Part shown: positions 1 through 64,000 of the stretch, one piece after another
How positions within the stretch are numbered: the first letter of the stretch is position 1
How the letters are laid out: each line of letters begins with the position of its first letter
NCBI GenBank assembly: GCA_020632535.1
Contig: JACKFJ010000006.1
Location: forward strand, 28,866-92,865
From: Candidatus Omnitrophota bacterium
GTDB lineage: Bacteria; Omnitrophota; Gorgyraeia; Zapsychrales; JANLHA01
Reading direction: 5' to 3'
DNA: 64,000 nucleotides
The notes under the pieces: generated by a model
Seen by the model: the letters and a program-made list of their open reading frames with translations, nothing else
What the model was told of the DNA's origin: nothing
The model's database searches: none
Program-made: the position numbers and the translations under genes

Positions 1-62
1 GGCTGGGCTTTTATTAAAATGGTTTTCAAAATTAGATGTGTCTAGTTTAGAGGAGAAAAACA

Positions 63-416
63 ATGACAAATGAAAAAATAATCAATATTTTAAAATTTCT
101 TTTTGGTTCAATGGCGGTATTTATGGTTTACTTGGTCGTTATGACTTCATTAAAGAGTGATATGTTCAATCTTCCTGCTGTTGTGGTTCATGAGCCATGG
201 TTTCAGACAACATTGGTTGATTTTTATTTTCTTGTGACCATCCTTTCTGTGTGGGTCATTTATAAGGAAAAAACTCTTTTGCGCGCAATACTTTGGATCA
301 TCTCTTTTATTTGTTTGGGCAGTATTAGTGCGGCTTTTTATGTTTTTATACAACTTATGAATCTTAAAAAGGGTGAAGGGCTTGAGTCGGTATTATTAAG
401 GAAGGTAAGAAAATGA
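63..416 (+). CDS. small multi-TM membrane protein, DUF1475-like
   Basis: 117-aa ORF with a purine-rich SD upstream. Motif PWFQTTLVDFYF..WVIYKE..ILWII matches my memory of DUF1475. Its stop overlaps the next start (ATGA at 413-416). Confidence 0.6.
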   Translation: MTNEKIINILKFLFGSMAVFMVYLVVMTSLKSDMFNLPAVVVHEPWFQTTLVDFYFLVTILSVWVIYKEKTLLRAILWIISFICLGSISAAFYVFIQLMNLKKGEGLESVLLRKVRK

Positions 417-1204
417 CGGCTACGATTTTGCACATGCTTTTATTGGGAGCTTTAAGTGTAGGTAGTCTCTTTTTGATAATGTGGATTATTCATTTATTTT
501 TAAGAAATGCGGCTGTTGTCGACGTGGGTTGGGGACTTGGCTTTATTGTGCTGAGCTTTGTATATATTTTGCATGGTGAAGGATTTAATTTGCGTAACAC
601 GGTTTATTTCTTGATGATTTCTTTGTGGGGCATGAGAATTGTTTTGTATTTGATTAAAAGAATATCTTCAGAAAAGGAAGAAGACAAGCGTTATCGAAAG
701 ATTCGGCAGAATTTTGGTAAATTGGCTTGGTTTAAATTTTTGTTTATTTTTGAATTTCAGGCGGCATTAGAGGTGATCATTGCAATACCACTATTGATTG
801 TCAGTCTTAACCCTAATCCGGGATTGGCATTTATTGAAATTATTGGAATGATTATTTTTGCGATCTCGCTTCTAGGAGAAGCTGTTGCTGATGAACAATT
901 GCACGCATTTAAGCGTAATCCGGACAATAAAGGGAAAACGTGCGATGTTGGTTTTTGGAAGTATTCTCGACATCCCAACTATTTCTTTGAATTGATGATT
1001 TGGGTTGGAATTAGTGTTTTTGCATTGGGCAGTCCCATGGGATGGGTTGGGATTATCAGTCCGCTTGTGATGTTTTACTTGCTTATGTATGTTAGCGGAG
1101 TTCCATTAGCAGAAGAACAATCATTACTAAGTCGAGGGGATGAGTATCGTAAATATCAAAAGACGACTAGTATTTTTTTCCCTCTTCCGAAGAAAATGGG
1201 TTAA
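413..1204 (+). CDS. DUF1295 family membrane protein (steroid 5-alpha-reductase/ICMT-like fold)
   Basis: 263 aa, polytopic. C-terminal motif YSRHPNYFFE..W is typical of DUF1295. Translationally coupled to the upstream gene. Confidence 0.8.
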   Translation: MTATILHMLLLGALSVGSLFLIMWIIHLFLRNAAVVDVGWGLGFIVLSFVYILHGEGFNLRNTVYFLMISLWGMRIVLYLIKRISSEKEEDKRYRKIRQNFGKLAWFKFLFIFEFQAALEVIIAIPLLIVSLNPNPGLAFIEIIGMIIFAISLLGEAVADEQLHAFKRNPDNKGKTCDVGFWKYSRHPNYFFELMIWVGISVFALGSPMGWVGIISPLVMFYLLMYVSGVPLAEEQSLLSRGDEYRKYQKTTSIFFPLPKKMG

Positions 1205-1205
1205 T

Positions 1206-1658
1206 ATGAGAATATGGTCCCTTCACCCGAGGTATTTGGATTCACAAGGTCTTGTTGCTTTATGGCGGGAAGGTCTTTTGGCCCAAAAAGTTCTGGCGGG
1301 TCAAACCAAGGGGTATAGAAATCATCCGCAGTTAATTCGATTTAAAGAACAGGCTGATCCAATGGCTTCGATTGCTGTTTATTTGAAAGAAGTTTATCAG
1401 GAAGCTTGTCGAAGGTCTTTTCATTTTGATCCGGATAAAATTCCTGTTGTCAAAAAAAGACTATCGAAAATCAAACTTACTCAGGGGCAATTAGATTTTG
1501 AAACAGAACATTTGTACCAAAAATTACAAAGTCGGACTCCTGAACAATATAAAATTCTTCGTCAGGTTTCTAAAATAGAGCCGCATCCATTATTTAAAAT
1601 TATCAGCGGCAAGGTTGCGGTATGGGAAAAGGGGATTGAAAATGCGCACAATGCTTAA
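1206..1658 (+). CDS. pyrimidine dimer DNA glycosylase (endonuclease V / DenV-like family)
   Basis: N-terminus MRIWSLHPRYLDSQGLVALWREGLLAQKVL..GYRNHPQLIRF is the signature I recall for bacterial pyrimidine-dimer glycosylases. I moved the start to the ATG at 1206, just after the DUF1295 stop. Confidence 0.7.
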   Translation: MRIWSLHPRYLDSQGLVALWREGLLAQKVLAGQTKGYRNHPQLIRFKEQADPMASIAVYLKEVYQEACRRSFHFDPDKIPVVKKRLSKIKLTQGQLDFETEHLYQKLQSRTPEQYKILRQVSKIEPHPLFKIISGKVAVWEKGIENAHNA

Positions 1659-2694
1659 ATTATCAAATCGATTATTAGAAAAGGGATTAATCCCCGACCC
1701 TCTGATCCGTTTTGGGATCAAGGGTCTTCTGAGAGATAAATTGAAGGAAGAGATGAATTTAGACGCGCGTTCAGGTTCTGAACACAGAAAAAGGGAATTG
1801 ATCGCAAAGCTTATCTCATCACCGATCGCGGTCAACACGCGGGAAGCTAATAAACAGCATTATGAACTCCCAACAGAATTTTTTAAACTCATTATGGGAA
1901 GGCATATGAAATACAGTTGTGGATTTTGGAAAGACACAACGACGGATTTTGATGCTTCCGAAAAAGACATGCTCGAGATAACAGTGCAAAGAGCGCAACT
2001 GCAAGATGGTATGTCTGTGTTAGAACTTGGCTGTGGATGGGGATCGTTGACCTTGTTTATGGCTAGTCAATTTCCAAATAGTCGTATCGTCGGGGTATCC
2101 AATTCCGCCACTCAGCGTGAATATATTTTAAAAGAGGCCAAGGATCGCAAATTAAATAATGTGCATATTATCACGCAGGACATGAATGAATTTACGATTA
2201 ACGAAAAGTTTGATCGTGTTGTTTCTGTTGAGATGTTTGAACATATGCGCAATTACGCCAAACTTCTTGAAAAGATCGCGGGATTTCTAAACGATAATGG
2301 CAAGCTGTTCGTTCATATTTTTACTCATCGTAAGTTTGCTTATCTCTATCAAGAGAAAGACGAATCGGATTGGATTGCCAAATATTTTTTTACCGGTGGG
2401 ATTATGCCGTCGGATGATCTTTTGTTGCATTTTCAAGATCAGTTGAAAATTGAAGAACATTGGCAAATTAATGGGGTCCATTATCAGAAGACGTCAGAAG
2501 AATGGTTAAAGAATATGGATCGGAATAAAGATAAAATTATGCCGATATTGCGCAAAACATATGGAGAAGAGAAGGCGGGGAAATGGTGGGTTTATTGGCG
2601 GGTATTTTTTATGTCATGTGCCGAGTTGTGGGGATATCAGAATGGAACAGAGTGGATCGTGAGTCATTATCGATTTAGAAAGGAAACGGTTTGA
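1642..2694 (+). CDS. cyclopropane-fatty-acyl-phospholipid synthase family SAM-dependent methyltransferase (paralog 1)
   Basis: CMAS-type sequence with SAM motif VLELGCGWGSL and the C-terminal W..Y..CAE..F pattern. The ATG at 1642 follows aaaagggga; the track start at 1615 is TTG. Confidence 0.85.
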   Translation: MRTMLKLSNRLLEKGLIPDPLIRFGIKGLLRDKLKEEMNLDARSGSEHRKRELIAKLISSPIAVNTREANKQHYELPTEFFKLIMGRHMKYSCGFWKDTTTDFDASEKDMLEITVQRAQLQDGMSVLELGCGWGSLTLFMASQFPNSRIVGVSNSATQREYILKEAKDRKLNNVHIITQDMNEFTINEKFDRVVSVEMFEHMRNYAKLLEKIAGFLNDNGKLFVHIFTHRKFAYLYQEKDESDWIAKYFFTGGIMPSDDLLLHFQDQLKIEEHWQINGVHYQKTSEEWLKNMDRNKDKIMPILRKTYGEEKAGKWWVYWRVFFMSCAELWGYQNGTEWIVSHYRFRKETV

Positions 2695-3971
2695 TGAAAT
2701 CTCTCGCTGTCATTGGGACGGGAATTGCCGGAATGGGCGCTGCGCATTTCTTAAATGACCGCTATGAAATCACGTTGTATGAAAAAAATAGTTATCCCGG
2801 CGGACATACCAATACATTGACAATCGATGAGGATGGTGTGCCTGTTTATATTGATTCAGCTTTTATGGTTTACAATGAAATTACGTATCCGAATTTAACC
2901 AGACTTTTTAAGGATTTGGATGTCGAGACCAAACCGACGGATATGTCCTTTAGCGTTCAGCATCGCCCCAGCGGTTTAGAGTATTGTGGGACAGGCATGA
3001 AGGGACTATTTGCACAAAGAAAGAATCTTTTTTCGCTTCGATTTTGGAAAATGTTATTAGACATGAATCGCTTTAATAAAGAGAGTTTAGAAGTTCTCGA
3101 AGATCAGAGATATTTGCATCACACCATCAGTTCGTATGTGCAAGAGAAGCAATATGGTGAAGATTTCTTGATGAAGTTCTTGGTGCCGATGAGTTCGGCG
3201 GTTTGGTCTATGCCGACGAGACGGATGATGGAATTTCCGATAAGCACGTTGGTACGGTTTTTTAAGAATCACGGTTTTTTAGGTTTACGAGGGCATTATC
3301 AATGGCGTACCATTGTTAATGGAAGTCGGCAATATCGTGAAAAAATATTAAAAAAACTCAATGTCAGATTGAATGTTAAAGTAAAAAAGATTACCAGAGA
3401 AAATGGCCGGGTGCATGTTTTTGATCAGACGGGTGAAGAAAGATCATTCGATAAGGTTGTTTTAGCATGTCATGCTGATGAGGCTTTAAATGTATTAAGC
3501 GATGCGACCAGCTTGGAGAAAAATTTGCTTTCGAAATTCGGTTATCAAATGAATAAAGTGATTTTGCATACCGATCAATCCGTGATGCCCAAAACTCGCG
3601 GAGCATGGTCATCGTGGAATTACCGAATCGACAGTGACGCTCATGGTGAATGCAAAGCATCCACTATTTACGACATGAATAGTTTGCAGCAGGTTTCTAA
3701 AAAGAAGAATTATTTTGTTTCGGTTAACGATCCTAATCTTGTCGGCCCAAACGAAATTTTATGGCAGAGTCAATATACTCATCCTGTTTTTAATGTCGAG
3801 GCGATTGCGGCGCAAGATGATTTGCCTTGTTTAAATAAAAACTCAACGACCTATTTTTGCGGAAGCTATTTTAAGTACGGTTTTCATGAAGATGCTTTGA
3901 CATCCGGAATCGAGGTTGTGAGAGCCATGACCGGAGAATATCCTGTCGGGTACAAGGGGTTTGATTTATGA
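2694..3971 (+). CDS. NAD(P)/FAD-dependent oxidoreductase (amine-oxidase-like)
   Basis: N-terminal dinucleotide fold VIGTGIAGMGAAHFL..YEKNSYPGGH. The ATG at 2694 overlaps the upstream TGA. This family is a regular neighbour of cfa/DUF1365 genes. Confidence 0.85.
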   Translation: MKSLAVIGTGIAGMGAAHFLNDRYEITLYEKNSYPGGHTNTLTIDEDGVPVYIDSAFMVYNEITYPNLTRLFKDLDVETKPTDMSFSVQHRPSGLEYCGTGMKGLFAQRKNLFSLRFWKMLLDMNRFNKESLEVLEDQRYLHHTISSYVQEKQYGEDFLMKFLVPMSSAVWSMPTRRMMEFPISTLVRFFKNHGFLGLRGHYQWRTIVNGSRQYREKILKKLNVRLNVKVKKITRENGRVHVFDQTGEERSFDKVVLACHADEALNVLSDATSLEKNLLSKFGYQMNKVILHTDQSVMPKTRGAWSSWNYRIDSDAHGECKASTIYDMNSLQQVSKKKNYFVSVNDPNLVGPNEILWQSQYTHPVFNVEAIAAQDDLPCLNKNSTTYFCGSYFKYGFHEDALTSGIEVVRAMTGEYPVGYKGFDL

Positions 3972-4747
3972 ATTCTTGCCTTTATGAAACAGTGATCATG
4001 CATCATCGTCTAAAACCGAAAGAACATAGGTTTTCTTATAAATTTTTTTCATTCTATTTAGATTTGGATGAAATCGACGAGATTGTAAGCAAAATATTTT
4101 TTATAAGCCGTAACACGTTTAATATGTATTCATTTTTTGACGCGGACCATTTGGAAAAAGAGCAACATTCAATCAAGGACAACATTATATCCTATTTGCA
4201 GGGTTATGGGATTGATCTTCAGGGTGGCCGTATCATGCTTTTAACGTACTTACGTACTTTGGGATATGTTTTTAATCCGGTCTCTTTATATTTTTGTTTT
4301 GATAAAAATAATATTCCACTTTGTGTGGTGCCGGAGATTGGTAACACTTTCGGAGAGTTAAAACTTTTTCTTATTGGGACAGAGAACCTTAAGGATGATA
4401 AGTTTAAGAATAAGCAGGAGAAATTTTATTATATTTCTCCGTTTACGCGATTGGACGACACTCTTGATTTTAAACTAACGATCCCCGATAACCGTTTAAA
4501 TATATGCATTGATACCGCCCGCAATGGGGAAAAAATCATTTTGACGAGTATGATTGGTGAGAAAAAGGAGTTAACTAATTTTAATTTGCTGATGTTGAGT
4601 ATTAAGTTCCCGCTTATAACTTTAAAGGTGATTACACTGATTCATTGGCATGCGTTGATGCTTTGGCTTAAGAGAATACCACATGAAGAAAAGACAGATA
4701 ATCCCCATTTGCAAAAGGAGGTTCGGCGTGCTTGGAACAAGGATTAA
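3968..4747 (+). CDS. DUF1365 domain protein
   Basis: N-terminus CLYETVIMHHRLKPKEHRFSYKFFSFYLDLDE is typical of DUF1365. 4-nt overlap with the upstream gene. Confidence 0.8.
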   Translation: MNSCLYETVIMHHRLKPKEHRFSYKFFSFYLDLDEIDEIVSKIFFISRNTFNMYSFFDADHLEKEQHSIKDNIISYLQGYGIDLQGGRIMLLTYLRTLGYVFNPVSLYFCFDKNNIPLCVVPEIGNTFGELKLFLIGTENLKDDKFKNKQEKFYYISPFTRLDDTLDFKLTIPDNRLNICIDTARNGEKIILTSMIGEKKELTNFNLLMLSIKFPLITLKVITLIHWHALMLWLKRIPHEEKTDNPHLQKEVRRAWNKD

Positions 4748-4760
4748 TCGAATACAGAAA

Positions 4761-5993
4761 ATGTTATCGGGTAAGACAAGACTCAATCTTTGCCAGCGGA
4801 TTATTGATCATGTTTTTCGTCCGATGCACTTGGGAAGGATGACGTTGATTTTACCCAATGGCGGAATGTTGACCTACGGGAATGGTCAAGGAGGCGTGCA
4901 CGCGAGTATTCGGATTAATAGGAATGATTTCTTTAAGAAATGTGTTCTTTTTGGTGATGTTGGGTTTGGTGAAGCGTATGTGGATGGGGATTGGGAAACG
5001 GATGATATTACTAAAGTGATCGAATGGATGATTATTAATGTGGATAATCATCCCACTTTGATGTCGGACAAAAAGAAGCGGACACCAGTCAATTTTTTGA
5101 AGATCTGCAATAATATCCTTTCATTTTTTAGGAAGAATTCGCTGCTGGGAAGTCAAAAAAATATCAGCGCTCATTATGATTTGGGAAATGAATTTTACCA
5201 ATTATTTTTGGATTCTTCGATGACATACTCATCGGCATATTTTAAGCATCCTAATCAATCACTTGAGGATGCTCAATATCAAAAATATGAGGGATTGTGT
5301 CAGAAGTTAAAATTAAAACCGACTGATCATGTTTTGGAGATTGGCAGCGGATGGGGTGGGTTTGCTATTTATGCCGCGAAGAATTATGGGTGTCATGTTA
5401 CGACGGTGACGGTTTCACAACAACAATTTAATTTTGCCTTGTATCGTATTGCGGCAGAGCAATTAGCGGATAAGATTACGCTTGAGTTAAAGGATTACCG
5501 TAAAGTCGAAGGGAAATTCGATAAGATTGTTTCAATCGAAATGTTGGAGGCGGTGGGGCATGAATATTATGAATCCTATTTTAGCCAATGCCATCATTTG
5601 CTTAAAAAGGACGGAATTTTGGCTTTGCAAATGATTTTGTCTCCGGATAATCGCTATGAATCTTTTAGGAAGAATATTGATTGGATTCAAAAACATATTT
5701 TCCCGGGGAGTCTTCTTCCTTCGGTAGCGATTATTCAAAAAATGATTAATAAAACAGGTGATCTTAATTTGTATCATTTTGAGGATATCACTGCTGATTA
5801 TGTTAAAACTCTCGCGATTTGGCGTGAGAATTTTAACAAAAAATTGGAACAGGTGCGTGGGCAGGGATTTGATGAGACGTTTATTCGCAAGTGGAATTAT
5901 TATTTATCCTATTGTGAAGCGGCTTTTAAAACGCGCAATATTTCTGTCGCGCAAGTTGTTTTTACTCGGCCCAACAATTTATCACTTATGTGA
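4761..5993 (+). CDS. cfa: cyclopropane-fatty-acyl-phospholipid synthase family methyltransferase (paralog 2)
   Basis: SAM motif VLEIGSGWGGFAIYAA, plus YFKHPNQSLEDAQ..K and the C-terminal YLSYCEAAF CMAS signature. Start taken at the first ATG after the DUF1365 stop. Confidence 0.85.
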   Translation: MLSGKTRLNLCQRIIDHVFRPMHLGRMTLILPNGGMLTYGNGQGGVHASIRINRNDFFKKCVLFGDVGFGEAYVDGDWETDDITKVIEWMIINVDNHPTLMSDKKKRTPVNFLKICNNILSFFRKNSLLGSQKNISAHYDLGNEFYQLFLDSSMTYSSAYFKHPNQSLEDAQYQKYEGLCQKLKLKPTDHVLEIGSGWGGFAIYAAKNYGCHVTTVTVSQQQFNFALYRIAAEQLADKITLELKDYRKVEGKFDKIVSIEMLEAVGHEYYESYFSQCHHLLKKDGILALQMILSPDNRYESFRKNIDWIQKHIFPGSLLPSVAIIQKMINKTGDLNLYHFEDITADYVKTLAIWRENFNKKLEQVRGQGFDETFIRKWNYYLSYCEAAFKTRNISVAQVVFTRPNNLSLM

Positions 5994-6011
5994 ATAAGTC
6001 AGGAGAGGTGT

Positions 6012-6392
6012 ATGTATCGTACAATAGTTATAACGATGATTTTAATATTTATAAGTGTTCCTAATTCATTTGCTGAGAGTAATAAAATTCAGAAATTGCG
6101 GCGTGGGGTTACAAATGTTTTTACGGCTCCTTTAGAAATTCCTAAAGAGATAAGGGCTCATTGGATTGCTGGTTCAGAAAAGACGCCGCATATTCTTGTT
6201 TGGATCTTTTGTGGCGCAGTTAAAGGAACAGTAATGACAGCTGCCCGGGTCGGTTCAGGGGCGTGGGATATTGTTACTTTCCCGACAGGAATTTTAGAAA
6301 ATCATGAGCCTCTTATTGAGCCTGACTTTGTATTTGATGATTGGCCGCAAAGAGAAGAGGGGGTCGTCTACAAAAATCTTAGCGATTTATGA
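6012..6392 (+). CDS. secreted small protein, TIGR04073-like (exosortase-associated family by name)
   Basis: Signal peptide, then KLRRGVTNVFTAPLEIPKEI..G..KG..M...R.GSGAWDIVTFP..EPLIEPD. This matches my memory of TIGR04073. Confidence 0.55.
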   Translation: MYRTIVITMILIFISVPNSFAESNKIQKLRRGVTNVFTAPLEIPKEIRAHWIAGSEKTPHILVWIFCGAVKGTVMTAARVGSGAWDIVTFPTGILENHEPLIEPDFVFDDWPQREEGVVYKNLSDL

Positions 6393-6967
6393 GAATTATT
6401 TTAAATCAACTGATGATAATTATTTTTTTATTGTGTCTTAGCGCTAGTTTAGCGTTTGCCGATTCGCGCTATGTTTTTACTTGTGACGACTCAGAAATTA
6501 AAAGCTCTATAAAATATAGTGTTTTGGGAAAATACAATTCGGATTTTCAAGAGTGTCAGGGAACGATTATTTACGATGAGCTTAAAAAACTTATTAAATT
6601 TGTGCGAATCGAGATTGAGGTTAAAAGTATTCAATCCAGTTGTGGGTGGTGTGATGATATTGTCAAATCGAGAAGGATTCTGGATTCTGAGCAATATCCG
6701 TTAATTGTTTTTGAAAGCACAGATTTCAATAATGATTCTGAAAGCTATTGGGCCACGGGGACAATTGATATGCACGGCGTTTCGCAAAAACTTTATTTAC
6801 CGTTTCATCTCCAAGAAAAAAATTCAAGTGAGCTTTTTTTAAAAGGAACTTGGGTTTTACGAAGAAAAGATTTTAAAGTGACGTGGAATAAGCTGCTGGA
6901 TCATGGAGGGCTTATGGTAGGAGATCATTTTACGGTTGATTGGGCGGTTTTAGCAAAGAAATTATAG
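6389..6967 (+). CDS. YceI-like periplasmic lipid/polyisoprenoid-binding protein
   Basis: Signal peptide. YceI-like core GTIDMHGVSQKLYLPFHL..F.V.W. 4-nt overlap with the upstream gene. Confidence 0.65.
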   Translation: MRIILNQLMIIIFLLCLSASLAFADSRYVFTCDDSEIKSSIKYSVLGKYNSDFQECQGTIIYDELKKLIKFVRIEIEVKSIQSSCGWCDDIVKSRRILDSEQYPLIVFESTDFNNDSESYWATGTIDMHGVSQKLYLPFHLQEKNSSELFLKGTWVLRRKDFKVTWNKLLDHGGLMVGDHFTVDWAVLAKKL

Positions 6968-6976
6968 GGAGTTTCA

Positions 6977-7894
6977 ATGTTTACTGGGAAAATATTAGTT
7001 TTGGGAGCTTCCGGTTATATCGGGGCACAATTGGTCACAATGCTTCTTGAAAAAGGTTATAAGGTCCGTGCCTGCGGAAGATCAATTTCGAGATTAAAGA
7101 AGTTTGAATGGTCGCGGCATGCCAATGTTGAGCTAAGTCAAGTCGATGCTTTGGAGATGGAAAATTTGCGTAATATTTGTCAGGGGTGTGCAGTTGTTTA
7201 TTATCTGGTTCATTCAATGAATGCGCAGCATAAAAACTTTGCTCAAGCTGATCGACAGGCGGCACACAATATGGTTCAAGCTGCTGAGGCTACTGGGTTA
7301 CAAAGGATCATTTATTTGGGGGGATTGGGCGATGATGATAAAAATTTAAGCCATCATCTTAGGTCGCGGATGGAAGTTTCCAAAATTATTCAATCCGGAA
7401 AAGTTCCGGCAACAACATTGAGAGCCGCGATGATCATTGGAAAGGGCAGTGTCTCTTTTGAGATCTTGAGGGCTTTGGTTAAAAATTTACCAATTATGAT
7501 TACACCACGATGGGTTAGCACTGAGTCGCAACCGATTGCAGTGAGTAATGTCTTAAATTATCTTGTTGGGTGCTTAGAATCTGAAGAAACAGTGGGGCAA
7601 GTTTTTGATATTGGAGGGCCTGAAATTTTATCTTATCGAAAACTTATGGATATTTACGCTCAGGAAGCTGGAATCTTTAAACGCTATATTATTCCAGTTC
7701 CTTTTTTGACTCCTAGCTTGAGTTCTTTGTGGATTGCGCTTGTAACGCCCTTTCCTGCCTATATTGCGCGTCCGTTGGCAGAAGGTCTTAAGAACAGGGT
7801 TGTTTGTCGTGAACACAGGATACGCGTGCTTATCCCGCAAACTTTATTAGATAGTCGACAGGCTATTCGTGCGGCAATTAAGAAAGATCAGTGA
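6977..7894 (+). CDS. NAD(P)H-binding protein (atypical SDR / NmrA-like)
   Basis: Rossmann motif ILVLGASGYIGAQLV. 305 aa. Confidence 0.75.
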   Translation: MFTGKILVLGASGYIGAQLVTMLLEKGYKVRACGRSISRLKKFEWSRHANVELSQVDALEMENLRNICQGCAVVYYLVHSMNAQHKNFAQADRQAAHNMVQAAEATGLQRIIYLGGLGDDDKNLSHHLRSRMEVSKIIQSGKVPATTLRAAMIIGKGSVSFEILRALVKNLPIMITPRWVSTESQPIAVSNVLNYLVGCLESEETVGQVFDIGGPEILSYRKLMDIYAQEAGIFKRYIIPVPFLTPSLSSLWIALVTPFPAYIARPLAEGLKNRVVCREHRIRVLIPQTLLDSRQAIRAAIKKDQ

Positions 7895-8466
7895 TTATGA
7901 ATAAACGAATTCGGTATATTTTATTTGCTATGGTTGTTTGTTCGTATTTTTTGATATCAGAAGTTTCCGTAAAAGCCGAGCAAACGATCGCGATAAAAAA
8001 TGCTTTTAATTTGAATAATATGGTTCTTTTGGGAACAGCGCTCAAAAAATTCTTAGCTTTTCGAGTAGTTACGGTAGATTTGTATATTGAGCGCGGGTAT
8101 GGATCTGACGATGTTCTTTCCGATGTTACGAAAAGGCTGGAAGTAAATTATCATGTGAATATTCCTAAACATGAACTGGATCGAGCCACCGTGAAGGGTA
8201 TTGAGAAAAATTATAGTCAAGACCAGATGGCGGCGTTAATGCCGCAAATTGATCAGATTAACTCGTATTATCCCGATATAAAATCTGGAGATCAGATTGC
8301 TGTCACCTATGTTCCGGGAGTTGGTTCTCAGGTTGAGCTTAATGGGGAGTTAAGGGGTGTGGTCCCCGGGAGTGATTTTGCAAAAGCATTTTTTTCAATA
8401 TGGTTGGGAGATAATCCTGTTGATAAAAATGCGAAATTAAAACTATTGGGTCTTAGTGACAGATGA
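7891..8466 (+). CDS. chalcone isomerase-like periplasmic protein
   Basis: Signal peptide. The pattern ..FLAFRVVTVDLYIE.. and C-terminal FAKAFFSIWLGDNPVD..LK..LLG is typical of bacterial chalcone-isomerase-like proteins. Alternative start is the ATG at 7897. Confidence 0.65.
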   Translation: MIMNKRIRYILFAMVVCSYFLISEVSVKAEQTIAIKNAFNLNNMVLLGTALKKFLAFRVVTVDLYIERGYGSDDVLSDVTKRLEVNYHVNIPKHELDRATVKGIEKNYSQDQMAALMPQIDQINSYYPDIKSGDQIAVTYVPGVGSQVELNGELRGVVPGSDFAKAFFSIWLGDNPVDKNAKLKLLGLSDR

Positions 8467-8486
8467 AATTTTTCTAGGAGAGTACA

Positions 8487-9068
8487 ATGAGTAGAAGATC
8501 AAATTACGATTGGATTTTGCTGATTTTTTCGCTGGTCAGTATCTATATTCTTGCTCCTGATTTGGATAGGCGGCATGGGTTTTTTGTCAGTACATGTTTT
8601 GCTCTGATTCTTATTTTAAGCAGTAGAATGATTTTGCAAACAAAGTTTATACTGCGATATATTGCATTTATAGCCGTTGATCTGTTTACATATTTTATTT
8701 TGTTTAACGACCAGCCTTGGGATATTTTATTCAATGGTGGGTTATTTGAAAGTTCTCCAGCGCCGCTTATTATTTGTTCTTTTTTGATGTCATTGGCAGG
8801 AGGGCTTCTTTTGAAAAATTGGCCGGATCGATTTAAATACTTCTTTATTACCTCCGGATTGCAAGTACCTATTGCTATATTTGCTGGCATGCCCACAGTG
8901 GAAACGTTGTTAAGTCGAGTTGCAAGTAGTTTGGGCTTTTATCATAATTATTCCGGTGCTTGGCAGGCATGGCAATTTGAGTGGATGCTTACATACTATC
9001 TACCTATCTATTTCCTAAGTAAAAAGAATACCGTCAATAAAAACAATGAAAATAAAGTTTTGTTATAG
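8487..9068 (+). CDS. hypothetical polytopic membrane protein
   Basis: 193 aa with 5-6 hydrophobic helices and aggagag SD upstream. No recognised motif. Its position in the cluster is the one usually held by DUF-type membrane proteins. Confidence 0.55.
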   Translation: MSRRSNYDWILLIFSLVSIYILAPDLDRRHGFFVSTCFALILILSSRMILQTKFILRYIAFIAVDLFTYFILFNDQPWDILFNGGLFESSPAPLIICSFLMSLAGGLLLKNWPDRFKYFFITSGLQVPIAIFAGMPTVETLLSRVASSLGFYHNYSGAWQAWQFEWMLTYYLPIYFLSKKNTVNKNNENKVLL

Positions 9069-9081
9069 GAATGGAGTGTGT

Positions 9082-9621
9082 ATGAATATTAGTAATTTGT
9101 CAGTTTTATTGATTGTTTTATTCATGACAGGGTGCGCGCATTCTTTGCCTCCATTAAAAACGGTTGATCGGGTGGATCTTAACCGGTATATGGGGCCATG
9201 GTATGTGATTGCCTGTATTCCAACCTTGATTGAAACGAAGGCTTATAATGCTGTTGAAGAATATCGGCTTCTGCCAAATGGCACAATCGATACGATTTTT
9301 ACTTTCAATCAGGGGGGTTTTGATGGGCCAAAGAAAAAGTATAATCCTCGTGGTTTTGTAATTGATACTGTCAATAACTCAACGTGGAAAATGCGTTTTA
9401 TTTGGCCGTTTAAGGCTGAGTTTTTAATTATTTATCTTAGCCCAGACTATAGTCAAACCATCATTGGCCGCAATAAGCGGGATTATTTTTGGATTCAGGC
9501 TCGAACACCAGAAATTTCAGAGGCTGATTATCAACGTTTACTTGGCATTTTGGCAGATAAGGGCTATGACATTTCAAAGGTTCGTAAAGTACCGCAGTCT
9601 TGGCCTGACAGTGATCGTTAA
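9082..9621 (+). CDS. blc: lipocalin family outer-membrane lipoprotein (Blc-like)
   Basis: Lipobox LFMTGC, then DLNRYMGPWYVIA (lipocalin SCR1) and the later ..W.Q.R.. pattern. Start moved to the ATG at 9082. Confidence 0.8.
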   Translation: MNISNLSVLLIVLFMTGCAHSLPPLKTVDRVDLNRYMGPWYVIACIPTLIETKAYNAVEEYRLLPNGTIDTIFTFNQGGFDGPKKKYNPRGFVIDTVNNSTWKMRFIWPFKAEFLIIYLSPDYSQTIIGRNKRDYFWIQARTPEISEADYQRLLGILADKGYDISKVRKVPQSWPDSDR

Positions 9622-9675
9622 AGTTGTGATGTGATAATTTTACAGGAGTTTAAAAGTTGCACTTGTTGCGTTTTC

Positions 9676-9704
9676 TTGACTTTAATTATTTTCTCCATTA
9701 GACT
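9676..9704 (+). promoter_or_regulatory. candidate sigma70-type promoter (TTGACT-17-TAGACT) 6 nt upstream of the ATG at 9711
   Basis: Read directly: ttgact at 9676-9681, a 17-nt spacer, tagact at 9699-9704. There is no SD before the 9711 ATG, so a leaderless transcript is possible. Confidence 0.3.
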
Positions 9705-9710
9705 TTAGTT

Positions 9711-10073
9711 ATGCGATTACGTGAAAAGAAAAGAATTTGGAGTGTGTTGATTCTTGTTCCCGTTGCTTTTTTATTTCTTTCCTGCTGCTGTTTTAAAGCC
9801 GAAGCCGCGGTTGTGAAAAAATCAAATTGCGCGGCATGCCCGCAAAAAGATACTTCTAACCATCAAGCACAATGTCCTCACAAGCAAATCAAAGCGGTTG
9901 TCGATTCACACACGTTTGACGAAACAGTTTTAAAACAATCGTTTATTCCGATTCCCTCCATGGTCGAAAATCGCCTCACATCGCCGCAATTTAAAAACAA
10001 ATTCACTTTGCATTTTGATAATCCGCAAAATTATTCTTCGCTTTATCCACAAAACCCCATTCTTCGTTTATAA
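9711..10073 (+). CDS. hypothetical secreted Cys/His-containing protein preceding the metal efflux genes
   Basis: Signal-like N-terminus. Contains CAACPQKDTSNHQAQCPHKQ. No family recognised. Confidence 0.45.
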   Translation: MRLREKKRIWSVLILVPVAFLFLSCCCFKAEAAVVKKSNCAACPQKDTSNHQAQCPHKQIKAVVDSHTFDETVLKQSFIPIPSMVENRLTSPQFKNKFTLHFDNPQNYSSLYPQNPILRL

Positions 10074-10154
10074 TCATTTTTTTGTATCTGTGGAGCAGGA
10101 AAGGTATTTCACTCTTTCCGAATGTGTAACTGCTTTTATTACGGAGAAATGTTT

Positions 10155-11309
10155 ATGAAAAAAAATAAAATTGTTTGGATCATCGTAGCGATTGTTTTAC
10201 TTTCCGGAGTTTTGCTTTTGCTTGCGCGCACGCGTGAGCATCTTTCGCATTCAAAGCAAAGTGTGAGCAAGGAAACATATTATTGTCCTATGCATCCACA
10301 TTATACGAGTGATCATCCGGGCAAATGTCCCATTTGTAATATGAACTTGATTAAAAAAGAGGATGAAGATCACAAAGGGCACTCATCGTCAAGCCAATCT
10401 GTTTCGGATCACGCCGAAGTTTCGATCAATTTGCAACAGCAACAATTGATTGGGATAAAAACACAGAAAGTCACTCATCAAACTTTAGTGAAAACGATTC
10501 ATGCTTATGGTTATGCTGCCCACGACTATGATTTATATGACGCGCAATTGGAATACATTGATGCTTGGCAGCAATATTACCTTTATGTTATCCAACGACC
10601 GATATTTATGGAAAATTATCGGGATGATTGGTGGCAATATTATTCTACTGCTCAACCTGAAGGTCGCTGGCGCAATATTGATAAATTAAAGGCACAGCGG
10701 CGACTTGTCAAAGCTGAGTTTGAAGCATTGCATCTTGGCATTACACAGGCACAATTGAATGATCTTCGGAAAGTGAAGGCAGGACAGCCTTGGGTTCAGC
10801 CTAATTTATTATTCTTTGATAAAAATCATCCGCAGTGGGTTTATGCACAAATTTTGGAAAATGATTTGGGTTTTATTGATGTTGGGCAAAAGGCCAAAAT
10901 TACAATTCCGACGTATGGCGAGACAACAGAGGGAATTGTTCGTAATGTGGCACTTATGGTTGACCCAAACACGAGGACGACGAAAGTTCGTGTTGAAATG
11001 CCTAGTTATCGTGGTGAACTGAAGGAAAATTTGTTCGTCACCATTGATATGCCTGTTGAATTAGATGAGGGTTTGATTGTTCCGCGCGAAGCAATTTTGG
11101 ATACAGGATTGGAAAAAATTGTTTTTGTGCAGACTCAGCAAGGTGTTTTTCAACCACGGAATATTGTTACGGGTTTTGAAGGGGAAGGGATGGTTGTTGT
11201 CAAGTCAGGTTTAAAAGAAGGGGAAGTGATTGTTGTTTCAGGAAATTTTCTTTTGGATTCCGAAAGTCGTTTGAAAAGTGCCTTGATGGGAGGGCATCAG
11301 CATGATTGA
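10155..11309 (+). CDS. cusB: efflux RND periplasmic adaptor (CusB-like) with an N-terminal heavy-metal-binding CPxH..CPxC module
   Basis: YYCPMHPHYTSDHPGKCPICNMNL is followed by an HlyD/MFP-type barrel-sandwich and beta-barrel sequence. The ATG at 10155 lies 9 nt after ggaga. Confidence 0.85.
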   Translation: MKKNKIVWIIVAIVLLSGVLLLLARTREHLSHSKQSVSKETYYCPMHPHYTSDHPGKCPICNMNLIKKEDEDHKGHSSSSQSVSDHAEVSINLQQQQLIGIKTQKVTHQTLVKTIHAYGYAAHDYDLYDAQLEYIDAWQQYYLYVIQRPIFMENYRDDWWQYYSTAQPEGRWRNIDKLKAQRRLVKAEFEALHLGITQAQLNDLRKVKAGQPWVQPNLLFFDKNHPQWVYAQILENDLGFIDVGQKAKITIPTYGETTEGIVRNVALMVDPNTRTTKVRVEMPSYRGELKENLFVTIDMPVELDEGLIVPREAILDTGLEKIVFVQTQQGVFQPRNIVTGFEGEGMVVVKSGLKEGEVIVVSGNFLLDSESRLKSALMGGHQHD

Positions 11310-14300
11310 AAAAATCATTGATTTTTGCGCCCGCCAAAAGTTTTTGGTTTTGAGTTTTGTCTTCGTCGCGATTGTTGCGTCGGTGTGGTCAGTTAAGAAT
11401 ATTCCGTTGGATGCGATTCCGGATTTGTCGGACACACAAGTCATTGTTTACTCACGCTGGGACAGAAGCCCGGATCTTATTGAAGATCAAATCACATATC
11501 CAATTGTTTCAGCATTATTAGGAATTCCCGGTGTTAAGGCGATTCGTGGCGCGTCTGATTTTGGGTTTTCCTATGTGTATGTCATTTTTAAAGACGGGAC
11601 GGATTTATATTGGGCGAGGAGTCGTGTTTTAGAATATTTGAGCAAAATTTCTTCGGAATTGCCGCAAGGCGCAAAAACAGAATTAGGCCCTGATGCCACC
11701 GGTGTGGGCTGGGTGTTGCAATATGCCTTGGTGGATACTTCTGGAAAGCATGATTTGGGAGAATTGCGCAGTTTTCAGGATTGGCATTTGCGCTATTGGT
11801 TGCAATCTGTTCCCGGTGTCGCGGAAGTTGCGGCTCAAGGCGGGTTTGTTAAACAGTATCAGATCACTGTCGATCCACGAAAATTATTGGCGTATAACAT
11901 TCCGATTACGAAAGTCATCGAAGCCGTGCGTCAGGGCAATCAAGAAACCAGCGGCCGGTTGGTGGAATTTACCGGCGCGGAATATATGATTCGCGGACGA
12001 GGATATGCCAAATCTATTGAAGATTTTGAGAAAATTGTTATTGCCCGTGATGATGCTTTGGGCGCGCCGATTACTATCAAAGATATTGGTCATGTCGCCA
12101 TTGGCGGGGATATTCGTCGTGGGGTTTTAGATTTAAACGGAGAGGGTGATGTGGTTGGCGGGACGGTTGTTATGCGTCAAGGTGAAAACGCTCTCAAAGT
12201 CATTGACGCTGTGAAAGCAAAGCTTAAGGAGACGCAATCCGCGCTGCCTGATGGTGTCAGAGTTGAAATTACATATGATCGATCTGATTTGATATTGCGG
12301 GCGATCGATAATTTGAAGAAACAATTGCTCGAGGAAATGATCATTGTCAGTATTGTGATCTTAGTATTTTTGTGGCATTTCCCATCGGCATTTATTCCGA
12401 TTCTGACGATTCCGATCGCGGTTTTGCTTTCGTTTATTCCTCTTTTGGGTTTGAAATTGACATCCAACATTATGTCCTTGGCAGGGATTGCGATTTCGAT
12501 CGGTGTTTTGGTCGACGGAGCGATTGTGCAAATGGAAAATGTTTATAAGCGACTGGAAGAATGGGAAGCCAATGGTCGAAAGGAAAATCCGCAAGATGTC
12601 ACGTTAAAAGCTCTAAAGGAAGTTGCGCCTTCGATCTTTTTTGCCTTGCTTGTGATCGCGGTTTCTTTTTTGCCGATTTTCACGCTTTTAGATCAAGAAG
12701 GTCGTTTGTTTAAGCCATTAGCATGGTCAAAAACATTTGCGATGGCGATTGCCGCGATTCTGGTCGTGACTTTAAATCCGGCACTGCGTTTATTGTTTGT
12801 GAGGACAAAACCTTTTGCCGGACGACCCAAGTGGTTGATGTCGCTGGGTAATTCGCTTTTTGTGGGACGGTTTTATGCCGAGGAAAAGCATCCTGTTAGT
12901 AAGGTTTTGTTCAAAGTATATGAGCCTGTGTGTCGCTTTGTTCTTAAGCATACAACCGCGACACTTGTTGCGGCATTTCTTTTGATGGCCAGCACTGTGC
13001 CGATCTTTTTAAAATTGGGATCGGAATTTATGCCTCCGCTCTGGGAAGGCCAGATTTTGTATATGCCCATTACCATGCCGGGGATTTCGGTAACAGAAGC
13101 GCAGAAATTATTACAAACGCAGGATAAGATTTTGAAGCAATTTCCTGAAGTCGATAAGGTTTTTGGGAAAATCGGGCGTATTGAAAGCTCGACGGATCCA
13201 GCGCCGTTTTCGATGGCGGAAACGGTTGTTCTGTTGAAGCCCGAAAGCCAATGGCGTGTGGTTAATGGCCATCGTTTGAAACATGATCAATTGATTGCGG
13301 AAATGGATCAAGCGTTAAAAATTCCCGGGACAACCAATGCTTGGACTATGCCGATTAAGAATCGTATTGACATGCTTTCGACAGGTATTCGCACGCCAAT
13401 CGGGATAAAAGTTTTAGGAAGTAATTTTCAGGAAATTGATAAAATCGGGATGCAGTTGGAGGCCATGTTAAAGGATATCCCCGGCACGCGCAGTGTTTTT
13501 GCCGAGCGAACGCAGGGTGGATATTTTCTTGATTTTGATCTTAATCGTGATCGGTTGGCACAATATCAATTGTCCGTTGCAGACGCGCAGACGACTATTC
13601 AATCGGCGATTGGCGGTGAGAATATTACGACAACGATTGAGGGCCGCGAGCGGTATAATGTCAATGTTCGTTATCCACGTGCTTTGCGTGACGATTTGGA
13701 TGATTTAAAACGCGTGCTTATCGTAACTCCGTCAGGGGCGCAGATTCCATTGGGTGAGGTTGCTAATATTGTTGTGCGTACCGGGCCGTCGATGATTCGC
13801 AATGAAAACGGTATGCTCGCTGGATATGTTTATGTCGATGTTGCCGGGCGCGATATCGGCAGTTATGTTAAAGAAGCAAAAAAGATCGTGCAACAACAGT
13901 TGAAAGTCCCCCAAGGTTACAGCTTGATATGGAGTGGTCAATACGAAAACATGTTGCGTGTCAGGGAACGTTTAAAGATTGTCATTCCTTTGACTTTATT
14001 TATTATTGTCTTGTTGTTGTATATGAATACAAAATCTTGGGTGAAAACCGGGATTGTTTTATTGGCGGTTCCGTTTTCGCTTGTCGGCGCTTTTTGGTTA
14101 CTGTGGGCATTGGATTACAATTTATCGATTGCCGTGTGGGTGGGTATGATCGCTTTGATGGGTCTTGACGCGGAAACAGGAGTATTGATGTTATTGTTTT
14201 TGGATATTTCTTATAAAGACGCTGTTAGTCGTGGCGCAATGAAATCCAAAAATGATTTGCATGAAGCGGTTGTTCATGGTGCTGTCCGTCGTGTTCGTCC

Positions 14301-14505
14301 CAAAATGATGACGGTTATGGCGGCACTCTTAGGTTTATTGCCAATTATGTTTTCTCACGGCGCGGGGGCGGATGTGATGAAACGTATCGCGGCTCCAATG
14401 GTCGGTGGATTAATCAGTTCTTTTGCTCTTGAATTATTAGTTTATCCGGTTGTCTTCTTTCTTTGGAAATGGCATTTTGAAATGAAAAGAAGGATTGTGC
14501 AATGA
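11302..14505 (+). CDS. cusA: CusA/CzcA family heavy-metal efflux RND permease
   Basis: 1067 aa with the typical HME-RND N-terminus MIEKIIDFCARQKFLVL and 12 TM helices. 8-nt overlap with the adaptor gene. Confidence 0.95.
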   Translation: MIEKIIDFCARQKFLVLSFVFVAIVASVWSVKNIPLDAIPDLSDTQVIVYSRWDRSPDLIEDQITYPIVSALLGIPGVKAIRGASDFGFSYVYVIFKDGTDLYWARSRVLEYLSKISSELPQGAKTELGPDATGVGWVLQYALVDTSGKHDLGELRSFQDWHLRYWLQSVPGVAEVAAQGGFVKQYQITVDPRKLLAYNIPITKVIEAVRQGNQETSGRLVEFTGAEYMIRGRGYAKSIEDFEKIVIARDDALGAPITIKDIGHVAIGGDIRRGVLDLNGEGDVVGGTVVMRQGENALKVIDAVKAKLKETQSALPDGVRVEITYDRSDLILRAIDNLKKQLLEEMIIVSIVILVFLWHFPSAFIPILTIPIAVLLSFIPLLGLKLTSNIMSLAGIAISIGVLVDGAIVQMENVYKRLEEWEANGRKENPQDVTLKALKEVAPSIFFALLVIAVSFLPIFTLLDQEGRLFKPLAWSKTFAMAIAAILVVTLNPALRLLFVRTKPFAGRPKWLMSLGNSLFVGRFYAEEKHPVSKVLFKVYEPVCRFVLKHTTATLVAAFLLMASTVPIFLKLGSEFMPPLWEGQILYMPITMPGISVTEAQKLLQTQDKILKQFPEVDKVFGKIGRIESSTDPAPFSMAETVVLLKPESQWRVVNGHRLKHDQLIAEMDQALKIPGTTNAWTMPIKNRIDMLSTGIRTPIGIKVLGSNFQEIDKIGMQLEAMLKDIPGTRSVFAERTQGGYFLDFDLNRDRLAQYQLSVADAQTTIQSAIGGENITTTIEGRERYNVNVRYPRALRDDLDDLKRVLIVTPSGAQIPLGEVANIVVRTGPSMIRNENGMLAGYVYVDVAGRDIGSYVKEAKKIVQQQLKVPQGYSLIWSGQYENMLRVRERLKIVIPLTLFIIVLLLYMNTKSWVKTGIVLLAVPFSLVGAFWLLWALDYNLSIAVWVGMIALMGLDAETGVLMLLFLDISYKDAVSRGAMKSKNDLHEAVVHGAVRRVRPKMMTVMAALLGLLPIMFSHGAGADVMKRIAAPMVGGLISSFALELLVYPVVFFLWKWHFEMKRRIVQ

Positions 14506-14708
14506 GACCAGAAGAGCGTTTGACAAAAATAGTTTTTGGAATGATTTTGATTGGGTCCCTTTTTTTTAGCGGTGGGAAATGGGTCGTTTTGGTTTTGGGT
14601 ATTCTTTTTCTCGTTTCCGCGGCATGGGGGATATGCTGGAGTTGCAAAGTTGCCAAACTATTTTCTAACAAAAGAAAAGTCACAATCATAACAAGGAGAA
14701 AGAAATGA
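14502..14708 (+). CDS. DUF2892 (YgaP-like) small membrane protein
   Basis: 68 aa, two TM helices, then the AAWGICWSCKV Cys motif. Overlaps both neighbours by 4 nt. Confidence 0.6.
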   Translation: MRPEERLTKIVFGMILIGSLFFSGGKWVVLVLGILFLVSAAWGICWSCKVAKLFSNKRKVTIITRRKK

Positions 14709-14980
14709 AAAAGCTCATCGTAATGTTAGCTGTTTTATTGAGTGTGTCAGGGTTAATTGTCAGCAAATCATTTGCTCAAGAGGCGGTTAATGTTGGCAAT
14801 AAATTTTGTCCGCTTACCGGCGAAGAAATTGGTCAAGGTGATATGGGTGACGAAGCTGCGACTGTCGAATATAAAGGAAAAACGTATAATCTTTGCTGCG
14901 CGATGTGTAAAAAGGATTTTTTGAAAAATCCTGAAGCCGCCATCAAAAAGATGGAAGAACAAGAGTCGCAGATAAAGTAA
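14705..14980 (+). CDS. periplasmic YHS-domain metal-binding protein
   Basis: Signal peptide. CPLTGEEI..YKGKTYNLCCAMCKKDFLKNPE is a YHS/TRASH-like pattern. Confidence 0.65.
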   Translation: MKKLIVMLAVLLSVSGLIVSKSFAQEAVNVGNKFCPLTGEEIGQGDMGDEAATVEYKGKTYNLCCAMCKKDFLKNPEAAIKKMEEQESQIK

Positions 14981-14985
14981 GGTTT

Positions 14986-15070
14986 TTACCTATTGCGAGG
15001 AGGCCAAAGGCTGACGTGGCAATCGAGTAGAAATTGTTTCGTCGCCCTATAAGCTCCTCGTAATGGGTAA
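14986..15070. repeat. 85-bp long imperfect palindrome (hairpin element, family B)
   Basis: ttacctattgcgaggag (14986-15002) pairs with ctcctcgtaatgggtaa (15054-15070). The two mismatches are G-U compatible on the + strand. The arms extend imperfectly to about 40 nt. Confidence 0.75.
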
Positions 15071-15157
15071 TATTTGCGTGATACTCATTGAAATTCGATT
15101 TTTATGATTTATACTTAGGAGTGTATTATTCAATCCTAAACTAAAGAATCGTTCTTT

Positions 15158-16639
15158 ATGGATCCATGGCAAGACATAGCAAAGTTATCCGCGCAAGAGC
15201 ATCAAGCGCTTCAGAACCGCAAATTACACCATTTTATCAATCGTCATCTTTATCCCTTTAGCCCGCAGTATCAGCAATTATTTCAAAAGCATAATATTGA
15301 TCCACGATCAATCAAGACGGTCGCGGATTTAAAACGTATTCCTTTTGTTTCGAAGAAAGATTTTATTGACCCCGACAATCCCCGCAAGAACATTGAATTT
15401 GTCCTTCAGCCGGATGCTTTGAAAATCAAAAAGCATTGGCCATTACCGGAACTTTTGAAATTAAAGGCATTGGCCCTTTTAAAAGGAGCAGACGCGGTTA
15501 AGGAAAAACTTGGCCGTGAGTACCGTCCGATTTTTATCACGTTTACGACAGGGACGACCGAAAAGCCGCTGTCTTATCTTTACACCAAATACGATATCGA
15601 TAATCTTTACACATCAGGTTCGCGCATGCTCAATTTGTTTGATATCAAATCGACCGAGCATATTGTGAATTTATTTCCTTTCGCGCCGCATTTGGCGTTT
15701 TGGCAAGTGGTTTATGGTGGCTTATCGTCGTGCGCGTTGATTTTGAGCACTGGCGGCGGAAAAGTTATGGGAACGGACGGTAATATTACCGCAATTTTAA
15801 AAATGCGGCCGTCAGTCATTCTGGGTGTGCCCAGTTATGTTTATCATGTTCTGCGGCAGGCGAAGGAAGAAAATCGTGATATGAGCTTTGTTAAAAAAGT
15901 TGTCTTAGGCGCGGCACGTGTTACTGCGCCGTTTAAATTGCGATTAGCTGAACTCTTAGCTTCAATGGGTGCTAAAGACGTTTCGGTATTCGGGACATAT
16001 GGATTTACAGAAGCTCGTTGCGCGTGGGCCGAATGCCCTTCAGAGAACGGGACGAGCAGCGGTTATCATTTGTATACGGATAAGGAAATTTTTGAAATCA
16101 TTGATCCGCAAACGGGGGAAGTTCAGGGCGAAGGCGAGGATGGTGAATTGGTTTATACGTCTATTGATTCACGCGGCAGTAGTGTTATCCGCTATCGCAC
16201 CGGTGATTTTGTCAAAGGTGGCATCACGTGGGCGCCGTGCCCGAATTGCAAGCGCACCGTGCCAAGGATTTCGAGCGACATTACCCGCATTTCCGATGTG
16301 AAGGACGTACATATTTCGAAAGTCAAAGGTTCACTGGTTAATTTTAGCAATTTCTCGCTGTGTCTTTCTGAATTTAAGGAAATCGATGAATGGCAGATTG
16401 AGCTTTGTAAAAAAGATAATGACCCCTACGAAGTTGATGAGCTTGTCGTCTATATTACATGTAAGGACAACATTGATAAAACGACTTTAACCAGCGCGGT
16501 CAAAAACAAACTTTTGGTTACAACCGAAGTTTCGCCAAATCATGTTCGATTTATTCCAATTCAGGAAATGGTCAAGCGTTTGGAATTAGAAACGGCAAAT
16601 AAAGAAAAGCGAATTATTGATAAAAGACCAAAGGTGTAA
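15158..16639 (+). CDS. adenylate-forming ligase, phenylacetate-CoA ligase / coenzyme F390 synthetase-like family
   Basis: AMP motif FTTGTTEKP, later GYHLYTD and YRTGD. Has a Cys pair CPNCKRTVPRI in the C-terminal domain. Confidence 0.7.
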   Translation: MDPWQDIAKLSAQEHQALQNRKLHHFINRHLYPFSPQYQQLFQKHNIDPRSIKTVADLKRIPFVSKKDFIDPDNPRKNIEFVLQPDALKIKKHWPLPELLKLKALALLKGADAVKEKLGREYRPIFITFTTGTTEKPLSYLYTKYDIDNLYTSGSRMLNLFDIKSTEHIVNLFPFAPHLAFWQVVYGGLSSCALILSTGGGKVMGTDGNITAILKMRPSVILGVPSYVYHVLRQAKEENRDMSFVKKVVLGAARVTAPFKLRLAELLASMGAKDVSVFGTYGFTEARCAWAECPSENGTSSGYHLYTDKEIFEIIDPQTGEVQGEGEDGELVYTSIDSRGSSVIRYRTGDFVKGGITWAPCPNCKRTVPRISSDITRISDVKDVHISKVKGSLVNFSNFSLCLSEFKEIDEWQIELCKKDNDPYEVDELVVYITCKDNIDKTTLTSAVKNKLLVTTEVSPNHVRFIPIQEMVKRLELETANKEKRIIDKRPKV

Positions 16640-16677
16640 TTTAAATACCACGCAATGAATAATCAAAAGGAATAAAT

Positions 16678-17952
16678 ATGGAAAGAATAGCGATTGTTGC
16701 AGGTTTGCGAACACCGTTTTGTAAAATGGGTTCGGTGTTTAATGATGTAAGCGCGCAGGAATTGGCCGCGTTTTCGGTTCGCGAGCTTTTGGAACGCAGT
16801 GCCGTGGATCCGAAAAATATTGACGAGGTCATTTTTGGCAATGTTGGTCAACCCGCGGATGCCGCAAATATTTCCCGCATTATCGCAATGTTAAGCGGTG
16901 TCCCGTTTACGACACCGGCGTTTACCGTTAATCGCAATTGTGCCTCTGGTGTGGAGTCGGTTGTAACTGCGGCTTTAAAAATTAAATCTGGGGAAGCGCG
17001 GTTTGTTTTAGCGGGCGGAACCGAATCCATGAGTAATTATCCTTTTCTTTTTAAAAAGGAATTGCAGGAAATTTTGTCCGAATTAAGCCGTGCTAAAGAT
17101 TTTGGGAGTAAACTTAAGGCAATTTTCAAATTGCGGCCGGGACATTATTCACCGCGCATTGGTTTGCAAATGGGTTTAACTGATCCTGCGTGCGGACTTA
17201 ATATGGGGCAAACGGCCGAAGTGTTGGCTAAGGAATTTGGCATTACTCGTGAGGAGCAGGACGAATTTGCGCTCGTAAGCCATCAACGCGCTATGCAATC
17301 TCGTGATATTCTCAAGGAAGAAATTGTGCCGGTTATTCCCGGAACAAAATACAAGGGTGTCGTTGAGTTTGACAATGGTGTTCGAGAAAATCAAACGATT
17401 GAAGCCTTGGCAAGATTAAAGCCGATTTTTGATCGACACAGTGGAACGGTTACAGCGGGAAATTCCAGTCAGGTCACGGATGGGGCAGTCGCGCTTTTTG
17501 TTATGTCGGAAAGTCGCGCCAAGGAATTGAATTTAAAACCTATGGGATTTTTGCGTGCGTTTGCTTTTGCAGGTGTGGAACCGGCGCGGATGGGCATTGG
17601 GCCGGCGCACGCAATTCCGATGGTTCTCCAAAAAGCCGGTATGACTTTAAAAGATATTAAAGCGATCGAAATCAATGAAGCTTTTGCTGTTCAGGTTTTG
17701 GCGTGCTTAAAGGCATTGGCATCAGAGAAATTTGCCACGGATTTTGGTTATTCAGGACTGACTGGTTCGATTGACCGCGCGATTCTTAACGTCAATGGCG
17801 GGGCAATCGCGTTGGGCCATCCGGTCGGCGCGACAGGCAGCCGCTTAATTTTAACAATGCTTAAGCATATGAATCGTAAAGATTTATCCACGGGTTTAGT
17901 TTCGCTTTGCATCGGCGGGGGACAGGGCGCGGCCGCAATTTTAGAAAGATAA
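16678..17952 (+). CDS. fadA: acetyl-CoA C-acyltransferase (thiolase)
   Basis: Active-site NRNCASG, NGGAIALGHPVGATG and CIGGGQG motifs. Confidence 0.9.
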   Translation: MERIAIVAGLRTPFCKMGSVFNDVSAQELAAFSVRELLERSAVDPKNIDEVIFGNVGQPADAANISRIIAMLSGVPFTTPAFTVNRNCASGVESVVTAALKIKSGEARFVLAGGTESMSNYPFLFKKELQEILSELSRAKDFGSKLKAIFKLRPGHYSPRIGLQMGLTDPACGLNMGQTAEVLAKEFGITREEQDEFALVSHQRAMQSRDILKEEIVPVIPGTKYKGVVEFDNGVRENQTIEALARLKPIFDRHSGTVTAGNSSQVTDGAVALFVMSESRAKELNLKPMGFLRAFAFAGVEPARMGIGPAHAIPMVLQKAGMTLKDIKAIEINEAFAVQVLACLKALASEKFATDFGYSGLTGSIDRAILNVNGGAIALGHPVGATGSRLILTMLKHMNRKDLSTGLVSLCIGGGQGAAAILER

Positions 17953-17956
17953 AAGA

Positions 17957-20128
17957 ATGAATGAAAAAATATCAGAAATGAAATGGGGGCCGGCTACGGA
18001 AGTCGCGGTCTTTTATAAAGTCGAGAATGATATCGCGACGATTGAATTTAATCATCCAACGGCGAAAGTCAATATTTTAACAAGCGATGTGATCAAGCAA
18101 TTTAATGGGTTTGTCACACAGGCGCAGAACGATAGTAATATCAAAGTTTTGGTTATTCGCAGCGGGAAAAAAGATGTTTTTATCGCTGGGGCAGATATCA
18201 AGGAAATCGAAGGCATCGCGACATCAGATGTTGGTGAAAAGAAGGCGAACGCGGGACAAAATGTTTTTAATCATCTTGAAGATTTAACAATTCCGACGGT
18301 TGCTGTGATTGATGGCGTTGCTTTAGGCGGCGGTTGCGAATTGGCGTTAGCGTGCACGTATCGAATTGGAACATTTAATGAAAAGATCCGAATTGGTTTG
18401 CCGGAAGTGAATTTAGGAATTTTGCCGGGTTTTGGTGGAACATATCGTTTGCCAAAAGTGGTCGGAATTTCACAAGCCTTGACAATTATTTTAGGTGCCA
18501 AAACTGTTTCGGGAGCGGACGCGCTTAAGATAGGACTTTTTGATCGCTTGATCATGGCGTCCAATATTGAGTTCGAAATTAAGAAATTTTGTGATGGTAT
18601 CAAAGATTCTTCGACTCGCAAAGCGGAGTTTCAGCGTAAACCTAAAGGGATGCAGGCATTCTTGGATAATAATTTCATTGGTCATGTTTTGACATTTGAA
18701 ATGGCGGGTAAGAATGTTCGTCAGCAAGCCAAGGGTTTTTATCCCGCGCCTGTTAAGGCATTGGAAGTTATGAAGGAAACGTTTGCCGCGCCGCGTGAGA
18801 AGGCTTTGGATTTGGAGGCGAAAGGATTTGGTCATCTTGTTGTCAGTGATGTTTCTAAGAATTTGATAAAAGTTTTTTACCTTACGGAAAAATTTAAAAA
18901 ACTCATGCCTCCGGAATGCGCAGCATTAACACCACGGAATATTAAAAAATGCGCTGTTCTTGGCGCTGGTGTGATGGGTGGCGGCATCGCGCAGATTTTG
19001 AGTGCGAATGAAATTTCCGCGCGCGTCAAGGATGTGAATTATGACGCGTTGGCGAAAGGTTTGCAGGCCGCGGCCAAAGTGTATCATCAGCTTGTACAGC
19101 GACGAAGATTAAAGCCGTCGCAGGCGACTGCGAAAATGGCGAAGATCAGTACAACGTTGGATTATACGGGTTTTGCCAATTGTGACGCTGTCATTGAAGC
19201 GGTTGTCGAAAAAATGGAAGTTAAGAAAGTTGTTTTTGCGCAGGCGAGTAAGGCCGTCGCCGCGGATACTTTATTGTTAAGTAATACGTCGGCTTTGTCT
19301 GTGACGGAGATGGCTAAATCAGTGGAAAATCCCAGTCGGTTTATGGGTTTTCATTTTTTTAATCCTGTTCATCGTATGCCGCTTATTGAACTTGTTTATA
19401 CGAAAGAAACTTCGCCGCAAACGATGGCGGACGCTTTGGGGTTGGTTCGTCGTCTGGGAAAAACGCCGATCATCGTTAAGGATTCGCCGGGATTCTTGGT
19501 CAATCGTATTTTATTGGCGTATATCAATGAAGCTGGATATATTTTGGAGGAGGGTGCTACCGTCGCATCAATTGACAGGGTTATGATGGATTTTGGTATG
19601 CCGATGGGTCCATTGACTTTGTCGGATGAAGTTGGCTTGGATGTTGGTGTAAAAGTTTTGCATATTTTGAATGACGCTTTTGGTGAAAGATTCAAGCCCG
19701 CGCCGATTTTTGAAAAGATTTTGGAGAAGGGATTGTTAGGAAAAAAATCCGGAATGGGATTTTATCGGCATCGTCAAAACCGTTCATCCAATCCATTTAT
19801 TGAAACACTTCGTCCGGCTAAGGTTATTAGTCAGGAACAACTGCGCGAATTAAGTGAGCGTATGATTTTTGTGATGATCAATGAAGCGTCGCGCTGTCTC
19901 GATGAGGGTGTGATTGATGGTCCAGATGGTGTTGATGTTGGTATGATTATGGGAACAGGGTTTCCGCCATTTCGTGGCGGACTGTTGCGTTATGCGGATC
20001 AATATGGCATTCAGGGTGTTATTGATGTTTTGACATCACTGCATGAGCGATTTGATGCCGAAAGATTTAAGCCTTCGACTTATTTGCTGCAAATGGCCCA
20101 AAAAAGAACAACTTTCTACCCAGTTTAA
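17957..20128 (+). CDS. fadB: bifunctional enoyl-CoA hydratase / 3-hydroxyacyl-CoA dehydrogenase
   Basis: Crotonase N-terminus (FIAGADIKE, GGGCELALAC) followed by an NAD fold VLGAGVMGGGIA and the HFFNP motif. Confidence 0.9.
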   Translation: MNEKISEMKWGPATEVAVFYKVENDIATIEFNHPTAKVNILTSDVIKQFNGFVTQAQNDSNIKVLVIRSGKKDVFIAGADIKEIEGIATSDVGEKKANAGQNVFNHLEDLTIPTVAVIDGVALGGGCELALACTYRIGTFNEKIRIGLPEVNLGILPGFGGTYRLPKVVGISQALTIILGAKTVSGADALKIGLFDRLIMASNIEFEIKKFCDGIKDSSTRKAEFQRKPKGMQAFLDNNFIGHVLTFEMAGKNVRQQAKGFYPAPVKALEVMKETFAAPREKALDLEAKGFGHLVVSDVSKNLIKVFYLTEKFKKLMPPECAALTPRNIKKCAVLGAGVMGGGIAQILSANEISARVKDVNYDALAKGLQAAAKVYHQLVQRRRLKPSQATAKMAKISTTLDYTGFANCDAVIEAVVEKMEVKKVVFAQASKAVAADTLLLSNTSALSVTEMAKSVENPSRFMGFHFFNPVHRMPLIELVYTKETSPQTMADALGLVRRLGKTPIIVKDSPGFLVNRILLAYINEAGYILEEGATVASIDRVMMDFGMPMGPLTLSDEVGLDVGVKVLHILNDAFGERFKPAPIFEKILEKGLLGKKSGMGFYRHRQNRSSNPFIETLRPAKVISQEQLRELSERMIFVMINEASRCLDEGVIDGPDGVDVGMIMGTGFPPFRGGLLRYADQYGIQGVIDVLTSLHERFDAERFKPSTYLLQMAQKRTTFYPV

Positions 20129-20140
20129 AAAAGAGTTCAA

Positions 20141-20758
20141 ATGTTAAAATGGTTTGAAGATTTTTGGAAAATTGAACGCAGCCGTCGGCTGTCTTTTGTT
20201 TTTGGCGCTTTGATCGTTATCGGTGTCTTCTTGATTTTGATAGGAACTCTGTCGACGATTAAAATTACGCCGTATCGCACATATACCAATAATAATTATG
20301 GCTTTTCGATCAAATTCCCGTCTTATTGGAAGCCAGTGCATCCTAAAGGGGGGGCCATTATTGTTTTTGTGGCACCTCGACAAAATGATTTGGATACGGT
20401 CAGTGAAAATTTTAATATTTCGATCAAAGATATGCCGCAAGCTATGACCATTGAGCGTGTTTCGGACACGATTGTTAATCAAGTCACGGGGACATTTGGT
20501 CAGCAGATTGTGATCAGTGAAAAGAATCCGGTCATGCTCGCCGGGCGAGCTGGTTATCGCATTACGTTTGCCGGGTATGATGTGAGAGTTCCCAATCCGA
20601 ATCCAATTCAATATACCGCGGTATGGACCATTGTTGGGAGCCGTGTTTTTATTCTGACATTCACCGGTCAACAGAGAGACTTTCCGTTTTATGAAAAGAA
20701 AGTTAACACGATGATCAATTCTTTTAAGTTGTTTACGCCCGAAGTACGTGAAAAATAA
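20141..20758 (+). CDS. hypothetical membrane-anchored protein (PsbP/DcrB-like guess)
   Basis: N-terminal TM helix, then YGFSIKFPSYWKPV..; the fold assignment is weak. Confidence 0.5.
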   Translation: MLKWFEDFWKIERSRRLSFVFGALIVIGVFLILIGTLSTIKITPYRTYTNNNYGFSIKFPSYWKPVHPKGGAIIVFVAPRQNDLDTVSENFNISIKDMPQAMTIERVSDTIVNQVTGTFGQQIVISEKNPVMLAGRAGYRITFAGYDVRVPNPNPIQYTAVWTIVGSRVFILTFTGQQRDFPFYEKKVNTMINSFKLFTPEVREK

Positions 20759-20814
20759 GTCTCGTCCGTTTTGAATACTCGACAAAAATCTGTGAAAATG
20801 CTACCTTATTGTCT

Positions 20815-21888
20815 ATGCTTCCGACGATAAAAGAAGAAATATTGCTGGAAAATCGTGCCCAACCGTTATGTCCTGTCTTTGGGCAATGCGGAGGGTGTCA
20901 GTATCAGGATATGACTTATGAAGCGGAATTAACTCTTAAGCAGGAATATTTAGAAAGTGTGTTTCAGTCGCAGGGCATCATCGTTGAGAATGGGTTCGCT
21001 AAAATTGTCGCTTCGCCTTTGCCGTATCATTACCGCTCTCGGTTGGATATGAAATTTCTTAAGACACGTGATGGTCGCACTTTTATGGGATTCTCTCCTT
21101 TAAACGGCAAATGGATGATTGAAGTCGAAAGTTGTCCGATTGCGATGCCGGCAATTTCGGATTTTTTACCACAGCTCAAGAAAGAGGCGATTGCCAAACT
21201 TCCTGCCAAATATCGCAATGCGAATCTTGTTATTAAGACGGGCGATGATCGGCGTCTGGCTTGGGGTGGTATTGGCCGGCGATCACTGAAATTGCAAGAG
21301 GATGATTTTCTTTGGACGGAAATTGCGGGGAAAAAGATTTTTTATTCATTAGATACTTTTTTTCAGGCTAACTTGGCTATTCTTCCGGATGCCATAAAGC
21401 ATATTCGTGATTTGAAGATTATTGATGAAAAAACCACGCTGTATGATCTTTACGGTGGTGTCGGACTTTTTGGGATATGCTTGTCGGATGTTGCGGCAAA
21501 AATCATTTTAATTGAAGATAATATTCATAGTGTGGCCATGGCGCAATATAATGTCAATTATCATGGTTTGCAGAATTTTGAGATTATATCTGGACGAGTA
21601 GAAGTTGTATACCCGGAATTTTTGCAAAAGAAAAGTTTTGGCCCGCAGGTTGCTCTGATTGATCCGCCACGACAAGGTTTGGCGTCGTCGGTGGCGCACG
21701 CGATTGCTGAGGCTAAGAATGTTTCCAGTCTTTTGTATTTATCTTGTCATCCGGAGTCGTTACTGCGTGATTTGCAGATTTTTGTGAAATCGGATTGGGG
21801 CGTTCGTAAAGTCATTCCTTTTGATTTCTTCCCGCGGACACGGCATATTGAAACATTGGTGTTGTTGCAACCTAAGGACAACTTATGA
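20815..21888 (+). CDS. class I SAM-dependent RNA (uracil-5) methyltransferase, RumA/TrmA family
   Basis: Fe-S Cys cluster CPVFGQCGGCQYQ..C, SAM fold DLYGGVGLFG, C-terminal DPPRQG..YLSCHP. The track start at 20809 is TTG; the ATG is at 20815. Confidence 0.8.
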   Translation: MLPTIKEEILLENRAQPLCPVFGQCGGCQYQDMTYEAELTLKQEYLESVFQSQGIIVENGFAKIVASPLPYHYRSRLDMKFLKTRDGRTFMGFSPLNGKWMIEVESCPIAMPAISDFLPQLKKEAIAKLPAKYRNANLVIKTGDDRRLAWGGIGRRSLKLQEDDFLWTEIAGKKIFYSLDTFFQANLAILPDAIKHIRDLKIIDEKTTLYDLYGGVGLFGICLSDVAAKIILIEDNIHSVAMAQYNVNYHGLQNFEIISGRVEVVYPEFLQKKSFGPQVALIDPPRQGLASSVAHAIAEAKNVSSLLYLSCHPESLLRDLQIFVKSDWGVRKVIPFDFFPRTRHIETLVLLQPKDNL

Positions 21889-22178
21889 TTGACAAGCAAA
21901 GAATTCCGTACGAAAAATGTATTTTTGTTTGTGTGAATGATCATCACGGTCAAAAGCCAAGTTGTGGTGATCATAAGGGCGAGGAGATTTTTCGCAAGTT
22001 GCGAGAAACTGCTAAGGTTCGTGGTTTGCATCCACGTATGCGAGTGACACAAGCCAAATGTCTTGGTCAATGCTCGACAGGGACGACTATTATGATTTAT
22101 CCCAATAATATTTGGTATCGAGGTGTGACTTTAGATAATTTGGGTGAGATTATTGAGGACGTATTTCAAGAATTATAA
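21885..22178 (+). CDS. thioredoxin-like [2Fe-2S] ferredoxin domain protein
   Basis: C..SCG..G......AKCLGQCSTGTTIMIYPNNIWY pattern. ATGA overlap with the methyltransferase gene. Confidence 0.7.
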   Translation: MIDKQRIPYEKCIFVCVNDHHGQKPSCGDHKGEEIFRKLRETAKVRGLHPRMRVTQAKCLGQCSTGTTIMIYPNNIWYRGVTLDNLGEIIEDVFQEL

Positions 22179-22270
22179 CTTAAGAAAGCAGATTATTTTT
22201 AAGTTAGGACAGTGGTAAAGTATAGCGATATTTGATTGAATGTATAATTTTGATAATGTATTCTTTAGCT

Positions 22271-22777
22271 ATGATTGAAAAACGAAATAACAATTATTTT
22301 GGGTTTACTCTTCTTGAGCTCATCATTGTTGTCGTCATTGTTGGGGTCTTGGCTGGTTTGGCGGTGCCACGAATGTCCATTATGATTGAGCGCGCAAGAG
22401 GCACTGAAGCAATTGTGACAATGACCCAGATCCGTTCTGGGATGGAAAGATGCTACGTCATGTCGCGTGATTTTCGAACGTGTGTTCAAGTCGTTCCCGG
22501 GAGATATTTTGAGAAAATTGGTCTTGCGGATCCGGATAAGAATGTCAACAGTCATTTTACGTATGGGTTTAGGGCGGATGTTGATCGATATTGGGTTTAT
22601 GCCGCAAGAAATTCTTATGAATTGCTTCAGTCATATTATGGTGGAAATGCTTTTTGTTTTGATGTGCCGGGAAGTGTGGGGCCAACTGAAAGTCAGATTG
22701 CTCTTTGTCAGACGCCAGAAAAAGTTTGGATTGTTGGGGAAGGAATTTATGCAGGGATTGGCGGCATGCCGCCGTAA
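22271..22777 (+). CDS. prepilin-type N-terminal cleavage/methylation domain protein (pilin/pseudopilin-like, paralog 1)
   Basis: GFTLLELIIVVVIVGVLAGLAVP class III signal peptide. ATG at 22271. Confidence 0.85.
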   Translation: MIEKRNNNYFGFTLLELIIVVVIVGVLAGLAVPRMSIMIERARGTEAIVTMTQIRSGMERCYVMSRDFRTCVQVVPGRYFEKIGLADPDKNVNSHFTYGFRADVDRYWVYAARNSYELLQSYYGGNAFCFDVPGSVGPTESQIALCQTPEKVWIVGEGIYAGIGGMPP

Positions 22778-22796
22778 TTAATTTCTAAAAGGGTGT

Positions 22797-23300
22797 ATGT
22801 TTTTTAATAAACATAACAAGTGGATATCTGGTTTTACTATTCTTGAGCTCATCATTGTTGTCGTCATTGTTGGGGTTTTGACGAGCTTGGCGATTCCTAA
22901 ATTTTCGAGTGTTATTGAGCGAGCTCGAGCAACTGAGGCTATAGTTGCTCTAACACAAATTCGTGCGGGCATGGATCGATGTTATGTGATGCAACGAGAT
23001 TATACTAAATGTATTGGTGGACCGGGAGGATTCTTTTCTAAAATTGGTCTTCAAGACCCATCGACATCACCAAATAGCCATTTCACGTATATATATACTG
23101 TTATAACGCCTTCTGGATATATAATTCCTGCAAATAGGAATACTCGTGATTTGGTTGTTCCAATTCCGGGTGGGTGGATTAATTGTGAGGGAAACGCTGT
23201 GGGTTTGCCGAACAGCGCAATTGCATTGTGTGTTAGTCCAAATCAATCTTCGATTCGTGGAGTAGGAATTTACTCTGGAGTTGATACGACTCCATATTGA
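22797..23300 (+). CDS. prepilin-type N-terminal cleavage/methylation domain protein (paralog 2)
   Basis: GFTILELIIVVVIVGVLTSLAIP. Shares an identical 36-nt stretch and about 65 aa of N-terminal similarity with paralog 1. Confidence 0.85.
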   Translation: MFFNKHNKWISGFTILELIIVVVIVGVLTSLAIPKFSSVIERARATEAIVALTQIRAGMDRCYVMQRDYTKCIGGPGGFFSKIGLQDPSTSPNSHFTYIYTVITPSGYIIPANRNTRDLVVPIPGGWINCEGNAVGLPNSAIALCVSPNQSSIRGVGIYSGVDTTPY

Positions 23301-23488
23301 GTTGGTATTTTCAAAAGTCGTTGTGTTGTCAAACCTTACCGTATAAAATTATCCCGCCAGAGTTGCTTTTCCTTTATTTAGCTCGTATACTTAAATTAGA
23401 AATGAAGTAGTATAAGTCATTTGTTTACAACAAAATATAGCAGAATTATTAAAAACCGATCTTTAATGTTTGTAAAAAGGAGCCTTCC

Positions 23489-25345
23489 ATGAGCTTATTT
23501 TCTAAGGATATCAGTGACGAAAAGCGTAAGTCCTTGGAGTTTGCTGAAGAATCTCGGGAGAATGAATGGAAGTATCCTAGTTTTGTCCTCAAATTATTTC
23601 ACGGTCAGCTTGATTGGAAAATGATTTCCCCTTTTCCTCGTCAGCCTGACGAAGATAAAAAGATTGGTGACGCGTTTATAGCCAAGCTTGAACATATTTT
23701 GCGTACCCAGCTTGATCCCAACGAAGTTGATCGTACCGGCCTTATTCCTCCGCAAGTTTATAAATCTTTAGCTGATATCGGCGCGTTTGCTATCAAAGTT
23801 CCCAAAGAATATGACGGACTTGGCTTAAGCCAAATCAATTATAGCCGTGCGATTCATTTGGTCGCGAGTTATTGCGCGTCAACCGCAGTTTTATTATCCG
23901 CGCATCAATCTATCGGTGTGCCGCAACCACTTAAACTTTTTGGTACCGACGCGCAAAAAAAGAAATATTTGCCGCTTTTTGCGCAAGGCGTGATTTCCGC
24001 TTTTGCTTTGAGCGAAGTTGAAGCTGGTTCCGATCCGCGTAATATGAAAACGACCGCGACTCCTACTGAAGATGGAAAATACTTCTTGATTAATGGTGAA
24101 AAATTATGGTGTACAAACGGTTTGATTGCGGGTGTGCTGGTGGTTATGGCTGTTACTCCGCCCAAGATTGAGAATGGCAAGGAAAAAAAGCAGATCACGG
24201 CTTTTATTGTTGAGACGAAAACGCCCGGATTTGAAATTGTTCATCGTTGTGAGTTTATGGGTTTACATGGCATTCAAAATGGCTTATTGCGTTTTACCAA
24301 TGTCAAGGTTCCGCGCGAAAATATTATTGTTGGGGAGGGGGAGGGGTTAAGAATTGCGTTGATGACTTTAAACACCGGTCGTTTGACTTTGCCGGCCGCT
24401 TCGACAGGCGCAAGCAAATGGTGTTTGAACGTGGCGCGGCAATGGGCGGTACAGCGTAAGCAATGGGGTAATGCGATTGGTGAGCATGAAAGCATTGCTT
24501 TAAAATTGGGATATATTTCTTCACATACGTTTGCTCTGGAAGCGATGAGTTGGTTAACGTCAGCGATGGCGGATGATCGTCAAAAGGATATTCGTCTTGA
24601 AGCGGCCATTGCTAAATACTTCTCGACGGAGCAGGCATGGAAAATCGCTGATGAAACATTGCAAATCCGTGGTGGTCAGGGTTATGAAAGTGAATCTTCT
24701 TTAAAGGCTCGTGGTATGCGATCGTGGCCTATTGAGCGTGTTCTGCGTGATTTGCGCATTAATCGTATCATTGAAGGAACGTCGGAAATTATGCATCTTT
24801 TTATTGCCCGTGAAGCATTGGATCCGCACTTGAGTCGTGTTAAGGCTTTGTTAAGTCCAAAAACTTCTTCGGCGGAAAAAATAAAAGCATTCCTTTCGGC
24901 GGCAAAGTATTATCCGATGTGGTTATTGAAATTGTATTTGCCGTCAACGAGTCATGATCTTGGGGATTTACCTGCGGTTTTGCGTGGCCATGTGCTTTAT
25001 GCTCGTCGGACGAGTAAGCGCTTGGCTCGGGAAGTTTTTTTTACGATGTTAAAATACCAGCAAAAGTTGGAAGCCAAGCAGGGGATTTTGGGTCGCATCG
25101 TGGATATCGCGACTGATCTTTTTGCGATGGCTTGTTCATGCTCGTATGCTGCGTCTTTGGTTAAAGATGGGAAAAGTTCTTCAAATGCTGTTGAGCTTGC
25201 GGATCTTTTTTGTCGTGAGGCTCGTCAGCGAATTGAGGGGAGCTTTGAGGAAAATCACACCAATCATGATCGTAAGCATATCCAAGTTAGTCATCAGCTC
25301 ATGAAAGATGGTTATACGTGGCTTGAGACCGATATTATAAAATAA
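23489..25345 (+). CDS. long acyl-CoA dehydrogenase family protein (FadE-like with C-terminal extension)
   Basis: ACAD motifs (ALSEVEAGSD, RIIEGTSEI) plus about 170 extra C-terminal residues. aaaaggag SD upstream. Confidence 0.85.
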   Translation: MSLFSKDISDEKRKSLEFAEESRENEWKYPSFVLKLFHGQLDWKMISPFPRQPDEDKKIGDAFIAKLEHILRTQLDPNEVDRTGLIPPQVYKSLADIGAFAIKVPKEYDGLGLSQINYSRAIHLVASYCASTAVLLSAHQSIGVPQPLKLFGTDAQKKKYLPLFAQGVISAFALSEVEAGSDPRNMKTTATPTEDGKYFLINGEKLWCTNGLIAGVLVVMAVTPPKIENGKEKKQITAFIVETKTPGFEIVHRCEFMGLHGIQNGLLRFTNVKVPRENIIVGEGEGLRIALMTLNTGRLTLPAASTGASKWCLNVARQWAVQRKQWGNAIGEHESIALKLGYISSHTFALEAMSWLTSAMADDRQKDIRLEAAIAKYFSTEQAWKIADETLQIRGGQGYESESSLKARGMRSWPIERVLRDLRINRIIEGTSEIMHLFIAREALDPHLSRVKALLSPKTSSAEKIKAFLSAAKYYPMWLLKLYLPSTSHDLGDLPAVLRGHVLYARRTSKRLAREVFFTMLKYQQKLEAKQGILGRIVDIATDLFAMACSCSYAASLVKDGKSSSNAVELADLFCREARQRIEGSFEENHTNHDRKHIQVSHQLMKDGYTWLETDIIK

Positions 25346-25347
25346 GT

Positions 25348-27441
25348 ATGGAAAACATTATTTCTTCAATTGTTCACCGGTATAAACTTCTTAAGGAGAT
25401 TCCGCTTTTTAAGAATGTGGGCTGGTATCCATTGCAACGCATCGCTCGCCGTGTTCAAGTCGTGGAATTCAAAAAGGGTGAAATTATTCGTCGGGAGGGA
25501 GATCCTCCTGATGCCTTGTATTGTTTGGTGTCGGGGCGTGTCCAGTCATATTCTACTGCCGGTGGAGGGCGTCGCAAGACGGATGTGGAGTTTTATCGTC
25601 GTGGGATGCCGTTTGGTATCATTTCTTTTTTTACCAATGACGCGCATTCGTCGACGTATGAAGCACTTAATGATTCGACAATTGTTAAAATTGATAAAAG
25701 TGATTTTGAAGACATTTTAAAATTTATGCCGCAGTTGGGCGTAGAGTTAAGTCATTCTTTATCGAGTCAGTTGCGCAATCGAATGTTGCCGACGAAAAGA
25801 AATGTTGAGCATCGGATTGTTTCGGTTTATAGTCCTATTCGCGGAACAGGCAGTTCGACCTATGCTACGAATCTTGCTTTGGAATTAGAAAAGCAAACGA
25901 CTCGTCGTGTAATTTTGGTAAGTATCGTGACCCCGGCTGAATTAAGTCAAGTTACCCCAAGTCGTGATGGCGCGTCGCCTTATTGGCATAAGCCGCCGGT
26001 TCGTTTAAAAGAAATCGCTGACGATTATGAAAAGCTTCAAGCAAGTATTGTCCGTGGTCAACTGAAAATTGATTTGCTTCATGTTTTGTATGACGCTGAG
26101 GATCATGTTTTGGTTGATTCGATTAGTCATTTTGTGACGACCTTGGTTTCTGATTATCATTTTGCTGTTGTTGATCTTCCGACGGAAAAGGATATATTAG
26201 TTGTCAAAACATTAACTCAGTCTGACAGTGTTCATCTCTTAACAAAAGATAAGGCCGAAGATTTTAAGGGTGTCAGTCAGTTGATTACTGAGTTGACGGA
26301 GCGCATGAAGGAAAATTTTAATCCTGATTTTTTGAAAGTCATTGTGATGGCGAGCGAGAAGTTGGAATCGACGAGTCTTTCTGATATCAGCCATGAAATT
26401 GATTTTACGGTTTATGCGCGGTTTCCACATATTAGTGTCGAGGAATTAAATACTGTTTTAAGTTGTGACGTTATGTCGATTAGTTTACCGTGGCCAAATA
26501 GTCCCTACGCGCTGGAAGTACGGCGAATTGCTAGGCAAATTAGTGGTGTTTTAGTCGGTTTGGCATTGGGTGGCGGCGCGGCGCTTGGCGTCGCGCATGT
26601 TGGTGTTATTCGGGTTTTAGAACAGGAAAATATCCCAATTGATATGGTTTCAGGGAGCAGTATGGGCGCGCTCGTCGCGGCTTTTTGGACGTCAGGAAAG
26701 AATGCGCAAGGGTTGGAAGTGATTGCCCGTGATTTTGAAAAATTATGGGATATTATCAAGTTGCTTTGTGATCCTGTTTTTTCTCCGTCGGCATTTATCG
26801 GTGGTAAGAAAATAACGCGTTGGCTTAAATCGCGTGGGTTGGAAGGAAAAACTTTTTATGATACGCGTGTCCCATTAAAAATTATTTCTTACGATGTGCT
26901 TTGCCGTGAGGAGTTGGTTATTGAATCGGGTTCATTGGCTGAAGCGGTGCGGCAAAGTATTTCGATTCCGGGTGTTATTGAGCCGGTGCGTATGAAGGAT
27001 CGTTGGATTATCGACGGCGGAGTTATGAATCCTTTGCCAACGGACGTGCTTTTGAAAAGTGGAGCCAAAAAAATTATCGCGGTGAATGTTTTGCAATCTC
27101 CTGAGCAGGTTTTGAAGGGTTACAATGAGGAGCAGCGTAAGGCGACCGAAGATGCCAAGGTTTCTTTTTTTCAGGACCCTAAAAAATATATGCTTATCAA
27201 ATTGATGCGTGTAGTCAATAAAGTTTTTAATCCGAATGTTTCTGACATTATTGTTCGGACTTTGCAGGCTTCAGAATATGTGATTTCGCAGCACAGCGCG
27301 AAGTCCGCGGATGTTGTTATTCATCCCGACTTAAGTCACATCAATTGGTATGAGCTTTATAAGGTTGATGAGTTGATTAAGCGCGGGGAGGATGCTGCCC
27401 GCGCGGCTTTGCCGCAAATTCGGAAAATGCTAGAAGAGTAG
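25348..27441 (+). CDS. three-module protein: cNMP-binding-like domain, degenerate ParA/MinD-like domain, patatin-like phospholipase
   Basis: N-terminal beta-roll region (FKKGEIIRREGDPPDALYCLVSGRV). Middle region VSVYSPIRGTGSSTYATNLAL..AVVDLP. C-terminal patatin motifs GGGAALG and GSSMG, plus DGG. Confidence 0.8.
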   Translation: MENIISSIVHRYKLLKEIPLFKNVGWYPLQRIARRVQVVEFKKGEIIRREGDPPDALYCLVSGRVQSYSTAGGGRRKTDVEFYRRGMPFGIISFFTNDAHSSTYEALNDSTIVKIDKSDFEDILKFMPQLGVELSHSLSSQLRNRMLPTKRNVEHRIVSVYSPIRGTGSSTYATNLALELEKQTTRRVILVSIVTPAELSQVTPSRDGASPYWHKPPVRLKEIADDYEKLQASIVRGQLKIDLLHVLYDAEDHVLVDSISHFVTTLVSDYHFAVVDLPTEKDILVVKTLTQSDSVHLLTKDKAEDFKGVSQLITELTERMKENFNPDFLKVIVMASEKLESTSLSDISHEIDFTVYARFPHISVEELNTVLSCDVMSISLPWPNSPYALEVRRIARQISGVLVGLALGGGAALGVAHVGVIRVLEQENIPIDMVSGSSMGALVAAFWTSGKNAQGLEVIARDFEKLWDIIKLLCDPVFSPSAFIGGKKITRWLKSRGLEGKTFYDTRVPLKIISYDVLCREELVIESGSLAEAVRQSISIPGVIEPVRMKDRWIIDGGVMNPLPTDVLLKSGAKKIIAVNVLQSPEQVLKGYNEEQRKATEDAKVSFFQDPKKYMLIKLMRVVNKVFNPNVSDIIVRTLQASEYVISQHSAKSADVVIHPDLSHINWYELYKVDELIKRGEDAARAALPQIRKMLEE

Positions 27442-27519
27442 ATCCAAAAGTGTTTTTCCCGCCGAGTGGTTCCTAAACAATTTTCCAGAAAAAATCAGCT
27501 TGTGGTAAAATACCCTCCT

Positions 27520-37272: not shown

Positions 37273-37830
37273 TTATTCGCTGTCTGGTAAATAAGCTTTA
37301 ATGATTTTTTGTTCTTCGAGTGGTCGATTATTGGGATCTCTTGGTGTATTGATGATTCTTTCTACAACGTCCATTCCTGAAACAACTTCACCAAAGATGG
37401 TATGTCGACCGTCTAAATGTGAAGCTTTTGCGACGGTAATAAAAAATTGGCTTCCGTTTGTTCCCGGACCAGCATTTGCCATGGCCAAGATTCCCGGCTT
37501 GTTAAATTGAACTTTGTTTGAGAATTCATCCTCAAATTTACCGCCCCAGATACTTTGGCCACCGGCGCCGGTTCCGGTTGGGTCTCCACCTTGAATCATA
37601 AATCCGGGGATGACACGATGAAAAATCAAGCCATTGTAGTAACCTTTTTTAATAAGTCCTAAGAAATTTTCACACGTTTTTGGAGCAACATTTGGATAAA
37701 GTTTAAGTTCGATTGTTCCTTCATTAGTTAAGAGAAACACAGTTTCCTCCATTTTGGCAGCATTTGTTGTGCTGGTGGAAAGTAAAATTAAACTAAAAAT
37801 AAGCATTAATCTTTTGAGTGAAAACCACAT
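37273..37830 (-). CDS. ppiB: secreted cyclophilin-type peptidyl-prolyl cis-trans isomerase
   Basis: Signal peptide. [34 protein letters not shown]. Confidence 0.9.
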
Positions 37831-37848
37831 TGCAATTCTCCTTTTAAT

Positions 37849-39084
37849 TTACGGTTCTTCTTTTGGCTTGATTTCTGGCTTGATTTCTTCTGGTGGTTCA
37901 ATTTTAGGTGGATTGATTGGTGGTGGCGCGGGCTTAGAAAGAATATCAGGTGGCAATGTCATCGCGCCATCGGGTGTTTTTTCTGGCTTGAGATTTGGTT
38001 TTTCATCAATCACCAGCTTATCTTCATCAGTGAGCTTCTCAGTGAGCTCCGGCGATTTTTCCAAAGCCGCCTTCTCTTGCGGTGAAAGAGGTAAGGGTGC
38101 CTCCTCCTCCCTCAGCTCTTTAGTGGGCTCTTCCAAAGGTTTTTTGAGTTCATCCAGAAGAGTTGGGGGACGTTTCAATTCGTCGGTCCCTCCCCCCTTC
38201 TCGACGACATTTTCTTCCTGTGAAATAATGATGTTTTCAGAAGATGCGGGAATAGGGTCCAGTGGAGAGCTTTGTGGGAGCATAGTCCCAGTGCGTGGCG
38301 CATCCTTTAAACGAAGAACAAGGTCTTCGATTTTTTGATTTTTCTCCAAAATTTGTAATTCATTAACACGTAGTTTTTCTTCTAATTCTGCCACACGTTT
38401 GCGTGCCAACTGGGTTGAAGCTTGGGCATCGTTGATGGCGGTTTCGGCTACAAGAATGTCGCCTTCCAGATTTTTGACCTTTTCTTCAAGTTGACTAACA
38501 CGCTTGAGTTGAGTCTGGGTATCAGTCTGTGCGGTACTCACGTCACTTTGAAACTGTCGGATTTTGTCCTTACTTTCTTTGAGTTCTTTTTCTAAGATAT
38601 CTTTAACTTTATTAAACTCTTTTTGATTTTTTAATTCATTGTTAAGATTTTTTTCTGATTTTTCAAGATTCAGGCTTTTTTCGGCAAAAAGGGCTTCAAG
38701 TTTAGCATATTGAGCTTTGAGTTCCATATTACTGGCAAGCAGTTCATCATACTTAAGAGAAATTTCACTTTCGGTTTGAGTTGATGTTGTTGGTGGTGGA
38801 GCAACTGGTGGATTTTGCGATGATGCCGTTGAATTTGGGGTTGATTGTCCTTCAGGATTTTTAGCCAGTGTGACTTTTTTAAAAATTTCGGGTAAAGTGA
38901 TGGGAGTTGGCGCTTTGGGGTTTTCGAGGCCGAGACGACCAAGCAAATCTTTAGGTTCAAGTTCTGGTTTTCCCGGTTTTGGGGGTTGATCTGGATTTTC
39001 CTTTTTCTTTTCTTGTATTAAAATCCAAGCGATCGCGCCGACCCCAAGCAAAATAAGTAAAATCAAAATGTAAAATAATGTCAT
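37849..39084 (-). CDS. membrane-anchored proline-rich / coiled-coil protein, function unknown
   Basis: N-terminal TM helix (LILLILLGVGAIAWILI). P/K/E-rich low-complexity ends flank a central heptad-like region of about 200 aa (ELKAQYAKLEALFAEK..). Confidence 0.6.
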   Translation of the reverse strand: MTLFYILILLILLGVGAIAWILIQEKKKENPDQPPKPGKPELEPKDLLGRLGLENPKAPTPITLPEIFKKVTLAKNPEGQSTPNSTASSQNPPVAPPPTTSTQTESEISLKYDELLASNMELKAQYAKLEALFAEKSLNLEKSEKNLNNELKNQKEFNKVKDILEKELKESKDKIRQFQSDVSTAQTDTQTQLKRVSQLEEKVKNLEGDILVAETAINDAQASTQLARKRVAELEEKLRVNELQILEKNQKIEDLVLRLKDAPRTGTMLPQSSPLDPIPASSENIIISQEENVVEKGGGTDELKRPPTLLDELKKPLEEPTKELREEEAPLPLSPQEKAALEKSPELTEKLTDEDKLVIDEKPNLKPEKTPDGAMTLPPDILSKPAPPPINPPKIEPPEEIKPEIKPKEEP

Positions 39085-39104
39085 TTTCGAAAGCCTCTGC
39101 GGTA

Positions 39105-39110
39105 TATAAT
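39105..39110 (+). promoter_or_regulatory. consensus TATAAT box 7 nt upstream of the mocA ATG (possible leaderless mRNA)
   Basis: tataat at 39105-39110, ATG at 39118, no SD in between. The -35 region is weak. Confidence 0.25.
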
Positions 39111-39117
39111 TATTTTT

Positions 39118-39708
39118 ATGATCAGTCTTATCCTTTTGAGTGGTGGTTTAAATTCCCGATTTGGTTCTCCGAAAGCTCTCGCCCCGTGGGGTTCAAAGCC
39201 TCTTATCGCGCATTTGCAAAACACACTTCTTGCGACCAACATCGACGAGATTGTAATTGTTCTTGGCGCATTTGCTGAGGAAATTAAACCGTTCCTATTA
39301 AAGCATAACAAGATTAAGGTTGTCTATAATAAAGATTATAAATTAGGTCAGACATCTTCGTTTAAGGTCGGGTTACAGGCTGTTTCATCGTCGGCAAAAG
39401 TTTTTGCTTTGCTTCCTGTTGATTTTCCCCTTATCAAAGCCGTGACGGTTAATTCTTTGATAGCACATTATCATGAGATTCAGCCGCTCATTTTAGTTCC
39501 ATCGTATAGGGGGAAAAAAGGACACCCGCCATTCTTTGCTGATTCCCTGCGAAAAGAATTTTTTGCTTTGGAAAACGATGCCGGTCTAAACACGATCGCG
39601 CATCACCACGTCAGCGACACTCATTTGTGTGAAGTCGATGATGAAGGAATTTTGCTTTCCTTTAACACGCCGTCCGAAATTCAAAAACTCCGCGAGAAAA
39701 TTATTTAA
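39118..39708 (+). CDS. mocA: molybdenum cofactor cytidylyltransferase (MocA-like nucleotidyltransferase)
   Basis: LILLSGGLNSRFGSPKAL..W NTP_transf_3 motif. Adjacent to the xdh/xdhC genes. Confidence 0.75.
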   Translation: MISLILLSGGLNSRFGSPKALAPWGSKPLIAHLQNTLLATNIDEIVIVLGAFAEEIKPFLLKHNKIKVVYNKDYKLGQTSSFKVGLQAVSSSAKVFALLPVDFPLIKAVTVNSLIAHYHEIQPLILVPSYRGKKGHPPFFADSLRKEFFALENDAGLNTIAHHHVSDTHLCEVDDEGILLSFNTPSEIQKLREKII

Positions 39709-40102
39709 AATTCTCCGTCACGGGTTTGGTATTATTTCCCGAGCTCTCTTCTTGAGGCGTGTCGGTAAAGATGATGACCGTTCCGGTATAGACGGTGCGG
39801 ACATGTGTGATTGGACTGGGTTTGTCTGTTTGAATGATATTGGTAATGGCATCTCCGCCAAGCATCGCCACTTGTCGCTTCATTTTATCAATAACTTCAT
39901 CCATGCTATTGCGACGTTCGGTATTGACGGTGACGTGGCCGATGACTTCATAAGGCACGCTTACGTTTTCGATATAACGAATATCCTTTTTGGCAACTTC
40001 CTTATTGGAAGCTTTTAGGATTTCATTGGCATCGACGGCATAAAAAGTACATCCGGAAGAGATCAGAACGAGTACAGACATCAACAAAAAAATGGTTTTC
40101 AT
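39701..40102 (-). CDS. hypothetical lipoprotein
   Basis: Lipobox LISSGC. 133 aa. Last gene of the Mo-hydroxylase operon. Its 3' end overlaps the convergent mocA by 8 nt. Confidence 0.6.
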   Translation of the reverse strand: MKTIFLLMSVLVLISSGCTFYAVDANEILKASNKEVAKKDIRYIENVSVPYEVIGHVTVNTERRNSMDEVIDKMKRQVAMLGGDAITNIIQTDKPSPITHVRTVYTGTVIIFTDTPQEESSGNNTKPVTENFK

Positions 40103-40121
40103 ATATTCTCCTTAACTTTAA

Positions 40122-42467
40122 CTAAGTTATTGATTGATTATCTTTTAAAGCTTGAATAATTTTAGCCGGAGTGATCGGCAGATCTTTGATTCGGACACCG
40201 CAGGCATCTTCAATGGCGTTAGCAATTGCCGCCGAAGTCGGCAAAAGCGAAGCTTCCCCCATACCCTTTGCGCCAAAAGGCCCTTCTGGATCATCCGTTT
40301 CAATGAGAATAGAATGCATTTCCGGTGTCCCGATAGATCGTGGTACGCGATAGTTTGCAAAATTGGGATTTAGCACGCGGCCGTTTTTAAAACGCAAATC
40401 TTCAGTGAATGTGTAACCAATGCCCATGGCAAGTGATCCTTCAATTTGTGCTTCCACAGATTGTGGATTAATGGCTTTACCGATATCGTGCGCGTCCCAG
40501 ATTTTTAAAATTTTCACCTCACCTGTTTCAATATTGACTTCCACTTCAGCAATTTGAGCCTCAAATCCATAGCTTCCTGACACATTGCCTTCGCCAGTAC
40601 GAAAATCAATTGGCGTTGTCTTGGGATTGTAACTGCCGCGGCCGATAATTTGTTTTCCGTAATTAAAGGAATAACAAAGTTCAAGGGCTTTATCAAAATT
40701 CATCAATACCGTTTTATCTTTCGTGTTTAAAACCTCCTCTCCGATGAGGTCAAGGTCAGTCAAGGCGATTTTCAATTCTTGAGCAACGATTTCGAGAATT
40801 TGCATTTTGGCATCTTGACCGGCGCGCAATGCGGCATTTCCGGAAATAAAAGTAACGCGGCTAGCAAAACTGCCGGTATCAAAAGGTGTGATTTCGGTGT
40901 CCCCAGATTTGCATTTGATACGTTCATATTTGACACCCAAGGCGTGAGCCGCGATTTGAGAAAGCGCGGTGTTCGATCCTTGTCCTGTGTCCGCGGCGCC
41001 GGTGAAAAGATAAACTGACCCATCTTCTTCCACTTTAACAATGGCGCCGGCACTTTCATGCGATTTGTACATTTTGGAACCCATTACGTCGGCCGCAATC
41101 CCAATCCCAATGCCTCGTCGTAAAATACCGGATTTGTGATAACTTTGATTGCCGCGTTTGTGTGTCCATTCTGACGCGACCGCGGCTTTTTCGATGCATT
41201 CCTTTAGACCATTGGTTGTCAGAAACATTTTGTTGACTGTGACCATGTTCGGGGTGGTGATGTTTTTTAAGCGAAATTCGATGGGGTCAAGCCCAAGATC
41301 TTTGGCGAGCAAATCCATGTGCGATTCAATGGCAAACCCAGATTGTACGCCGCCAAATCCGCGCATCGCGCCGCTAATAGGCGTGTTGGTATAAACTCGA
41401 TATCCGTTAATGCGAAAATGTTGAATTTTATAAACCATGAAAATTCGCATAATGGCCGCGGCCATAACAGTTGGGCCATAACTGCAATACGCTCCACCGT
41501 CCGCGATGACTTCGCCGGTCATGCCGGTTAAGAGGCCGTCTTTAGTGACCCCAGTTTTGACTTTGTAATACATGGCATGTTTACGGCGCGAGAAAGAAAA
41601 TTCTTCTTCACGGTTATAACAAATCTTTACAGGTAAGCCGCCAGCCTTTTTGGATAATAGGCAGGATGCAAAATCCATCGGGAGCATTTCGAGTTTTCCG
41701 CCGAAACCGCCGCCAACCGCAAGTTTAATGACGCGAATATCGTTTAAATCCATTTTTAATGTTTTTGCCAAAGCTTCACGACATTTAAATGGCGCTTGGC
41801 TCGACGCCCACAACGTGATTTTATTTGAAAATGTTTCCCATTGTCCTACGCAAACATGCGGTTCAAGCGCGGCCATAGCGGCGGCGGACGCATAAAACTT
41901 ATCTTCACGGACTAAAAATGATTCTTTGAATGCGCGTTCAGGGTTTCCAAAATTAACTGGCAGAATAACGCCGATATTGTTCATCGCATCATGAATTTGC
42001 GGTGCGCCCGGCTTCATGGCTTCCAAGACATCCGTGACCGACGGCAATTGTTCATACTCAACTTCGATCAATTCCAAAGCGGCCAACGCGGTTTCTTCAT
42101 CAACGGCTGCTACCGCACCAATTTCATCGCCGATGTAGCGGACTTTTTCGGATTCGAGCGCCATTTGATCAACCGTGTGCGGAAAGAAATATTCATTGGA
42201 ACCATATTTGATATTGTAAGTGTCTTTGGCGGTGATGATGGCGCGGACACCGGCAAGTGCTTCGGCCTTGGATGTATCAATTCTTAAAATGCGGGCATGC
42301 GGATGGGGACTGCGAATCATTTTTCCGATGAGCATATTTGGAAAACTGACGTCAAAAACATATTTGGTCTGGCCTGTTACAATTCCTTTACCGTCGATGC
42401 GAGGCACACTTTTTCCGACCGGATTGAGATTGATTTGGTTTTGAGAAGAATTGGTTGAAATACTCAT
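40122..42467 (-). CDS. xanthine dehydrogenase family molybdopterin-binding large subunit
   Basis: 781 aa. GGGFGGK, the a/b-hammerhead region, and C-terminal GAKGMGE. Confidence 0.9.
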   Translation of the reverse strand: MSISTNSSQNQINLNPVGKSVPRIDGKGIVTGQTKYVFDVSFPNMLIGKMIRSPHPHARILRIDTSKAEALAGVRAIITAKDTYNIKYGSNEYFFPHTVDQMALESEKVRYIGDEIGAVAAVDEETALAALELIEVEYEQLPSVTDVLEAMKPGAPQIHDAMNNIGVILPVNFGNPERAFKESFLVREDKFYASAAAMAALEPHVCVGQWETFSNKITLWASSQAPFKCREALAKTLKMDLNDIRVIKLAVGGGFGGKLEMLPMDFASCLLSKKAGGLPVKICYNREEEFSFSRRKHAMYYKVKTGVTKDGLLTGMTGEVIADGGAYCSYGPTVMAAAIMRIFMVYKIQHFRINGYRVYTNTPISGAMRGFGGVQSGFAIESHMDLLAKDLGLDPIEFRLKNITTPNMVTVNKMFLTTNGLKECIEKAAVASEWTHKRGNQSYHKSGILRRGIGIGIAADVMGSKMYKSHESAGAIVKVEEDGSVYLFTGAADTGQGSNTALSQIAAHALGVKYERIKCKSGDTEITPFDTGSFASRVTFISGNAALRAGQDAKMQILEIVAQELKIALTDLDLIGEEVLNTKDKTVLMNFDKALELCYSFNYGKQIIGRGSYNPKTTPIDFRTGEGNVSGSYGFEAQIAEVEVNIETGEVKILKIWDAHDIGKAINPQSVEAQIEGSLAMGIGYTFTEDLRFKNGRVLNPNFANYRVPRSIGTPEMHSILIETDDPEGPFGAKGMGEASLLPTSAAIANAIEDACGVRIKDLPITPAKIIQALKDNQSIT

Positions 42468-42472
42468 AATTT

Positions 42473-43030
42473 TTATTTAGGCAAATTGAGAAATTCTTCG
42501 TACGTTAGACCTTTGGCCATTGTGGATTTGAATTTATCTTTTTTCTCATCGATTTCCTTGACGGCTTCGCCGCGTTTCATGATTTCACCCGCTTTATAGA
42601 CCGCATCAAATATTTTAGGATATCCCGCGCAGCGGCAAATGTTCCCATCGAGTGCGTATTCGATATCTTCTTGAGTTGGCGTAGGATTTTTATCAAGCAA
42701 GGCTTTGGATGACATGATCATCCCAGGAATGCAAAAACCGCATTGCACCGCGCCGTAATCGACATACGCTTGCTGAACCGGATGCAAATGATCGCCAATA
42801 GCGAGTCCTTCGATTGTCGTGACTTCTTCCCCCTCAATGTCAGCGGCGAGCGTGATGCAGGACAATATGGCTTTTCCGTTAATGTTGACCGTGCATGTGC
42901 CACATTCGCTTTCTTCACACGCGGTCTTAGTGCCGGTCAGAGAAAGTTTATCACGCAGGACTTCAAGTAAAGTTTCATGACCTTTTAAATCGAGCACATA
43001 TTCTTTTTTATTAATGATGAGTTTTGTCAT
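42473..43030 (-). CDS. [2Fe-2S]-binding small subunit of the Mo hydroxylase
   Basis: CEESECGTCTV plus the QCGFCIPG..CRCAGY motifs. Has an extra C-terminal tail of about 30 aa. Confidence 0.9.
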   Translation of the reverse strand: MTKLIINKKEYVLDLKGHETLLEVLRDKLSLTGTKTACEESECGTCTVNINGKAILSCITLAADIEGEEVTTIEGLAIGDHLHPVQQAYVDYGAVQCGFCIPGMIMSSKALLDKNPTPTQEDIEYALDGNICRCAGYPKIFDAVYKAGEIMKRGEAVKEIDEKKDKFKSTMAKGLTYEEFLNLPK

Positions 43031-43878
43031 TTTGTTTTCTCAACAATTTCTTGAATGGCGTTTTTGATACTGATACGAAACATATGTTTTTTATAATCGT
43101 CGCTGCGTTTATCATAAATTTCGGTATCGAGATGGTCAAGCGCATCTGTTCCCAATTTTACGTGGCTGCTTTGTGTATTTAAGTAATCTTCAAGCTTACG
43201 GTCTCTTTGCGCGAAAGCTGTTGCATTATTGACGGTCACGCGTGTTCTGGTAAATTTCTTGTTTTGTAAGTGTGTTTGTATACAGACAGCTAAAAGTGGA
43301 ATGTCGACGTTGGCAGATTTTTTGACTCGGCGATAAACCGTAGTCGCGCTTTTGTCAATCGGAATTGAAACATGTGACAGAATTTTATCGGATTTAGCTG
43401 CGTTCTTAAAGAAATCCTCTGCTTGGACAATTTCTTCTTTTCCGTCCTGATCGATAAAATGCATATTGGCTTCAAGTGCCACCATCACACAACCCATTTC
43501 GGTCCAAGTATAGCGGCATGTCAAATTGCCGCCAACGGTGGCCATATTGCGAATCGGATTCGTTGAGATATTTTTACAGACTGTGCGCAGAATGGCTGTA
43601 TTGTCTTTCAGTAGTGGTGAATCAAAAAGGTCATTGATGATGGTCATTGCGCGAATGATGAGTTTATCCTCTTTGATGGCAACACCTTTGAGTTCTTCAA
43701 TTTTACGAAGACTAATCACATGGCTGGGTGTTTTGGAACCTTTGCGTTTCATGAGTTTGAGGCTATTTAAAAGGAAAGTCCCCCCTGCCAGAATGCGAGC
43801 CTCGCCAAGCGTGGCCTGCAATTTAGCCGCTTCAATGGTGGTGCGCGGTGAATGGAACGTTAATGGTCTCAATAACAT
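43027..43878 (-). CDS. FAD-binding medium subunit (CoxM/XdhB-like)
   Basis: FAD_binding_5 pattern ILAGGTFLL..VGGNL. 4-nt overlap with the small subunit gene. Confidence 0.85.
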   Translation of the reverse strand: MLLRPLTFHSPRTTIEAAKLQATLGEARILAGGTFLLNSLKLMKRKGSKTPSHVISLRKIEELKGVAIKEDKLIIRAMTIINDLFDSPLLKDNTAILRTVCKNISTNPIRNMATVGGNLTCRYTWTEMGCVMVALEANMHFIDQDGKEEIVQAEDFFKNAAKSDKILSHVSIPIDKSATTVYRRVKKSANVDIPLLAVCIQTHLQNKKFTRTRVTVNNATAFAQRDRKLEDYLNTQSSHVKLGTDALDHLDTEIYDKRSDDYKKHMFRISIKNAIQEIVEKTK

Positions 43879-43996
43879 AGATGATTTATGTAAAGTGATG
43901 AATTAGTAAATTGAATTAGTCTTTATGTTAGCAGAAAGGCTTATTTTGACAAGAAAATTTTCCCTTGGTGTTTTTGACATGGACGGGAAAAAGAAG

Positions 43997-45856
43997 TTAC
44001 TTCTGTAAGTCTTTATGTTGTGTCAGATCATCAATAGCGATTTCGACAACGGCCAAATCCCAGCCATGCGAAGCGATTTCATGTTTTAATTTTTCGGGAG
44101 ATGTTTGGCTTAGAATATTATTTCTTTGCAAATAGTCTTTGAGAATATTGAGATTAAAAAGTTGATGGACTGTCAGTTTCCATCGTAAAAGTCTCTCGTC
44201 GTCTTTTTTATTGATAATAAAAGCGACCGCGGCAAATGCAAATGGCAAAAGCAGAATCACGATTGAACCATAAAACTGTGCTGCGGGTGAATGACCCAGC
44301 AGATACGCGGACGATCCCCAAAATACGTCGAAAAGATAATGCGCTGTTATGACAGAGAGAATGCCGAAACGTAGATATACATATGACAAGAACAATCCCA
44401 TACATGTTACTTCCAGTCCGCGAAACCACATCGGAAACACAAGATAACCACTATGGCCATAACCCCAAATTACTGAGGCGACGAGACACGCAAGAAAAGT
44501 GTTTTTGAGAAACTTTTTGCCGATATTAATACCAAATAAACGAAAGCAAATTTCTTCAGAAAATCCGGCTGTGGTGCCGAGGACAAAAGCCGCCAAGAAC
44601 GGTAAATAACTACTCGACAATTGTGCCATCCAGCTGTATTGGATCCAGACGCCTAAATATTTTTGTCCAAGATAAAATGCTGTAGATTGAATGCCGATCA
44701 TGATGATGGCGGCAAGATATCCGATCATAATCATGCTGGCGGCATTACGAGAGAAAAAGGTTGAACGTATATAATGAAGAAACGCCCCTTCCTTCTTTTC
44801 CGGAAAAACTTCGCGATGCATGGATTCTCCAGCAAGGCACGGCATGAGAATTGTCAAAACCGCGATAAAGGTATCCATAAGTGTGGACACAATATGTCGC
44901 CAGAGATAGGAATTCATGGGTGTGGTCGTCGGATAATTATAAAGAATGCTTTGGAATTCATTGAAATAGGAAGCGATGTGGACTACAAATATTCCGGCTG
45001 TCAGTATGATGACAAACTTTTTGACCGAATGCATGACAAGATCATTGCGGCGAACCACGACATAAAAGATGGAAGCTGTTAGAAGTATATAAAACGTGAT
45101 ACGAAACAAGAGTGAAAGATTGCGGCCGACATTTTGAATGCGATCCATGTGGCGATAATACTGATCGGGAATTTTGAAATTGTATTTGTAAAAACTTAAT
45201 ATTTCATCACCACTGACGGTTACGCCATTGCTGAGGATAGCCCACCCCGTGTCTGGTTCTTTGCTCCAAGGGATTTTTGTCTTATTTTTTTCCCATGAAA
45301 AGAAATAATCTGTTCTGTGTTGATACTTTTGTGAATTATTGGTATGGGGTGAATAATTATTAAGATCAAAATCAAATTTTGCTTTTAAAAATGTGATGGC
45401 TTTTTGGCGAGCTTCGTCTTCGGTTTGGTCTGGTTTGAATGTGCTATCATCGATCACATGGCGGTAGCCAGTGATTTCACCTGTCCCGGCGCTAACACCA
45501 ACACGATATTCTTCTTTATGGTTTTCTTTAAAAAAGCGAATTGTCCAGAAAAAAAGTTCGAAATCATGTTTTTTAAAGAATTCGAGTTCTTTTTCAAATC
45601 CGATTGCTTGTTGTAAATATTGATCCGCGCCGTTAAGACTACTAAAGTTGACAGCATAACGAAATTTTGCCAGCTCTTGGGGCTGAACATTCATCTCAGT
45701 AATGAGGTAATCTGAGGCTAAGTTAATGGCTTGGGGACGTCCAATGGACAAATTGATAAATGACAATTGCGGCGCTGTGAATTTTTGCCAAGCGACAACA
45801 GATAAAAAACTTAAACCTAAGAATATAATCCAAGTTTTTTTTGATATGTTTGTCAT
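43997..45856 (-). CDS. CPBP (CAAX) family intramembrane glutamic endopeptidase with a large N-terminal extracytoplasmic domain
   Basis: Motifs SEEICFRLFG, WGYGHSG and ITAHYLFD lie in the C-terminal polytopic half. Confidence 0.75.
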   Translation of the reverse strand: MTNISKKTWIIFLGLSFLSVVAWQKFTAPQLSFINLSIGRPQAINLASDYLITEMNVQPQELAKFRYAVNFSSLNGADQYLQQAIGFEKELEFFKKHDFELFFWTIRFFKENHKEEYRVGVSAGTGEITGYRHVIDDSTFKPDQTEDEARQKAITFLKAKFDFDLNNYSPHTNNSQKYQHRTDYFFSWEKNKTKIPWSKEPDTGWAILSNGVTVSGDEILSFYKYNFKIPDQYYRHMDRIQNVGRNLSLLFRITFYILLTASIFYVVVRRNDLVMHSVKKFVIILTAGIFVVHIASYFNEFQSILYNYPTTTPMNSYLWRHIVSTLMDTFIAVLTILMPCLAGESMHREVFPEKKEGAFLHYIRSTFFSRNAASMIMIGYLAAIIMIGIQSTAFYLGQKYLGVWIQYSWMAQLSSSYLPFLAAFVLGTTAGFSEEICFRLFGINIGKKFLKNTFLACLVASVIWGYGHSGYLVFPMWFRGLEVTCMGLFLSYVYLRFGILSVITAHYLFDVFWGSSAYLLGHSPAAQFYGSIVILLLPFAFAAVAFIINKKDDERLLRWKLTVHQLFNLNILKDYLQRNNILSQTSPEKLKHEIASHGWDLAVVEIAIDDLTQHKDLQK

Positions 45857-45860
45857 GAGT

Positions 45861-46607
45861 TTAGAGAAGGTGGATTATTTCTTTGGGTAATCTTTTTAAT
45901 TCACTGGCGCCGAGAATTTTAACTGACCAACGCAGGATTTTGAGTTTTTCAGATAATCTGGCATTGGGTTCGGTGACGTTCTTTAAAGTATTGCGAGATA
46001 AAAAAAGTACTTTTCGTAACGTGTTAAAAATAATTCGGGCGTCACGTTTACTACCCTTGCCTTTGGCAATGATATCCATAATTGCTTTGGATGCCATTTG
46101 CGTGATGGCGTCATTGTAATGATCAAGTTTGAGAATCAAGGCGGGAATCATGGCATCAAAATATTTGTATCGGTCTAGGAGACATAGTGTGTGCATAATT
46201 TCCACATCGACAAACGCTGAATTTGAGCGGCTGATCAGTCGAATAAGAGCATGCTCGACTAATACTTTTTCACGACCGGCGGTGGTGAGACAATATTTTT
46301 CTTTAAAAACTCGAACTGCCGCGGCACTTTGATAAGGGCTTAGTGTTTCATCTTTGATACGGCCGAGGATTGCTTCTTTTGATTCATCACGATATTCTTT
46401 GGTGTATCCTGCCAAAATTTGGGCGTCATCAAAAATACCTTGGTTACCCGGTTCATCAGCGGCAAAACTGCAAAAAGATACAGAAAGAATAAATGCGGTT
46501 AGAAATAAAATAATGCCATTGCGCGGAACAAAGTAACGATGTAATCGTAAGGACAGATTGCTTCGTCGCCTTGCGGGCTTTTCGTGCTGGTGAGCGCGGG
46601 AAATCAT
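45861..46607 (-). CDS. hypothetical secreted alpha-helical protein
   Basis: Signal-like segment ILFLTAFILSVSFCSFA. No motif recognised. ATGA coupling to nadC upstream. Confidence 0.5.
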   Translation of the reverse strand: MISRAHQHEKPARRRSNLSLRLHRYFVPRNGIILFLTAFILSVSFCSFAADEPGNQGIFDDAQILAGYTKEYRDESKEAILGRIKDETLSPYQSAAAVRVFKEKYCLTTAGREKVLVEHALIRLISRSNSAFVDVEIMHTLCLLDRYKYFDAMIPALILKLDHYNDAITQMASKAIMDIIAKGKGSKRDARIIFNTLRKVLFLSRNTLKNVTEPNARLSEKLKILRWSVKILGASELKRLPKEIIHLL

Positions 46608-47452
46608 TTCACAAACTCCATCGAAAAGTCGACAGCCGGTACAGAATGTGTTAATTGTCCGATCGAAATACGATTAACGCCGGTTTTTGCGATGTGGGCA
46701 ATTGTTTTTAAATTCACACCGCCGGAAGCTTCAAGAAGGACTTTGCTGCGATTTCTTTTTTTGATTTGAACAGCTTTTTTAATTTGTGCGGTATTCATAT
46801 TGTCGAGAAGAATAATGTCGGGTTTACTTGCTAGTGCTTTTTGAAATTGGTTAAGCGTATCGACTTCGATTTCAACTTTTTTATTTGTTTTACGGCGGAC
46901 TTGCTTGACAATATCGGCGAAATCTTGGGTTTTTTGGGAAAGAAGATGATTGTCTTTGATAAGAATCATGTCACTTAAGTCGTGACGATGATTGCTCCCT
47001 CCCCCACAAAAGACGGCATATTTTTCTAAATCTCGTAAGCCGGGTGTTGTTTTGCGCGTATCGAGGATTTGGACTTTGACATTATTAGCCGCTTTAACAA
47101 ATTGCAATGTCAGCGTCGAAATGCCTGAAAGATGCGCGAGAAAATTTAAAACAACGCGCTCGCAGGAAAGGATAGAGCGTGTACTGCCTTTGATGAAAAT
47201 GATTGGCTCATTGTGCCTAATCATGTTGCCGTCTTTATGATAGGGATAAACAGTAACACGCGGATCAAATATTTTAAAGATTCTTTGAATGAGCGCGGTC
47301 CCGCAGAGTACGGCATTTTGACGGCTAATGATGTAGGCTTCTGATTTTTGTGCCTTATCAACGAGGACATGAGTTGTGATGTCATGCTTGGCACAATCTT
47401 CATCAAGAGCGATACGGATTATGCGGTCGATGACTTGATTTGATAACTTCAT
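46604..47452 (-). CDS. nadC: nicotinate-nucleotide diphosphorylase (carboxylating)
   Basis: QPRTase pattern DTRKTTPG.R..EKYAV..GGG.NHR..L.D..LIKDNH, with a C-terminal SGG..L..I...A.TGV..IS.G. Confidence 0.9.
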   Translation of the reverse strand: MKLSNQVIDRIIRIALDEDCAKHDITTHVLVDKAQKSEAYIISRQNAVLCGTALIQRIFKIFDPRVTVYPYHKDGNMIRHNEPIIFIKGSTRSILSCERVVLNFLAHLSGISTLTLQFVKAANNVKVQILDTRKTTPGLRDLEKYAVFCGGGSNHRHDLSDMILIKDNHLLSQKTQDFADIVKQVRRKTNKKVEIEVDTLNQFQKALASKPDIILLDNMNTAQIKKAVQIKKRNRSKVLLEASGGVNLKTIAHIAKTGVNRISIGQLTHSVPAVDFSMEFVK

Positions 47453-50124
47453 TGTAAATTTTTCAAAACTTCCTGTAGTTCCTTGGTTTCTTGAATAAGA
47501 ACGATAAGGCGCGCCTGCTCTTTTTCGATAACGTCGGCAGGAGCTTTGCTGACAAAAGATTCATTCTTTAAACGTTGCGATATTCCTGCCGCGGATTTTT
47601 CTTTAAGCATAATTTCGTGCTGCATTTTTGCTTTCTCTTTTGCAAGGTCAACGAGTTCACCTAAAGGAATTGTAAATTTTATCGGTTGTCCCCCTGTTGA
47701 GCTGACAACTCCCGATGCGGCATCTTTATGCGTGGGAAGTTTGTCATGGAGTTGAAAATTTTTTAATTTTAAGAACGAAGTGAGAGTTTCACTGTTGTCT
47801 TTCAACAGCGTTTTGCTGTAAGAGTCGACGGCCGCGAAATAGCATTCGATTTCTTCCTGAGGCTTGATATGCCATTGCGAACGAATATTACGGATAACGG
47901 AAACCAGATTGATCAAAGTGTCCATTTGGTCAATTGCCGCAACGTTTAGAAATTCGCTTTTTGTTTTCGGCCAACTGTCTAGGGAAAGCGGGATATCATT
48001 TTCGGTTAAATTTTCCCAAAGTTCCTCAGTGACAAATGGCATAAAAGGATGAATCATGCGCAGCGATTCTTTTAAAATAAAGAATGCGGTTTGTTGGACT
48101 TTGTCATCGGAGAATTTGTTTTTACTGATTTCCAGAAACCAGTCGCAGTAATTTTTCCAGAAGAAATCATAAATCAGATTTTCGGCTTCGGAAAAACGGT
48201 AACCTTCAATTGCGGTATTGACTTCTGTTAAGGTTGTATAAAATTTGGAAATGATCCATTGTGAAGCAAGGTCGTTTGTTTGCGGCGGTGCGCTAATTTT
48301 TCTGTTCTCTGGCTTGGTGTTGATCAAAATTAAACGCGAAGCATTCCAGATTTTATTGGCGAAGTTGCGGCCGCCTTCGAATTTTTCCTTTGAGATAAAA
48401 AGATCTTGCCCAGAATTCATGATCAGGCTAAAGCGTAAAGCATCGGCGCCGTATTCAGCGATGATTTCCAGTGGGTCGAGAGCGTTGCCGAGAGATTTGG
48501 ACATTTTTCTGCCCTTTGCGTCACGGACAGTGCCGTGGATGTAAACGTCCTTGAATGGGGCTTCGCCCATGAATTCATAACCTGCCATGACCATGCGACT
48601 GACCCAGAAGAAAATAATTTCGGACGCGGTAAAAAGTGAATTGGTAGGATAAAAATATTTCAAATCATCATTACGAGAAACTGCCTTTTGTGACGAAGCA
48701 ATCTCGTTAAAAGTATTTCCCGGCCATCCGAATGTCGCAAACGGCCATAACCATGACGAGAACCATGTATCAAGAACGTCTTCATCCTGCTTTAAATCTT
48801 TTGAATGACAATGAGGACATTCCGTCGGTATTGTTTCGCTGACAATTGGGTGGTCTTCACATGTTCCACAATACCACACTGGTATGCGATGTCCCCACCA
48901 GATTTGACGCGAAATGCACCAGTCGCGAATTCCTTCCATCCAGTTGATATAAACTTTTGTCCAGCGATCGGGATAAAACTTGATTGTGCCATCGACAACC
49001 GCTTTGAGCGCGGGCTTAGCGAGCGGCTTCATATTTACAAACCATTGTTTGGAAAGATAGGGTTCTACGACAGTGTTGCAGCGATAGCAATGTCCCACTG
49101 CGTGTATGTGCGGTTCAATTTTCTCAATTAGTTCTAAATTCTTAAGTGTGTCAATAACAGCTTTGCGTCCATCGAAACGGTCGAGGCCTTCGAATTTTCC
49201 GGCTTCTTTATTTAACTTTGCATCGGGATGCATGATATTAATAAATTCCAAATTGTGCCGCGTTCCCATTGTGAAGTCATTGGGATCATGCGCCGGTGTA
49301 ACTTTAACCGCGCCACTTCCAAAAGCGGGATCGACAAGCTCATCGGCAATAATTTTAATTTCGCGGCCAATGATTGGAAGCACGAGGATTTTGCCGATCA
49401 AATCTTGATAACGTTTATCCGCAGGATTAACGGCAACGGCGGTATCACCGAGCATGGTCTCAGGTCGTGTTGTTGCCACGGTGACAAAATGATTTGGAAT
49501 ATCTTTGAATGGATATTTGATGTGATACAGGTTGCCTTGTGTGTCCTTATGTTCGGCTTCCTCATCGGAGAGCGCGGTTTGGCAACGTGGGCACCAATTG
49601 ATAATATATTTGCCGCGATAGATTAAGTTCTTTTTATAAAGTTCGACAAAGACATGCTTGACCGCTTGACTATAACCGTCGTCCATCGTAAAACGCAAAC
49701 GATCCCAGTCGCAGGAGCTGCCAAGTTTTTTGAGTTGATTGATAATTGTGCCGCCATAATCTTCCTTCCAAGCCCAAAGGCGATTGAGCATTTCATCGCG
49801 GCCGATGTCGTAGCGGGTTTTTCCTTCTTTGGCGAGCTGTTTTTCGACGACATTCTGCGTGGCGATACCAGCGTGATCTGTTCCTACCATCCAGCACGTT
49901 TCAAAACCATTCATGCGTTTGTACCGTGCCATGATGTCTTGCAAAGTATTATTTAAGCCGTGGCCCATGTGCAGAATCCCCGTCACATTTGGCGGTGGAA
50001 TGACAATGGTGTACGGCTTTTTGTCGGGCTTAGGCGTCGCATGGAAAGTGTGATTATCTTCCCAGTACTTGCACCATTTAGCCTCGACTTCAGTAAAATT
50101 AAAACGTGGTGGCAGTTTAGGCAT
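47449..50124 (-). CDS. valS: valine--tRNA ligase
   Basis: 891 aa. PPPNVTGILHMGH (HIGH), KMSKS, and a C-terminal coiled coil. Confidence 0.97.
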   Translation of the reverse strand: MPKLPPRFNFTEVEAKWCKYWEDNHTFHATPKPDKKPYTIVIPPPNVTGILHMGHGLNNTLQDIMARYKRMNGFETCWMVGTDHAGIATQNVVEKQLAKEGKTRYDIGRDEMLNRLWAWKEDYGGTIINQLKKLGSSCDWDRLRFTMDDGYSQAVKHVFVELYKKNLIYRGKYIINWCPRCQTALSDEEAEHKDTQGNLYHIKYPFKDIPNHFVTVATTRPETMLGDTAVAVNPADKRYQDLIGKILVLPIIGREIKIIADELVDPAFGSGAVKVTPAHDPNDFTMGTRHNLEFINIMHPDAKLNKEAGKFEGLDRFDGRKAVIDTLKNLELIEKIEPHIHAVGHCYRCNTVVEPYLSKQWFVNMKPLAKPALKAVVDGTIKFYPDRWTKVYINWMEGIRDWCISRQIWWGHRIPVWYCGTCEDHPIVSETIPTECPHCHSKDLKQDEDVLDTWFSSWLWPFATFGWPGNTFNEIASSQKAVSRNDDLKYFYPTNSLFTASEIIFFWVSRMVMAGYEFMGEAPFKDVYIHGTVRDAKGRKMSKSLGNALDPLEIIAEYGADALRFSLIMNSGQDLFISKEKFEGGRNFANKIWNASRLILINTKPENRKISAPPQTNDLASQWIISKFYTTLTEVNTAIEGYRFSEAENLIYDFFWKNYCDWFLEISKNKFSDDKVQQTAFFILKESLRMIHPFMPFVTEELWENLTENDIPLSLDSWPKTKSEFLNVAAIDQMDTLINLVSVIRNIRSQWHIKPQEEIECYFAAVDSYSKTLLKDNSETLTSFLKLKNFQLHDKLPTHKDAASGVVSSTGGQPIKFTIPLGELVDLAKEKAKMQHEIMLKEKSAAGISQRLKNESFVSKAPADVIEKEQARLIVLIQETKELQEVLKNLQ

Positions 50125-50129
50125 GCGAC

Positions 50130-51704
50130 TTAAGTTTTCTTATCTTTTAAAAGTTTATATTCGATGGAGTCCGTCAAAGCTTCCCAACTGGCCTCAATGA
50201 TGTTTTCGTGCACGCCCATTGTCGTCCACGAATCATGTTCATCCTGCGATTCAACGAGAACGCGCACTTTTGCTGCCGTGCCTTCTTTGGAATCCAGAAC
50301 GCGCACTTTATAATCAACCAAATGCATTTGCGAAAGGCTAGGGTATGTCTTTGCTAAGGCCTTGCGCGCGGCTTTGTCGAGCGCGTCGACTGGACCATCA
50401 CCGACAGCTGTCGCGTCTTCACCTTTATCATCTGTTAAATTCAAATGGACAAATGCTTCCGCTTTTACACTGCCATCAGCTTGTTTTTCTGTCGTGACTT
50501 TGAAAGTTTTGAGCGTAAAAAATGGCGTATATTTTTTGAGTGAACGCTTCATGAAGAGTTCAAAGGAAGCGTCAGCGGCTTCAAATTGATAGCCTTCGTG
50601 CTCCATGTTTTGGAGTTTTCTCAAAAGGTCCTGCGTTTCTGGAGATTTTTTATCTAGGTCAATATCCAGTTTTTTGGCTTTTAAAATAATTGGCATCTTC
50701 CCTGCCAGTTCCGACGTGACAAAACGGCGGTGATTTCCGACGAGAGATGGATCAATATGTTCATAGGCTAGCGGATTTTTTAACATCGCGTCGATGTGCA
50801 CGCCGCCTTTATGAGCGAACGCGGAATGTCCCACAAAAGCGTGATTATCGGGAAGTTTGACATTGCTGATTTCGCTGATGAAATAACATGTTTCGGTTAA
50901 AAGTGTGACCTTAGCTTCCGGGAGCGATTTGCGTTTCATTTTGGTTTGTAAGATTCCGACGATAGTGCCGAGATCCGCGTTGCCGCAGCGTTCCCCGAGA
51001 CCGTTAAATGTTCCTTGCACGTGCATAGCTCCCTCTTCGATAGCCGCGATGGAATTCGCTACAGCCATTGCCATGTCATCATGTGTGTGTATGCCTAAAG
51101 GGGTCTTAATTTTTGTCTTTATTTCGTTGACGATTTTTCGCACTTCCGATGGCAAAGTCCCGCCATTGGTGTCGCAAAGCACAATACAATCCGCGTTTGC
51201 TTTTTCTGCGGCGAGAATCGTTTTTAATGCGTATTGAGGATTGCGCTTGTATCCGTCAAAAAAATGCTCAGCGTCGTAAAAGACTTCTTTATTTTTCTTT
51301 TTTAAGAAATCAACTGATTCAAAAATCATTTTGAGGTTCTCTTCCAAAGTCGTCTTGATGATATCGGTCACATGCAAGTCCGAGCTTTTTCCAAAGATTG
51401 TCACCGTTGGAGTGTCGGATTTGATGAGTTCTTGTAAGTTCGTATCATCTTCCGCTTTGATGTTGGCGCGACGTGTCGAACCAAAAGCGGCGATTTTGGC
51501 ATTTTTTAGTTTTTTATTCTTTACTGCGAGAAAATAATCGCGATCCTTCGGGTTCGACCCCGGCCAACCTCCCTCGATATAATGCACACCGAGATTGTCG
51601 AGCTTTTCCGTGATTTTAAGTTTGTCATTGACGGTAAAAGATATGCCCTCGGTTTGTGAACCGTCGCGAAGGGTTGTATCGTATATGACAATATTTTGTG
51701 ACAT
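50130..51704 (-). CDS. cimA: citramalate synthase (LeuA/CimA family)
   Basis: IYDTTLRDGSQ, HTHDD, and a LeuA-dimer-like C-terminal domain. The 524-aa length is typical of CimA. Confidence 0.8.
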   Translation of the reverse strand: MSQNIVIYDTTLRDGSQTEGISFTVNDKLKITEKLDNLGVHYIEGGWPGSNPKDRDYFLAVKNKKLKNAKIAAFGSTRRANIKAEDDTNLQELIKSDTPTVTIFGKSSDLHVTDIIKTTLEENLKMIFESVDFLKKKNKEVFYDAEHFFDGYKRNPQYALKTILAAEKANADCIVLCDTNGGTLPSEVRKIVNEIKTKIKTPLGIHTHDDMAMAVANSIAAIEEGAMHVQGTFNGLGERCGNADLGTIVGILQTKMKRKSLPEAKVTLLTETCYFISEISNVKLPDNHAFVGHSAFAHKGGVHIDAMLKNPLAYEHIDPSLVGNHRRFVTSELAGKMPIILKAKKLDIDLDKKSPETQDLLRKLQNMEHEGYQFEAADASFELFMKRSLKKYTPFFTLKTFKVTTEKQADGSVKAEAFVHLNLTDDKGEDATAVGDGPVDALDKAARKALAKTYPSLSQMHLVDYKVRVLDSKEGTAAKVRVLVESQDEHDSWTTMGVHENIIEASWEALTDSIEYKLLKDKKT

Positions 51705-51727
51705 TTGTATTTCCTTTCAAAAAAATT

Positions 51728-51800
51728 GTCATCCCCGAATGCTTTAATCGGGGATCCATATCTTTAAAGTGGATTCCCGCTAAGAGATTGCGGGAATGAC
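51728..51800. repeat. double-hairpin intergenic repeat (family A, copy 1)
   Basis: gtcatccccga-atgctttaa-tcggggatcc, then 13 nt, then ggattcccgc-taagagatt-gcgggaatgac. The same two-hairpin architecture occurs inverted at 61478-61543. Confidence 0.85.
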
Positions 51801-51806
51801 AGAAAA

Positions 51807-53027
51807 TTATCCTTCCAAGCTAAACGCTTTATGTAATGCTTTAACTGCCCTTTCAGCCTGACTTTGATCGATGATACAAGAAACGCTGATGTCCGACGTT
51901 GTGATCATTTCAATGTTGACTTCATTTTCTGCCAATGTTTGAAACATTTTTGCCGCGACACCGCGGTGGGAGCGCATGCCCGACCCGACGATGGAAATAC
52001 GGGCGACATTTTTATCGTGGAGCACATCTCCCGCTTTGAGTTTTTCAGCAATGGATTGCGACGCTTTAATCGCTTTGGTTAAATCTGTTTTTAACACTGT
52101 AAACGAAATATCGGTCTGTCGGGTATGGCTGACGTTTTGAACAATGGTGTCAACGCTGACGCCCGCTTTTGAAATTTGTGTAAATATTTCTGCGGCCACG
52201 CCGGGCTTATCTTGGACACCGCAAATGGTAATTTTGGCCTCGGCTTTGTTACAGGTGATCCCGCTGACGGCTAAGTCTTCGAGTTTTTGGGTATTTTTGA
52301 CAATCATGGTTCCCTCCTCTTTAGAAAAACTTGATCGAACATGCAAAGGTATATTGAATCGGCGCGCGACTTCAATTGAACGTGGCTGCATAACTTGAGC
52401 GCCTAAGGATGCCATTTCTAGCATTTCATCAAATGTGATTTCTTTAATCTTTTGTGCTTCACGAACAATGCGCGGGTCAGTTGTATAAATGCCTTCAACG
52501 TCGGTAAAAATTTCACAAACTTGTGCTTTTAAAGCCATGGCGAGCGCGACGGCGGTTAAGTCGGAACCACCGCGTCCTAGCGTTGTGATTTCATTATTTT
52601 TGGTCACACCTTGAAAACCAGCGACAATAACAATTTTATTTTCTTTGAGTGCTTTGCGAATGCTGCGCGCGCTGATATTTTGAATCTTGGCTTTGGTATG
52701 GATGTCATCGGTCAAAATACCGACTTGCGCTCCGGTAAAAGAAATGGCATCATGTCCGAGTTCTTGAATAGCCATTGCCACTAAGGCGGAAGAAATTTGT
52801 TCACCCGTCGACATTAGCATATCCATTTCGCGTTCTGGCGGATGCTCCGAAATCTTTGCGGCAAGGTCAACGAGATCATCGGTGGTGTCACCCAAAGCGG
52901 AAACGACCACGACGATATTATTTCTTTTCGTTTTGGACTCAAGAATTCTTTGCGCGACTACTTTGATGCGGTCGATATTAGCGACGGAAGAACCGCCGAA
53001 TTTTTGCACAATGATCGGTTTTGCCAT
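51807..53027 (-). CDS. lysC: aspartate kinase
   Basis: IVQKFGGSSV. Two C-terminal ACT domains. 406 aa. Confidence 0.95.
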   Translation of the reverse strand: MAKPIIVQKFGGSSVANIDRIKVVAQRILESKTKRNNIVVVVSALGDTTDDLVDLAAKISEHPPEREMDMLMSTGEQISSALVAMAIQELGHDAISFTGAQVGILTDDIHTKAKIQNISARSIRKALKENKIVIVAGFQGVTKNNEITTLGRGGSDLTAVALAMALKAQVCEIFTDVEGIYTTDPRIVREAQKIKEITFDEMLEMASLGAQVMQPRSIEVARRFNIPLHVRSSFSKEEGTMIVKNTQKLEDLAVSGITCNKAEAKITICGVQDKPGVAAEIFTQISKAGVSVDTIVQNVSHTRQTDISFTVLKTDLTKAIKASQSIAEKLKAGDVLHDKNVARISIVGSGMRSHRGVAAKMFQTLAENEVNIEMITTSDISVSCIIDQSQAERAVKALHKAFSLEG

Positions 53028-53074
53028 TTTGTACTTCTTCTCCTCTCCCTAAATGTAAGAATCAATATTTTATA

Positions 53075-53190
53075 CAGAATTGCGGTAATGTCACTGGCGA
53101 GTTTGGCGAGCCTCGAGAGGCGAGTCCCTTTTGGGACGAGCCGATAGAGCGCGAGACATTGTCTGAGCCAGGGATATTACCGCAATTCTG
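53075..53190. repeat. 116-bp palindromic intergenic element (family C, copy 1)
   Basis: Terminal inverted repeat cagaattgcggtaat / attaccgcaattctg. The core shares 20/20 nt and about 29/31 nt with the inverted copy at 59337-59433. Confidence 0.85.
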
Positions 53191-54393
53191 TTATAAATTT
53201 TTCCGCATAAAATATTCCATAAATTCTTCACCGTTTTTGAACTTAAGTCCGTGTGCTTTACAACCTGATTCGGTATAATTCTCTGATCCGTCAGGAGTAA
53301 TCCCTTTTCCGAACATGACAAATCCGACAGGCTCGCGAGTGTGGGTGCGCAATTTGACCGGAGTCGGATGATCAGGCAAAATCACAATACGCACATCAGC
53401 GGTCTTTTCAAAATGATTAATAATTGGACCGACAATTTCGCGGTCAATGTGTTCAATGCAATGAATCTTTGCTTTATAATCACCATTGTGTCCAGCTTCA
53501 TCGGGTCCTTCAATATGAATAAAAACAAAATCTTTTGTTTTTAAGGATTCAATTGCGTATTGGGCTTTGCCTGAATAATTGGTGTCGTAATAACCGGTAA
53601 TACCGGGAACTTTTAGAACTTCTAAACCTGCCAGACGGCCAATGCCGTTGACCAAATCAACAGCCGAAATGATTGATCCTTGCACTCCAAATTTATCATG
53701 AAAAAACGGCAAATTGGGTTTGATTCCCTGTCCCCACAGCCAAATACGATTAGCGGGATTTTCTTTCAAATCCACGCGGACATTATTGATCGGATGATCC
53801 GCGAGCACGCGGGCGGCTTTTTCCATGTATTTTAAAAGTGGTGTTGCCGCTGGCTCCATTGGCAAATATTTCTTAATGTTTTGGTTGATAATGTCATGCG
53901 GTGGAACGCATTTGATTTTCATCATGTCTTTGACGTTACGAACCTTCATGACTAAAAGATGCCGATAACCTTGTCCGGGATAAAATTTGATATCCGGTTC
54001 GGCAATTTTTTCATTTAAAGCTGCGATCAGTTCGCTGGCTTCCGCTGTTGAAATATGGCCCGCGCTATAATCCGCCATTTTATCGTTGATGATCGTAACC
54101 AAGTTGCAGCGAAACGCGATTTCATCCGGTTGTAATTCAATCCCTAAGTTGGCCGCTTCTAGAGGTGCGCGTCCTGTAAAATATTGTTCCGGGCTGTATC
54201 CCATTAAGGAAAGGTTCCCGATTTCCGAGCCCGGTTTAAAATTGTCCGGGATGGTTTTGATTAAACCCGTCATACCGTGTTGCGCCAAGTAATCCATATT
54301 GGTGCGATGCGAAGACTCGAGTGGTGTTTTATTTCCGAGGTCTTCTAGTGGAGTGTCGGCCATACCGTCGGGGACAATTACGATATACTTCAT
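53191..54393 (-). CDS. cofactor-independent phosphoglycerate mutase-like protein (ApgM/COG3635 family); candidate non-canonical homoserine kinase
   Basis: [25 protein letters not shown].. is the metalloenzyme-superfamily N-terminus. The gene is embedded between lysC and coaB-thrC-hom, and no thrB is present. Confidence 0.8.
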   Translation of the reverse strand: MKYIVIVPDGMADTPLEDLGNKTPLESSHRTNMDYLAQHGMTGLIKTIPDNFKPGSEIGNLSLMGYSPEQYFTGRAPLEAANLGIELQPDEIAFRCNLVTIINDKMADYSAGHISTAEASELIAALNEKIAEPDIKFYPGQGYRHLLVMKVRNVKDMMKIKCVPPHDIINQNIKKYLPMEPAATPLLKYMEKAARVLADHPINNVRVDLKENPANRIWLWGQGIKPNLPFFHDKFGVQGSIISAVDLVNGIGRLAGLEVLKVPGITGYYDTNYSGKAQYAIESLKTKDFVFIHIEGPDEAGHNGDYKAKIHCIEHIDREIVGPIINHFEKTADVRIVILPDHPTPVKLRTHTREPVGFVMFGKGITPDGSENYTESGCKAHGLKFKNGEEFMEYFMRKNL

Positions 54394-55031
54394 AGGAGTT
54401 TCCTTATTGTTTTGATCAGTTTCTTTGTCAATTCAGATCGTGAATGTGAAATGTTTAGGATTTTCTTTTCTGGATTTACCAGATACGCTTTATATCCGCC
54501 TTTTAAAGTATTGGCAACAACCAAATCACATTTTGAACCAGATATGAGCTTTTGAACTTCAGTGATGATTTGCTTTGTATTTTTGAAATCTTCGAGTTTA
54601 AAACCGACTAAAAACGATTTTGGCGCGAATCTCTTGATTGTTGTGATGAGCTTAGCTGTCGCAACAAGCTTGAGCGTCAAAGTTTTTTTATGAGAACCAA
54701 GTTTTGCCTTAAAGGGTGTCTTTAATTCATAATCAGAAACCGCGGCATTGTGAATAACAACATCATACTTTTTTTTAAGTTCATTCTTTAAAAGAGCTGC
54801 GAGTTCGTGATAAAAGGAAAATTCTTTAACGTGAATATCTTTTGCATCAAGCCGTTTGTTGACTTGACCTTGCAGCAGAGTGACTTTTGCGCCAGCTTGA
54901 TGCAATTTGGTCGCGAGTTTATGTCCAAGTTCACCGCTAGCACGATTGCTGATCACTCGCATCGGGTCAATCGCAATCCACGTCGGGCCGCTCGTAATGA
55001 GAACCCGTTTCCCTTTTAGTGACTTCATCAC
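54390..55031 (-). CDS. coaB: stand-alone phosphopantothenate--cysteine ligase (CoaB domain)
   Basis: [32 protein letters not shown] aligns to the CoaB half of Dfp. At 213 aa there is no CoaC flavoprotein domain. Confidence 0.8.
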
Positions 55032-56077
55032 AGACCGACTTCTTTTAAAATATCTTTGATATCAGGATTGAGCGTGACGGGTTGGCCGACATTTTTAATC
55101 GCGATATTCGGGTCTTTGAGGCCGTGACCAGTCAAAGTACAGACGATGCGACCGCCTTTGAAATCTTTAAAATATCCCTGAGCCTTGAGTTTTAAAATTC
55201 CTGCGACAGGCGCGGCTGACGCTGGTTCAGCAAAAACGCCGCCGTTAGCTAACCGTTTATATGCTGATAAAATTTCTTCATCTGTCACTGAATCTATTAA
55301 GCCGCTTGATTCATCGCGGGCCGCTAGAGCCGGTTTCCAGCTCGCGGGATTACCGATACGAATTGCGGTGGCAAGTGTTTCTGGTTTTTCAACGGCATGT
55401 CCTAAAACAATTGGCGCGGATCCTGCGGCTTGAAAGCCAAGCATTTTTGGTAAAGTTTTTGATTTTCCTGCGGTGTGATATTCCTTATATCCTTTCCAGT
55501 ACGCTGTGATATTGCCAGCATTTCCGACGGGAATGGCATGAAAATCCGGCGCATCGTTTAAACTGTCGCACACTTCAAAAGCGCCACTTTTTTGACCTTC
55601 GATACGAAAAGGATTCAGTGAATTGACAAGTTCTATGGGATATTTTTCAGTAATTGCTTTGACCAAATTTAAGGCATCGTCAAAGTTGCCGCGTATCGCG
55701 ATGACTTTGGCATTGTGAATCATGGCTTGGCTGAGTTTTCCTAAAGCGATATTGCCGTCGGGAATAAGCACCGCGCATTTGAGTCCGCATTTAGCCGCGT
55801 ACGCTGCTGCCGACGCGGAAGTATTTCCCGTCGACGCGCACATGACGGTCGTGGCCCCTTTTTCCTTAGCTTTGGAAATGGCCATTGTCATCCCACGGTC
55901 TTTAAATGAACCTGTGGGATTAAGCCCCTCATATTTTAGATAGACTTTCAGCCCAATCTCCTCGGAAAGATCTTCGGAGAAAATGAGCGGCGTATTGCCT
56001 TCATTTAAAGTTACGACGGGAGTTTTCGCCGTGACCGGCAAAAAGTCGCGATACTTTTCGATAATTCCCTTGTACAT
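55028..56077 (-). CDS. thrC: threonine synthase
   Basis: PLP-Lys motif [21 protein letters not shown]. 349 aa. Confidence 0.95.
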
Positions 56078-56117
56078 AATTATTTACTTTCGATTTTTAT
56101 AGGAGAATTATTTTAGA

Positions 56118-56146
56118 GATCCCCGCTAAAAGATTGCGGGGATGAC
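56118..56146. repeat. single hairpin repeat (family A, copy 2)
   Basis: gatccccgc-taaaagatt-gcggggatgac. The stem differs from the 51771 copy by a compensatory pair. Confidence 0.8.
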
Positions 56147-56164
56147 ATTTTATTTAGATTATTT

Positions 56165-57466
56165 TTACTTTAATTCTTCCATACGGATTGCAACTGGCTT
56201 GGATTTCACAATCCCCTGTTTATGGATTTTATCGAGCGCCACTCTCAACATTTTTTCCTGCGCGTTGTCTGTCAACATAATAACCGGAAGCGCGGAAGCC
56301 CAATGGTCATGCGCTTTTTGCGTCACGGAGTTAATGCCAATTTTGTGTTTACTGAGAATACCTGTGATTTTGGACAGCACACCCACCTTGTCCGGCGCCA
56401 TAAAACGAATATAAAAGCGCGTTGAAATATCATCAATTTTTCTAACCTTTGTTTGGGGAGCTTCACGATAAATATTTGCTAAATACTGATCAGATGGACA
56501 ACCCACGCGTGATGCCAATTGAAACAAATCACTGATGACTCCGGATGCGGCTGTCATTTGCCCAGCACCTTCGCCCGACAATAACACATCGCCCATAGGG
56601 CTCGCATTGACAAACATCGCGTTAAAAATTCCGTTGACATCTGCCAAGGGATGCTTTTTAGAGATCAGCGTTGGATGAACGCGGGCTTCAATTTCACGAT
56701 GTGATTTTTTTGCAATCGCCAAGAGTTTGATTGTTAAACCTAAACTTTCAGCATGTTCGATGTCGTGATGTGAAATTTGGGTAATTCCTTCTGTATACAC
56801 TTCTTCGGCGCTGATAAATTTCCCCATTGTTAATGAAACAAGAATTGCGAGCTTGGACGCGGAATCCATTCCATTGATATCAAGGGTTGGATTGCTTTCG
56901 GCAAAGCCTTTGGCTTGCGCGTCGCTAAGTGCTTGTCCGAATGTTAAATCTTTTTGTGTCATGCCTGTCAAAATATAATTACACGTTCCATTGATAATTC
57001 CGTAAAGGCTTTTGAATTTGTTGCCGGCTAAACCTTCCGTCAGCATTTTAATGAGCGGAACGCCTGCCATGACGGAAGATTCATAATAAATATTGCGATT
57101 ACAGCTTTGTGCTTCCTGAAAAAGTTCTTTGCCGTGCATGGCTAAAAGACTTTTGTTGGCGGTGACGACATGTTTGCCTTTTCTTAAAGCTTCGAGCACG
57201 ATTTGCTTCGCGGGTTTAATACCGCCGATCAATTCAATGACCGCATCGATTTCAGGATCATTAATAATTTTTTTGTAATTGGTTGTCAGGCGAATGTGAT
57301 CTAAACCGTTTGGGAGCTTTTTTTTGATGCTGCGGTCACAAATCGTTTTGAGATCAAATTCAATGTTGAATTTGTCCTTAAAATAACTTTTTCGTTTATG
57401 GAGAAATTGGACAACGCCAGATCCGACGTTTCCGTAGCCGATGAGCCCGAGTGTAATTTTATTCAT
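56165..57466 (-). CDS. hom: homoserine dehydrogenase
   Basis: LIGYGNVGSG NAD fold, catalytic domain, C-terminal ACT domain. Confidence 0.95.
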   Translation of the reverse strand: MNKITLGLIGYGNVGSGVVQFLHKRKSYFKDKFNIEFDLKTICDRSIKKKLPNGLDHIRLTTNYKKIINDPEIDAVIELIGGIKPAKQIVLEALRKGKHVVTANKSLLAMHGKELFQEAQSCNRNIYYESSVMAGVPLIKMLTEGLAGNKFKSLYGIINGTCNYILTGMTQKDLTFGQALSDAQAKGFAESNPTLDINGMDSASKLAILVSLTMGKFISAEEVYTEGITQISHHDIEHAESLGLTIKLLAIAKKSHREIEARVHPTLISKKHPLADVNGIFNAMFVNASPMGDVLLSGEGAGQMTAASGVISDLFQLASRVGCPSDQYLANIYREAPQTKVRKIDDISTRFYIRFMAPDKVGVLSKITGILSKHKIGINSVTQKAHDHWASALPVIMLTDNAQEKMLRVALDKIHKQGIVKSKPVAIRMEELK

Positions 57467-57471
57467 AGCTT

Positions 57472-57837
57472 TTATGGTTTTCCCTGTCTGAAGTGTTCAA
57501 TCAATTTTTTGAGGACAGTTTGTGATGGCAAAGGCAAATTTTCATCAAACTGTACCCGTGTTTCATAGATGATTCCCTTGATCTTATCCTTGGATTCTAA
57601 AACTGTGCCTTTGAGGTGGATAAATTCAGAAAGAATAGGGGTTTTTAATTCAATGCCTAGACGAGTCCCAACAGAAAAGGGTTTGGATGTTACTAGGCAC
57701 ATCCCTCCGACGCTGATGTTTTTTAATTGTGAAGAATTGTGCCGAACCATTGGATCATTCAAATCAAAATATGTCAGTATGAAATGTTCGTTGATGCGTG
57801 GGTGTTTCCGTTTTTCTGGGTGCGAATGATCCGACAT
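57472..57837 (-). CDS. PilZ domain protein
   Basis: RKHPR (RxxxR) and NISVGG (D/NxSxxG) motifs. 121 aa. Confidence 0.75.
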   Translation of the reverse strand: MSDHSHPEKRKHPRINEHFILTYFDLNDPMVRHNSSQLKNISVGGMCLVTSKPFSVGTRLGIELKTPILSEFIHLKGTVLESKDKIKGIIYETRVQFDENLPLPSQTVLKKLIEHFRQGKP

Positions 57838-57864
57838 AGTATGCTGCCTTTTTAATGAGAAATG

Positions 57865-57938
57865 TCGGAGCGGTGAGATTTGAACTCACGACCTCTTGAA
57901 CCCCATTCAAGTGCGCTAGCCATCTGCGCTACGCTCCG
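57865..57938 (-). tRNA. tRNA-Pro (anticodon GGG)
   Basis: Hand-folded sense strand cggagcg-ta-gcgc..gcgc-a-cttga-atGGGgt-tcaag-..gtgag-ttcaaat-ctcac-cgctccg-a. CCA is not encoded. Confidence 0.9.
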
Positions 57939-58105
57939 TAAAAAACTATTTAACACACACCTGCGCGATACCGTTGGGGTACAAGCGCTCCGTAAAAAAC
58001 TATTTAACACACACCTGCGCGATACCGTTGGGGTACAAGCGCTCCGTAAAAAACTATTTAACACACACCTGCGCGATACCGTTGGGGTACAAGCGCTCCG
58101 TAAAG
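57932..58105 (-). repeat. 54-bp tandem repeat, 3 perfect copies plus a degenerate partial copy, overlapping the tRNA-Pro 5' end
   Basis: Units at 57932-57985, 57986-58039 and 58040-58093 are identical. The partial copy is at 58094-58105. Each unit starts (on the + strand) with cgctccg, the complement of tRNA nt 1-7. Confidence 0.95.
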
Positions 58106-58123
58106 CTTTTAATAGATCGAAAA

Positions 58124-58151
58124 ATTATACTATAATACCCTAATCCTGCAA
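58124..58151 (-). promoter_or_regulatory. near-consensus sigma70 promoter TTGCAG-16-TATAAT facing the repeat array and tRNA-Pro
   Basis: On the minus strand, ttgcag is at 58151-58146 and tataat at 58129-58124. Confidence 0.5.
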
Positions 58152-58224
58152 AGGAAAAGTTCGACGATCGAGGTGGTAATGTGCGGGAGAAAGTTTAAGT
58201 TATTTGGATGAGATTGACCCGATC

Positions 58225-59259
58225 TTATTCAGCGTGAGTTTTGCGATGCATCAGGTCAGTAACGGCGCCAGCGGGGGACTTGTTTTTAAAGAGAATATTA
58301 TAGATTTCAGTAATGAGTGGCATGGGGATTTTGTATTTGACACTCAACCGGTATGCCGCTTTAGCAGTTTCAACACCTTCGGCCACGGTATTGGTAGATT
58401 CTAAAATTTGTGTGATCGGTACTCCCTTCCCCAGCTGTTCGCCAACCGTGCGATTGCGGCTCTGTGGGCTAAAACAGGTTGTAATCAAATCGCCTAAGCC
58501 GGTCAAACCGCTAAACGTTTTTGGTTTTGCGCCTAGCGCAGTCCCCAATGTGGAAATTTCTGCCAATCCGCGGGTTACAATCGCAGCTTTTGTATTTGTA
58601 CCATAATTAAGGCCATCGCATACGCCGCAGGCAATGGCAATAACATTTTTTAGACTGCCGCCAATTTCAACACCGATCACATCGGCGTTGGTATAAATTC
58701 GAAAAGTATCAGAGTTGAAAATTTCCTGCAGGGTTTTAGCAACTTTAATGTTTTTGCTGGCAATGACCGCTGTTGTGGGAATTTTCTTGACGACTTCGCC
58801 CGCGATTGTTGGACCAGAAAATGCCGCGAACGTGACATTACCGAGAATATCTTGAACAATTTCTGAAACCCGCATCAAAGTCGTGGTTTCAATTCCTTTT
58901 ACGACACTGACAATAATTTTATTTTTAAGGGAAATCCCGCTTCGCTTTTCGGTGCCGCTTAATTTCTTGATTTTCTTGAGTACGGATCTTAAGAATTGTG
59001 ACGGCACGGCCAAGACAATGATGTCGCTGTCGTTGATCGAAGTGGCGAGGTCGCTTGTGATTTCGACGGAACTAGGAATTTCGACGCCGGGAAGAAATTT
59101 GCGATTAAAGCGGCTCTCCTGCATGTGTTGTGTGTATTCGGGAAACGCGCCCCAGAGTTTGACAGGATAATTTTTGCGCGCAAGGTAAACTGCGAGTGTC
59201 GTGCCCCATCCGCCGTCGCCGATAATTGAAATGTAAGGTATTTTCTTGTTCATAGTCAC
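58225..59259 (-). CDS. gpsA: NAD(P)H-dependent glycerol-3-phosphate dehydrogenase
   Basis: IIGDGGWGTTLA, GSLKNV, and the typical 344-aa GpsA layout. Confidence 0.95.
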   Translation of the reverse strand: MTMNKKIPYISIIGDGGWGTTLAVYLARKNYPVKLWGAFPEYTQHMQESRFNRKFLPGVEIPSSVEITSDLATSINDSDIIVLAVPSQFLRSVLKKIKKLSGTEKRSGISLKNKIIVSVVKGIETTTLMRVSEIVQDILGNVTFAAFSGPTIAGEVVKKIPTTAVIASKNIKVAKTLQEIFNSDTFRIYTNADVIGVEIGGSLKNVIAIACGVCDGLNYGTNTKAAIVTRGLAEISTLGTALGAKPKTFSGLTGLGDLITTCFSPQSRNRTVGEQLGKGVPITQILESTNTVAEGVETAKAAYRLSVKYKIPMPLITEIYNILFKNKSPAGAVTDLMHRKTHAE

Positions 59260-59336
59260 GTCATTTCACGTTTAGTGATGTGGCTTATTATACTTGATCC
59301 GAAGGAAGTTGCAAGGGTTTGAAGTATTTCATATTC

Positions 59337-59433
59337 GCAGAGATAGCCTTATATCCCTGCTCAAACAATGTCTCGCGCTCTCACAAAAGTTCGAGGCTCG
59401 CCAAACTCGCAGGAGATATAAGGCTATCTCTGC
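59337..59433. repeat. 97-bp palindromic intergenic element (family C, copy 2, inverted relative to copy 1)
   Basis: Terminal 19-bp inverted repeat gcagagatagccttatatc / gatataaggctatctctgc. The core is the reverse complement of the 53097-53116 and 53147-53177 segments. Confidence 0.85.
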
Positions 59434-61268
59434 TAAATCGGATTGGTCATGACGCGATAAAGTACAAATGTTTCATTTTCATAGATTGGCTCGAGCAATG
59501 AATTTTTGCCGGGGGTTATATAGCGCATAAAAACGATGTAATTGACGTGGTATTGCGTTATCGCATTGATGAGTGATGATGTAATATCACCATCGACAAT
59601 AACCTTGAAATGTTCGACGGTTTTGAGTCGTTTTTGCCACTCAACGGCTGCTGGATAATTAAAACCAATAATCCCGCAATCTCGGTAGCAAACTAAAACT
59701 TTGCGTTCAGAAAAAATACGAAACCCCCCCATTTCCATATTGTTTGGGGTGAGAATCAAAGCGCTTTTGGGAGTGTGTTTACGAACATAATTCTGCATGT
59801 CAATCCAGTTGCGTTGCAATTGCCAAAATCCGCCACCGGTTTTCTCAATGTCGTTGTGAAGTTGGTGATAATAGATATAGTTTCCGGTTAAGGCGACAAA
59901 GGGCAACATAATAATCATGACTTTCAATAAATTGTGAATCTTCTCATTTTTGAATAGTAAATTTGCGACATAAAATAATATCACCAGACCAATTGTCACT
60001 TGGAGTGTGAAAATGGCAGATTTGCTAAATTGATGTGTGCTAAATTCAAAAGCGATTCCAATAAGGGATACGACAAATAATAGCCATGATAATAGATTTA
60101 GAAGTCCTTTTTCTTCTCGTAGAAGAAAAAGCAATGCGAGACATGCCAGTGTCGCGATGTAATTGTTAAAACGCAAAAGGGAGAACAAAATAACTGCTAC
60201 CGATAAAATGACGTAACGACGTGTTTGCGCTGTTTGGATTAGGAGAATCGTGGTGTAGCCGATTAAAATAAATTGCATAAACTGCAAGTTGCGCACGAGA
60301 TTAAGATCTAGAATAAAGCGGCTGGGAAAAACATACGAAAAAATAAAGGACAGTATAAGAAAGATGCTTCCGCCGACAATAAAAGCCTTAGCTTTGCCAT
60401 CTTTTTGAAATAATGAATTTGTTGTGATGTTTAATACGATGAGTGCCGCCGTTGGCCAGAACTGTTGTGTTCCTTTGAGGAAAACAGAAAAATGCCTTAG
60501 CATTTCTGCAAATGAAACATTGTCAAAAAGAAAAGTCTGCGGGCAGGCGATTTGGTATAAGGCCATCCAGTTTGTCAGATCCCCACTGACGTGAGTCGAA
60601 ACGCGTTGCAATGTCCAGATTAAAACCGGCAAACTAAAAAACAAAAAAAGTCCCACAGATTTTATTAATCTTTTTCCGTGGTCTTCCCTGCTCTTGTATA
60701 AGAGATAAAGCGCCATGTAGCAAAAGGGAAACAAACTGTAAAGCGCGTGAAAGTTGGCGGCAATTCCAAAAAGAATCGCGGCGCGCCCAAAACGGTCTTT
60801 ATAAAAGGAATACATCGCCGCCATGATGATGGCGAGCGCGAATTCTTGATGGGAAAATGTGCGATAGAGAAATTCTTCGACACGAAAAACGAGAATAAAT
60901 GACAAAACGCAAAGGCCAGCGGTAAGATGGTTTTGAGCAATATGTTTCCATAATTTAAATGCGAAGAAAAACAGAAAGAAACGGCTTAAAAGATAAAGGA
61001 TAAAATATGTGGTCGGAATTTGGTCGACGGTTATAACTTTTGCGAGTAATGGAAAAAGGAATGATGTGAAATTATTCTTAAGGGCGTCAACGTAATAATC
61101 ACCGACGTAAAGTTGAGGATCGATGAGACTTTTGAGAAGTGGGATTTCCAGATGCTGATCATCCCACGCGTATGTATAGCCATTGGCGATGAGAAAGATG
61201 AAAAGAAGTGATAGTCCTATGACCCAATCGTTTTTAAAGAGGCTTTTGAGTTTTTCAATACTCGGCAT
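59433..61268 (-). CDS. large polytopic membrane protein (GT-C-like glycosyltransferase guess)
   Basis: 611 aa with about 13 TM helices, then a soluble C-terminal domain of about 120 aa. No catalytic motif confidently recognised. Confidence 0.55.
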   Translation of the reverse strand: MPSIEKLKSLFKNDWVIGLSLLFIFLIANGYTYAWDDQHLEIPLLKSLIDPQLYVGDYYVDALKNNFTSFLFPLLAKVITVDQIPTTYFILYLLSRFFLFFFAFKLWKHIAQNHLTAGLCVLSFILVFRVEEFLYRTFSHQEFALAIIMAAMYSFYKDRFGRAAILFGIAANFHALYSLFPFCYMALYLLYKSREDHGKRLIKSVGLFLFFSLPVLIWTLQRVSTHVSGDLTNWMALYQIACPQTFLFDNVSFAEMLRHFSVFLKGTQQFWPTAALIVLNITTNSLFQKDGKAKAFIVGGSIFLILSFIFSYVFPSRFILDLNLVRNLQFMQFILIGYTTILLIQTAQTRRYVILSVAVILFSLLRFNNYIATLACLALLFLLREEKGLLNLLSWLLFVVSLIGIAFEFSTHQFSKSAIFTLQVTIGLVILFYVANLLFKNEKIHNLLKVMIIMLPFVALTGNYIYYHQLHNDIEKTGGGFWQLQRNWIDMQNYVRKHTPKSALILTPNNMEMGGFRIFSERKVLVCYRDCGIIGFNYPAAVEWQKRLKTVEHFKVIVDGDITSSLINAITQYHVNYIVFMRYITPGKNSLLEPIYENETFVLYRVMTNPI

Positions 61269-61303
61269 GAGATCGATGAAACGTTAAGTGTCGCGAGAGA
61301 AAC

Positions 61304-61377
61304 TGGAGCGGGAGAAGGGAATCGAACCCTCGTGACCAGCTTGGAAGGCTAGCGTTCTACCACTGAACTACTCCCGC
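61304..61377 (-). tRNA. tRNA-Gly (anticodon TCC), CCA encoded
   Basis: Sense strand gcgggagtagttcagtggtagaacgctagccTTCCaagctgg...ttcgattcccttctcccgctcca. Confidence 0.9.
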
Positions 61378-61450
61378 AAGAATTTTGCTTAAAGAAAAAT
61401 ATTGTTTACGTGGTAACTTTTGCTCAGAGCGCTTTTGTCCCGCTTGCGGG

Positions 61451-61468
61451 ACTGAACTACTCCCGCAA
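61451..61468 (-). repeat. 18-nt duplicate of the tRNA-Gly 5' end plus 2 leader nt
   Basis: actgaactactcccgcaa at 61451-61468 is identical to 61362-61379, an offset of 89 bp. Confidence 0.9.
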
Positions 61469-61477
61469 ATTACTTTT

Positions 61478-61543
61478 GTCATTCCCGCGATCTTTTAGCG
61501 GGAATCTAGTAGTGGATCCTCGATAAAGACATTCGAGGATGAC
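61478..61543. repeat. double-hairpin intergenic repeat (family A, copy 3, inverted)
   Basis: gtcattcccgc-gatctttta-gcgggaatc, then 7 nt, then ggatcctcga-taaagacat-tcgaggatgac. Confidence 0.85.
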
Positions 61544-61558
61544 AGTAAAATTATAAAA

Positions 61559-61640
61559 TGGGCAGAGCAGGATTCGAACCTACGAAGGCAAAGCCAGCAG
61601 ATTTACAGTCTGCCCCCGTTGACCACTTGGGTATCTGCCC
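61559..61640 (-). tRNA. tRNA-Tyr (anticodon GTA), long variable arm
   Basis: Sense strand gggcagatacccaagtggtcaacgggggcagactGTAaatctgc-tggctttgccttc-gtaggttcgaatcctgctctgccca. Confidence 0.9.
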
Positions 61641-61674
61641 ATAATTACAATAAAACTACCAGTTCTACATTGAG

Positions 61675-61732
61675 AAAAATTATGGGCAAGTACTTGTTTC
61701 AACTTTTGTTTTTAGGAAAACAAGTACTGCCC
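61675..61732 (-). terminator. hairpin (15-bp stem, one bulge) followed by a T-tract on the minus strand, between tRNA-Thr and tRNA-Tyr
   Basis: gggcaagtacttgtt (61684-61698) pairs with aacaagtactgccc (61719-61732). On the minus strand the downstream sequence is ataattttt. Confidence 0.5.
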
Positions 61733-61749
61733 AAAAATTATATCAATTA

Positions 61750-61822
61750 AGCTGGCGAGAGGAATTGAACCCCCGGCCGGCTGATTACAAATCAGCTGCT
61801 CTACCAACTGAGCTACGCCAGC
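61750..61822 (-). tRNA. tRNA-Thr (anticodon TGT)
   Basis: Sense strand gctggcgtagctcagttggtagagcagctgattTGTaatcagccggccgggggttcaattcctctcgccagct. Confidence 0.9.
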
Positions 61823-61910
61823 GTTTACTACAAGTTTTCTAGAGTAAAAAAGCTTTGTATTTATAGCAAATCTAGCGACGGATGTAAAGAACGAAATGAT
61901 GCTTTGTGTA

Positions 61911-63257
61911 TTATTTCTTGTCGCCAAAGATTGACTTGATGGATTTTAGATATCCATCTTCGGTGTTTCCCTTCGCGGGGTTGTCAACTTCTTCCGTTGA
62001 GGGTTCCGATTTGTCTTTAAGAAATCCACCTAAAGCGTTTTTGATGCCGTCCTTAACTGCTGTTTCGCCAAGACTTTTAAGGTAAGGTTTGACAATTTTG
62101 AGTAGCATTTCTTGAAAACCTTTAAACTCGGGATGTTCAACAGATCCTGTGATTTGAAATTTCATTTCAACTGGGTTTATTTGATTAAGGGCGTTGCACA
62201 CACTGGAAGCTGGAATAACAGATGCGACCATTTGATTCGGTTGTTTCGCGTTCATCGTGTGATTTTGTAAAGTTAATGAATTTTGAGAATCAAGAACGTC
62301 CCCTTGGATTACTGTTTGCGAAGTGATATTGATTGTCCCTTTGCTGAATTGAACCGGTAGGGAATCTCGATAAAGCGATTCTATGGCAAGAAGATCGATA
62401 TCTTTTGCGGTAAAATTATTGCGAATGACCGACACATTATCAACGATGTCTTGATCGTAATTCAAACTAAAATCTCCCATCTGTTGATTGTTCTTTGTGA
62501 CAATCCCCTGTATTCTAAGCTTGTCAAATCTACCTCCAGCGGAAGGATCTAAGACAATATTTTTAATGTTAATTGTTGCTTGATCAATGTTAAGGGTTTT
62601 TCCGGCATCATCTTCGAGTTTTAGGCTTGAGTTTTTAACGGTTAAATTTTTGATTTCAAAGAGATATTGGTCCGAAGGTTTGACAAAAAGAACACGTCGC
62701 CCTTGAGGAAGGGGCTGGACTTCTCTTTTAACGTTAACGATACCCTTACTTTTTGTTGAGCTTTTTTTGGCAGATTGTTTTTTTAGCAAATCATAAATTC
62801 GGCTAAACCAGTCTTTTTTGGTTTTAATTTTTGCAATGATATCGGTTTTTGATTTTTCCTTTTTGTCCTTTTGCGGGACAATTTTCTGAATATTAAAACT
62901 GCCATCAGCCTCGCCTTTGAGATCGATTTGTGCGCCCACGACGCGAAGATCTGATACGACGATGCGTTTGGAAAGAAGGGCTAAAAGACTTACACGTAGC
63001 GAAGCATTCTTTACCGCGACAATCCTTTGGCTTGCATCGTCGGGATCAAAAACTTTAAGATCTTTTAACGTACATGACAGCGTTAAAGGCCAGACGGTGA
63101 CGTTGGCAATTAAGATTTTTGTCCCAGCTTGTTTATTGATTGTTTCAATGACAATGTTTTTTAATAAAGGTGAAATAAAAAAGGCAAAGCCAAAGTGGAT
63201 TATGGCCAAGATGGTTAGAAGAATCGCGATACCCTTAACATTAAAAGATTTTACCAT
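61911..63257 (-). CDS. AsmA-like / DUF748-like envelope protein (possibly the TIGR03545 family)
   Basis: N-terminal anchor, then I..VTVWPLTLSCTLKDLKVFDP......V....A.L.VSLLALLSKRIVVSDLRVVGAQIDL is typical of AsmA/DUF748 N-termini. Confidence 0.6.
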   Translation of the reverse strand: MVKSFNVKGIAILLTILAIIHFGFAFFISPLLKNIVIETINKQAGTKILIANVTVWPLTLSCTLKDLKVFDPDDASQRIVAVKNASLRVSLLALLSKRIVVSDLRVVGAQIDLKGEADGSFNIQKIVPQKDKKEKSKTDIIAKIKTKKDWFSRIYDLLKKQSAKKSSTKSKGIVNVKREVQPLPQGRRVLFVKPSDQYLFEIKNLTVKNSSLKLEDDAGKTLNIDQATINIKNIVLDPSAGGRFDKLRIQGIVTKNNQQMGDFSLNYDQDIVDNVSVIRNNFTAKDIDLLAIESLYRDSLPVQFSKGTINITSQTVIQGDVLDSQNSLTLQNHTMNAKQPNQMVASVIPASSVCNALNQINPVEMKFQITGSVEHPEFKGFQEMLLKIVKPYLKSLGETAVKDGIKNALGGFLKDKSEPSTEEVDNPAKGNTEDGYLKSIKSIFGDKK

Positions 63258-63263
63258 AATGAA

Positions 63264-63794
63264 TTATTCCGTTTTTCCAGTTAGAGAAAGAATCTTGACG
63301 ATGATAGGTAATTTTAGAAACCATTTTACAAATTTTGTATTTTTAATTTTATCAAAATATTTTGTCCGTAGAACTATGACGCCCTTTGCTGAAAACGGAA
63401 AAATGACAATACAAAGAATTGCTGAAAGGGCAAACCCTCCCGCGACAAGGGTATTGTTAAAATCGAGCAATGCTAAAATCGGCATGTGGGTGATTACGCT
63501 CCAAAATGGTTTGAGAGCGGTACTGTCAATAAGCAGAACGCCGCCGAACCATTCTGTTAGCGTACTGATCCCTAATATGTAAAAAAGTTTAAATAGCGGC
63601 AGGACAAGCATTGCCGCTAAACGGTTGATTTTGAAAATAAAGAAAATACAAAGCAGAAAAACAGCCATAGGACCGTTAAGAGGAATAAATCCCATAAACA
63701 TGCCAAGACAAACTCCCGATGCAATTTCATTCGGCGAGACATTGCTTGTAAAAAGACGGACTATTTTGACGGGAAGATTAATTATTGGCAGCAT
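63264..63794 (-). CDS. DUF2062/TIGR03546-like membrane protein
   Basis: SPNEIASGVCLGMFMGFIPL..., 4 TM helices. This family is usually paired with the upstream-type large protein. Confidence 0.55.
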   Translation of the reverse strand: MLPIINLPVKIVRLFTSNVSPNEIASGVCLGMFMGFIPLNGPMAVFLLCIFFIFKINRLAAMLVLPLFKLFYILGISTLTEWFGGVLLIDSTALKPFWSVITHMPILALLDFNNTLVAGGFALSAILCIVIFPFSAKGVIVLRTKYFDKIKNTKFVKWFLKLPIIVKILSLTGKTE

Positions 63795-63808
63795 AAGCGT
63801 TTAGTTTT

Positions 63809-64000
63809 TCACCTTTTTTGTAGAATCAGCTCACCTTTAGTGGCGTCAATTTGAAAAATGAATTTATTTAAAAATGACATTCCCAAGAGCCCGTCGTAAT
63901 TGCCTCCGCTTGTTTGTTCTAATACAATGGCGGGAATATTGGTCGCGGTGGCACCACCGACTTTAAGTTCCTTAAGTATAATAACTCGTCCGGGAACGAC
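63809..64000 (-). CDS. retropepsin-like aspartic protease, C-terminal fragment (5' end outside the window)
   Basis: Translated by hand, not in the ORF track: ..LKVGGATATNIPAIVLEQTSGGNYDGLLGMSFLNKFIFQIDATKGELILQKR*. The DGLLGMSFL motif is typical of the TIGR02281 / clan AA family. Confidence 0.65.
   Translation of the reverse strand, partial: VVPGRVIILKELKVGGATATNIPAIVLEQTSGGNYDGLLGMSFLNKFIFQIDATKGELILQKR

What the first reader, a model, noticed from the sequence alone, without database searches (positions are those of the whole stretch)
63..9621. Thirteen-gene translationally coupled lipid-modification cluster (2x Cfa-type methylase, FAD oxidoreductase, DUF1365, DUF1295, DUF1475 and binding proteins), possibly a furan/methylated fatty-acid pathway
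Sequence shows one tight + strand array with many 4-nt overlaps. In order, the genes are: DUF1475-like, DUF1295, pyrimidine-dimer glycosylase, Cfa paralog 1, FAD amine-oxidase-like oxidoreductase, DUF1365, Cfa paralog 2, TIGR04073-like, YceI, NAD(P)-binding protein, chalcone-isomerase-like, a membrane protein, and lipocalin.

Established knowledge: the core Cfa / FAD oxidoreductase / DUF1365 / DUF1295 / SDR / lipocalin set is a widely conserved proteobacterial cluster. It is typically under an ECF sigma/anti-sigma (ChrR-type) photo-oxidative stress regulon.

As I recall, Rhodobacter sphaeroides work on furan fatty acids assigned a Cfa-type methylase (UfaM), then a desaturase (UfaD) and an O2-dependent furan-forming enzyme (UfaO) from that regulon. 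I cannot verify from memory which families UfaD and UfaO belong to.

Inference: this lineage carries an expanded version with two methylases and four putative lipid-binding or periplasmic proteins. No ECF sigma/ChrR pair is in view, so both its product and its regulation are open.
Basis: partly seen in the sequence, partly recalled or inferred. Interest (0 to 1): 0.6.

Follow-up and report, generated by a model that had tools for sequence, protein, structure and literature searches.

The report
Furan fatty-acid stress operon in Omnitrophota
This is a real, tightly packed operon from an uncultured Omnitrophota bacterium that carries relatives of all four enzymes known to make methylated furan fatty acids (membrane antioxidants), so it is an ordinary new example of a known, widespread stress cluster and not a new kind of system.

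Summary
A related contig shows a 14th gene, a MarR-family regulator, that overlaps the first gene.

The FAD oxidoreductase is 36% identical over its full length to R. sphaeroides UfaD. The DUF1365 protein is 30% identical to UfaO. The Cfa-family gene after them sits where experimentally proven ufaM sits in R. palustris and Halomonas.

"Cfa paralog 1" is not a Cfa. It belongs to the coclaurine-N-methyltransferase-like clade (TM 0.93 to CNMT), which also holds FufM, the furan-ring methylase. The cluster therefore most likely makes mono- and dimethyl furan fatty acids on phospholipids. It is co-expressed with a UV-dimer glycosylase and four exported lipid-binding proteins.

The two-methylase layout is not lineage-specific. 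It recurs in other Omnitrophota, Bacteroidota and Acinetobacter plasmids, and, as a DUF1295-methylase pair under ECF sigma/ChrR, in Shinella.

The modest local novelties are MarR control through a conserved TTGACATGTCAA operator, in place of sigma-E/ChrR, and the Omnitrophota host. Verdict: new member of a known kind, low-to-moderate interest. The product is inferred, not shown.

The parts
1..73 (+). 3' end of a MarR-family regulator gene (169 aa; the rest lies upstream of the window, at L001 4751-5260). It overlaps the next gene by 11 nt.
   Evidence: identical contig L001; offset is window + 5187. Pfam MarR/MarR_2 E 4e-10. Stop codon TGA at window 71-73. Conserved promoter and TTGACATRTCAA palindrome 25-38 nt upstream of the start codon in four MarR-headed loci.
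63..416 (+). Short DUF1475 membrane protein (117 aa, 3 predicted transmembrane segments).
   Evidence: Pfam PF07343 E 5e-15. Hydropathy. Conserved at 75-78% identity in L022/L023 and 38% in Bacteroidota L025.
413..1204 (+). DUF1295 polytopic membrane protein (263 aa), distantly related to steroid 5-alpha-reductase and ICMT. It is the conserved partner placed just before the CNMT-like methylase.
   Evidence: PF06966 E 2e-70, Steroid_dh E 1e-7. About 8 hydrophobic segments. Lies directly upstream of the methylase in L023, L025, L027, L031, L032, Shinella L029 and Acinetobacter L030.
1206..1658 (+). Pyrimidine-dimer DNA glycosylase (150 aa), a UV-damage repair enzyme embedded in the lipid operon.
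   Evidence: PF03013 E 4e-22. Present in L022 (74% identity). Absent at this position in L023, which instead carries the UV endonuclease UvdE later in the operon.
1642..2694 (+). Methylase 1 (350 aa): SAM-dependent methyltransferase of the coclaurine-N-methyltransferase-like (CNMT/LIME1/FufM) clade. Predicted furan-ring C-methylase (FufM-like).
   Evidence: PDB phmmer: CNMT 6gkv E 4.5e-80 over the full length, against E. coli Cfa at 1.5e-30. AF2 model pLDDT 89.5; Foldseek TM 0.93 to CNMT against 0.65-0.67 to CFA synthases. FufM is 37.9% identical to AT4G33110 (PMC10940516), which is annotated as a putative CNMT (PMC3388832). 48% identical to the Shinella ChrR-linked homologue.
2694..3971 (+). 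UfaD-like FAD-dependent fatty-acyl desaturase (425 aa).
   Evidence: PF01593 and PF13450. 36% identity over 423 aa, E 2e-99, to R. sphaeroides-type RSP1091 at L028:3517-4809. The motif TIYDMNSLQ corresponds to ITYWMNSLQ in RSP1091.
3968..4747 (+). UfaO-like DUF1365 protein (259 aa), the predicted O2-dependent furan-forming enzyme. Modelled as a beta-barrel with a long hydrophobic C-terminal helix.
   Evidence: PF07103 E 1e-64. 30% identity over 229 aa, E 2e-32, to RSP1090 at L028:4820-5569. No PDB sequence relative. Model pLDDT 84.7; only weak fold matches to the FABP-like Ycf58 and to nitrobindin.
4728..5993 (+). Methylase 2 (421 aa): Cfa/CMAS-family methylase in the ufaM position. Predicted cis-vaccenate 11-methyltransferase (UfaM-like).
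   Evidence: PF02353 E 2e-86. E. coli Cfa 6bqc E 5e-58. Gene order ufaD-ufaO-ufaM as in R. palustris (PMC7380195) and Halomonas (PMC12089945). The positions aligned with E. coli C139 and H266 are S and Q; the Q is conserved in six in-cluster homologues.
6012..6392 (+). Exported TIGR04073-family small protein (126 aa, signal peptide).
   Evidence: NCBIfam TIGR04073 59.4 bits against a cutoff of 50. N-terminal signal-like sequence ...SVPNSFA/ES. Present only in L001 and L022.
6389..6967 (+). Exported YceI-like lipid/polyisoprenoid-binding protein (192 aa, signal peptide).
   Evidence: PF04264 E 8e-21. Signal-like N-terminus. Present only in L001 and L022.
6977..7894 (+). NmrA/atypical-SDR NAD(P)-binding protein (305 aa); role unknown.
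   Evidence: PF13460 and PF05368, E about 1e-17. 81% identity in L022; absent from L023 and L025.
7891..8466 (+). Exported chalcone-isomerase-like (Chalcone_3) protein (191 aa, signal peptide), a putative fatty-acid-binding protein.
   Evidence: PF16036 E 5e-29. Signal-like N-terminus. Present in L022, L023 and L031; a 'chalcone isomerase family' gene lies near the Acinetobacter cluster.
8487..9068 (+). Membrane protein of 193 aa with 4 predicted transmembrane segments and no family.
   Evidence: No Pfam or NCBIfam hit. Hydropathy. 77% identical copy in L022 only.
9082..9621 (+). Blc-type bacterial lipocalin (179 aa) with a lipoprotein signal (…MTGC). Last gene of the operon.
   Evidence: PF08212 E 7e-37. 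NCBIfam Blc subfamily E 3e-20, below cutoff. Lipobox. Followed by an 89-nt gap and unrelated genes (orf120, CusB/CusA); the downstream neighbours differ in L022 and L023.

Best explanation
A MarR-headed 14-gene operon of a Candidatus Omnitrophota genome that encodes a complete methylated furan-fatty-acid (FuFA) pathway together with photo-oxidative/UV damage functions.

Proposed mechanism, acting on phospholipid-bound acyl chains:
1. Methylase 2 (Cfa family, ufaM position) methylates cis-vaccenate to 11-methyl-12-trans-18:1.
2. The FAD enzyme (UfaD-like) desaturates this to 11-methyl-10t,12t-18:2.
3. The DUF1365 protein (UfaO-like) inserts one atom of O2 to close the furan ring, giving 9M5-FuFA.
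4. Methylase 1 (CNMT/FufM-like) adds the second ring methyl, giving 9D5-FuFA.

FuFAs then scavenge singlet oxygen and radicals in the membrane. The co-transcribed pyrimidine-dimer glycosylase repairs UV lesions. The four exported proteins (TIGR04073, YceI, chalcone-isomerase-like, Blc lipocalin) probably bind or move lipids or their oxidation products in the envelope.

Expression is probably repressed by the MarR protein at a TTGACATGTCAA palindrome that overlaps the -35 box, and relieved by an unknown signal. This replaces the sigma-E/ChrR switch used in alphaproteobacteria.

Shown here: gene content, homology, synteny, conservation, and the operator-like motif.

Inferred: all chemistry, the dimethyl product, the roles of DUF1295, DUF1475, NmrA and the binding proteins, and MarR repression.
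For: Characterised pathway and families: PMC7380195.

Direct homology to the R. sphaeroides-type proteins. These were identified in L028 by the primer-derived termini MPFETSEFAR…ASAAA* and …QDVTR*, and by the adjacent rpoE-chrR genes.
- UfaD: 36% identity over 423 aa, E 2e-99.
- UfaO: 30% identity over 229 aa, E 2e-32.

Methylase 2:
- The order ufaD-ufaO-Cfa matches R. palustris RPA2571-2570-2569.
- It also matches Halomonas, where the in-cluster gene gave 11-methyl-octadec-12-enoate in E. coli.

Methylase 1:
- CNMT clade by sequence (E 4.5e-80) and by fold (TM 0.93).
- FufM is 37.9% identical to AT4G33110/LIME1, which is annotated as a putative CNMT.
- Methylases 1 and 2 share 25% identity, like the 26% reported for FufM against UfaM.
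- The FufM C-terminus …RLKPA* deduced from its primer resembles …YRLRPA in the Shinella homologue.
- RPA0923 and fufM overlap by ATGA, like the DUF1295-methylase pairs.

Co-occurrence:
- Every one of 8 contexts examined keeps DUF1295, methylase 1, UfaD, UfaO and Cfa.
- 19 contig lengths are shared between the top-120 lists of methylase 1 and UfaO.

Stress link:
- ECF sigma/ChrR sit directly upstream of DUF1295 and methylase 1 in Shinella.
- A photolyase lies next to the Acinetobacter cluster.
- UvdE and TspO occur in L023.
- The Chlamydomonas singlet-oxygen regulon contains CFA1, a 'coclaurine N-methyltransferase', DUF1365, DUF1295 and SOUL.

MarR:
-.
- The operator occurs once, at the same place, in 4 of 4 MarR-headed loci and in none of the 28 other loci.
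Against: - There are no lipid data for any Omnitrophota.
- Identity to the characterised enzymes is only 30-36%.
- UfaM and FufM sequences could not be retrieved, so both methylase assignments rest on position, clade and literature links.
- The nearest solved relatives of methylase 1 are alkaloid N-methyltransferases.
- UfaD and UfaO need O2, while many Omnitrophota are described as anaerobes (my general knowledge).
- The closest relative locus comes from dark groundwater (L022, Hainich), where UV and singlet-oxygen stress is not obvious.
- In R. sphaeroides the other operon genes (RSP1087-1089) were dispensable for FuFA synthesis, so the accessory genes here may be unrelated to FuFA.
- No fatty-acid desaturase lies in this operon, unlike the Bacteroidota and Acinetobacter versions, so the supply of the cis-unsaturated substrate is assumed.
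Confidence: 0.68

Rival explanations
1. The cluster makes only monomethyl FuFA or its methyl-olefin intermediates. Methylase 1, with DUF1295 and DUF1475, modifies something else, for example N-methylation of an amine lipid such as phosphatidylethanolamine, or methylation of a quinone or isoprenoid.
For: All solved close relatives of methylase 1 are N-methyltransferases. DUF1295 resembles steroid reductase and ICMT enzymes that act on isoprenoid substrates. No direct FufM comparison was possible. The paper notes that FufM homologues occur in only a subset of genomes.
Against: FufM itself belongs to this CNMT/LIME1 clade. Methylase 1 is always adjacent to ufaD-ufaO-Cfa in the eight contexts seen. 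It is the most conserved protein of the core across phyla, at 61-66% identity against 40-59% for the others. FufM alone sufficed for 9D5-FuFA in R. sphaeroides.
Confidence: 0.17
2. Methylase 2 is an ordinary cyclopropane fatty-acid synthase, or forms a mid-chain methyl-branch (tuberculostearate-like) system with the FAD enzyme. The cluster would then produce cyclopropane or saturated methyl-branched acyl chains, not furans.
For: The best named matches of methylase 2 are CFA synthases. Pairs of a methylase and a flavoprotein also make 10-methyl fatty acids in actinobacteria (my recollection of the BfaA/BfaB work; not checked here).
Against: - All NCBIfam CFA-synthase equivalog scores are below cutoff (297 against 400-600).
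- Two of the four side chains that bind bicarbonate in E. coli Cfa are replaced (C139 to S, H266 to Q). The Q is conserved in all in-cluster homologues. The residue roles are from my knowledge of the E. coli enzyme.
- The FAD enzyme matches UfaD over its full length.
- A UfaO homologue sits between the two genes.
- In two organisms the in-cluster Cfa-like gene was shown to be UfaM.
Confidence: 0.08
3. The array is a stress 'island' of independently acting genes (DNA repair, lipid modification, envelope lipid carriers) kept together only by co-regulation, and some of the enzymes may be inactive. No single pathway product exists.
For: Accessory content varies between loci: TspO, UvdE, GDSL lipase, SOUL, desaturase, an extra epimerase. 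RSP1087-1089 are dispensable for FuFA synthesis. The flanks differ in every genome, and an integrase lies upstream in L022.
Against: The five-gene core keeps its order and its translational coupling across phyla. Catalytic motifs are invariant in methylase 1 (EMFEH and GCGWG are invariant in 31 sequences) and in UfaO (35 invariant columns).
Confidence: 0.07

Closest known systems
Rhodopseudomonas palustris CGA009 ufaD-ufaO-ufaM (RPA2571-2569) plus fufM (RPA0924) (Lemke et al. 2020, PMC7380195)
   Same: The same four enzyme families and the same order ufaD-ufaO-ufaM. A second methylase of the CNMT-like clade is present. fufM is translationally coupled to an upstream gene, as methylase 1 is to DUF1295 in related loci.
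   Different: In R. palustris fufM lies about 1.8 Mb away from ufaDOM (by locus-tag numbering). Here all four genes are in one operon, with methylase 1 ahead of ufaD. The regulator here is MarR. Sequence comparison with the R. palustris proteins could not be run.
Rhodobacter (Cereibacter) sphaeroides sigma-E/ChrR regulon operon RSP1091-1087 and ufaM RSP2144
   Same: UfaD and UfaO homologues are adjacent and translationally coupled (36% and 30% identity). Both are linked to singlet-oxygen and UV defence.
   Different: The R. sphaeroides operon lies next to rpoE-chrR. It continues with an MFS transporter (RSP1089), not a methylase. ufaM is elsewhere, and the paper reports no fufM in R. sphaeroides. 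The window has MarR, two methylases, DUF1295/DUF1475, a glycosylase and four exported binding proteins.
Two-methylase clusters already annotated with generic names in Proteobacteria: Acinetobacter sp. WY4 plasmid NZ_CP053948.1 and Shinella sp. H4-D48 plasmid p1 NZ_CP093338.1
   Same: Acinetobacter: lipocalin, desaturase, FAD oxidoreductase, DUF1365, Cfa, DUF1295 and a CNMT-like methylase, with a chalcone-isomerase-family gene and a photolyase nearby. Shinella: DUF1295 and a CNMT-like methylase overlapping by 4 nt, 48% identical to window methylase 1.
   Different: Gene order differs: the DUF1295-methylase pair comes after ufaDOM in Acinetobacter. Shinella is controlled by ECF sigma/ChrR. Neither has MarR, DUF1475, the glycosylase, TIGR04073 or YceI.
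Chlamydomonas reinhardtii SAK1-dependent singlet-oxygen regulon (PMC4067076) and Arabidopsis lipid-droplet proteins AtUFAMD1, AtUFAO1, AtFUFM1/LIME1 (PMC10940516)
   Same: The same family set responds together: a Cfa-type methylase, a 'coclaurine N-methyltransferase', DUF1365, DUF1295 and SOUL. SOUL also appears in the Bacteroidota loci L025 and L032.
   Different: Eukaryotic, dispersed nuclear genes. In plants the UfaD-like and UfaM-like parts are fused. The products are unproven there too.
Plant benzylisoquinoline-alkaloid N-methyltransferases (CNMT 6gkv, PavNMT, TNMT)
   Same: Closest solved structures to methylase 1: 38% identity, TM 0.93, and the E-x-x-E-H motif is retained.
   Different: No alkaloid pathway context. 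The bacterial clade is embedded in a lipid-modification operon, so the substrate is presumably an acyl chain (C-methylation) and not an amine.

Membership tests
UfaD (FuFA fatty-acyl desaturase) | NAD/FAD-binding, phytoene-desaturase/amine-oxidase-like fold | tested here: met
   PF01593 E 6e-22 and PF13450 E 3e-11. The paper describes UfaD this way.
UfaD (FuFA fatty-acyl desaturase) | Full-length sequence homology to a characterised UfaD (RSP1091) | tested here: met
   36% identity over 423 of 425 aa, E 2e-99, against L028:3517-4809. The identity of L028 was checked through primer-derived termini and the adjacent rpoE-chrR genes.
UfaD (FuFA fatty-acyl desaturase) | Converts 11Me-12t-18:1 to 11Me-10t,12t-18:2 on phospholipids, O2-dependent | not testable with these tools
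   Needs expression and FAME GC-MS.
UfaO (furan-forming oxygenase) | DUF1365 domain | tested here: met
   PF07103, 218.9 bits against a cutoff of 25, covering positions 1-232 of the 235-position profile.
UfaO (furan-forming oxygenase) | Homology to a characterised UfaO (RSP1090), with the gene immediately downstream of ufaD | tested here: met
   30% identity over 229 aa, E 2e-32. 4-nt overlap with the ufaD-like gene.
UfaO (furan-forming oxygenase) | Incorporates O2 into 11Me-10t,12t-18:2 to give 9M5-FuFA | not testable with these tools
   Biochemical assay required.
UfaM (cis-vaccenate 11-methyltransferase) | Cfa/CMAS-family SAM methylase | tested here: met
   PF02353, 290 bits. E. coli Cfa E 5e-58.
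UfaM (cis-vaccenate 11-methyltransferase) | Located directly after ufaD-ufaO, as in the organisms where the in-cluster gene was proven to be UfaM | tested here: met
   Window order is 2694-3971, 3968-4747, 4728-5993. Precedents are R. palustris and Halomonas.
UfaM (cis-vaccenate 11-methyltransferase) | Closer to RSP2144/RPA2569 than to true cyclopropane synthases | not tested
Canonical cyclopropane fatty-acid synthase (E. coli Cfa type), considered for methylase 2 | Conserved bicarbonate-binding side chains C139, E239, H266, Y317 (residue roles from my knowledge of the E. coli enzyme) | tested here: not met
   E and Y are kept. C is replaced by S and H by Q. The Q is conserved in 6 of 6 in-cluster homologues. 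NCBIfam CFA-synthase equivalog scores are below cutoff.
FufM (9M5-FuFA ring methylase) | Member of the CNMT/LIME1-like methyltransferase clade and not of Cfa proper | tested here: met
   CNMT E 4.5e-80 against Cfa 1.5e-30. TM 0.93 against 0.65-0.67. The link from FufM to this clade comes from the literature.
FufM (9M5-FuFA ring methylase) | Direct sequence similarity to RPA0924 (Q6NBA4) | tested here: inconclusive
   Primer-based scans did not retrieve RPA0924. Only its deduced C-terminal pentapeptide RLKPA could be compared, with …YRLRPA in Shinella and …YRFRK in the window.
FufM (9M5-FuFA ring methylase) | Co-occurs with ufaM, ufaD and ufaO in the genome | tested here: met
   Same operon here and in 7 other contexts.
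FufM (9M5-FuFA ring methylase) | Methylates 9M5-FuFA but not 18:1 | not testable with these tools
   In vitro assay required.
Sigma-E/ChrR (ECF, zinc anti-sigma) singlet-oxygen regulon | ECF sigma and ChrR genes adjacent to, or in the neighbourhood of, the cluster | tested here: not met
   Neither gene was found among the window ORFs of 120 aa or more that were scanned (about 50 of 55; five ORFs nested in or overlapping called genes were not scanned), nor in the 5 kb upstream. The rest of the genome was not visible.
MarR-type autoregulated operon | MarR winged-helix regulator as first gene, with a palindromic operator overlapping its promoter | tested here: met
   MarR/MarR_2 domains. TTGACATRTCAA overlaps a TTGACA -35 box and is conserved in L001, L022, L023 and L031 only. 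Binding and ligand are untested.

The most novel reading that the evidence does not exclude
The conserved MarR-(DUF1475)-DUF1295-methylase 1-UfaD-UfaO-methylase 2 operon is a self-contained, sigma-E-independent module for dimethyl furan fatty-acid synthesis. In this reading DUF1295 and DUF1475 are still-unrecognised pathway components, for example the missing reductant or partner for UfaO or FufM. The exported YceI, chalcone-isomerase-like, TIGR04073 and lipocalin proteins would traffic FuFA lipids or their oxidation products to the outer membrane. Non-phototrophic, groundwater Omnitrophota would then make FuFAs for a purpose other than photo-oxidative stress.
Probability: 0.2. Interest if true: 0.5.

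Novelty: new member of a known kind. Interest (0 to 1): 0.3.

Why it matters
If the prediction holds, this operon is a compact, single-promoter template for heterologous production of mono- and dimethyl furan fatty acids, because all four enzymes sit in 4.4 kb. It would also extend FuFA synthesis to an uncultured phylum.

The comparative result may be more useful than the window itself. The FufM-type methylase is almost always paired with DUF1295 and clustered with ufaD, ufaO and ufaM across several phyla. This gives testable candidates for the unexplained parts of the pathway and a second regulatory logic (MarR) beside sigma-E/ChrR.

None of this changes the picture of a known, widespread stress cluster.

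Tried and rejected
1. Retrieving R. palustris FufM by its primer-derived 5' 21-mer in genome contigs gave 20 unrelated loci, mostly Chloroflexi, with no homologue of any cluster protein.
2. A 24-mer spanning the RPA0923/fufM junction found nothing in metagenome contigs.
3. A search for FufM, UfaM or RPA proteins among homologous-protein hits failed. Only the best 120 hits are listed, and all were above 60% identity.
5. Sigma-70 promoter and terminator scans inside the cluster were no better than shuffles (36 against 33 promoters, 9 against 7.6 terminators). No internal signals are claimed.
6. My recollection that RSP1089 is a Cfa paralog was wrong. It is an MFS transporter.
7. OhrR-type peroxide sensing by the MarR protein was considered. 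Only sub-threshold similarity was found to many MarR equivalogs (BilQ, MprA, FabT, OhrR), so no ligand is proposed.
8. A search for further TTGACATRTCAA sites in the window found none, even with one mismatch allowed.

Full report
**Observation**

Window 63-9621 carries 13 co-directional ORFs.

An identical Logan contig (L001) supplies gene-caller starts. With these, all junctions are overlaps (-4 four times, -1, -17, -20) or gaps of 20 nt or less. Internal promoter-like and terminator-like sites are no more frequent than in shuffled sequence. The array is therefore one transcription unit, as far as sequence can show.

L001 also shows what the window cuts off. A 169-aa MarR-family gene has its last 73 nt at window 1-73 and overlaps the DUF1475 gene by 11 nt. 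The operon therefore has 14 genes.

The operon ends at the lipocalin gene. An 89-nt gap follows, then a Cys-rich exported ORF and CusB/CusA-type efflux genes. The downstream neighbours differ in related genomes.

**Organism**

The window's valyl-tRNA synthetase is 100% identical to a protein of an NCBI MAG named Candidatus Omnitrophica bacterium, on a 116-kb contig. Nearly all named relatives are Omnitrophota, the one exception being a hydrothermal-vent metagenome record. The rest of the window is ordinary chromosome: beta-oxidation genes, heme synthesis, amino-acid synthesis. It holds no ECF sigma or ChrR gene.

**What the enzymes are**

The published pathway (PMC7380195) runs as follows:
- UfaM, a Cfa-type methylase, converts cis-vaccenate to 11Me-12t-18:1.
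- UfaD, an FAD/NAD-binding phytoene-desaturase-like enzyme, makes 11Me-10t,12t-18:2.
- UfaO, a DUF1365 protein, uses O2 to make 9M5-FuFA.
- FufM, a second methylase, makes 9D5-FuFA.

All steps act on phospholipid acyl chains. In R. palustris the genes lie in the order ufaD-ufaO-ufaM, and fufM lies elsewhere.

To test homology directly I used primer sequences from the paper's supplement. One 24-mer retrieved a 3-Mb contig (L028). It encodes ChrR and RpoE, then a protein starting MPFETSEFAR and ending ASAAA, then a protein ending QDVTR. These are exactly the termini deduced for RSP1091 and RSP1090.
- The window FAD enzyme is 36% identical to this UfaD over 423 aa (E 2e-99).
- The window DUF1365 protein is 30% identical to this UfaO over 229 aa (E 2e-32).

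The next R. sphaeroides gene, RSP1089, is an MFS transporter and not a methylase.

**The two methylases are different kinds of enzyme**

They share only 25% identity over 223 aa.

Methylase 2 (window 4728-5993):
- It matches E. coli Cfa best (E 5e-58).
- It fails the NCBIfam CFA-synthase cutoffs.
- At the positions aligned with E. coli C139 and H266 it has S and Q. From my knowledge, these residues are bicarbonate ligands in E. coli Cfa.
- The Q is conserved in all six in-cluster homologues examined, including one from Acinetobacter.
- It occupies the ufaM position. In R. palustris and in Halomonas the gene at this position was shown experimentally to make 11-methyl-octadecenoate.

Methylase 1 (window 1642-2694):
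- It is far closer to plant coclaurine, pavine and tetrahydroprotoberberine N-methyltransferases (E 4.5e-80, full length) than to any Cfa (1.5e-30).
- Its AlphaFold model (pLDDT 89.5) superposes on CNMT with TM 0.93, against 0.65-0.67 for CFA synthases.
- FufM belongs to the same clade. It is 37.9% identical to Arabidopsis AT4G33110/LIME1, which is annotated as a putative coclaurine N-methyltransferase.
- The singlet-oxygen regulon of Chlamydomonas contains a 'coclaurine N-methyltransferase' beside CFA1, DUF1365, DUF1295 and SOUL.

I could not obtain the FufM sequence. The assignment of methylase 1 as FufM-like therefore rests on clade membership, on synteny, and on two small consistencies. 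First, the primer-deduced FufM C-terminus RLKPA resembles YRLRPA in a Shinella homologue. Second, RPA0923 and fufM overlap by ATGA, as DUF1295-methylase pairs do.

**Conservation**

I examined eight other contexts of methylase 1 homologues:
- three Omnitrophota-type loci with MarR (L022, L023/L024, L031);
- two Bacteroidota-type loci (L025/L026, L032);
- an unassigned 1-Mb contig (L027);
- an Acinetobacter plasmid (L030);
- a Shinella plasmid (L029).

All but Shinella keep DUF1295, methylase 1, UfaD, UfaO and the Cfa-type methylase together. In Shinella the DUF1295-methylase pair sits directly behind an ECF sigma/ChrR pair, with DUF1365 and an FAD oxidoreductase nearby.

Nineteen contig lengths are shared between the top-120 homologue lists of methylase 1 and UfaO. 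On plasmids alone, 438 records carry a methylase 1 homologue.

The 'expanded, two-methylase' layout is therefore widespread. It is already present in annotated genomes under generic names.

Accessory genes vary by locus:
- TIGR04073, YceI, NmrA and the 193-aa membrane protein occur only in the window lineage and L022.
- L023 has TspO, UvdE and a GDSL lipase.
- The Bacteroidota loci have a SOUL protein and an extra 238-aa unknown protein; L025/L026, L027 and the Acinetobacter plasmid carry a fatty-acid desaturase.

UV-repair genes recur: Pyr_excise here and in L022, UvdE in L023, and a photolyase next to the Acinetobacter cluster. This fits a light/oxidative stress unit.

**Regulation**

Four MarR-headed loci share a conserved upstream region. 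It reads ATTACTTGACAT(G/A)TCAA, then about 7 nt, then TATGTTAA-like, then the start codon.

The 12-bp palindrome TTGACATGTCAA overlaps the TTGACA -35 box. It occurs once in each of these four loci and in none of the other 28 loci held. It does not occur elsewhere in the window. L022 extends it to a perfect 26-bp palindrome.

This is the usual design of an autorepressed MarR operon. Binding and inducer are untested, and family scans give no clue to a ligand.

**Accessory proteins**

- TIGR04073, YceI and the chalcone-isomerase-like protein have signal-peptide-like N-termini.
- The lipocalin has a lipobox.
- DUF1475 has 3 predicted transmembrane segments, DUF1295 about 8, and the 193-aa protein 4.
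- The UfaO model (pLDDT 84.7) is a beta-barrel with a long C-terminal helix. It gives only weak fold matches, to a FABP-like protein and to nitrobindin. I treat that as a hint only.

**Conclusion**

The best reading is a MarR-controlled operon for mono- and probably dimethyl furan fatty acids, bundled with UV repair and envelope lipid-binding proteins (confidence about 0.68).

The rivals, in order of weight, are:
- methylase 1 has a non-FuFA substrate;
- methylase 2 is a plain cyclopropane or methyl-branch enzyme;
- the array is a loose stress island with no single product.

The cluster is a new member of a known kind. The Omnitrophota host, the MarR operator, and the single-operon arrangement of all four enzymes are modest additions. 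The product is unproven, and the O2 requirement sits uneasily with the presumed lifestyle of the phylum.

Noticed in passing
L001 4715-4726 (36-25 nt upstream of the MarR start codon, and about 460 nt upstream of window position 1); also L022 7903-7914, L023 8319-8330, L031 7619-7630: A conserved 12-bp palindrome TTGACAT(G/A)TCAA overlaps a TTGACA -35 box in front of every MarR-headed version of the operon. It is extended to a perfect 26-bp palindrome in L022. It is absent from the other 28 loci and from the window.
   Followed up: partly
window 4728-5993 (residues S169 and Q301); same columns in L022, L023, L025, L027 and L030: All in-cluster Cfa-type methylases have Q where E. coli Cfa has H266, and S or A where it has C139. 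The CNMT-like methylases keep the H. This could be a sequence signature that separates UfaM-type methyl-olefin formers from true cyclopropane synthases.
   Followed up: partly
L025 11026-11742 and L032 10125-10841: The Bacteroidota versions of the cluster carry an extra 238-aa ORF with no Pfam family. It is inserted between the CNMT-like methylase and ufaD and overlaps the methylase gene by 4 nt.
   Followed up: no
L022 3943-5115; compare the flanks of L001, L022 and L023: The operon sits in a different chromosomal neighbourhood in each Omnitrophota genome. In L022 a phage-type integrase and HTH genes lie just upstream. The same core is plasmid-borne in Acinetobacter and Shinella. This suggests horizontal mobility of the module.
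   Followed up: no
L023 15519-17642: One Omnitrophota variant replaces the pyrimidine-dimer glycosylase with the UV endonuclease UvdE. It also adds a TspO tetrapyrrole-binding membrane protein and a GDSL lipase after the lipocalin gene.
   Followed up: no
window 9711-14505: Directly after the operon lies a 120-aa exported, Cys-rich ORF (…LSCCCFKAEAAVVKKSNCAACPQ…), followed by a CusB-like membrane-fusion protein with a heavy-metal-binding domain and a CusA/AcrB-type RND pump. This is probably a copper/silver efflux unit.
   Followed up: no
window 15158-27441: A fatty-acid beta-oxidation block (AMP-binding enzyme, thiolase, FadB-like hydratase/dehydrogenase, long acyl-CoA dehydrogenase) is followed by a patatin-like phospholipase fused to a cyclic-nucleotide-binding domain. 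This is more lipid metabolism, 5-18 kb from the FuFA operon.
   Followed up: no
window 27466-29565: A single 699-aa ORF fuses porphobilinogen deaminase (HemC), a uroporphyrinogen-III methyltransferase (TP_methylase) and uroporphyrinogen-III synthase (HemD). HemB and HemL follow.
   Followed up: no
window 20141-20758: A PsbP-like protein (PF01789 E 5e-10) occurs in a bacterium that is presumably non-photosynthetic.
   Followed up: no
L028 5566-6771: R. sphaeroides-type RSP1089, the gene after ufaO, is an MFS_2 transporter (E 1.5e-47) and not a methylase.
   Followed up: yes
window 3968-4747: The AlphaFold model of the UfaO-like DUF1365 protein is a beta-barrel with a roughly 30-residue C-terminal helix. 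Its only PDB fold matches are weak: the FABP-like Ycf58 (3bdr, E 5e-3) and nitrobindin. No solved relative exists by sequence.
   Followed up: partly

Follow-up and report, generated by a model that had tools for sequence, protein, structure and literature searches.

The analysed stretch of 64,000 nucleotides, hereafter the window, is chromosomal Omnitrophota DNA. Two palindromic elements of a group that we call family C lie in it between minus-strand genes, at the positions given by a sequence-only reading made before this analysis. Element 1 (53075-53190, 116 nt) separates an apgM-like gene from lysC, and element 2 (59337-59433, 97 nt) separates the gene for a 611-residue DUF6798 protein from gpsA. 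Element 1 carries its two conserved blocks in the order A to B on the plus strand, antisense to the flanking genes; element 2 carries them in that order on the minus strand, in the sense of the flanking genes. Both elements touch a stop codon, as the sequence-only reading had observed: element 1 adjoins the TAA of the apgM-like gene (53191-53193, minus strand; ORF end 53191) at a distance of 0 nt, and element 2 shares 1 nt with the TAG of the DUF6798 gene (ORF end 59433). This abutment is probably a consequence of the very short gene junctions, and not a demonstrated target rule. The description of gpsA as simply the next gene of an operon was overstated, as a promoter (TTGCAA-16-TATAAT, 59287-59314, minus strand) lies immediately downstream of element 2 and outside it; its hexamers are also present, by eye, in the related contigs L012, L015 and L021. 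Element 2 closes a transcription unit and precedes the gpsA promoter. A GTGACA-16-TAAAAT site lies at 53094 to 53067.

The two elements share a core in inverted orientation, as claimed. Block A, GCGAGTTTGGCGAGCCTCGA, spans 53097-53116 (plus strand) in element 1 and 59391-59410 (minus strand) in element 2; all 20 of its 20 positions match, it occurs exactly twice in the window (0 occurrences expected by chance, 100 shuffles), and its first 13 nt are invariant across four copies of the family. Block B, GAGCGCGAGACATTGTYTGAGC, is likewise found in the window only in these two elements. Its 22-nt shared form, GAGCGCGAGACATTGTCTGAGC in element 1 (53147-53168, plus strand), differs from that of element 2 (59359-59380, minus strand) by a single C/T change, and a 1-nt indel follows directly on its 3' side (GAGCCAGGG against GAGCAGGG); the segment GAGACATTGTYTGAG is invariant in four copies. 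Each block bears a GTTTG(R)/GTCTG(R) motif, and the two motifs have the same orientation.

The outer arms of each element are perfectly self-complementary. In element 1, CAGAATTGCGGTAAT (53075-53089) and ATTACCGCAATTCTG (53176-53190) form a Watson-Crick inverted repeat of 15 bp, or 16 bp counting the flanking A/T; in element 2, GCAGAGATAGCCTTATATC (59337-59355) and GATATAAGGCTATCTCTGC (59415-59433, its last base being the first, in plus coordinates, of the TAG stop codon at 59433-59435, minus strand) form one of 19 bp, or 22 bp if one mismatch is allowed. To call the two pairs of arms completely different goes too far: the element ends read CAGA...TCTG, CAGA opens both, and an alignment of the arms with the core as anchor gives agreement at about 11 of 22 positions. 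Element 1 also contains an optional apical hairpin module, GCGAGTCCCTTTTGGGACGAGCC (53120-53142, plus strand), which is absent from element 2 and accounts for the extra GTCCC-TTTT-GGGAC hairpin (53125-53138) noticed earlier. Predicted folds of both elements are very stable on either strand as RNA (-51 to -64 kcal/mol, z -7 to -9.7) and also stable as DNA (-25 to -33 kcal/mol, z -5.8 to -7.9). Family C copies range in size from 97 to 145 bp, with no credible ORF inside.

A covariance model (R1) scored element 1 at 121 bits (E = 3e-26) and element 2 at 87.8 bits (E = 2e-18), and an exhaustive search with it found no third copy in the 64-kb window. Further copies come only from relatives; together with the two in the window, the three related lineages bring the known total to five, and none was found inside a gene. 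No copy was found in a 21-kb stretch of L035, and scans of public genome, metagenome and viral contigs returned chance matches only. An Rfam 15 scan of the window at gathering thresholds reported 4 tRNAs only, and E-value scans of both elements (E ≤ 10) gave noise, the best hits being plant miRNA and CRISPR-DR models at E = 0.2. Among the 50 window proteins scanned, none was a transposase, recombinase, integrase, IS protein or RAYT. We found no description of such palindromic repeats for Omnitrophota in the literature; to our knowledge, work on small repeats of this palindromic kind has dealt almost exclusively with cultivated Proteobacteria, Firmicutes and cyanobacteria.

Syntenic loci from relatives decide what the elements are: in several relatives the corresponding junctions hold no element and measure only 7-42 nt. 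Element 1 brings the apgM-lysC spacer of the window to 163 nt, and a family C copy brings that of L012 to 146 nt; element-free spacers at this junction measure 7 nt (L015-L020) or 20 nt (L022 and L030, each). The DUF6798-gpsA spacer holds element 2 in the window, a family C copy in L015/L017 and a different palindrome in L012; it is empty, at 42 nt, in L021. Taken over both junctions, two relatives carry a flipped family C copy and two more carry unrelated palindromes, the core being reversed relative to the genes at each junction (window versus L012 and window versus L015, respectively). The elements are insertions, in either orientation, into junctions that are otherwise 7-42 nt long. At the apgM-lysC junction, where arm identity between the window and L012 is 10/20 (P = 0.08 against neutral expectation), an inverted orthologous copy and an independent insertion are indistinguishable. 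At the DUF6798-gpsA junction, the arms of element 2 and the L015 copy resemble each other (13/23) while their cores have diverged. A diverged member in L030 (654-775), placed after the gpsA stop codon, retains two GTTTGA motifs and has 28-bp perfect arms of entirely different sequence. L034, a Logan contig of the same species as the window, terminates inside the core, which fits a repeated k-mer in the assembly graph.

Across species, the asymmetric inner part with blocks A and B is near-constant, whereas the outer arms vary yet stay complementary. Core identity between the window and L012 is 77/79 (97.5%), compared with 67.7% at the 4-fold degenerate sites of the flanking genes (binomial P = 3e-11) and about 83% in an orthologous hairpin spacer that does not belong to the family (same two species, counted over the central 71 nt). 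Such high core conservation could equally be a sign of host-level selection. The termini are only about 50% alike between copies. Of the 24 outer-stem pairs in four copies, 14 are altered at both positions, and pairing holds in 94.5% of cells; 0 of 500 shuffles reached this level, and slid controls gave at most 3. The expectation of the sequence-only reading that the arms would covary in further copies is thus borne out. The helix beside the core covaries as well (CUGGC/GCCAG versus CCUGC/GCAGG). About 80 bp of arms from four of the five copies (element 1, element 2, L015 and L030) contain 0 mismatches and 0 G·T pairs; the arms of the L012 copy are imperfect. The arms of elements 1 and 2, which share a genome, differ as much as those of distant copies. 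This is not predicted by simple copying of whole elements from one master, and it counts against a mobile repeat.

Candidate target-site duplications flank the arms of two copies. TTATA stands on both sides of element 1 (53070-53074 and 53191-53195, read directly from the sequence), the right copy including the stop codon of the apgM-like gene, and the L015 copy is flanked by ATTCC direct repeats with a 1-nt offset. Flanking direct repeats are absent from the other three of the five copies (element 2, L012 and L030); 5-bp repeats in at least two of five copies have a chance probability of about 1e-4. A 23-25-nt apical module is common to family C and a second palindrome family, family A, as seen in L012 (5015-5027 and 16121-16145). 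In the arm of element 1, ATTGCGG is similar to the family A terminus CATTGCGAGG.

We conclude, with moderate confidence, that family C is a small, non-autonomous mobile DNA repeat, non-coding and able to form a hairpin, that belongs to a narrow clade of Omnitrophota and is comparable to MITEs, REPINs and ERIC sequences. The filled and empty sites, the flipped orientations, the core conservation, the candidate 5-bp duplications and the arms, Watson-Crick only in four of the five copies, favour this DNA-level reading. Against it count the small number of known copies, the missing third copy in the 64 kb, the absence of a transposase or recombinase among the 50 window proteins scanned, the three copies without flanking direct repeats, the differing arms of the two same-genome copies, the equally good explanation of core conservation by host-level selection, and the ambiguity between inversion and new insertion at the apgM-lysC junction. 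With 5-bp direct repeats outside the arms of two copies, the transposed unit would be the whole palindrome, arms included. A putative trans-acting enzyme, which the window does not encode, would recognise the conserved interior of a folded single-stranded or cruciform DNA hairpin. The closing arms would need only to pair, so that sub-lineages could drift by compensatory change, probably helped by template switching within the palindrome. Inserted copies would then decay, as the imperfect arms in L012 suggest, and an old relic may persist in the 37-kb spacer. Co-transcription in either orientation would place a very stable stem-loop directly after a stop codon, with possible consequences for mRNA 3' stability, for cleavage by RNase III or for read-through. 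Such effects would be side effects, not the reason for the element to exist, and the mRNA hairpin is probably a by-product.

Of the two interpretations that the sequence-only reading had proposed, the DNA-level mobile palindrome is favoured; a structured RNA as the primary function is not supported, because the elements occur in both orientations relative to transcription, match no Rfam family and are absent from close lineages. A rival explanation is a host-selected, cis-acting RNA. It would be a 3'-UTR or inter-cistronic stem-loop, serving as an mRNA stabiliser, an RNase III/E processing site or a terminator, with the core as a protein- or RNA-binding motif. The very stable folds of both elements, the strong covariation of the closing stem, core conservation far above neutral and the position directly 3' of stop codons, with element 2 ending a transcription unit before the gpsA promoter, would all suit such an RNA. 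We nevertheless consider it unlikely. Transcription reads the asymmetric core in one sense in element 1 and in the other in element 2; relatives carry the core reversed at the same junction, and several relatives have no element at these junctions; the absence of G·U pairs from about 80 bp of arms is unusual for helices selected as RNA; and Rfam holds no matching family even at E ≤ 10. No U-tract terminator is predicted at either element, where the gene strand continues after the arms as TATAAAAT... and GAATATGA.... An intrinsic terminator, with a GC-rich stem and a U-run, was accordingly rejected, no terminator-like site having been called at either element.

Mobility of the core alone would make the arms part of the target: the core would enter the centre of a pre-existing dyad, such as a terminator-like hairpin or an older palindrome. 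Near-identical cores with differing arms would follow, as would the similar arms and diverged cores of element 2 and the L015 copy; the apical module, which looks nested at hairpin tips in two families, and the family A-like ATTGCGG in an arm of element 1 point the same way, and the YPAL elements, whose targets lie near dyad symmetry (PMC2229807), provide a precedent. However, the empty junctions of relatives lack any dyad, the candidate duplications flank the arms and not the core, and about 330 kb of related sequence yielded no arm-only hairpin. We regard this route as quite improbable.

We give equally little credence to a distinct form of hairpin-DNA mobility, in which a putative enzyme would read the asymmetric internal loop of the folded single strand, made up of the two direct GTTTG(R)/GTCTG(R) motifs, while the stem varies or is rebuilt by fold-back copying at each transposition. 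This would explain both the perfect Watson-Crick arms that differ in every copy and the flipping cores, which are reminiscent of the flip and flop forms of rolling-hairpin replicons, and would also take in the other mosaic palindromes of the clade. Finally, an orientation-independent binding site for a host chromosomal protein (nucleoid-associated or an uptake-type signal), tolerated only in spacers, is very unlikely: the two direct motifs in the conserved interior, the occurrence of both orientations and a borderline ComP_DUS-like minor pilin in the window (22797-23300) are compatible with it, but there are only 2 copies in 64 kb and 0 in the 21 kb of L035, orthologous junctions differ in whether they hold an element, and a duplex binding site needs no long closing palindrome.

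As a mobile hairpin repeat, family C behaves as expected of a selfish element, with insertion polymorphism, either orientation and positions after stop codons in tight junctions. What is unusual is its reversed conservation pattern, a constant asymmetric interior with covarying ends. If confirmed genome-wide, this would point to recognition of the internal loop of a folded DNA strand instead of terminal repeats, and would offer a handle for finding the mobilising enzyme. The elements also break short-read assemblies of these MAGs, as the end of contig L034 inside the core illustrates, and by setting stable hairpins into the gaps between co-transcribed housekeeping genes (apgM and lysC, for example) they may alter expression.

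Among known systems, bacterial MITEs are short (<300 bp), non-coding and multi-copy; family C has its 97-145 bp and no credible ORF to set beside this, with 2 copies in 64 kb and copies in three related lineages. Insertion polymorphism, as in MITEs, is seen at the apgM-lysC and DUF6798-gpsA junctions, each filled in some genomes and empty in others, and the target-site duplications of MITEs have candidate counterparts in two of the five copies. Conserved terminal inverted repeats matching a parent IS are not seen, and the window contains no IS or transposase. Integron attC sites are also imperfect palindromes (57-141 bp) directly after a stop codon and are recognised as a folded single strand, as proposed for family C, with pairing outweighing sequence. 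In attC, however, the outer R''/R' boxes (RYYYAAC, GTTRRRY) are conserved and the interior is variable, and cassette arrays lie beside an integrase. We rejected attC identity, given the CAGA...TCTG ends without a GTTRRRY box, the absence of an integrase and the flanking syntenic housekeeping genes.

The ERIC sequences, whose ends are conserved between copies, belong to another host phylum; the copy density of family C is low in the available sequence, and the two are likened by description, not by sequence. ERIC or IRU elements are 127-bp imperfect palindromes of enterobacteria (Delihas 2008, PMC2229807), found in transcribed spacers and 3' of genes in either orientation, with size variants due to internal insertions (compare elements 1 and 2) and with mRNA effects that depend on orientation. 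YPAL/RU-2 of Yersinia is similar in that its termini are free of TA and its informative inverted repeats internal; its duplications are variable, it targets sites in or beside dyad symmetry, and close species have filled and empty sites (PMC2229807). YPAL is a 168-bp element. The empty sites of family C show no dyad, and this comparison, too, is by description, not sequence. Correia elements have conserved 26-bp terminal inverted repeats, a TA duplication and an IHF site, and their ends can create promoters; the termini of family C vary, with a possible duplication of 5 bp, and the GTGACA-16-TAAAAT site at 53094 to 53067 is a weak analogue of such promoters. As hairpin repeats of 100-155 bp with internal-segment length variants, co-transcribed with neighbouring genes, the Correia or NEMIS elements of Neisseria are nonetheless similar, and their stem-loops are proposed RNase III substrates (PMC2229807).

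REPINs are REP doublets that form hairpins and owe their mobility to RAYT Y1 transposases (Bertels & Rainey 2011, PMC3116915). The hallmark given in PMC3733652 is a 20-40-nt palindrome with a GTAG or CGTC tag at one end, in an inverted doublet. GTAG is absent from every family C copy, and the sole CGTC belongs to the stem of the apical module, read on the reverse strand, and has no REP stem next to it; with no such tag flanking a short REP stem, membership of the REP/REPIN group was rejected. No RAYT was seen among the 50 window proteins, and IS200-type transposition makes no flanking duplications, whereas two family C copies have candidate 5-bp ones. Both are nevertheless extragenic, non-coding repeats of about 100 nt that are predicted to form one long hairpin in single-stranded DNA or mRNA, with compensatory changes common across the hairpin and mobilisation suggested to occur in trans (PMC3116915). 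REPINs have conserved REPs at the ends and a variable, compensating spacer in the middle; in family C this geometry is reversed.

The first family C element, el1 (positions 53075-53190, plus strand, 116 nt), consists, in order, of the arm CAGAATTGCGGTAAT, GTCACTG, block A (GCGAGTTTGGCGAGCCTCGA), a 30-nt apex that includes GTCCC-TTTT-GGGAC, block B (GAGCGCGAGACATTGTCTGAGC), CAGGGAT and the arm ATTACCGCAATTCTG. In the second, el2 (59337-59433, 97 nt), these blocks lie on the opposite strand, the apex is short and the arms are 19 bp long. These positions are exactly as the sequence-only reading had placed them, and the shared core that it described was recovered: block A matches at 20 of 20 positions, and neither it nor block B occurs anywhere else in the window (expectation from shuffling, zero for each). 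Both elements also touch a stop codon, as had been claimed. el1 lies 0 nt from the TAA of the cofactor-independent phosphoglycerate-mutase-like gene (apgM-like), and el2 shares 1 base with the TAG of the gene for a 611-aa DUF6798 membrane protein. Downstream, el1 is followed by lysC and el2 by gpsA. The same reading had put each element before the next gene of an operon-like array; gpsA is indeed the next gene, but it has its own promoter (TTGCAA-16-TATAAT) between el2 and its start codon, with hexamers that are readable in relatives too. A promoter-like site directed at lysC is present on the minus strand at 53067-53094, where a -35-like GTGACA from the end of el1 is followed, at 16-nt spacing, by a flanking TAAAAT (10/12 consensus). 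We reject this hybrid as a mere consensus match, as such matches occur in the region at the chance rate (25 found, 22.7 expected).

The two junctions differ in their contents among relatives (L numbers denote the contigs or loci compared). The apgM-lysC spacer measures 163 nt in the window, with el1, and 146 nt in L012, from Omnitrophota_Kpj58rc, with a family C copy. It is 143 nt long in L021, where it holds unrelated hairpins, and 71 nt in L029, without a family C copy; it is empty in L022 and L030 (20 nt) and in L015-L020 (7 nt). At the empty sites the lysC ribosome-binding site follows directly after the stop codon. The DUF6798-gpsA spacer contains el2 in the window, a family C copy in L015/L017 and a palindrome of another family in L012 (CCATTGCGAG...CTCGCAATGG); in L021 it is empty (42 nt), with only 6 nt from stop codon to promoter. 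The L030 member is placed after the gpsA stop codon. The elements are therefore insertions, polymorphic among relatives, into very tight junctions, and this tightness means that abutment on a stop codon is expected for any tolerated insertion. At each junction the relative carries the asymmetric core in the opposite orientation with respect to the genes.

R1, a covariance model derived from four family C copies, was run over the window with filters off and matched el1 (121 bits) and el2 (88 bits) and nothing else. Scanning GTDB, at one genome per species, for the exact block A 18-mer gave 11 matches in unrelated, mostly GC-rich taxa, which we attribute to chance because block B is absent from all 11. 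Two scans of the JGI metagenomes with block B patterns returned 0 matches and 5 chance matches, and two scans of IMG/VR returned 0. Looking up the exact lysC of the window gave no record. Family C is therefore narrow, and sparse in available sequence. Protein look-ups led to syntenic loci in relatives, and these were the sole source of additional copies: L012/L013/L014 (Omnitrophota_Kpj58rc), L015/L017 and, as a diverged member, L030/L031. The Kpj58rc region corresponding to window 24-45 kb has no copy. A partial el1 is found in the Logan contig L034, which comes from the same species as the window: the first 52 nt of el1 are unchanged, and the contig ends within the core. Logan contigs of this species from SRR12358676 (L034 4719-4770 and L033 1-110) stop inside the el1 core and inside short hairpin repeats; such repeats thus fragment short-read assemblies of the lineage. 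Outside the elements there is no enrichment of the GTTTGAGC motif, and no transposase or recombinase is present among the 50 window proteins scanned, all of which are ordinary metabolic or housekeeping proteins.

Homologues of ApgM and an AMP-binding protein of 100% identity assign the window to a 'Candidatus Omnitrophica/Omnitrophota' MAG. The window and L012 represent different species, with 91% nucleotide identity in the flanking genes. At the 4-fold degenerate sites of these genes they are 67.7% identical (n = 908); against other relatives such sites are saturated (36-41% identity). Over the 79 nt of the core at the apgM-lysC junction, the window and L012 share 97.5% identity, which exceeds this neutral rate (P = 3e-11). 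In contrast, an orthologous hairpin-containing spacer (window 37125-37270, L035 13190-13326) is ~83% identical (central 71 nt, counted by hand from the alignment). Either strong constraint therefore acts on the core, or both genomes received it recently and independently of each other. Each palindrome half contains a GTTTG(R) motif in direct orientation in all members, including L030, in the form GTCTGA in block B of el1 and L012. The two direct GTTTG(R) motifs are unable to pair with each other and break the symmetry of the palindrome; they are the best candidate for a recognition feature.

The outer arms had been described as self-complementary and unrelated between el1 and el2. They are self-complementary, but not unrelated: both have CAGA at the start, and they agree at about half of their positions. 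Between copies, core-anchored arm identity is 50-57%, above random, and is no greater at the same junction than across junctions; el2 and L015 form the one exception, with a slight excess (13/23, P = 0.03). The arms covary. In the four-copy alignment of the outer stem, 14 of 24 pairs show two-sided change and 94.5% of cells are still paired, a level reached by 0 of 500 shuffles; slid controls gave at most three two-sided pairs. The helix adjoining the core also covaries between el1 and el2, and the inner helices scarcely vary.

Either strand of el1 and el2 forms a single long hairpin, with folding energies of -51 to -64 kcal/mol as RNA (z -7 to -9.7) and -25 to -33 kcal/mol as DNA. The arms of el1, el2, L015 and L030 (16, 19, 17 and 28 bp) have zero mismatches and zero G·T pairs; L012 is the sole copy with non-Watson-Crick positions (four, with no consistent strand preference). 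Stems made of Watson-Crick pairs alone, and the occurrence of the elements in either orientation, indicate that the pairing matters in DNA, or that a DNA-copying process keeps it perfect; they do not indicate an RNA-only helix. We consider it unlikely that these hairpins are a cis-acting RNA element of the host.

TTATA lies on either side of el1 (53070-53074 and 53191-53195) and ATTCC flanks the L015 copy, with a one-base offset; the other three of the five copies have no flanking direct repeats. The chance of direct repeats at two of five copies is ~1e-4. Since these candidate duplications lie outside the arms, the arms would be part of the inserted DNA, and thus of the presumed transposed unit. 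Copying of the arms from the target or from elsewhere was rejected, as neither the empty sites nor ~330 kb of related DNA contains arm-like sequence beyond chance 12-14-mers. Nesting of the core into dyads that were already there, as has been described for the targets of YPAL, seems to us improbable. A host DNA-binding site is the least credible reading, and we give it very little weight.

Family C is a real, previously undescribed repeat family, on the basis of five copies, and we incline to regard it as a non-autonomous mobile hairpin repeat. Under such a mechanism, a putative enzyme acting in trans would recognise the asymmetric, conserved interior within folded DNA, with a single-strand hairpin as the presumed intermediate. 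Pairing would be the sole requirement on the closing stem, and inserted copies would decay in place. The stem-loop that the mRNA forms after the stop codon is plausibly a side effect, as ERIC and Correia elements suggest by analogy (PMC2229807).

el2 lacks the 23-nt hairpin found at the apex of el1 (GCGAGTCCCTTTTGGGACGAGCC), and a second family, whose CCATTGCGAG termini are conserved, has copies that contain it. Repeats in this clade are thus mosaics whose modules are shared. This second palindromic family (family A), which occurs at window 14981-15157 and at 4960-5065, 12575-12655 and 16099-16212 of L012, is bounded by the conserved termini (C)CATTGCGAG(G)...(C)CTCGCAATG(G); its interior is a mosaic and varies. 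In L012 it is commoner than family C, and the two have in common the apical module GAGTCC(C/T)TTTT(G/A)GGAC. The valS gene contains a family A palindrome (window ~48660-48715, minus strand; L012 16099-16212) that is translated in frame. The L012 gene encodes 23 additional residues, the whole 114-nt element reading FIASREERESSFRTSREEARQSHSNEIASSQREAPRNE, and the window gene has the right half only (NEIASSQKAVSRND). In-frame insertion into an essential gene is known in the same form for Rickettsia palindromic elements.

A third family comprises short hairpins of the type GATCCCCGC-TAAAAGATT-GCGGGGATGACA, often paired, in spacers and next to tRNA genes (window 51719-51804, 56111-56155 and 61474-61507; L030 6947-7045; L021 14200-14260; L033 1-60). 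Three perfect 54-nt tandem repeats (window 57932-58104) begin within the end of tRNA-Pro (57864-57938) and repeat its terminal bases; the locus corresponds to L012 6300-6430 and L022 780-1390. In L022 the 3' end of tRNA-Pro is duplicated and a phage-integrase gene fragment is adjacent, which suggests that an integrative element has left scars at tRNA-Pro. The XdhC-cyclophilin spacer holds a hairpin (window 37125-37270, L035 13197-13302) with strings like block A (GGYRATTTGARC) and block B (CATTRAGCCAAGGG). R1 scores the L035 copy at 22.9 bits (E 0.011), with the orthologous window copy below detection, and this hairpin may be an old, decayed family C relative. Two long spacers without an ORF of at least 90 aa or an obvious hairpin repeat (window 1205-1614, 410 nt, and 3972-4682, 711 nt) sit among lipid-modification genes (DUF1295, CMAS methyltransferases, amine oxidase) and may be frameshifted or short genes.

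Several known classes of element were compared with family C. No Rfam family, ribozymes and tRNA-like families included, matched even at E <= 10. The elements have no U-run of the terminator type, and family C lacks both attC boxes and a REP stem tagged with GTAG or CGTC. A k-turn was rejected: its GA/GA tandem beside a bulge of 7 nt can be placed in el1 and el2, but L030 has GCA rather than GA. In behaviour, family C resembles known small palindromic mobile repeats. It lacks the conserved termini that define MITEs, and those features of REPs that could be tested are absent. Its nearest mechanistic analogue is the REPIN, which forms a hairpin in single-stranded DNA and in which a change on one side of the hairpin is commonly compensated on the other (PMC3116915). 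REPINs keep their ends constant and vary in the middle, whereas family C does the reverse.

What the first reader, a model, noticed from the sequence alone, without database searches (positions are those of the whole stretch)
57865..58151. tRNA-Pro is preceded by a perfect 54-bp x3 tandem array that re-copies its own 5' acceptor strand and carries a segment antisense to its anticodon arm
Seen directly:
- Three identical 54-bp units (57932-58093) and a degenerate fourth (to 58105) lie immediately upstream of tRNA-Pro(GGG) on the minus strand.
- Read in the tRNA sense, each unit is cttgtaccccaacggtatcgcgcaggtgtgtgttaaatagttttttacggagcg.
- Each unit ends with cggagcg, which is tRNA nt 1-7. The precursor region therefore holds four copies of the 5' acceptor strand against one 3' acceptor strand.
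- Each unit begins with cttgtacccca, the reverse complement of tRNA nt 33-43 (tggggttcaag: anticodon GGG plus the 3' anticodon stem) at 10 of 11 positions.
- Each unit contains TG-T-TAAATA, an extended -10-like box 8 nt before cggagcg.
- A near-consensus TTGCAG-16-TATAAT promoter (58151-58124) sits upstream of the whole array.

Inference: either the tRNA promoter has been triplicated, or the tRNA is made with a leader of about 180 nt. The repeats in such a leader could compete for the acceptor 3' strand and mask the anticodon, acting as a self-antisense leader or processing and dosage control. I know of no described equivalent. Perfect identity of the copies implies a very recent expansion or active homogenisation.
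Basis: partly seen in the sequence, partly recalled or inferred. Interest (0 to 1): 0.7.

Follow-up and report, generated by a model that had tools for sequence, protein, structure and literature searches.

The report
Repeat array in a tRNA-Pro leader
An uncultured Omnitrophota bacterium carries three perfect 54-bp repeats between the promoter and the body of its tRNA-Pro(GGG) gene; each repeat junction is complementary to the tRNA's 3' half, so the long precursor is predicted to misfold, but this rests on folding predictions in only two genomes.

Summary
There are 54 bp x 3.2 copies at 100 % identity, and the array ends in tRNA nt 1-7.

- **Promoter:** the upstream TTTGCA-17-TATAAT promoter is conserved across Omnitrophota, so the array most likely lies in a leader of about 179 nt. 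Promoter triplication is not supported: the units have no -35, and the '-10' reads TAAACA in the relative.
- **Relatives:** one independent relative (PilZ 97 % identical, silent-site divergence 33 %) has the same array as 52 bp x 2.3. Copies are identical within each genome and differ between genomes, which indicates slippage with homogenisation. Relatives at 73-76 % lack it.
- **Distribution:** the unit was found nowhere else.
- **One feature, not two:** The junction CGGAGCG-CUUGUACCCCA complements tRNA nt 33-43 plus 66-72 around the T arm.
- **Folding:** RNAfold predicts this helix replaces the cloverleaf, by 5.8 kcal/mol in the window and 0.2 kcal/mol in the relative. About 30 natural leaders of relatives do not do this.
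- **Conservation:** the unit is more conserved than nearby spacers (p about 0.006).

I read it as a leader minisatellite that probably slows RNase P maturation. A harmless repeat is nearly as likely. The closest known case is the E. coli tyrT/tyrV 178-bp repeats.

The parts
58124..58152 (-). Conserved sigma-70-type promoter TTTGCA-17-TATAAT of tRNA-Pro(GGG). The predicted transcription start is near 58117.
   Evidence: The consensus scan gives 10 of 12. The block ttcctttgcagg...tatagtataat is conserved in L003, L004-L009, L011, L013, L016-L017 and, in looser form, in many more distant Omnitrophota.
58094..58104 (-). Partial copy R = tttacggagcg, made of ancestral leader positions -4..-1 plus tRNA nt 1-7. 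It is the left boundary of the array.
   Evidence: TRF reports 3.2 copies. Relatives without the array read ...tttaCGGAGCG|TAGCGCAG.
58040..58093 (-). Repeat unit 1 (distal), 54 bp: cttgtaccccaacggtatcgcgcaggtgtgtgttaaatagttttttacggagcg.
57986..58039 (-). Repeat unit 2, identical to unit 1.
57932..57985 (-). Repeat unit 3 (proximal). Its last 7 nt (57932-57938) are nt 1-7 of the functional tRNA.
58083..58100 (-). 18-nt junction CGGAGCG-CTTGTACCCCA (first of three; the others are at 58029-58046 and 57975-57992). It is complementary to tRNA nt 66-72 plus nt 33-43. In the predicted minimum-energy fold, this distal copy pairs with the tRNA.
   Evidence: RNAfold gives P about 0.76-0.87 for the distal junction. 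The antisense duplex is -13.5 kcal/mol.
57865..57938 (-). tRNA-Pro(GGG), with no encoded CCA. The predicted targets of the junction are TGGGGTTCAAG at 57895-57905 and the 3' acceptor strand CGCTCCG at 57866-57872.
   Evidence: ARAGORN, Rfam 63.2 bits and folding.
57472..57837 (-). pilZ-domain gene 26 nt downstream of the tRNA, followed by hom and thrC. It is probably co-transcribed with the tRNA.
   Evidence: ORFs, Pfam PF07238, synteny in about 45 loci and no terminator called.

Best explanation
The array is a lineage-specific minisatellite inside the transcribed 5' leader of tRNA-Pro(GGG).

**Structure.** It reads leader-R-(B-R)n-rest of tRNA. R is tttacggagcg, made of the last 4 leader nt plus tRNA nt 1-7. 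B is a 41-43-nt core of unknown origin. n is 3 in the window and 2 in the related species.

**Evolution.** Because R flanks every B, slippage or unequal recombination changes the copy number and keeps the copies identical. The last R always regenerates an intact tRNA 5' end.

**Predicted effect on the RNA.**
1. Transcription from the conserved upstream promoter gives a precursor with a leader of about 179 nt.
2. Each R-B junction (CGGAGCG-CUUGUACCCCA) can pair with the tRNA's own anticodon loop and 3' anticodon stem, and with its 3' acceptor strand.
3. This makes one long helix with the T arm protruding, in place of the cloverleaf.
4. The alternative state is that each unit folds into its own hairpin (GCGC-uu-GUACC-ccaac-GGUAU-c-GCGC), which hides the antisense segment, while the tRNA folds normally.
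5. I infer that the trapped form slows or misdirects RNase P cleavage. This would lower or delay the supply of mature tRNA-Pro(GGG), and copy number would set the strength.

**Shown:** the anatomy, conservation of the promoter, presence in two diverged genomes, homogenisation and conservation above the spacer background.

**Predicted only:** the alternative fold.

**Inferred:** the effect on RNase P and on tRNA dosage. Whether it is adaptive or merely tolerated is open. From general knowledge, this isoacceptor is usually dispensable when tRNA-Pro(UGG) is present.
For: - **Array and boundaries:**
- **Promoter:** it is conserved across Omnitrophota, natural leaders run 18-111 nt, and no terminator was called.
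- **Independent second genome:** L003 has 52 bp x 2.3 at the same site. Copies are identical within the genome and differ from the window's unit by 3 substitutions and a 2-nt indel.
- **Ancestral state:** relatives at 73-76 % lack the array and read tttaCGGAGCG|TAGCGCAG.
- **Not a dispersed element:** the unit is absent elsewhere in the window, in genome contigs, in viral contigs and in all fetched loci.
- **Folding:**
  - Cloverleaf P is 0.99 without units.
  - With 1 to 4 units, the 3' acceptor strand pairs with a distal copy and the anticodon stem is replaced by the antisense duplex.
  - The forced native fold costs +5.8 kcal/mol in the window and +0.2 kcal/mol in L003, where P(native acceptor) is 0.05.
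- **Folding controls:**
  - Whole leader shuffled: median P(native) 0.86.
  - Junction kept and the rest shuffled: P about 0.
  - Only the 11-mer permuted: median 0.26.
- **Relatives' leaders:** about 30 natural leaders leave P at or above 0.94 in nearly all cases.
- **Antisense match:** 10 of 11, reached by 12 of 5000 shuffles.
- **Conservation:**
  - Four-fold sites differ at 33 %.
  - Pooled non-coding DNA differs at 23 %.
  - The 43-nt core has 3 substitutions (p about 0.006).
  - 36 consecutive nt are unchanged.
- **Literature:** leader pairing that extends or occludes the acceptor end is known to inhibit bacterial RNase P (PMC9433436). Engineered leader sequestration controls RNase P cleavage in vivo (PMC7897497).
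Against: - Only two genomes carry the array, so no covariation test is possible.
- The predicted advantage of the misfold is not conserved (5.8 against 0.2 kcal/mol). The extra stability in the window comes from one window-specific base, G26.
- Nearest-neighbour folding ignores tRNA tertiary contacts, Mg2+, modification, co-transcriptional kinetics and chaperones. All of these favour the cloverleaf.
- The leader alone and the unit hairpin are not unusually stable (z +0.99, -1.67 and about 0).
- The non-coding divergence benchmark is heterogeneous at 5-42 %, so the conservation p-value is soft.
- Complementarity could be a mutational by-product, such as an inverted templated insertion, rather than a selected feature.
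- Copy number in short-read MAGs is plausible but was not verified with long reads.
- Transcription through the array is inferred, not observed.
Confidence: 0.45

Rival explanations
1. The array is a neutral, or slightly deleterious but tolerated, minisatellite. A small insertion or duplication at the leader/tRNA boundary created 11-nt direct repeats, and slippage then amplified the unit. In vivo the tRNA folds co-transcriptionally, RNase P cuts at the proximal site, and the leader is degraded. On this view the complementarity to the tRNA has no consequence and is a by-product of how the insert arose, or is chance.
For: - The behaviour is typical of a variable-number repeat: 3.2 against 2.3 copies, 54 against 52 bp, and identical copies within each genome.
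- An independent analogous event exists in L024: a 126-nt spaced duplication of tRNA nt 1-10. L036 has a partial tRNA copy in its leader. The 5' edge of this gene therefore repeatedly survives insertions that regenerate the 5' end.
- There is no excess stability of the leader or the unit.
- The misfold advantage is about 0 in L003.
- The E. coli tyrT/tyrV repeats show that arrays containing a tRNA end arise naturally.
Against: - The unit is much more conserved than silent sites (33 %) and pooled spacers (23 %) between the two genomes. The p-value is about 0.006 for the core, and 36 nt are unchanged.
- The 11-mer complementarity sits exactly next to the acceptor copy, so the two form one helix.
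- None of about 30 natural leaders in relatives is predicted to interfere in this way.
Confidence: 0.37
2. The unit is a DNA-level protein-binding site array. Each unit carries an imperfect palindrome (GCGCTTGTACC-ccaac-GGTATCGCGC), and the 52-54-bp period is close to five helical turns. A dimeric regulator could bind cooperatively between the promoter and the tRNA, acting as a roadblock or operator. The array could also act as an iteron-like or centromere-like site.
For: - The conserved 25-36-nt block coincides with the palindrome.
- Both unit lengths (52 and 54 bp) keep roughly the same helical phase.
- The position is immediately downstream of a conserved promoter.
Against: - No candidate binding protein is encoded nearby.
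- The motif was found nowhere else in the window or in any collection searched.
- The palindrome is short and imperfect.
- This idea does not explain why the repeat boundary lies inside the tRNA.
Confidence: 0.08
3. The tRNA promoter has been triplicated. Each unit would carry its own extended -10 promoter, so the array raises tRNA-Pro(GGG) transcription.
For: Each window unit contains TG-T-TAAATA 8 nt before CGGAGCG.
Against: - There is no -35-like hexamer at 16-18 nt, and the promoter scan calls nothing in the units.
- The hexamer lacks the conserved final T.
- In L003 it reads TAAACA and its spacing to the tRNA differs.
- The real conserved promoter of this gene lies upstream of the array in all relatives.
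Confidence: 0.04
4. The array is an assembly artefact. The repeat or its copy number would be a product of short-read metagenome assembly.
For: - The window comes from a MAG contig.
- The Logan unitigs break at the repeat.
Against: - An independent assembly from a different sample and species (L003) has the same array at the same site, with its own unit variant.
- The Logan unitig L002 ends exactly where the first k-mer shared with an internal junction begins. That is expected only if at least 2 units are present in the reads.
Confidence: 0.03

Closest known systems
E. coli tyrT-tyrV distal repeats (rttR small RNA / tpr region)
   Same: It is a tandem array directly abutting a tRNA gene, and every unit re-copies a terminal segment of that tRNA. 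It lies in the transcribed flank and is a product of partial duplication and unequal exchange. This was verified here: 178 bp x 3.1 at 95 % identity, overlapping the last 19 nt of tyrV.
   Different: The E. coli array is on the 3' side and copies the tRNA's 3' end, whereas this one is on the 5' side and copies nt 1-7. The units are 178 bp against 54 bp, and 95 % against 100 % identical. There is no sequence relationship. The E. coli units are in the same sense as the tRNA and are not predicted to sequester the tRNA body. Here the junction is antisense to the tRNA's 3' half. The E. coli region is annotated with a peptide (tpr), whereas here unit lengths of 54 against 52 bp rule out coding.
Bacterial minisatellites / VNTR loci evolving by slipped-strand mispairing
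   Same: The copies are head to tail and perfect, copy number differs between relatives, evolution is concerted, and short direct repeats lie at the boundaries.
   Different: The repeat boundary lies inside a tRNA gene, and the array sits between a conserved promoter and the tRNA. The unit is more conserved between species than the surrounding spacers.
Leader-dependent control of RNase P cleavage (leader/3'-RCCA pairing, PMC9433436; synthetic RNase P riboswitch, PMC7897497)
   Same: The principle is the same: structure involving the 5' leader decides whether RNase P can dock on and cut a pre-tRNA.
   Different: Those cases involve short leaders pairing with the 3' end, or an engineered aptamer. 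Here a natural, repeated leader module is predicted to invade the tRNA body (anticodon arm plus acceptor strand). No ligand or switch signal is known, and nothing has been tested.
T-box riboswitch leaders
   Same: An RNA leader carries a codon-like CCC(C)A segment that can pair with the anticodon loop. A second contact involves the acceptor end of the same tRNA species.
   Different: T-boxes precede aminoacyl-tRNA synthetase, amino-acid biosynthesis and transporter genes, not tRNA genes. They bind folded tRNA in trans through Stem I and the UGGN bulge. There is no Rfam T-box match here, and the pairing here needs the tRNA to be unfolded.
Insertions with target-site duplication (MITE or IS) and integrase att scars at tRNA genes
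   Same: An 11-nt direct repeat flanks the insert so that the tRNA stays intact. The same tRNA gene carries such events in relatives: L024 has a 126-nt insert flanked by nt 1-10, and L010 has an integrase and a duplicated 3' end.
   Different: The 43-nt core has no terminal inverted repeats and no other copies anywhere. No integrase or transposase is nearby. Integrase scars duplicate the 3' part of the tRNA, not the 5' part.

Membership tests
Minisatellite / VNTR (slippage-driven tandem duplication) | Head-to-tail copies of one unit without spacers | tested here: met
   TRF gives period 54, 3.2 copies and 100 % matches. L003 has period 52 and 2.3 copies.
Minisatellite / VNTR (slippage-driven tandem duplication) | Copy number varies between related genomes, and copies are more alike within a genome than between genomes | tested here: met
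   There are 3 against 2 full units. Within-genome differences are zero, and between genomes there are 3 substitutions and 1 indel.
Minisatellite / VNTR (slippage-driven tandem duplication) | Locus-specific, not a dispersed element | tested here: met
   There were no hits in the window, genome contigs, metagenome contigs, viral contigs or 59 fetched loci. The metagenome collection is incomplete.
tRNA-end-containing flanking repeats (E. coli tyrT/tyrV type) | Each unit of an array abutting a tRNA gene contains a terminal segment of that tRNA | tested here: met
   Every unit ends in tRNA nt 1-7 plus 4 leader nt. The E. coli units overlap the last 19 nt of tyrV.
tRNA-end-containing flanking repeats (E. 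coli tyrT/tyrV type) | Located 3' of the tRNA, carrying the tRNA 3' end, and homologous to the E. coli unit | tested here: not met
   Here the array is on the 5' side and carries the 5' end. The unit is unrelated in length and sequence. It is an analogue, not a member.
Duplicated sigma-70 promoter | -35 and -10 hexamers at 16-18 nt spacing in each unit, conserved in relatives | tested here: not met
   The scan calls no promoter inside the units. TAAATA reads TAAACA in L003.
T-box riboswitch | Match to the T-box covariance model (Stem I, specifier loop, T-box sequence) | tested here: not met
   An Rfam E-value scan of 56500-59500 found only the tRNA above noise.
MITE / IS insertion | Target-site duplication flanking the insert | tested here: met
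   The 11-nt tttacggagcg lies on both sides of each 43-nt core. Relatives show the uninterrupted target.
MITE / IS insertion | Terminal inverted repeats and multiple dispersed copies | tested here: not met
   Inspection of the core shows no terminal inverted repeats, and there are no other copies.
Integrase att scar at a tRNA gene | Duplicate of the tRNA 3' portion with an integrase or island between the copies | tested here: not met
   The duplicate is of the 5' end, and no integrase lies within 54-64 kb of the window. Relatives L010 and L012 do show such a scar.
CRISPR array | Repeats separated by unique spacers | tested here: not met
   The units are contiguous and identical with no spacers. 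Rfam found no CRISPR repeat match at the array.
Cis-acting leader control of RNase P processing | The leader forms a structure that competes with or occludes the acceptor stem or cleavage site | tested here: inconclusive
   This is predicted by RNAfold with controls. It is strong in the window and marginal in L003, with no experimental data.
Cis-acting leader control of RNase P processing | Measured change in RNase P cleavage or mature tRNA level | not testable with these tools
   This needs in vitro cleavage assays or transcript mapping.

The most novel reading that the evidence does not exclude
The repeats are natural, modular 'anti-tRNA' leader elements. Each unit toggles between its own hairpin and an 18-nt helix with the tRNA's anticodon arm and 3' acceptor strand. 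This would gate RNase P maturation of tRNA-Pro(GGG), and possibly expression of the co-transcribed pilZ-hom-thrC genes. Copy number, changed by slippage, would act as a heritable dial. RNase P could also cut at the distal copies and release 54-nt RNAs antisense to tRNA-Pro.
Probability: 0.2. Interest if true: 0.7.

Novelty: new variant of a known kind. Interest (0 to 1): 0.42.

Why it matters
If the predicted trap operates in vivo, this would be a natural case of a tRNA gene carrying a built-in, copy-number-tunable antisense brake in its own leader. So far that principle has been shown only with engineered RNase P riboswitches and with short leader/3'-end pairings. The RNA part can be tested cheaply with T7 transcripts carrying 0 to 3 units, RNase P and structure probing. 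If the trap does not operate, the locus is still a clear example of how insertions and duplications at the 5' edge of a tRNA gene survive only when they regenerate the first nucleotides of the tRNA. That would be a 5' mirror image of the classic E. coli tyrT repeats. The case rests on two uncultured Omnitrophota genomes, so its generality is limited.

Tried and rejected
- **Unit as a decayed or internally deleted copy of the tRNA gene, sense or inverted.** Chained local alignments allowing long gaps gave p of 0.03-0.13 against shuffles. Only the 11-mer antisense match stands out, so I dropped this claim.
- **Partial first copy extending degenerately beyond 11 nt.** Local alignment supports only the exact 11 nt.
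- **Dispersed element or phage att origin.** Exact 22- to 24-mers gave no hits in genome contigs, metagenome contigs or viral contigs. The metagenome collection also lacks the L004 promoter, which came from a JGI sample, so its negative result is weak.
- **More strains of the lineage.** The 90 % clusters of gpsA, PilZ and Hom contain only the window's MAG and L003 at more than 90 % identity. GTDB representatives reach at most 75 % PilZ identity.
- **Selected RNA structure in the leader alone.** The z-scores are unremarkable.
- **Coding potential of the ORFs running through the array.** Rejected because the related unit is 52 bp, which breaks every frame.
- **T-box, CRISPR or another Rfam family.** No match.
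- **Intrinsic terminator formed by the T6 run in each window unit.** None was called, and the run is absent in L003.
- **Literature search for the tyrT repeats and for natural self-antisense tRNA leaders.** Nothing directly relevant is in the held library beyond PMC9433436 and PMC7897497.
Full report
**1. Observation**

The minus strand of 57865-58152 reads: promoter-like TTTGCA-17-TATAAT (58152-58124), 19 nt, then tttacggagcg, then three identical 54-nt units (cttgtaccccaacggtatcgcgcaggtgtgtgttaaatagttttttacggagcg), the last of which runs straight into tagcgcag..., the rest of tRNA-Pro(GGG).

- TRF reports 57932-58104: period 54, 3.2 copies, 100 % identity, score 346. It is the only strong tandem repeat in the window.
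- ARAGORN and Rfam confirm the tRNA.
- The promoter scan gives 10 of 12 for the upstream site. It calls nothing inside the units and no terminator on this strand.
- The unit occurs nowhere else in the window.
- CGGAGCG occurs four times: at -162, -108, -54 and at tRNA nt 1-7.

**2. Context and relatives**

The neighbouring genes, all on the minus strand, are gpsA, then the array and tRNA, then a pilZ-domain gene 26 nt downstream, then hom and thrC. Homologues of the PilZ protein place the organism in Candidatus Omnitrophota. The window is an NCBI MAG contig of 116 kb.

About 45 Omnitrophota loci share tRNA-Pro(GGG)-pilZ synteny. In many of them a block (t)ttgca-N17-tata(g)tataat precedes the tRNA at 18-111 nt. 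I take this to be the real promoter, so the array would lie inside the transcript.

Only one other genome has the array. L003 (ENA ERZ24842383, an independent sample and assembly, PilZ 97 % identical) carries cttgtaccccaacggtatcgcgcagTtgtgtgttaaaCagAtttacggagcg, 52 bp x 2.3, at the same site. Relatives at 73-76 % PilZ identity read ...tttaCGGAGCG|TAGCGCAG with no array. The 11-nt boundary repeat is therefore the ancestral leader -4..-1 plus tRNA nt 1-7.

Logan unitigs from SRR12358676 break exactly at the first repeated k-mer. That fits at least 2 units, but these reads probably come from the same data set as the MAG.

Exact 22- to 24-mers of the unit are absent from 185,579 species-representative genomes, from the JGI metagenome collection and from IMG/VR. 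The metagenome collection is incomplete.

**3. Evolution**

Copies are identical within each genome. Between genomes they differ by 3 substitutions and a 2-nt indel.

- The two genomes are well separated. Four-fold degenerate sites differ at 126 of 384, or 33 %.
- Eight other non-coding stretches differ at 142 of 621, or 23 %, with a range of 5-42 %.

Three conclusions follow:
- At least one unit predates the split.
- The arrays have since been homogenised or independently expanded, as expected for slippage between R-flanked units.
- The core is more conserved than typical spacer DNA. Three or fewer substitutions in 43 nt has p of about 0.006, and the 36 nt tttacggagcg + cttgtaccccaacggtatcgcgcag are unchanged.

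The benchmark is heterogeneous, so this is suggestive rather than proof.

**4. Origin of the core**

The origin is unresolved.
- The 11-mer cttgtacccca is the reverse complement of the anticodon loop and 3' stem at 10 of 11 positions, reached by 12 of 5000 shuffles.
- It matches 11 of 11 the ACAAG-stem variant found in about 14 more distant Omnitrophota.
- Whole-unit chained similarity to the tRNA in either orientation is not significant.
- No terminal inverted repeats, other copies or nearby integrase were found.

The same gene shows other 5'-edge events in relatives. L024 has a 126-nt insert flanked by duplicated nt 1-10. L036 has a partial tRNA copy in its leader. L010 and L012 have an integrase and a duplicated 3' end. 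Insertions at this edge seem to survive when the duplicated target regenerates the tRNA 5' end.

**5. What the RNA is predicted to do**

CGGAGCG-CUUGUACCCCA is complementary to tRNA nt 66-72 and nt 33-43, the two strands that flank the variable loop and T arm.

Folding of the precursor from the predicted start gives these results:
- With 0 units, the cloverleaf has P of 0.99.
- With 1 to 4 units, the minimum-energy structure pairs a distal junction with both tRNA segments as one helix, with the T arm protruding.
- P(native acceptor) falls to 0.000 and P(native anticodon stem) to 0.000 at three units.

Forcing the cloverleaf costs 5.8 kcal/mol in the window.

Controls:

| Leader variant | Median P(native acceptor) |
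|---|---|
| Whole leader shuffled | 0.86 |
| Core shuffled, tttacggagcg kept | 0.12 |
| Only the 11-mer permuted | 0.26 |
| Junction kept, rest shuffled | about 0 |

About 30 natural leaders of relatives leave P at or above 0.94 in nearly all cases.

In L003 the two states are nearly isoenergetic, at +0.2 kcal/mol with P(native acceptor) of 0.05. The window's extra stability comes from a window-specific G that adds a CAGGUGUGU:GCGCACUUG helix.

The conserved block can alternatively form its own hairpin at -9.8 kcal/mol. Together with the anticodon hairpin (-3.9) this balances the antisense duplex (-13.5). Neither the unit nor the whole leader is unusually stable against shuffles.

**6. Interpretation**

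- *Promoter triplication* is rejected. There is no -35, TAAATA reads TAAACA in L003, and the conserved promoter lies upstream.
- *Coding* is rejected because unit lengths of 54 and 52 bp cannot share a frame.
- *Artefact* is unlikely given L003.

My best reading (confidence 0.45) is a slippage-evolving minisatellite in the transcribed leader. Its junctions act in cis as antisense to the tRNA's 3' half and slow or misdirect RNase P maturation. The distal CGGAGCG:CGCUCCG helix stacked on the T arm still looks like an RNase P substrate, so cleavage at distal copies is conceivable.

The principle that leader pairing affects RNase P is established (PMC9433436, PMC7897497). Its operation here is inferred.

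Almost as likely (0.37) is that the array is functionally silent in vivo, because tertiary structure, kinetics and proteins favour the cloverleaf.

A DNA-level protein-binding array remains possible (0.08), given the palindrome and the period of about five helical turns.

**7. Comparison with known systems**

The closest described analogue is the E. coli tyrT/tyrV distal repeat. I verified it here as 178 bp x 3.1 at 95 % identity, overlapping the last 19 nt of tyrV, annotated rttR/tpr. It is a 3'-side array of units containing the tRNA end.

The present case is its 5' mirror image. It adds the property that the junction is antisense to the tRNA body. It is an analogue, not a homologue.

I found no natural self-antisense tRNA leader in the literature held. 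The absence of a description rests on those searches and on my own knowledge.

**8. Verdict**

The feature is real, and it is a new variant of known kinds: a minisatellite, and a flanking repeat that contains a tRNA end. Interest is moderate. There is a specific, cheaply testable prediction of leader-mediated pre-tRNA trapping, but the support is two genomes and thermodynamic folding only.

Noticed in passing
window 61378-61557 (minus strand; spacer between tRNA-Tyr and tRNA-Gly): This 180-nt spacer is 95 % identical to L003 (9 differences in 179 nt), while pooled non-coding divergence is 23 % and four-fold sites differ at 33 %. It contains three hairpins and has no Rfam match. It may be an unannotated small RNA or a processing element.
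   Followed up: partly
window about 61682-61743 (spacer between tRNA-Thr and tRNA-Tyr): The window has a palindromic insertion of about 62 nt (GGGCAGTACTTGTTT...AAACAAGTACTTGCCC) that is absent from L003. Small hairpin insertions seem to be active in the tRNA spacers of this lineage.
   Followed up: no
L024 2164-2304: In a distant Omnitrophota genome, the leader end plus tRNA-Pro nt 1-10 (TTTTACGGGGCGTAG) is duplicated 126 nt upstream of the intact tRNA. This is an independent insertion that regenerates the tRNA 5' end.
   Followed up: partly
L010 / L012 about 600-1400; L048 upstream of the tRNA: A tyrosine-integrase gene fragment lies directly upstream of tRNA-Pro(GGG). A second copy of the tRNA 3' end (ggattcaaatccctccgccccgaca) lies about 130 nt downstream. 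It looks like an attachment-site scar, so this tRNA is an integration hotspot in the phylum.
   Followed up: no
L036 about 2290-2335 (leader of tRNA-Pro): The leader contains a degenerate copy of tRNA nt 10-30 (gcagcaggattggccagcgcacttgg).
   Followed up: no
window 57472-58152 and about 45 related loci: The promoter, tRNA-Pro(GGG) and pilZ (26-70 nt downstream) arrangement is conserved across Omnitrophota, followed by hom and thrC, with no terminator called in the window. The tRNA probably heads an mRNA operon and may act as its 5' processing site.
   Followed up: partly
window 59254-59432 (between the DUF6798 gene and gpsA): This spacer is very divergent from L003 (42 %). In the window it carries a 16-nt perfect inverted repeat (GAGATAGCCTTATATC ... 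GATATAAGGCTATCTC) about 70 nt apart.
   Followed up: no
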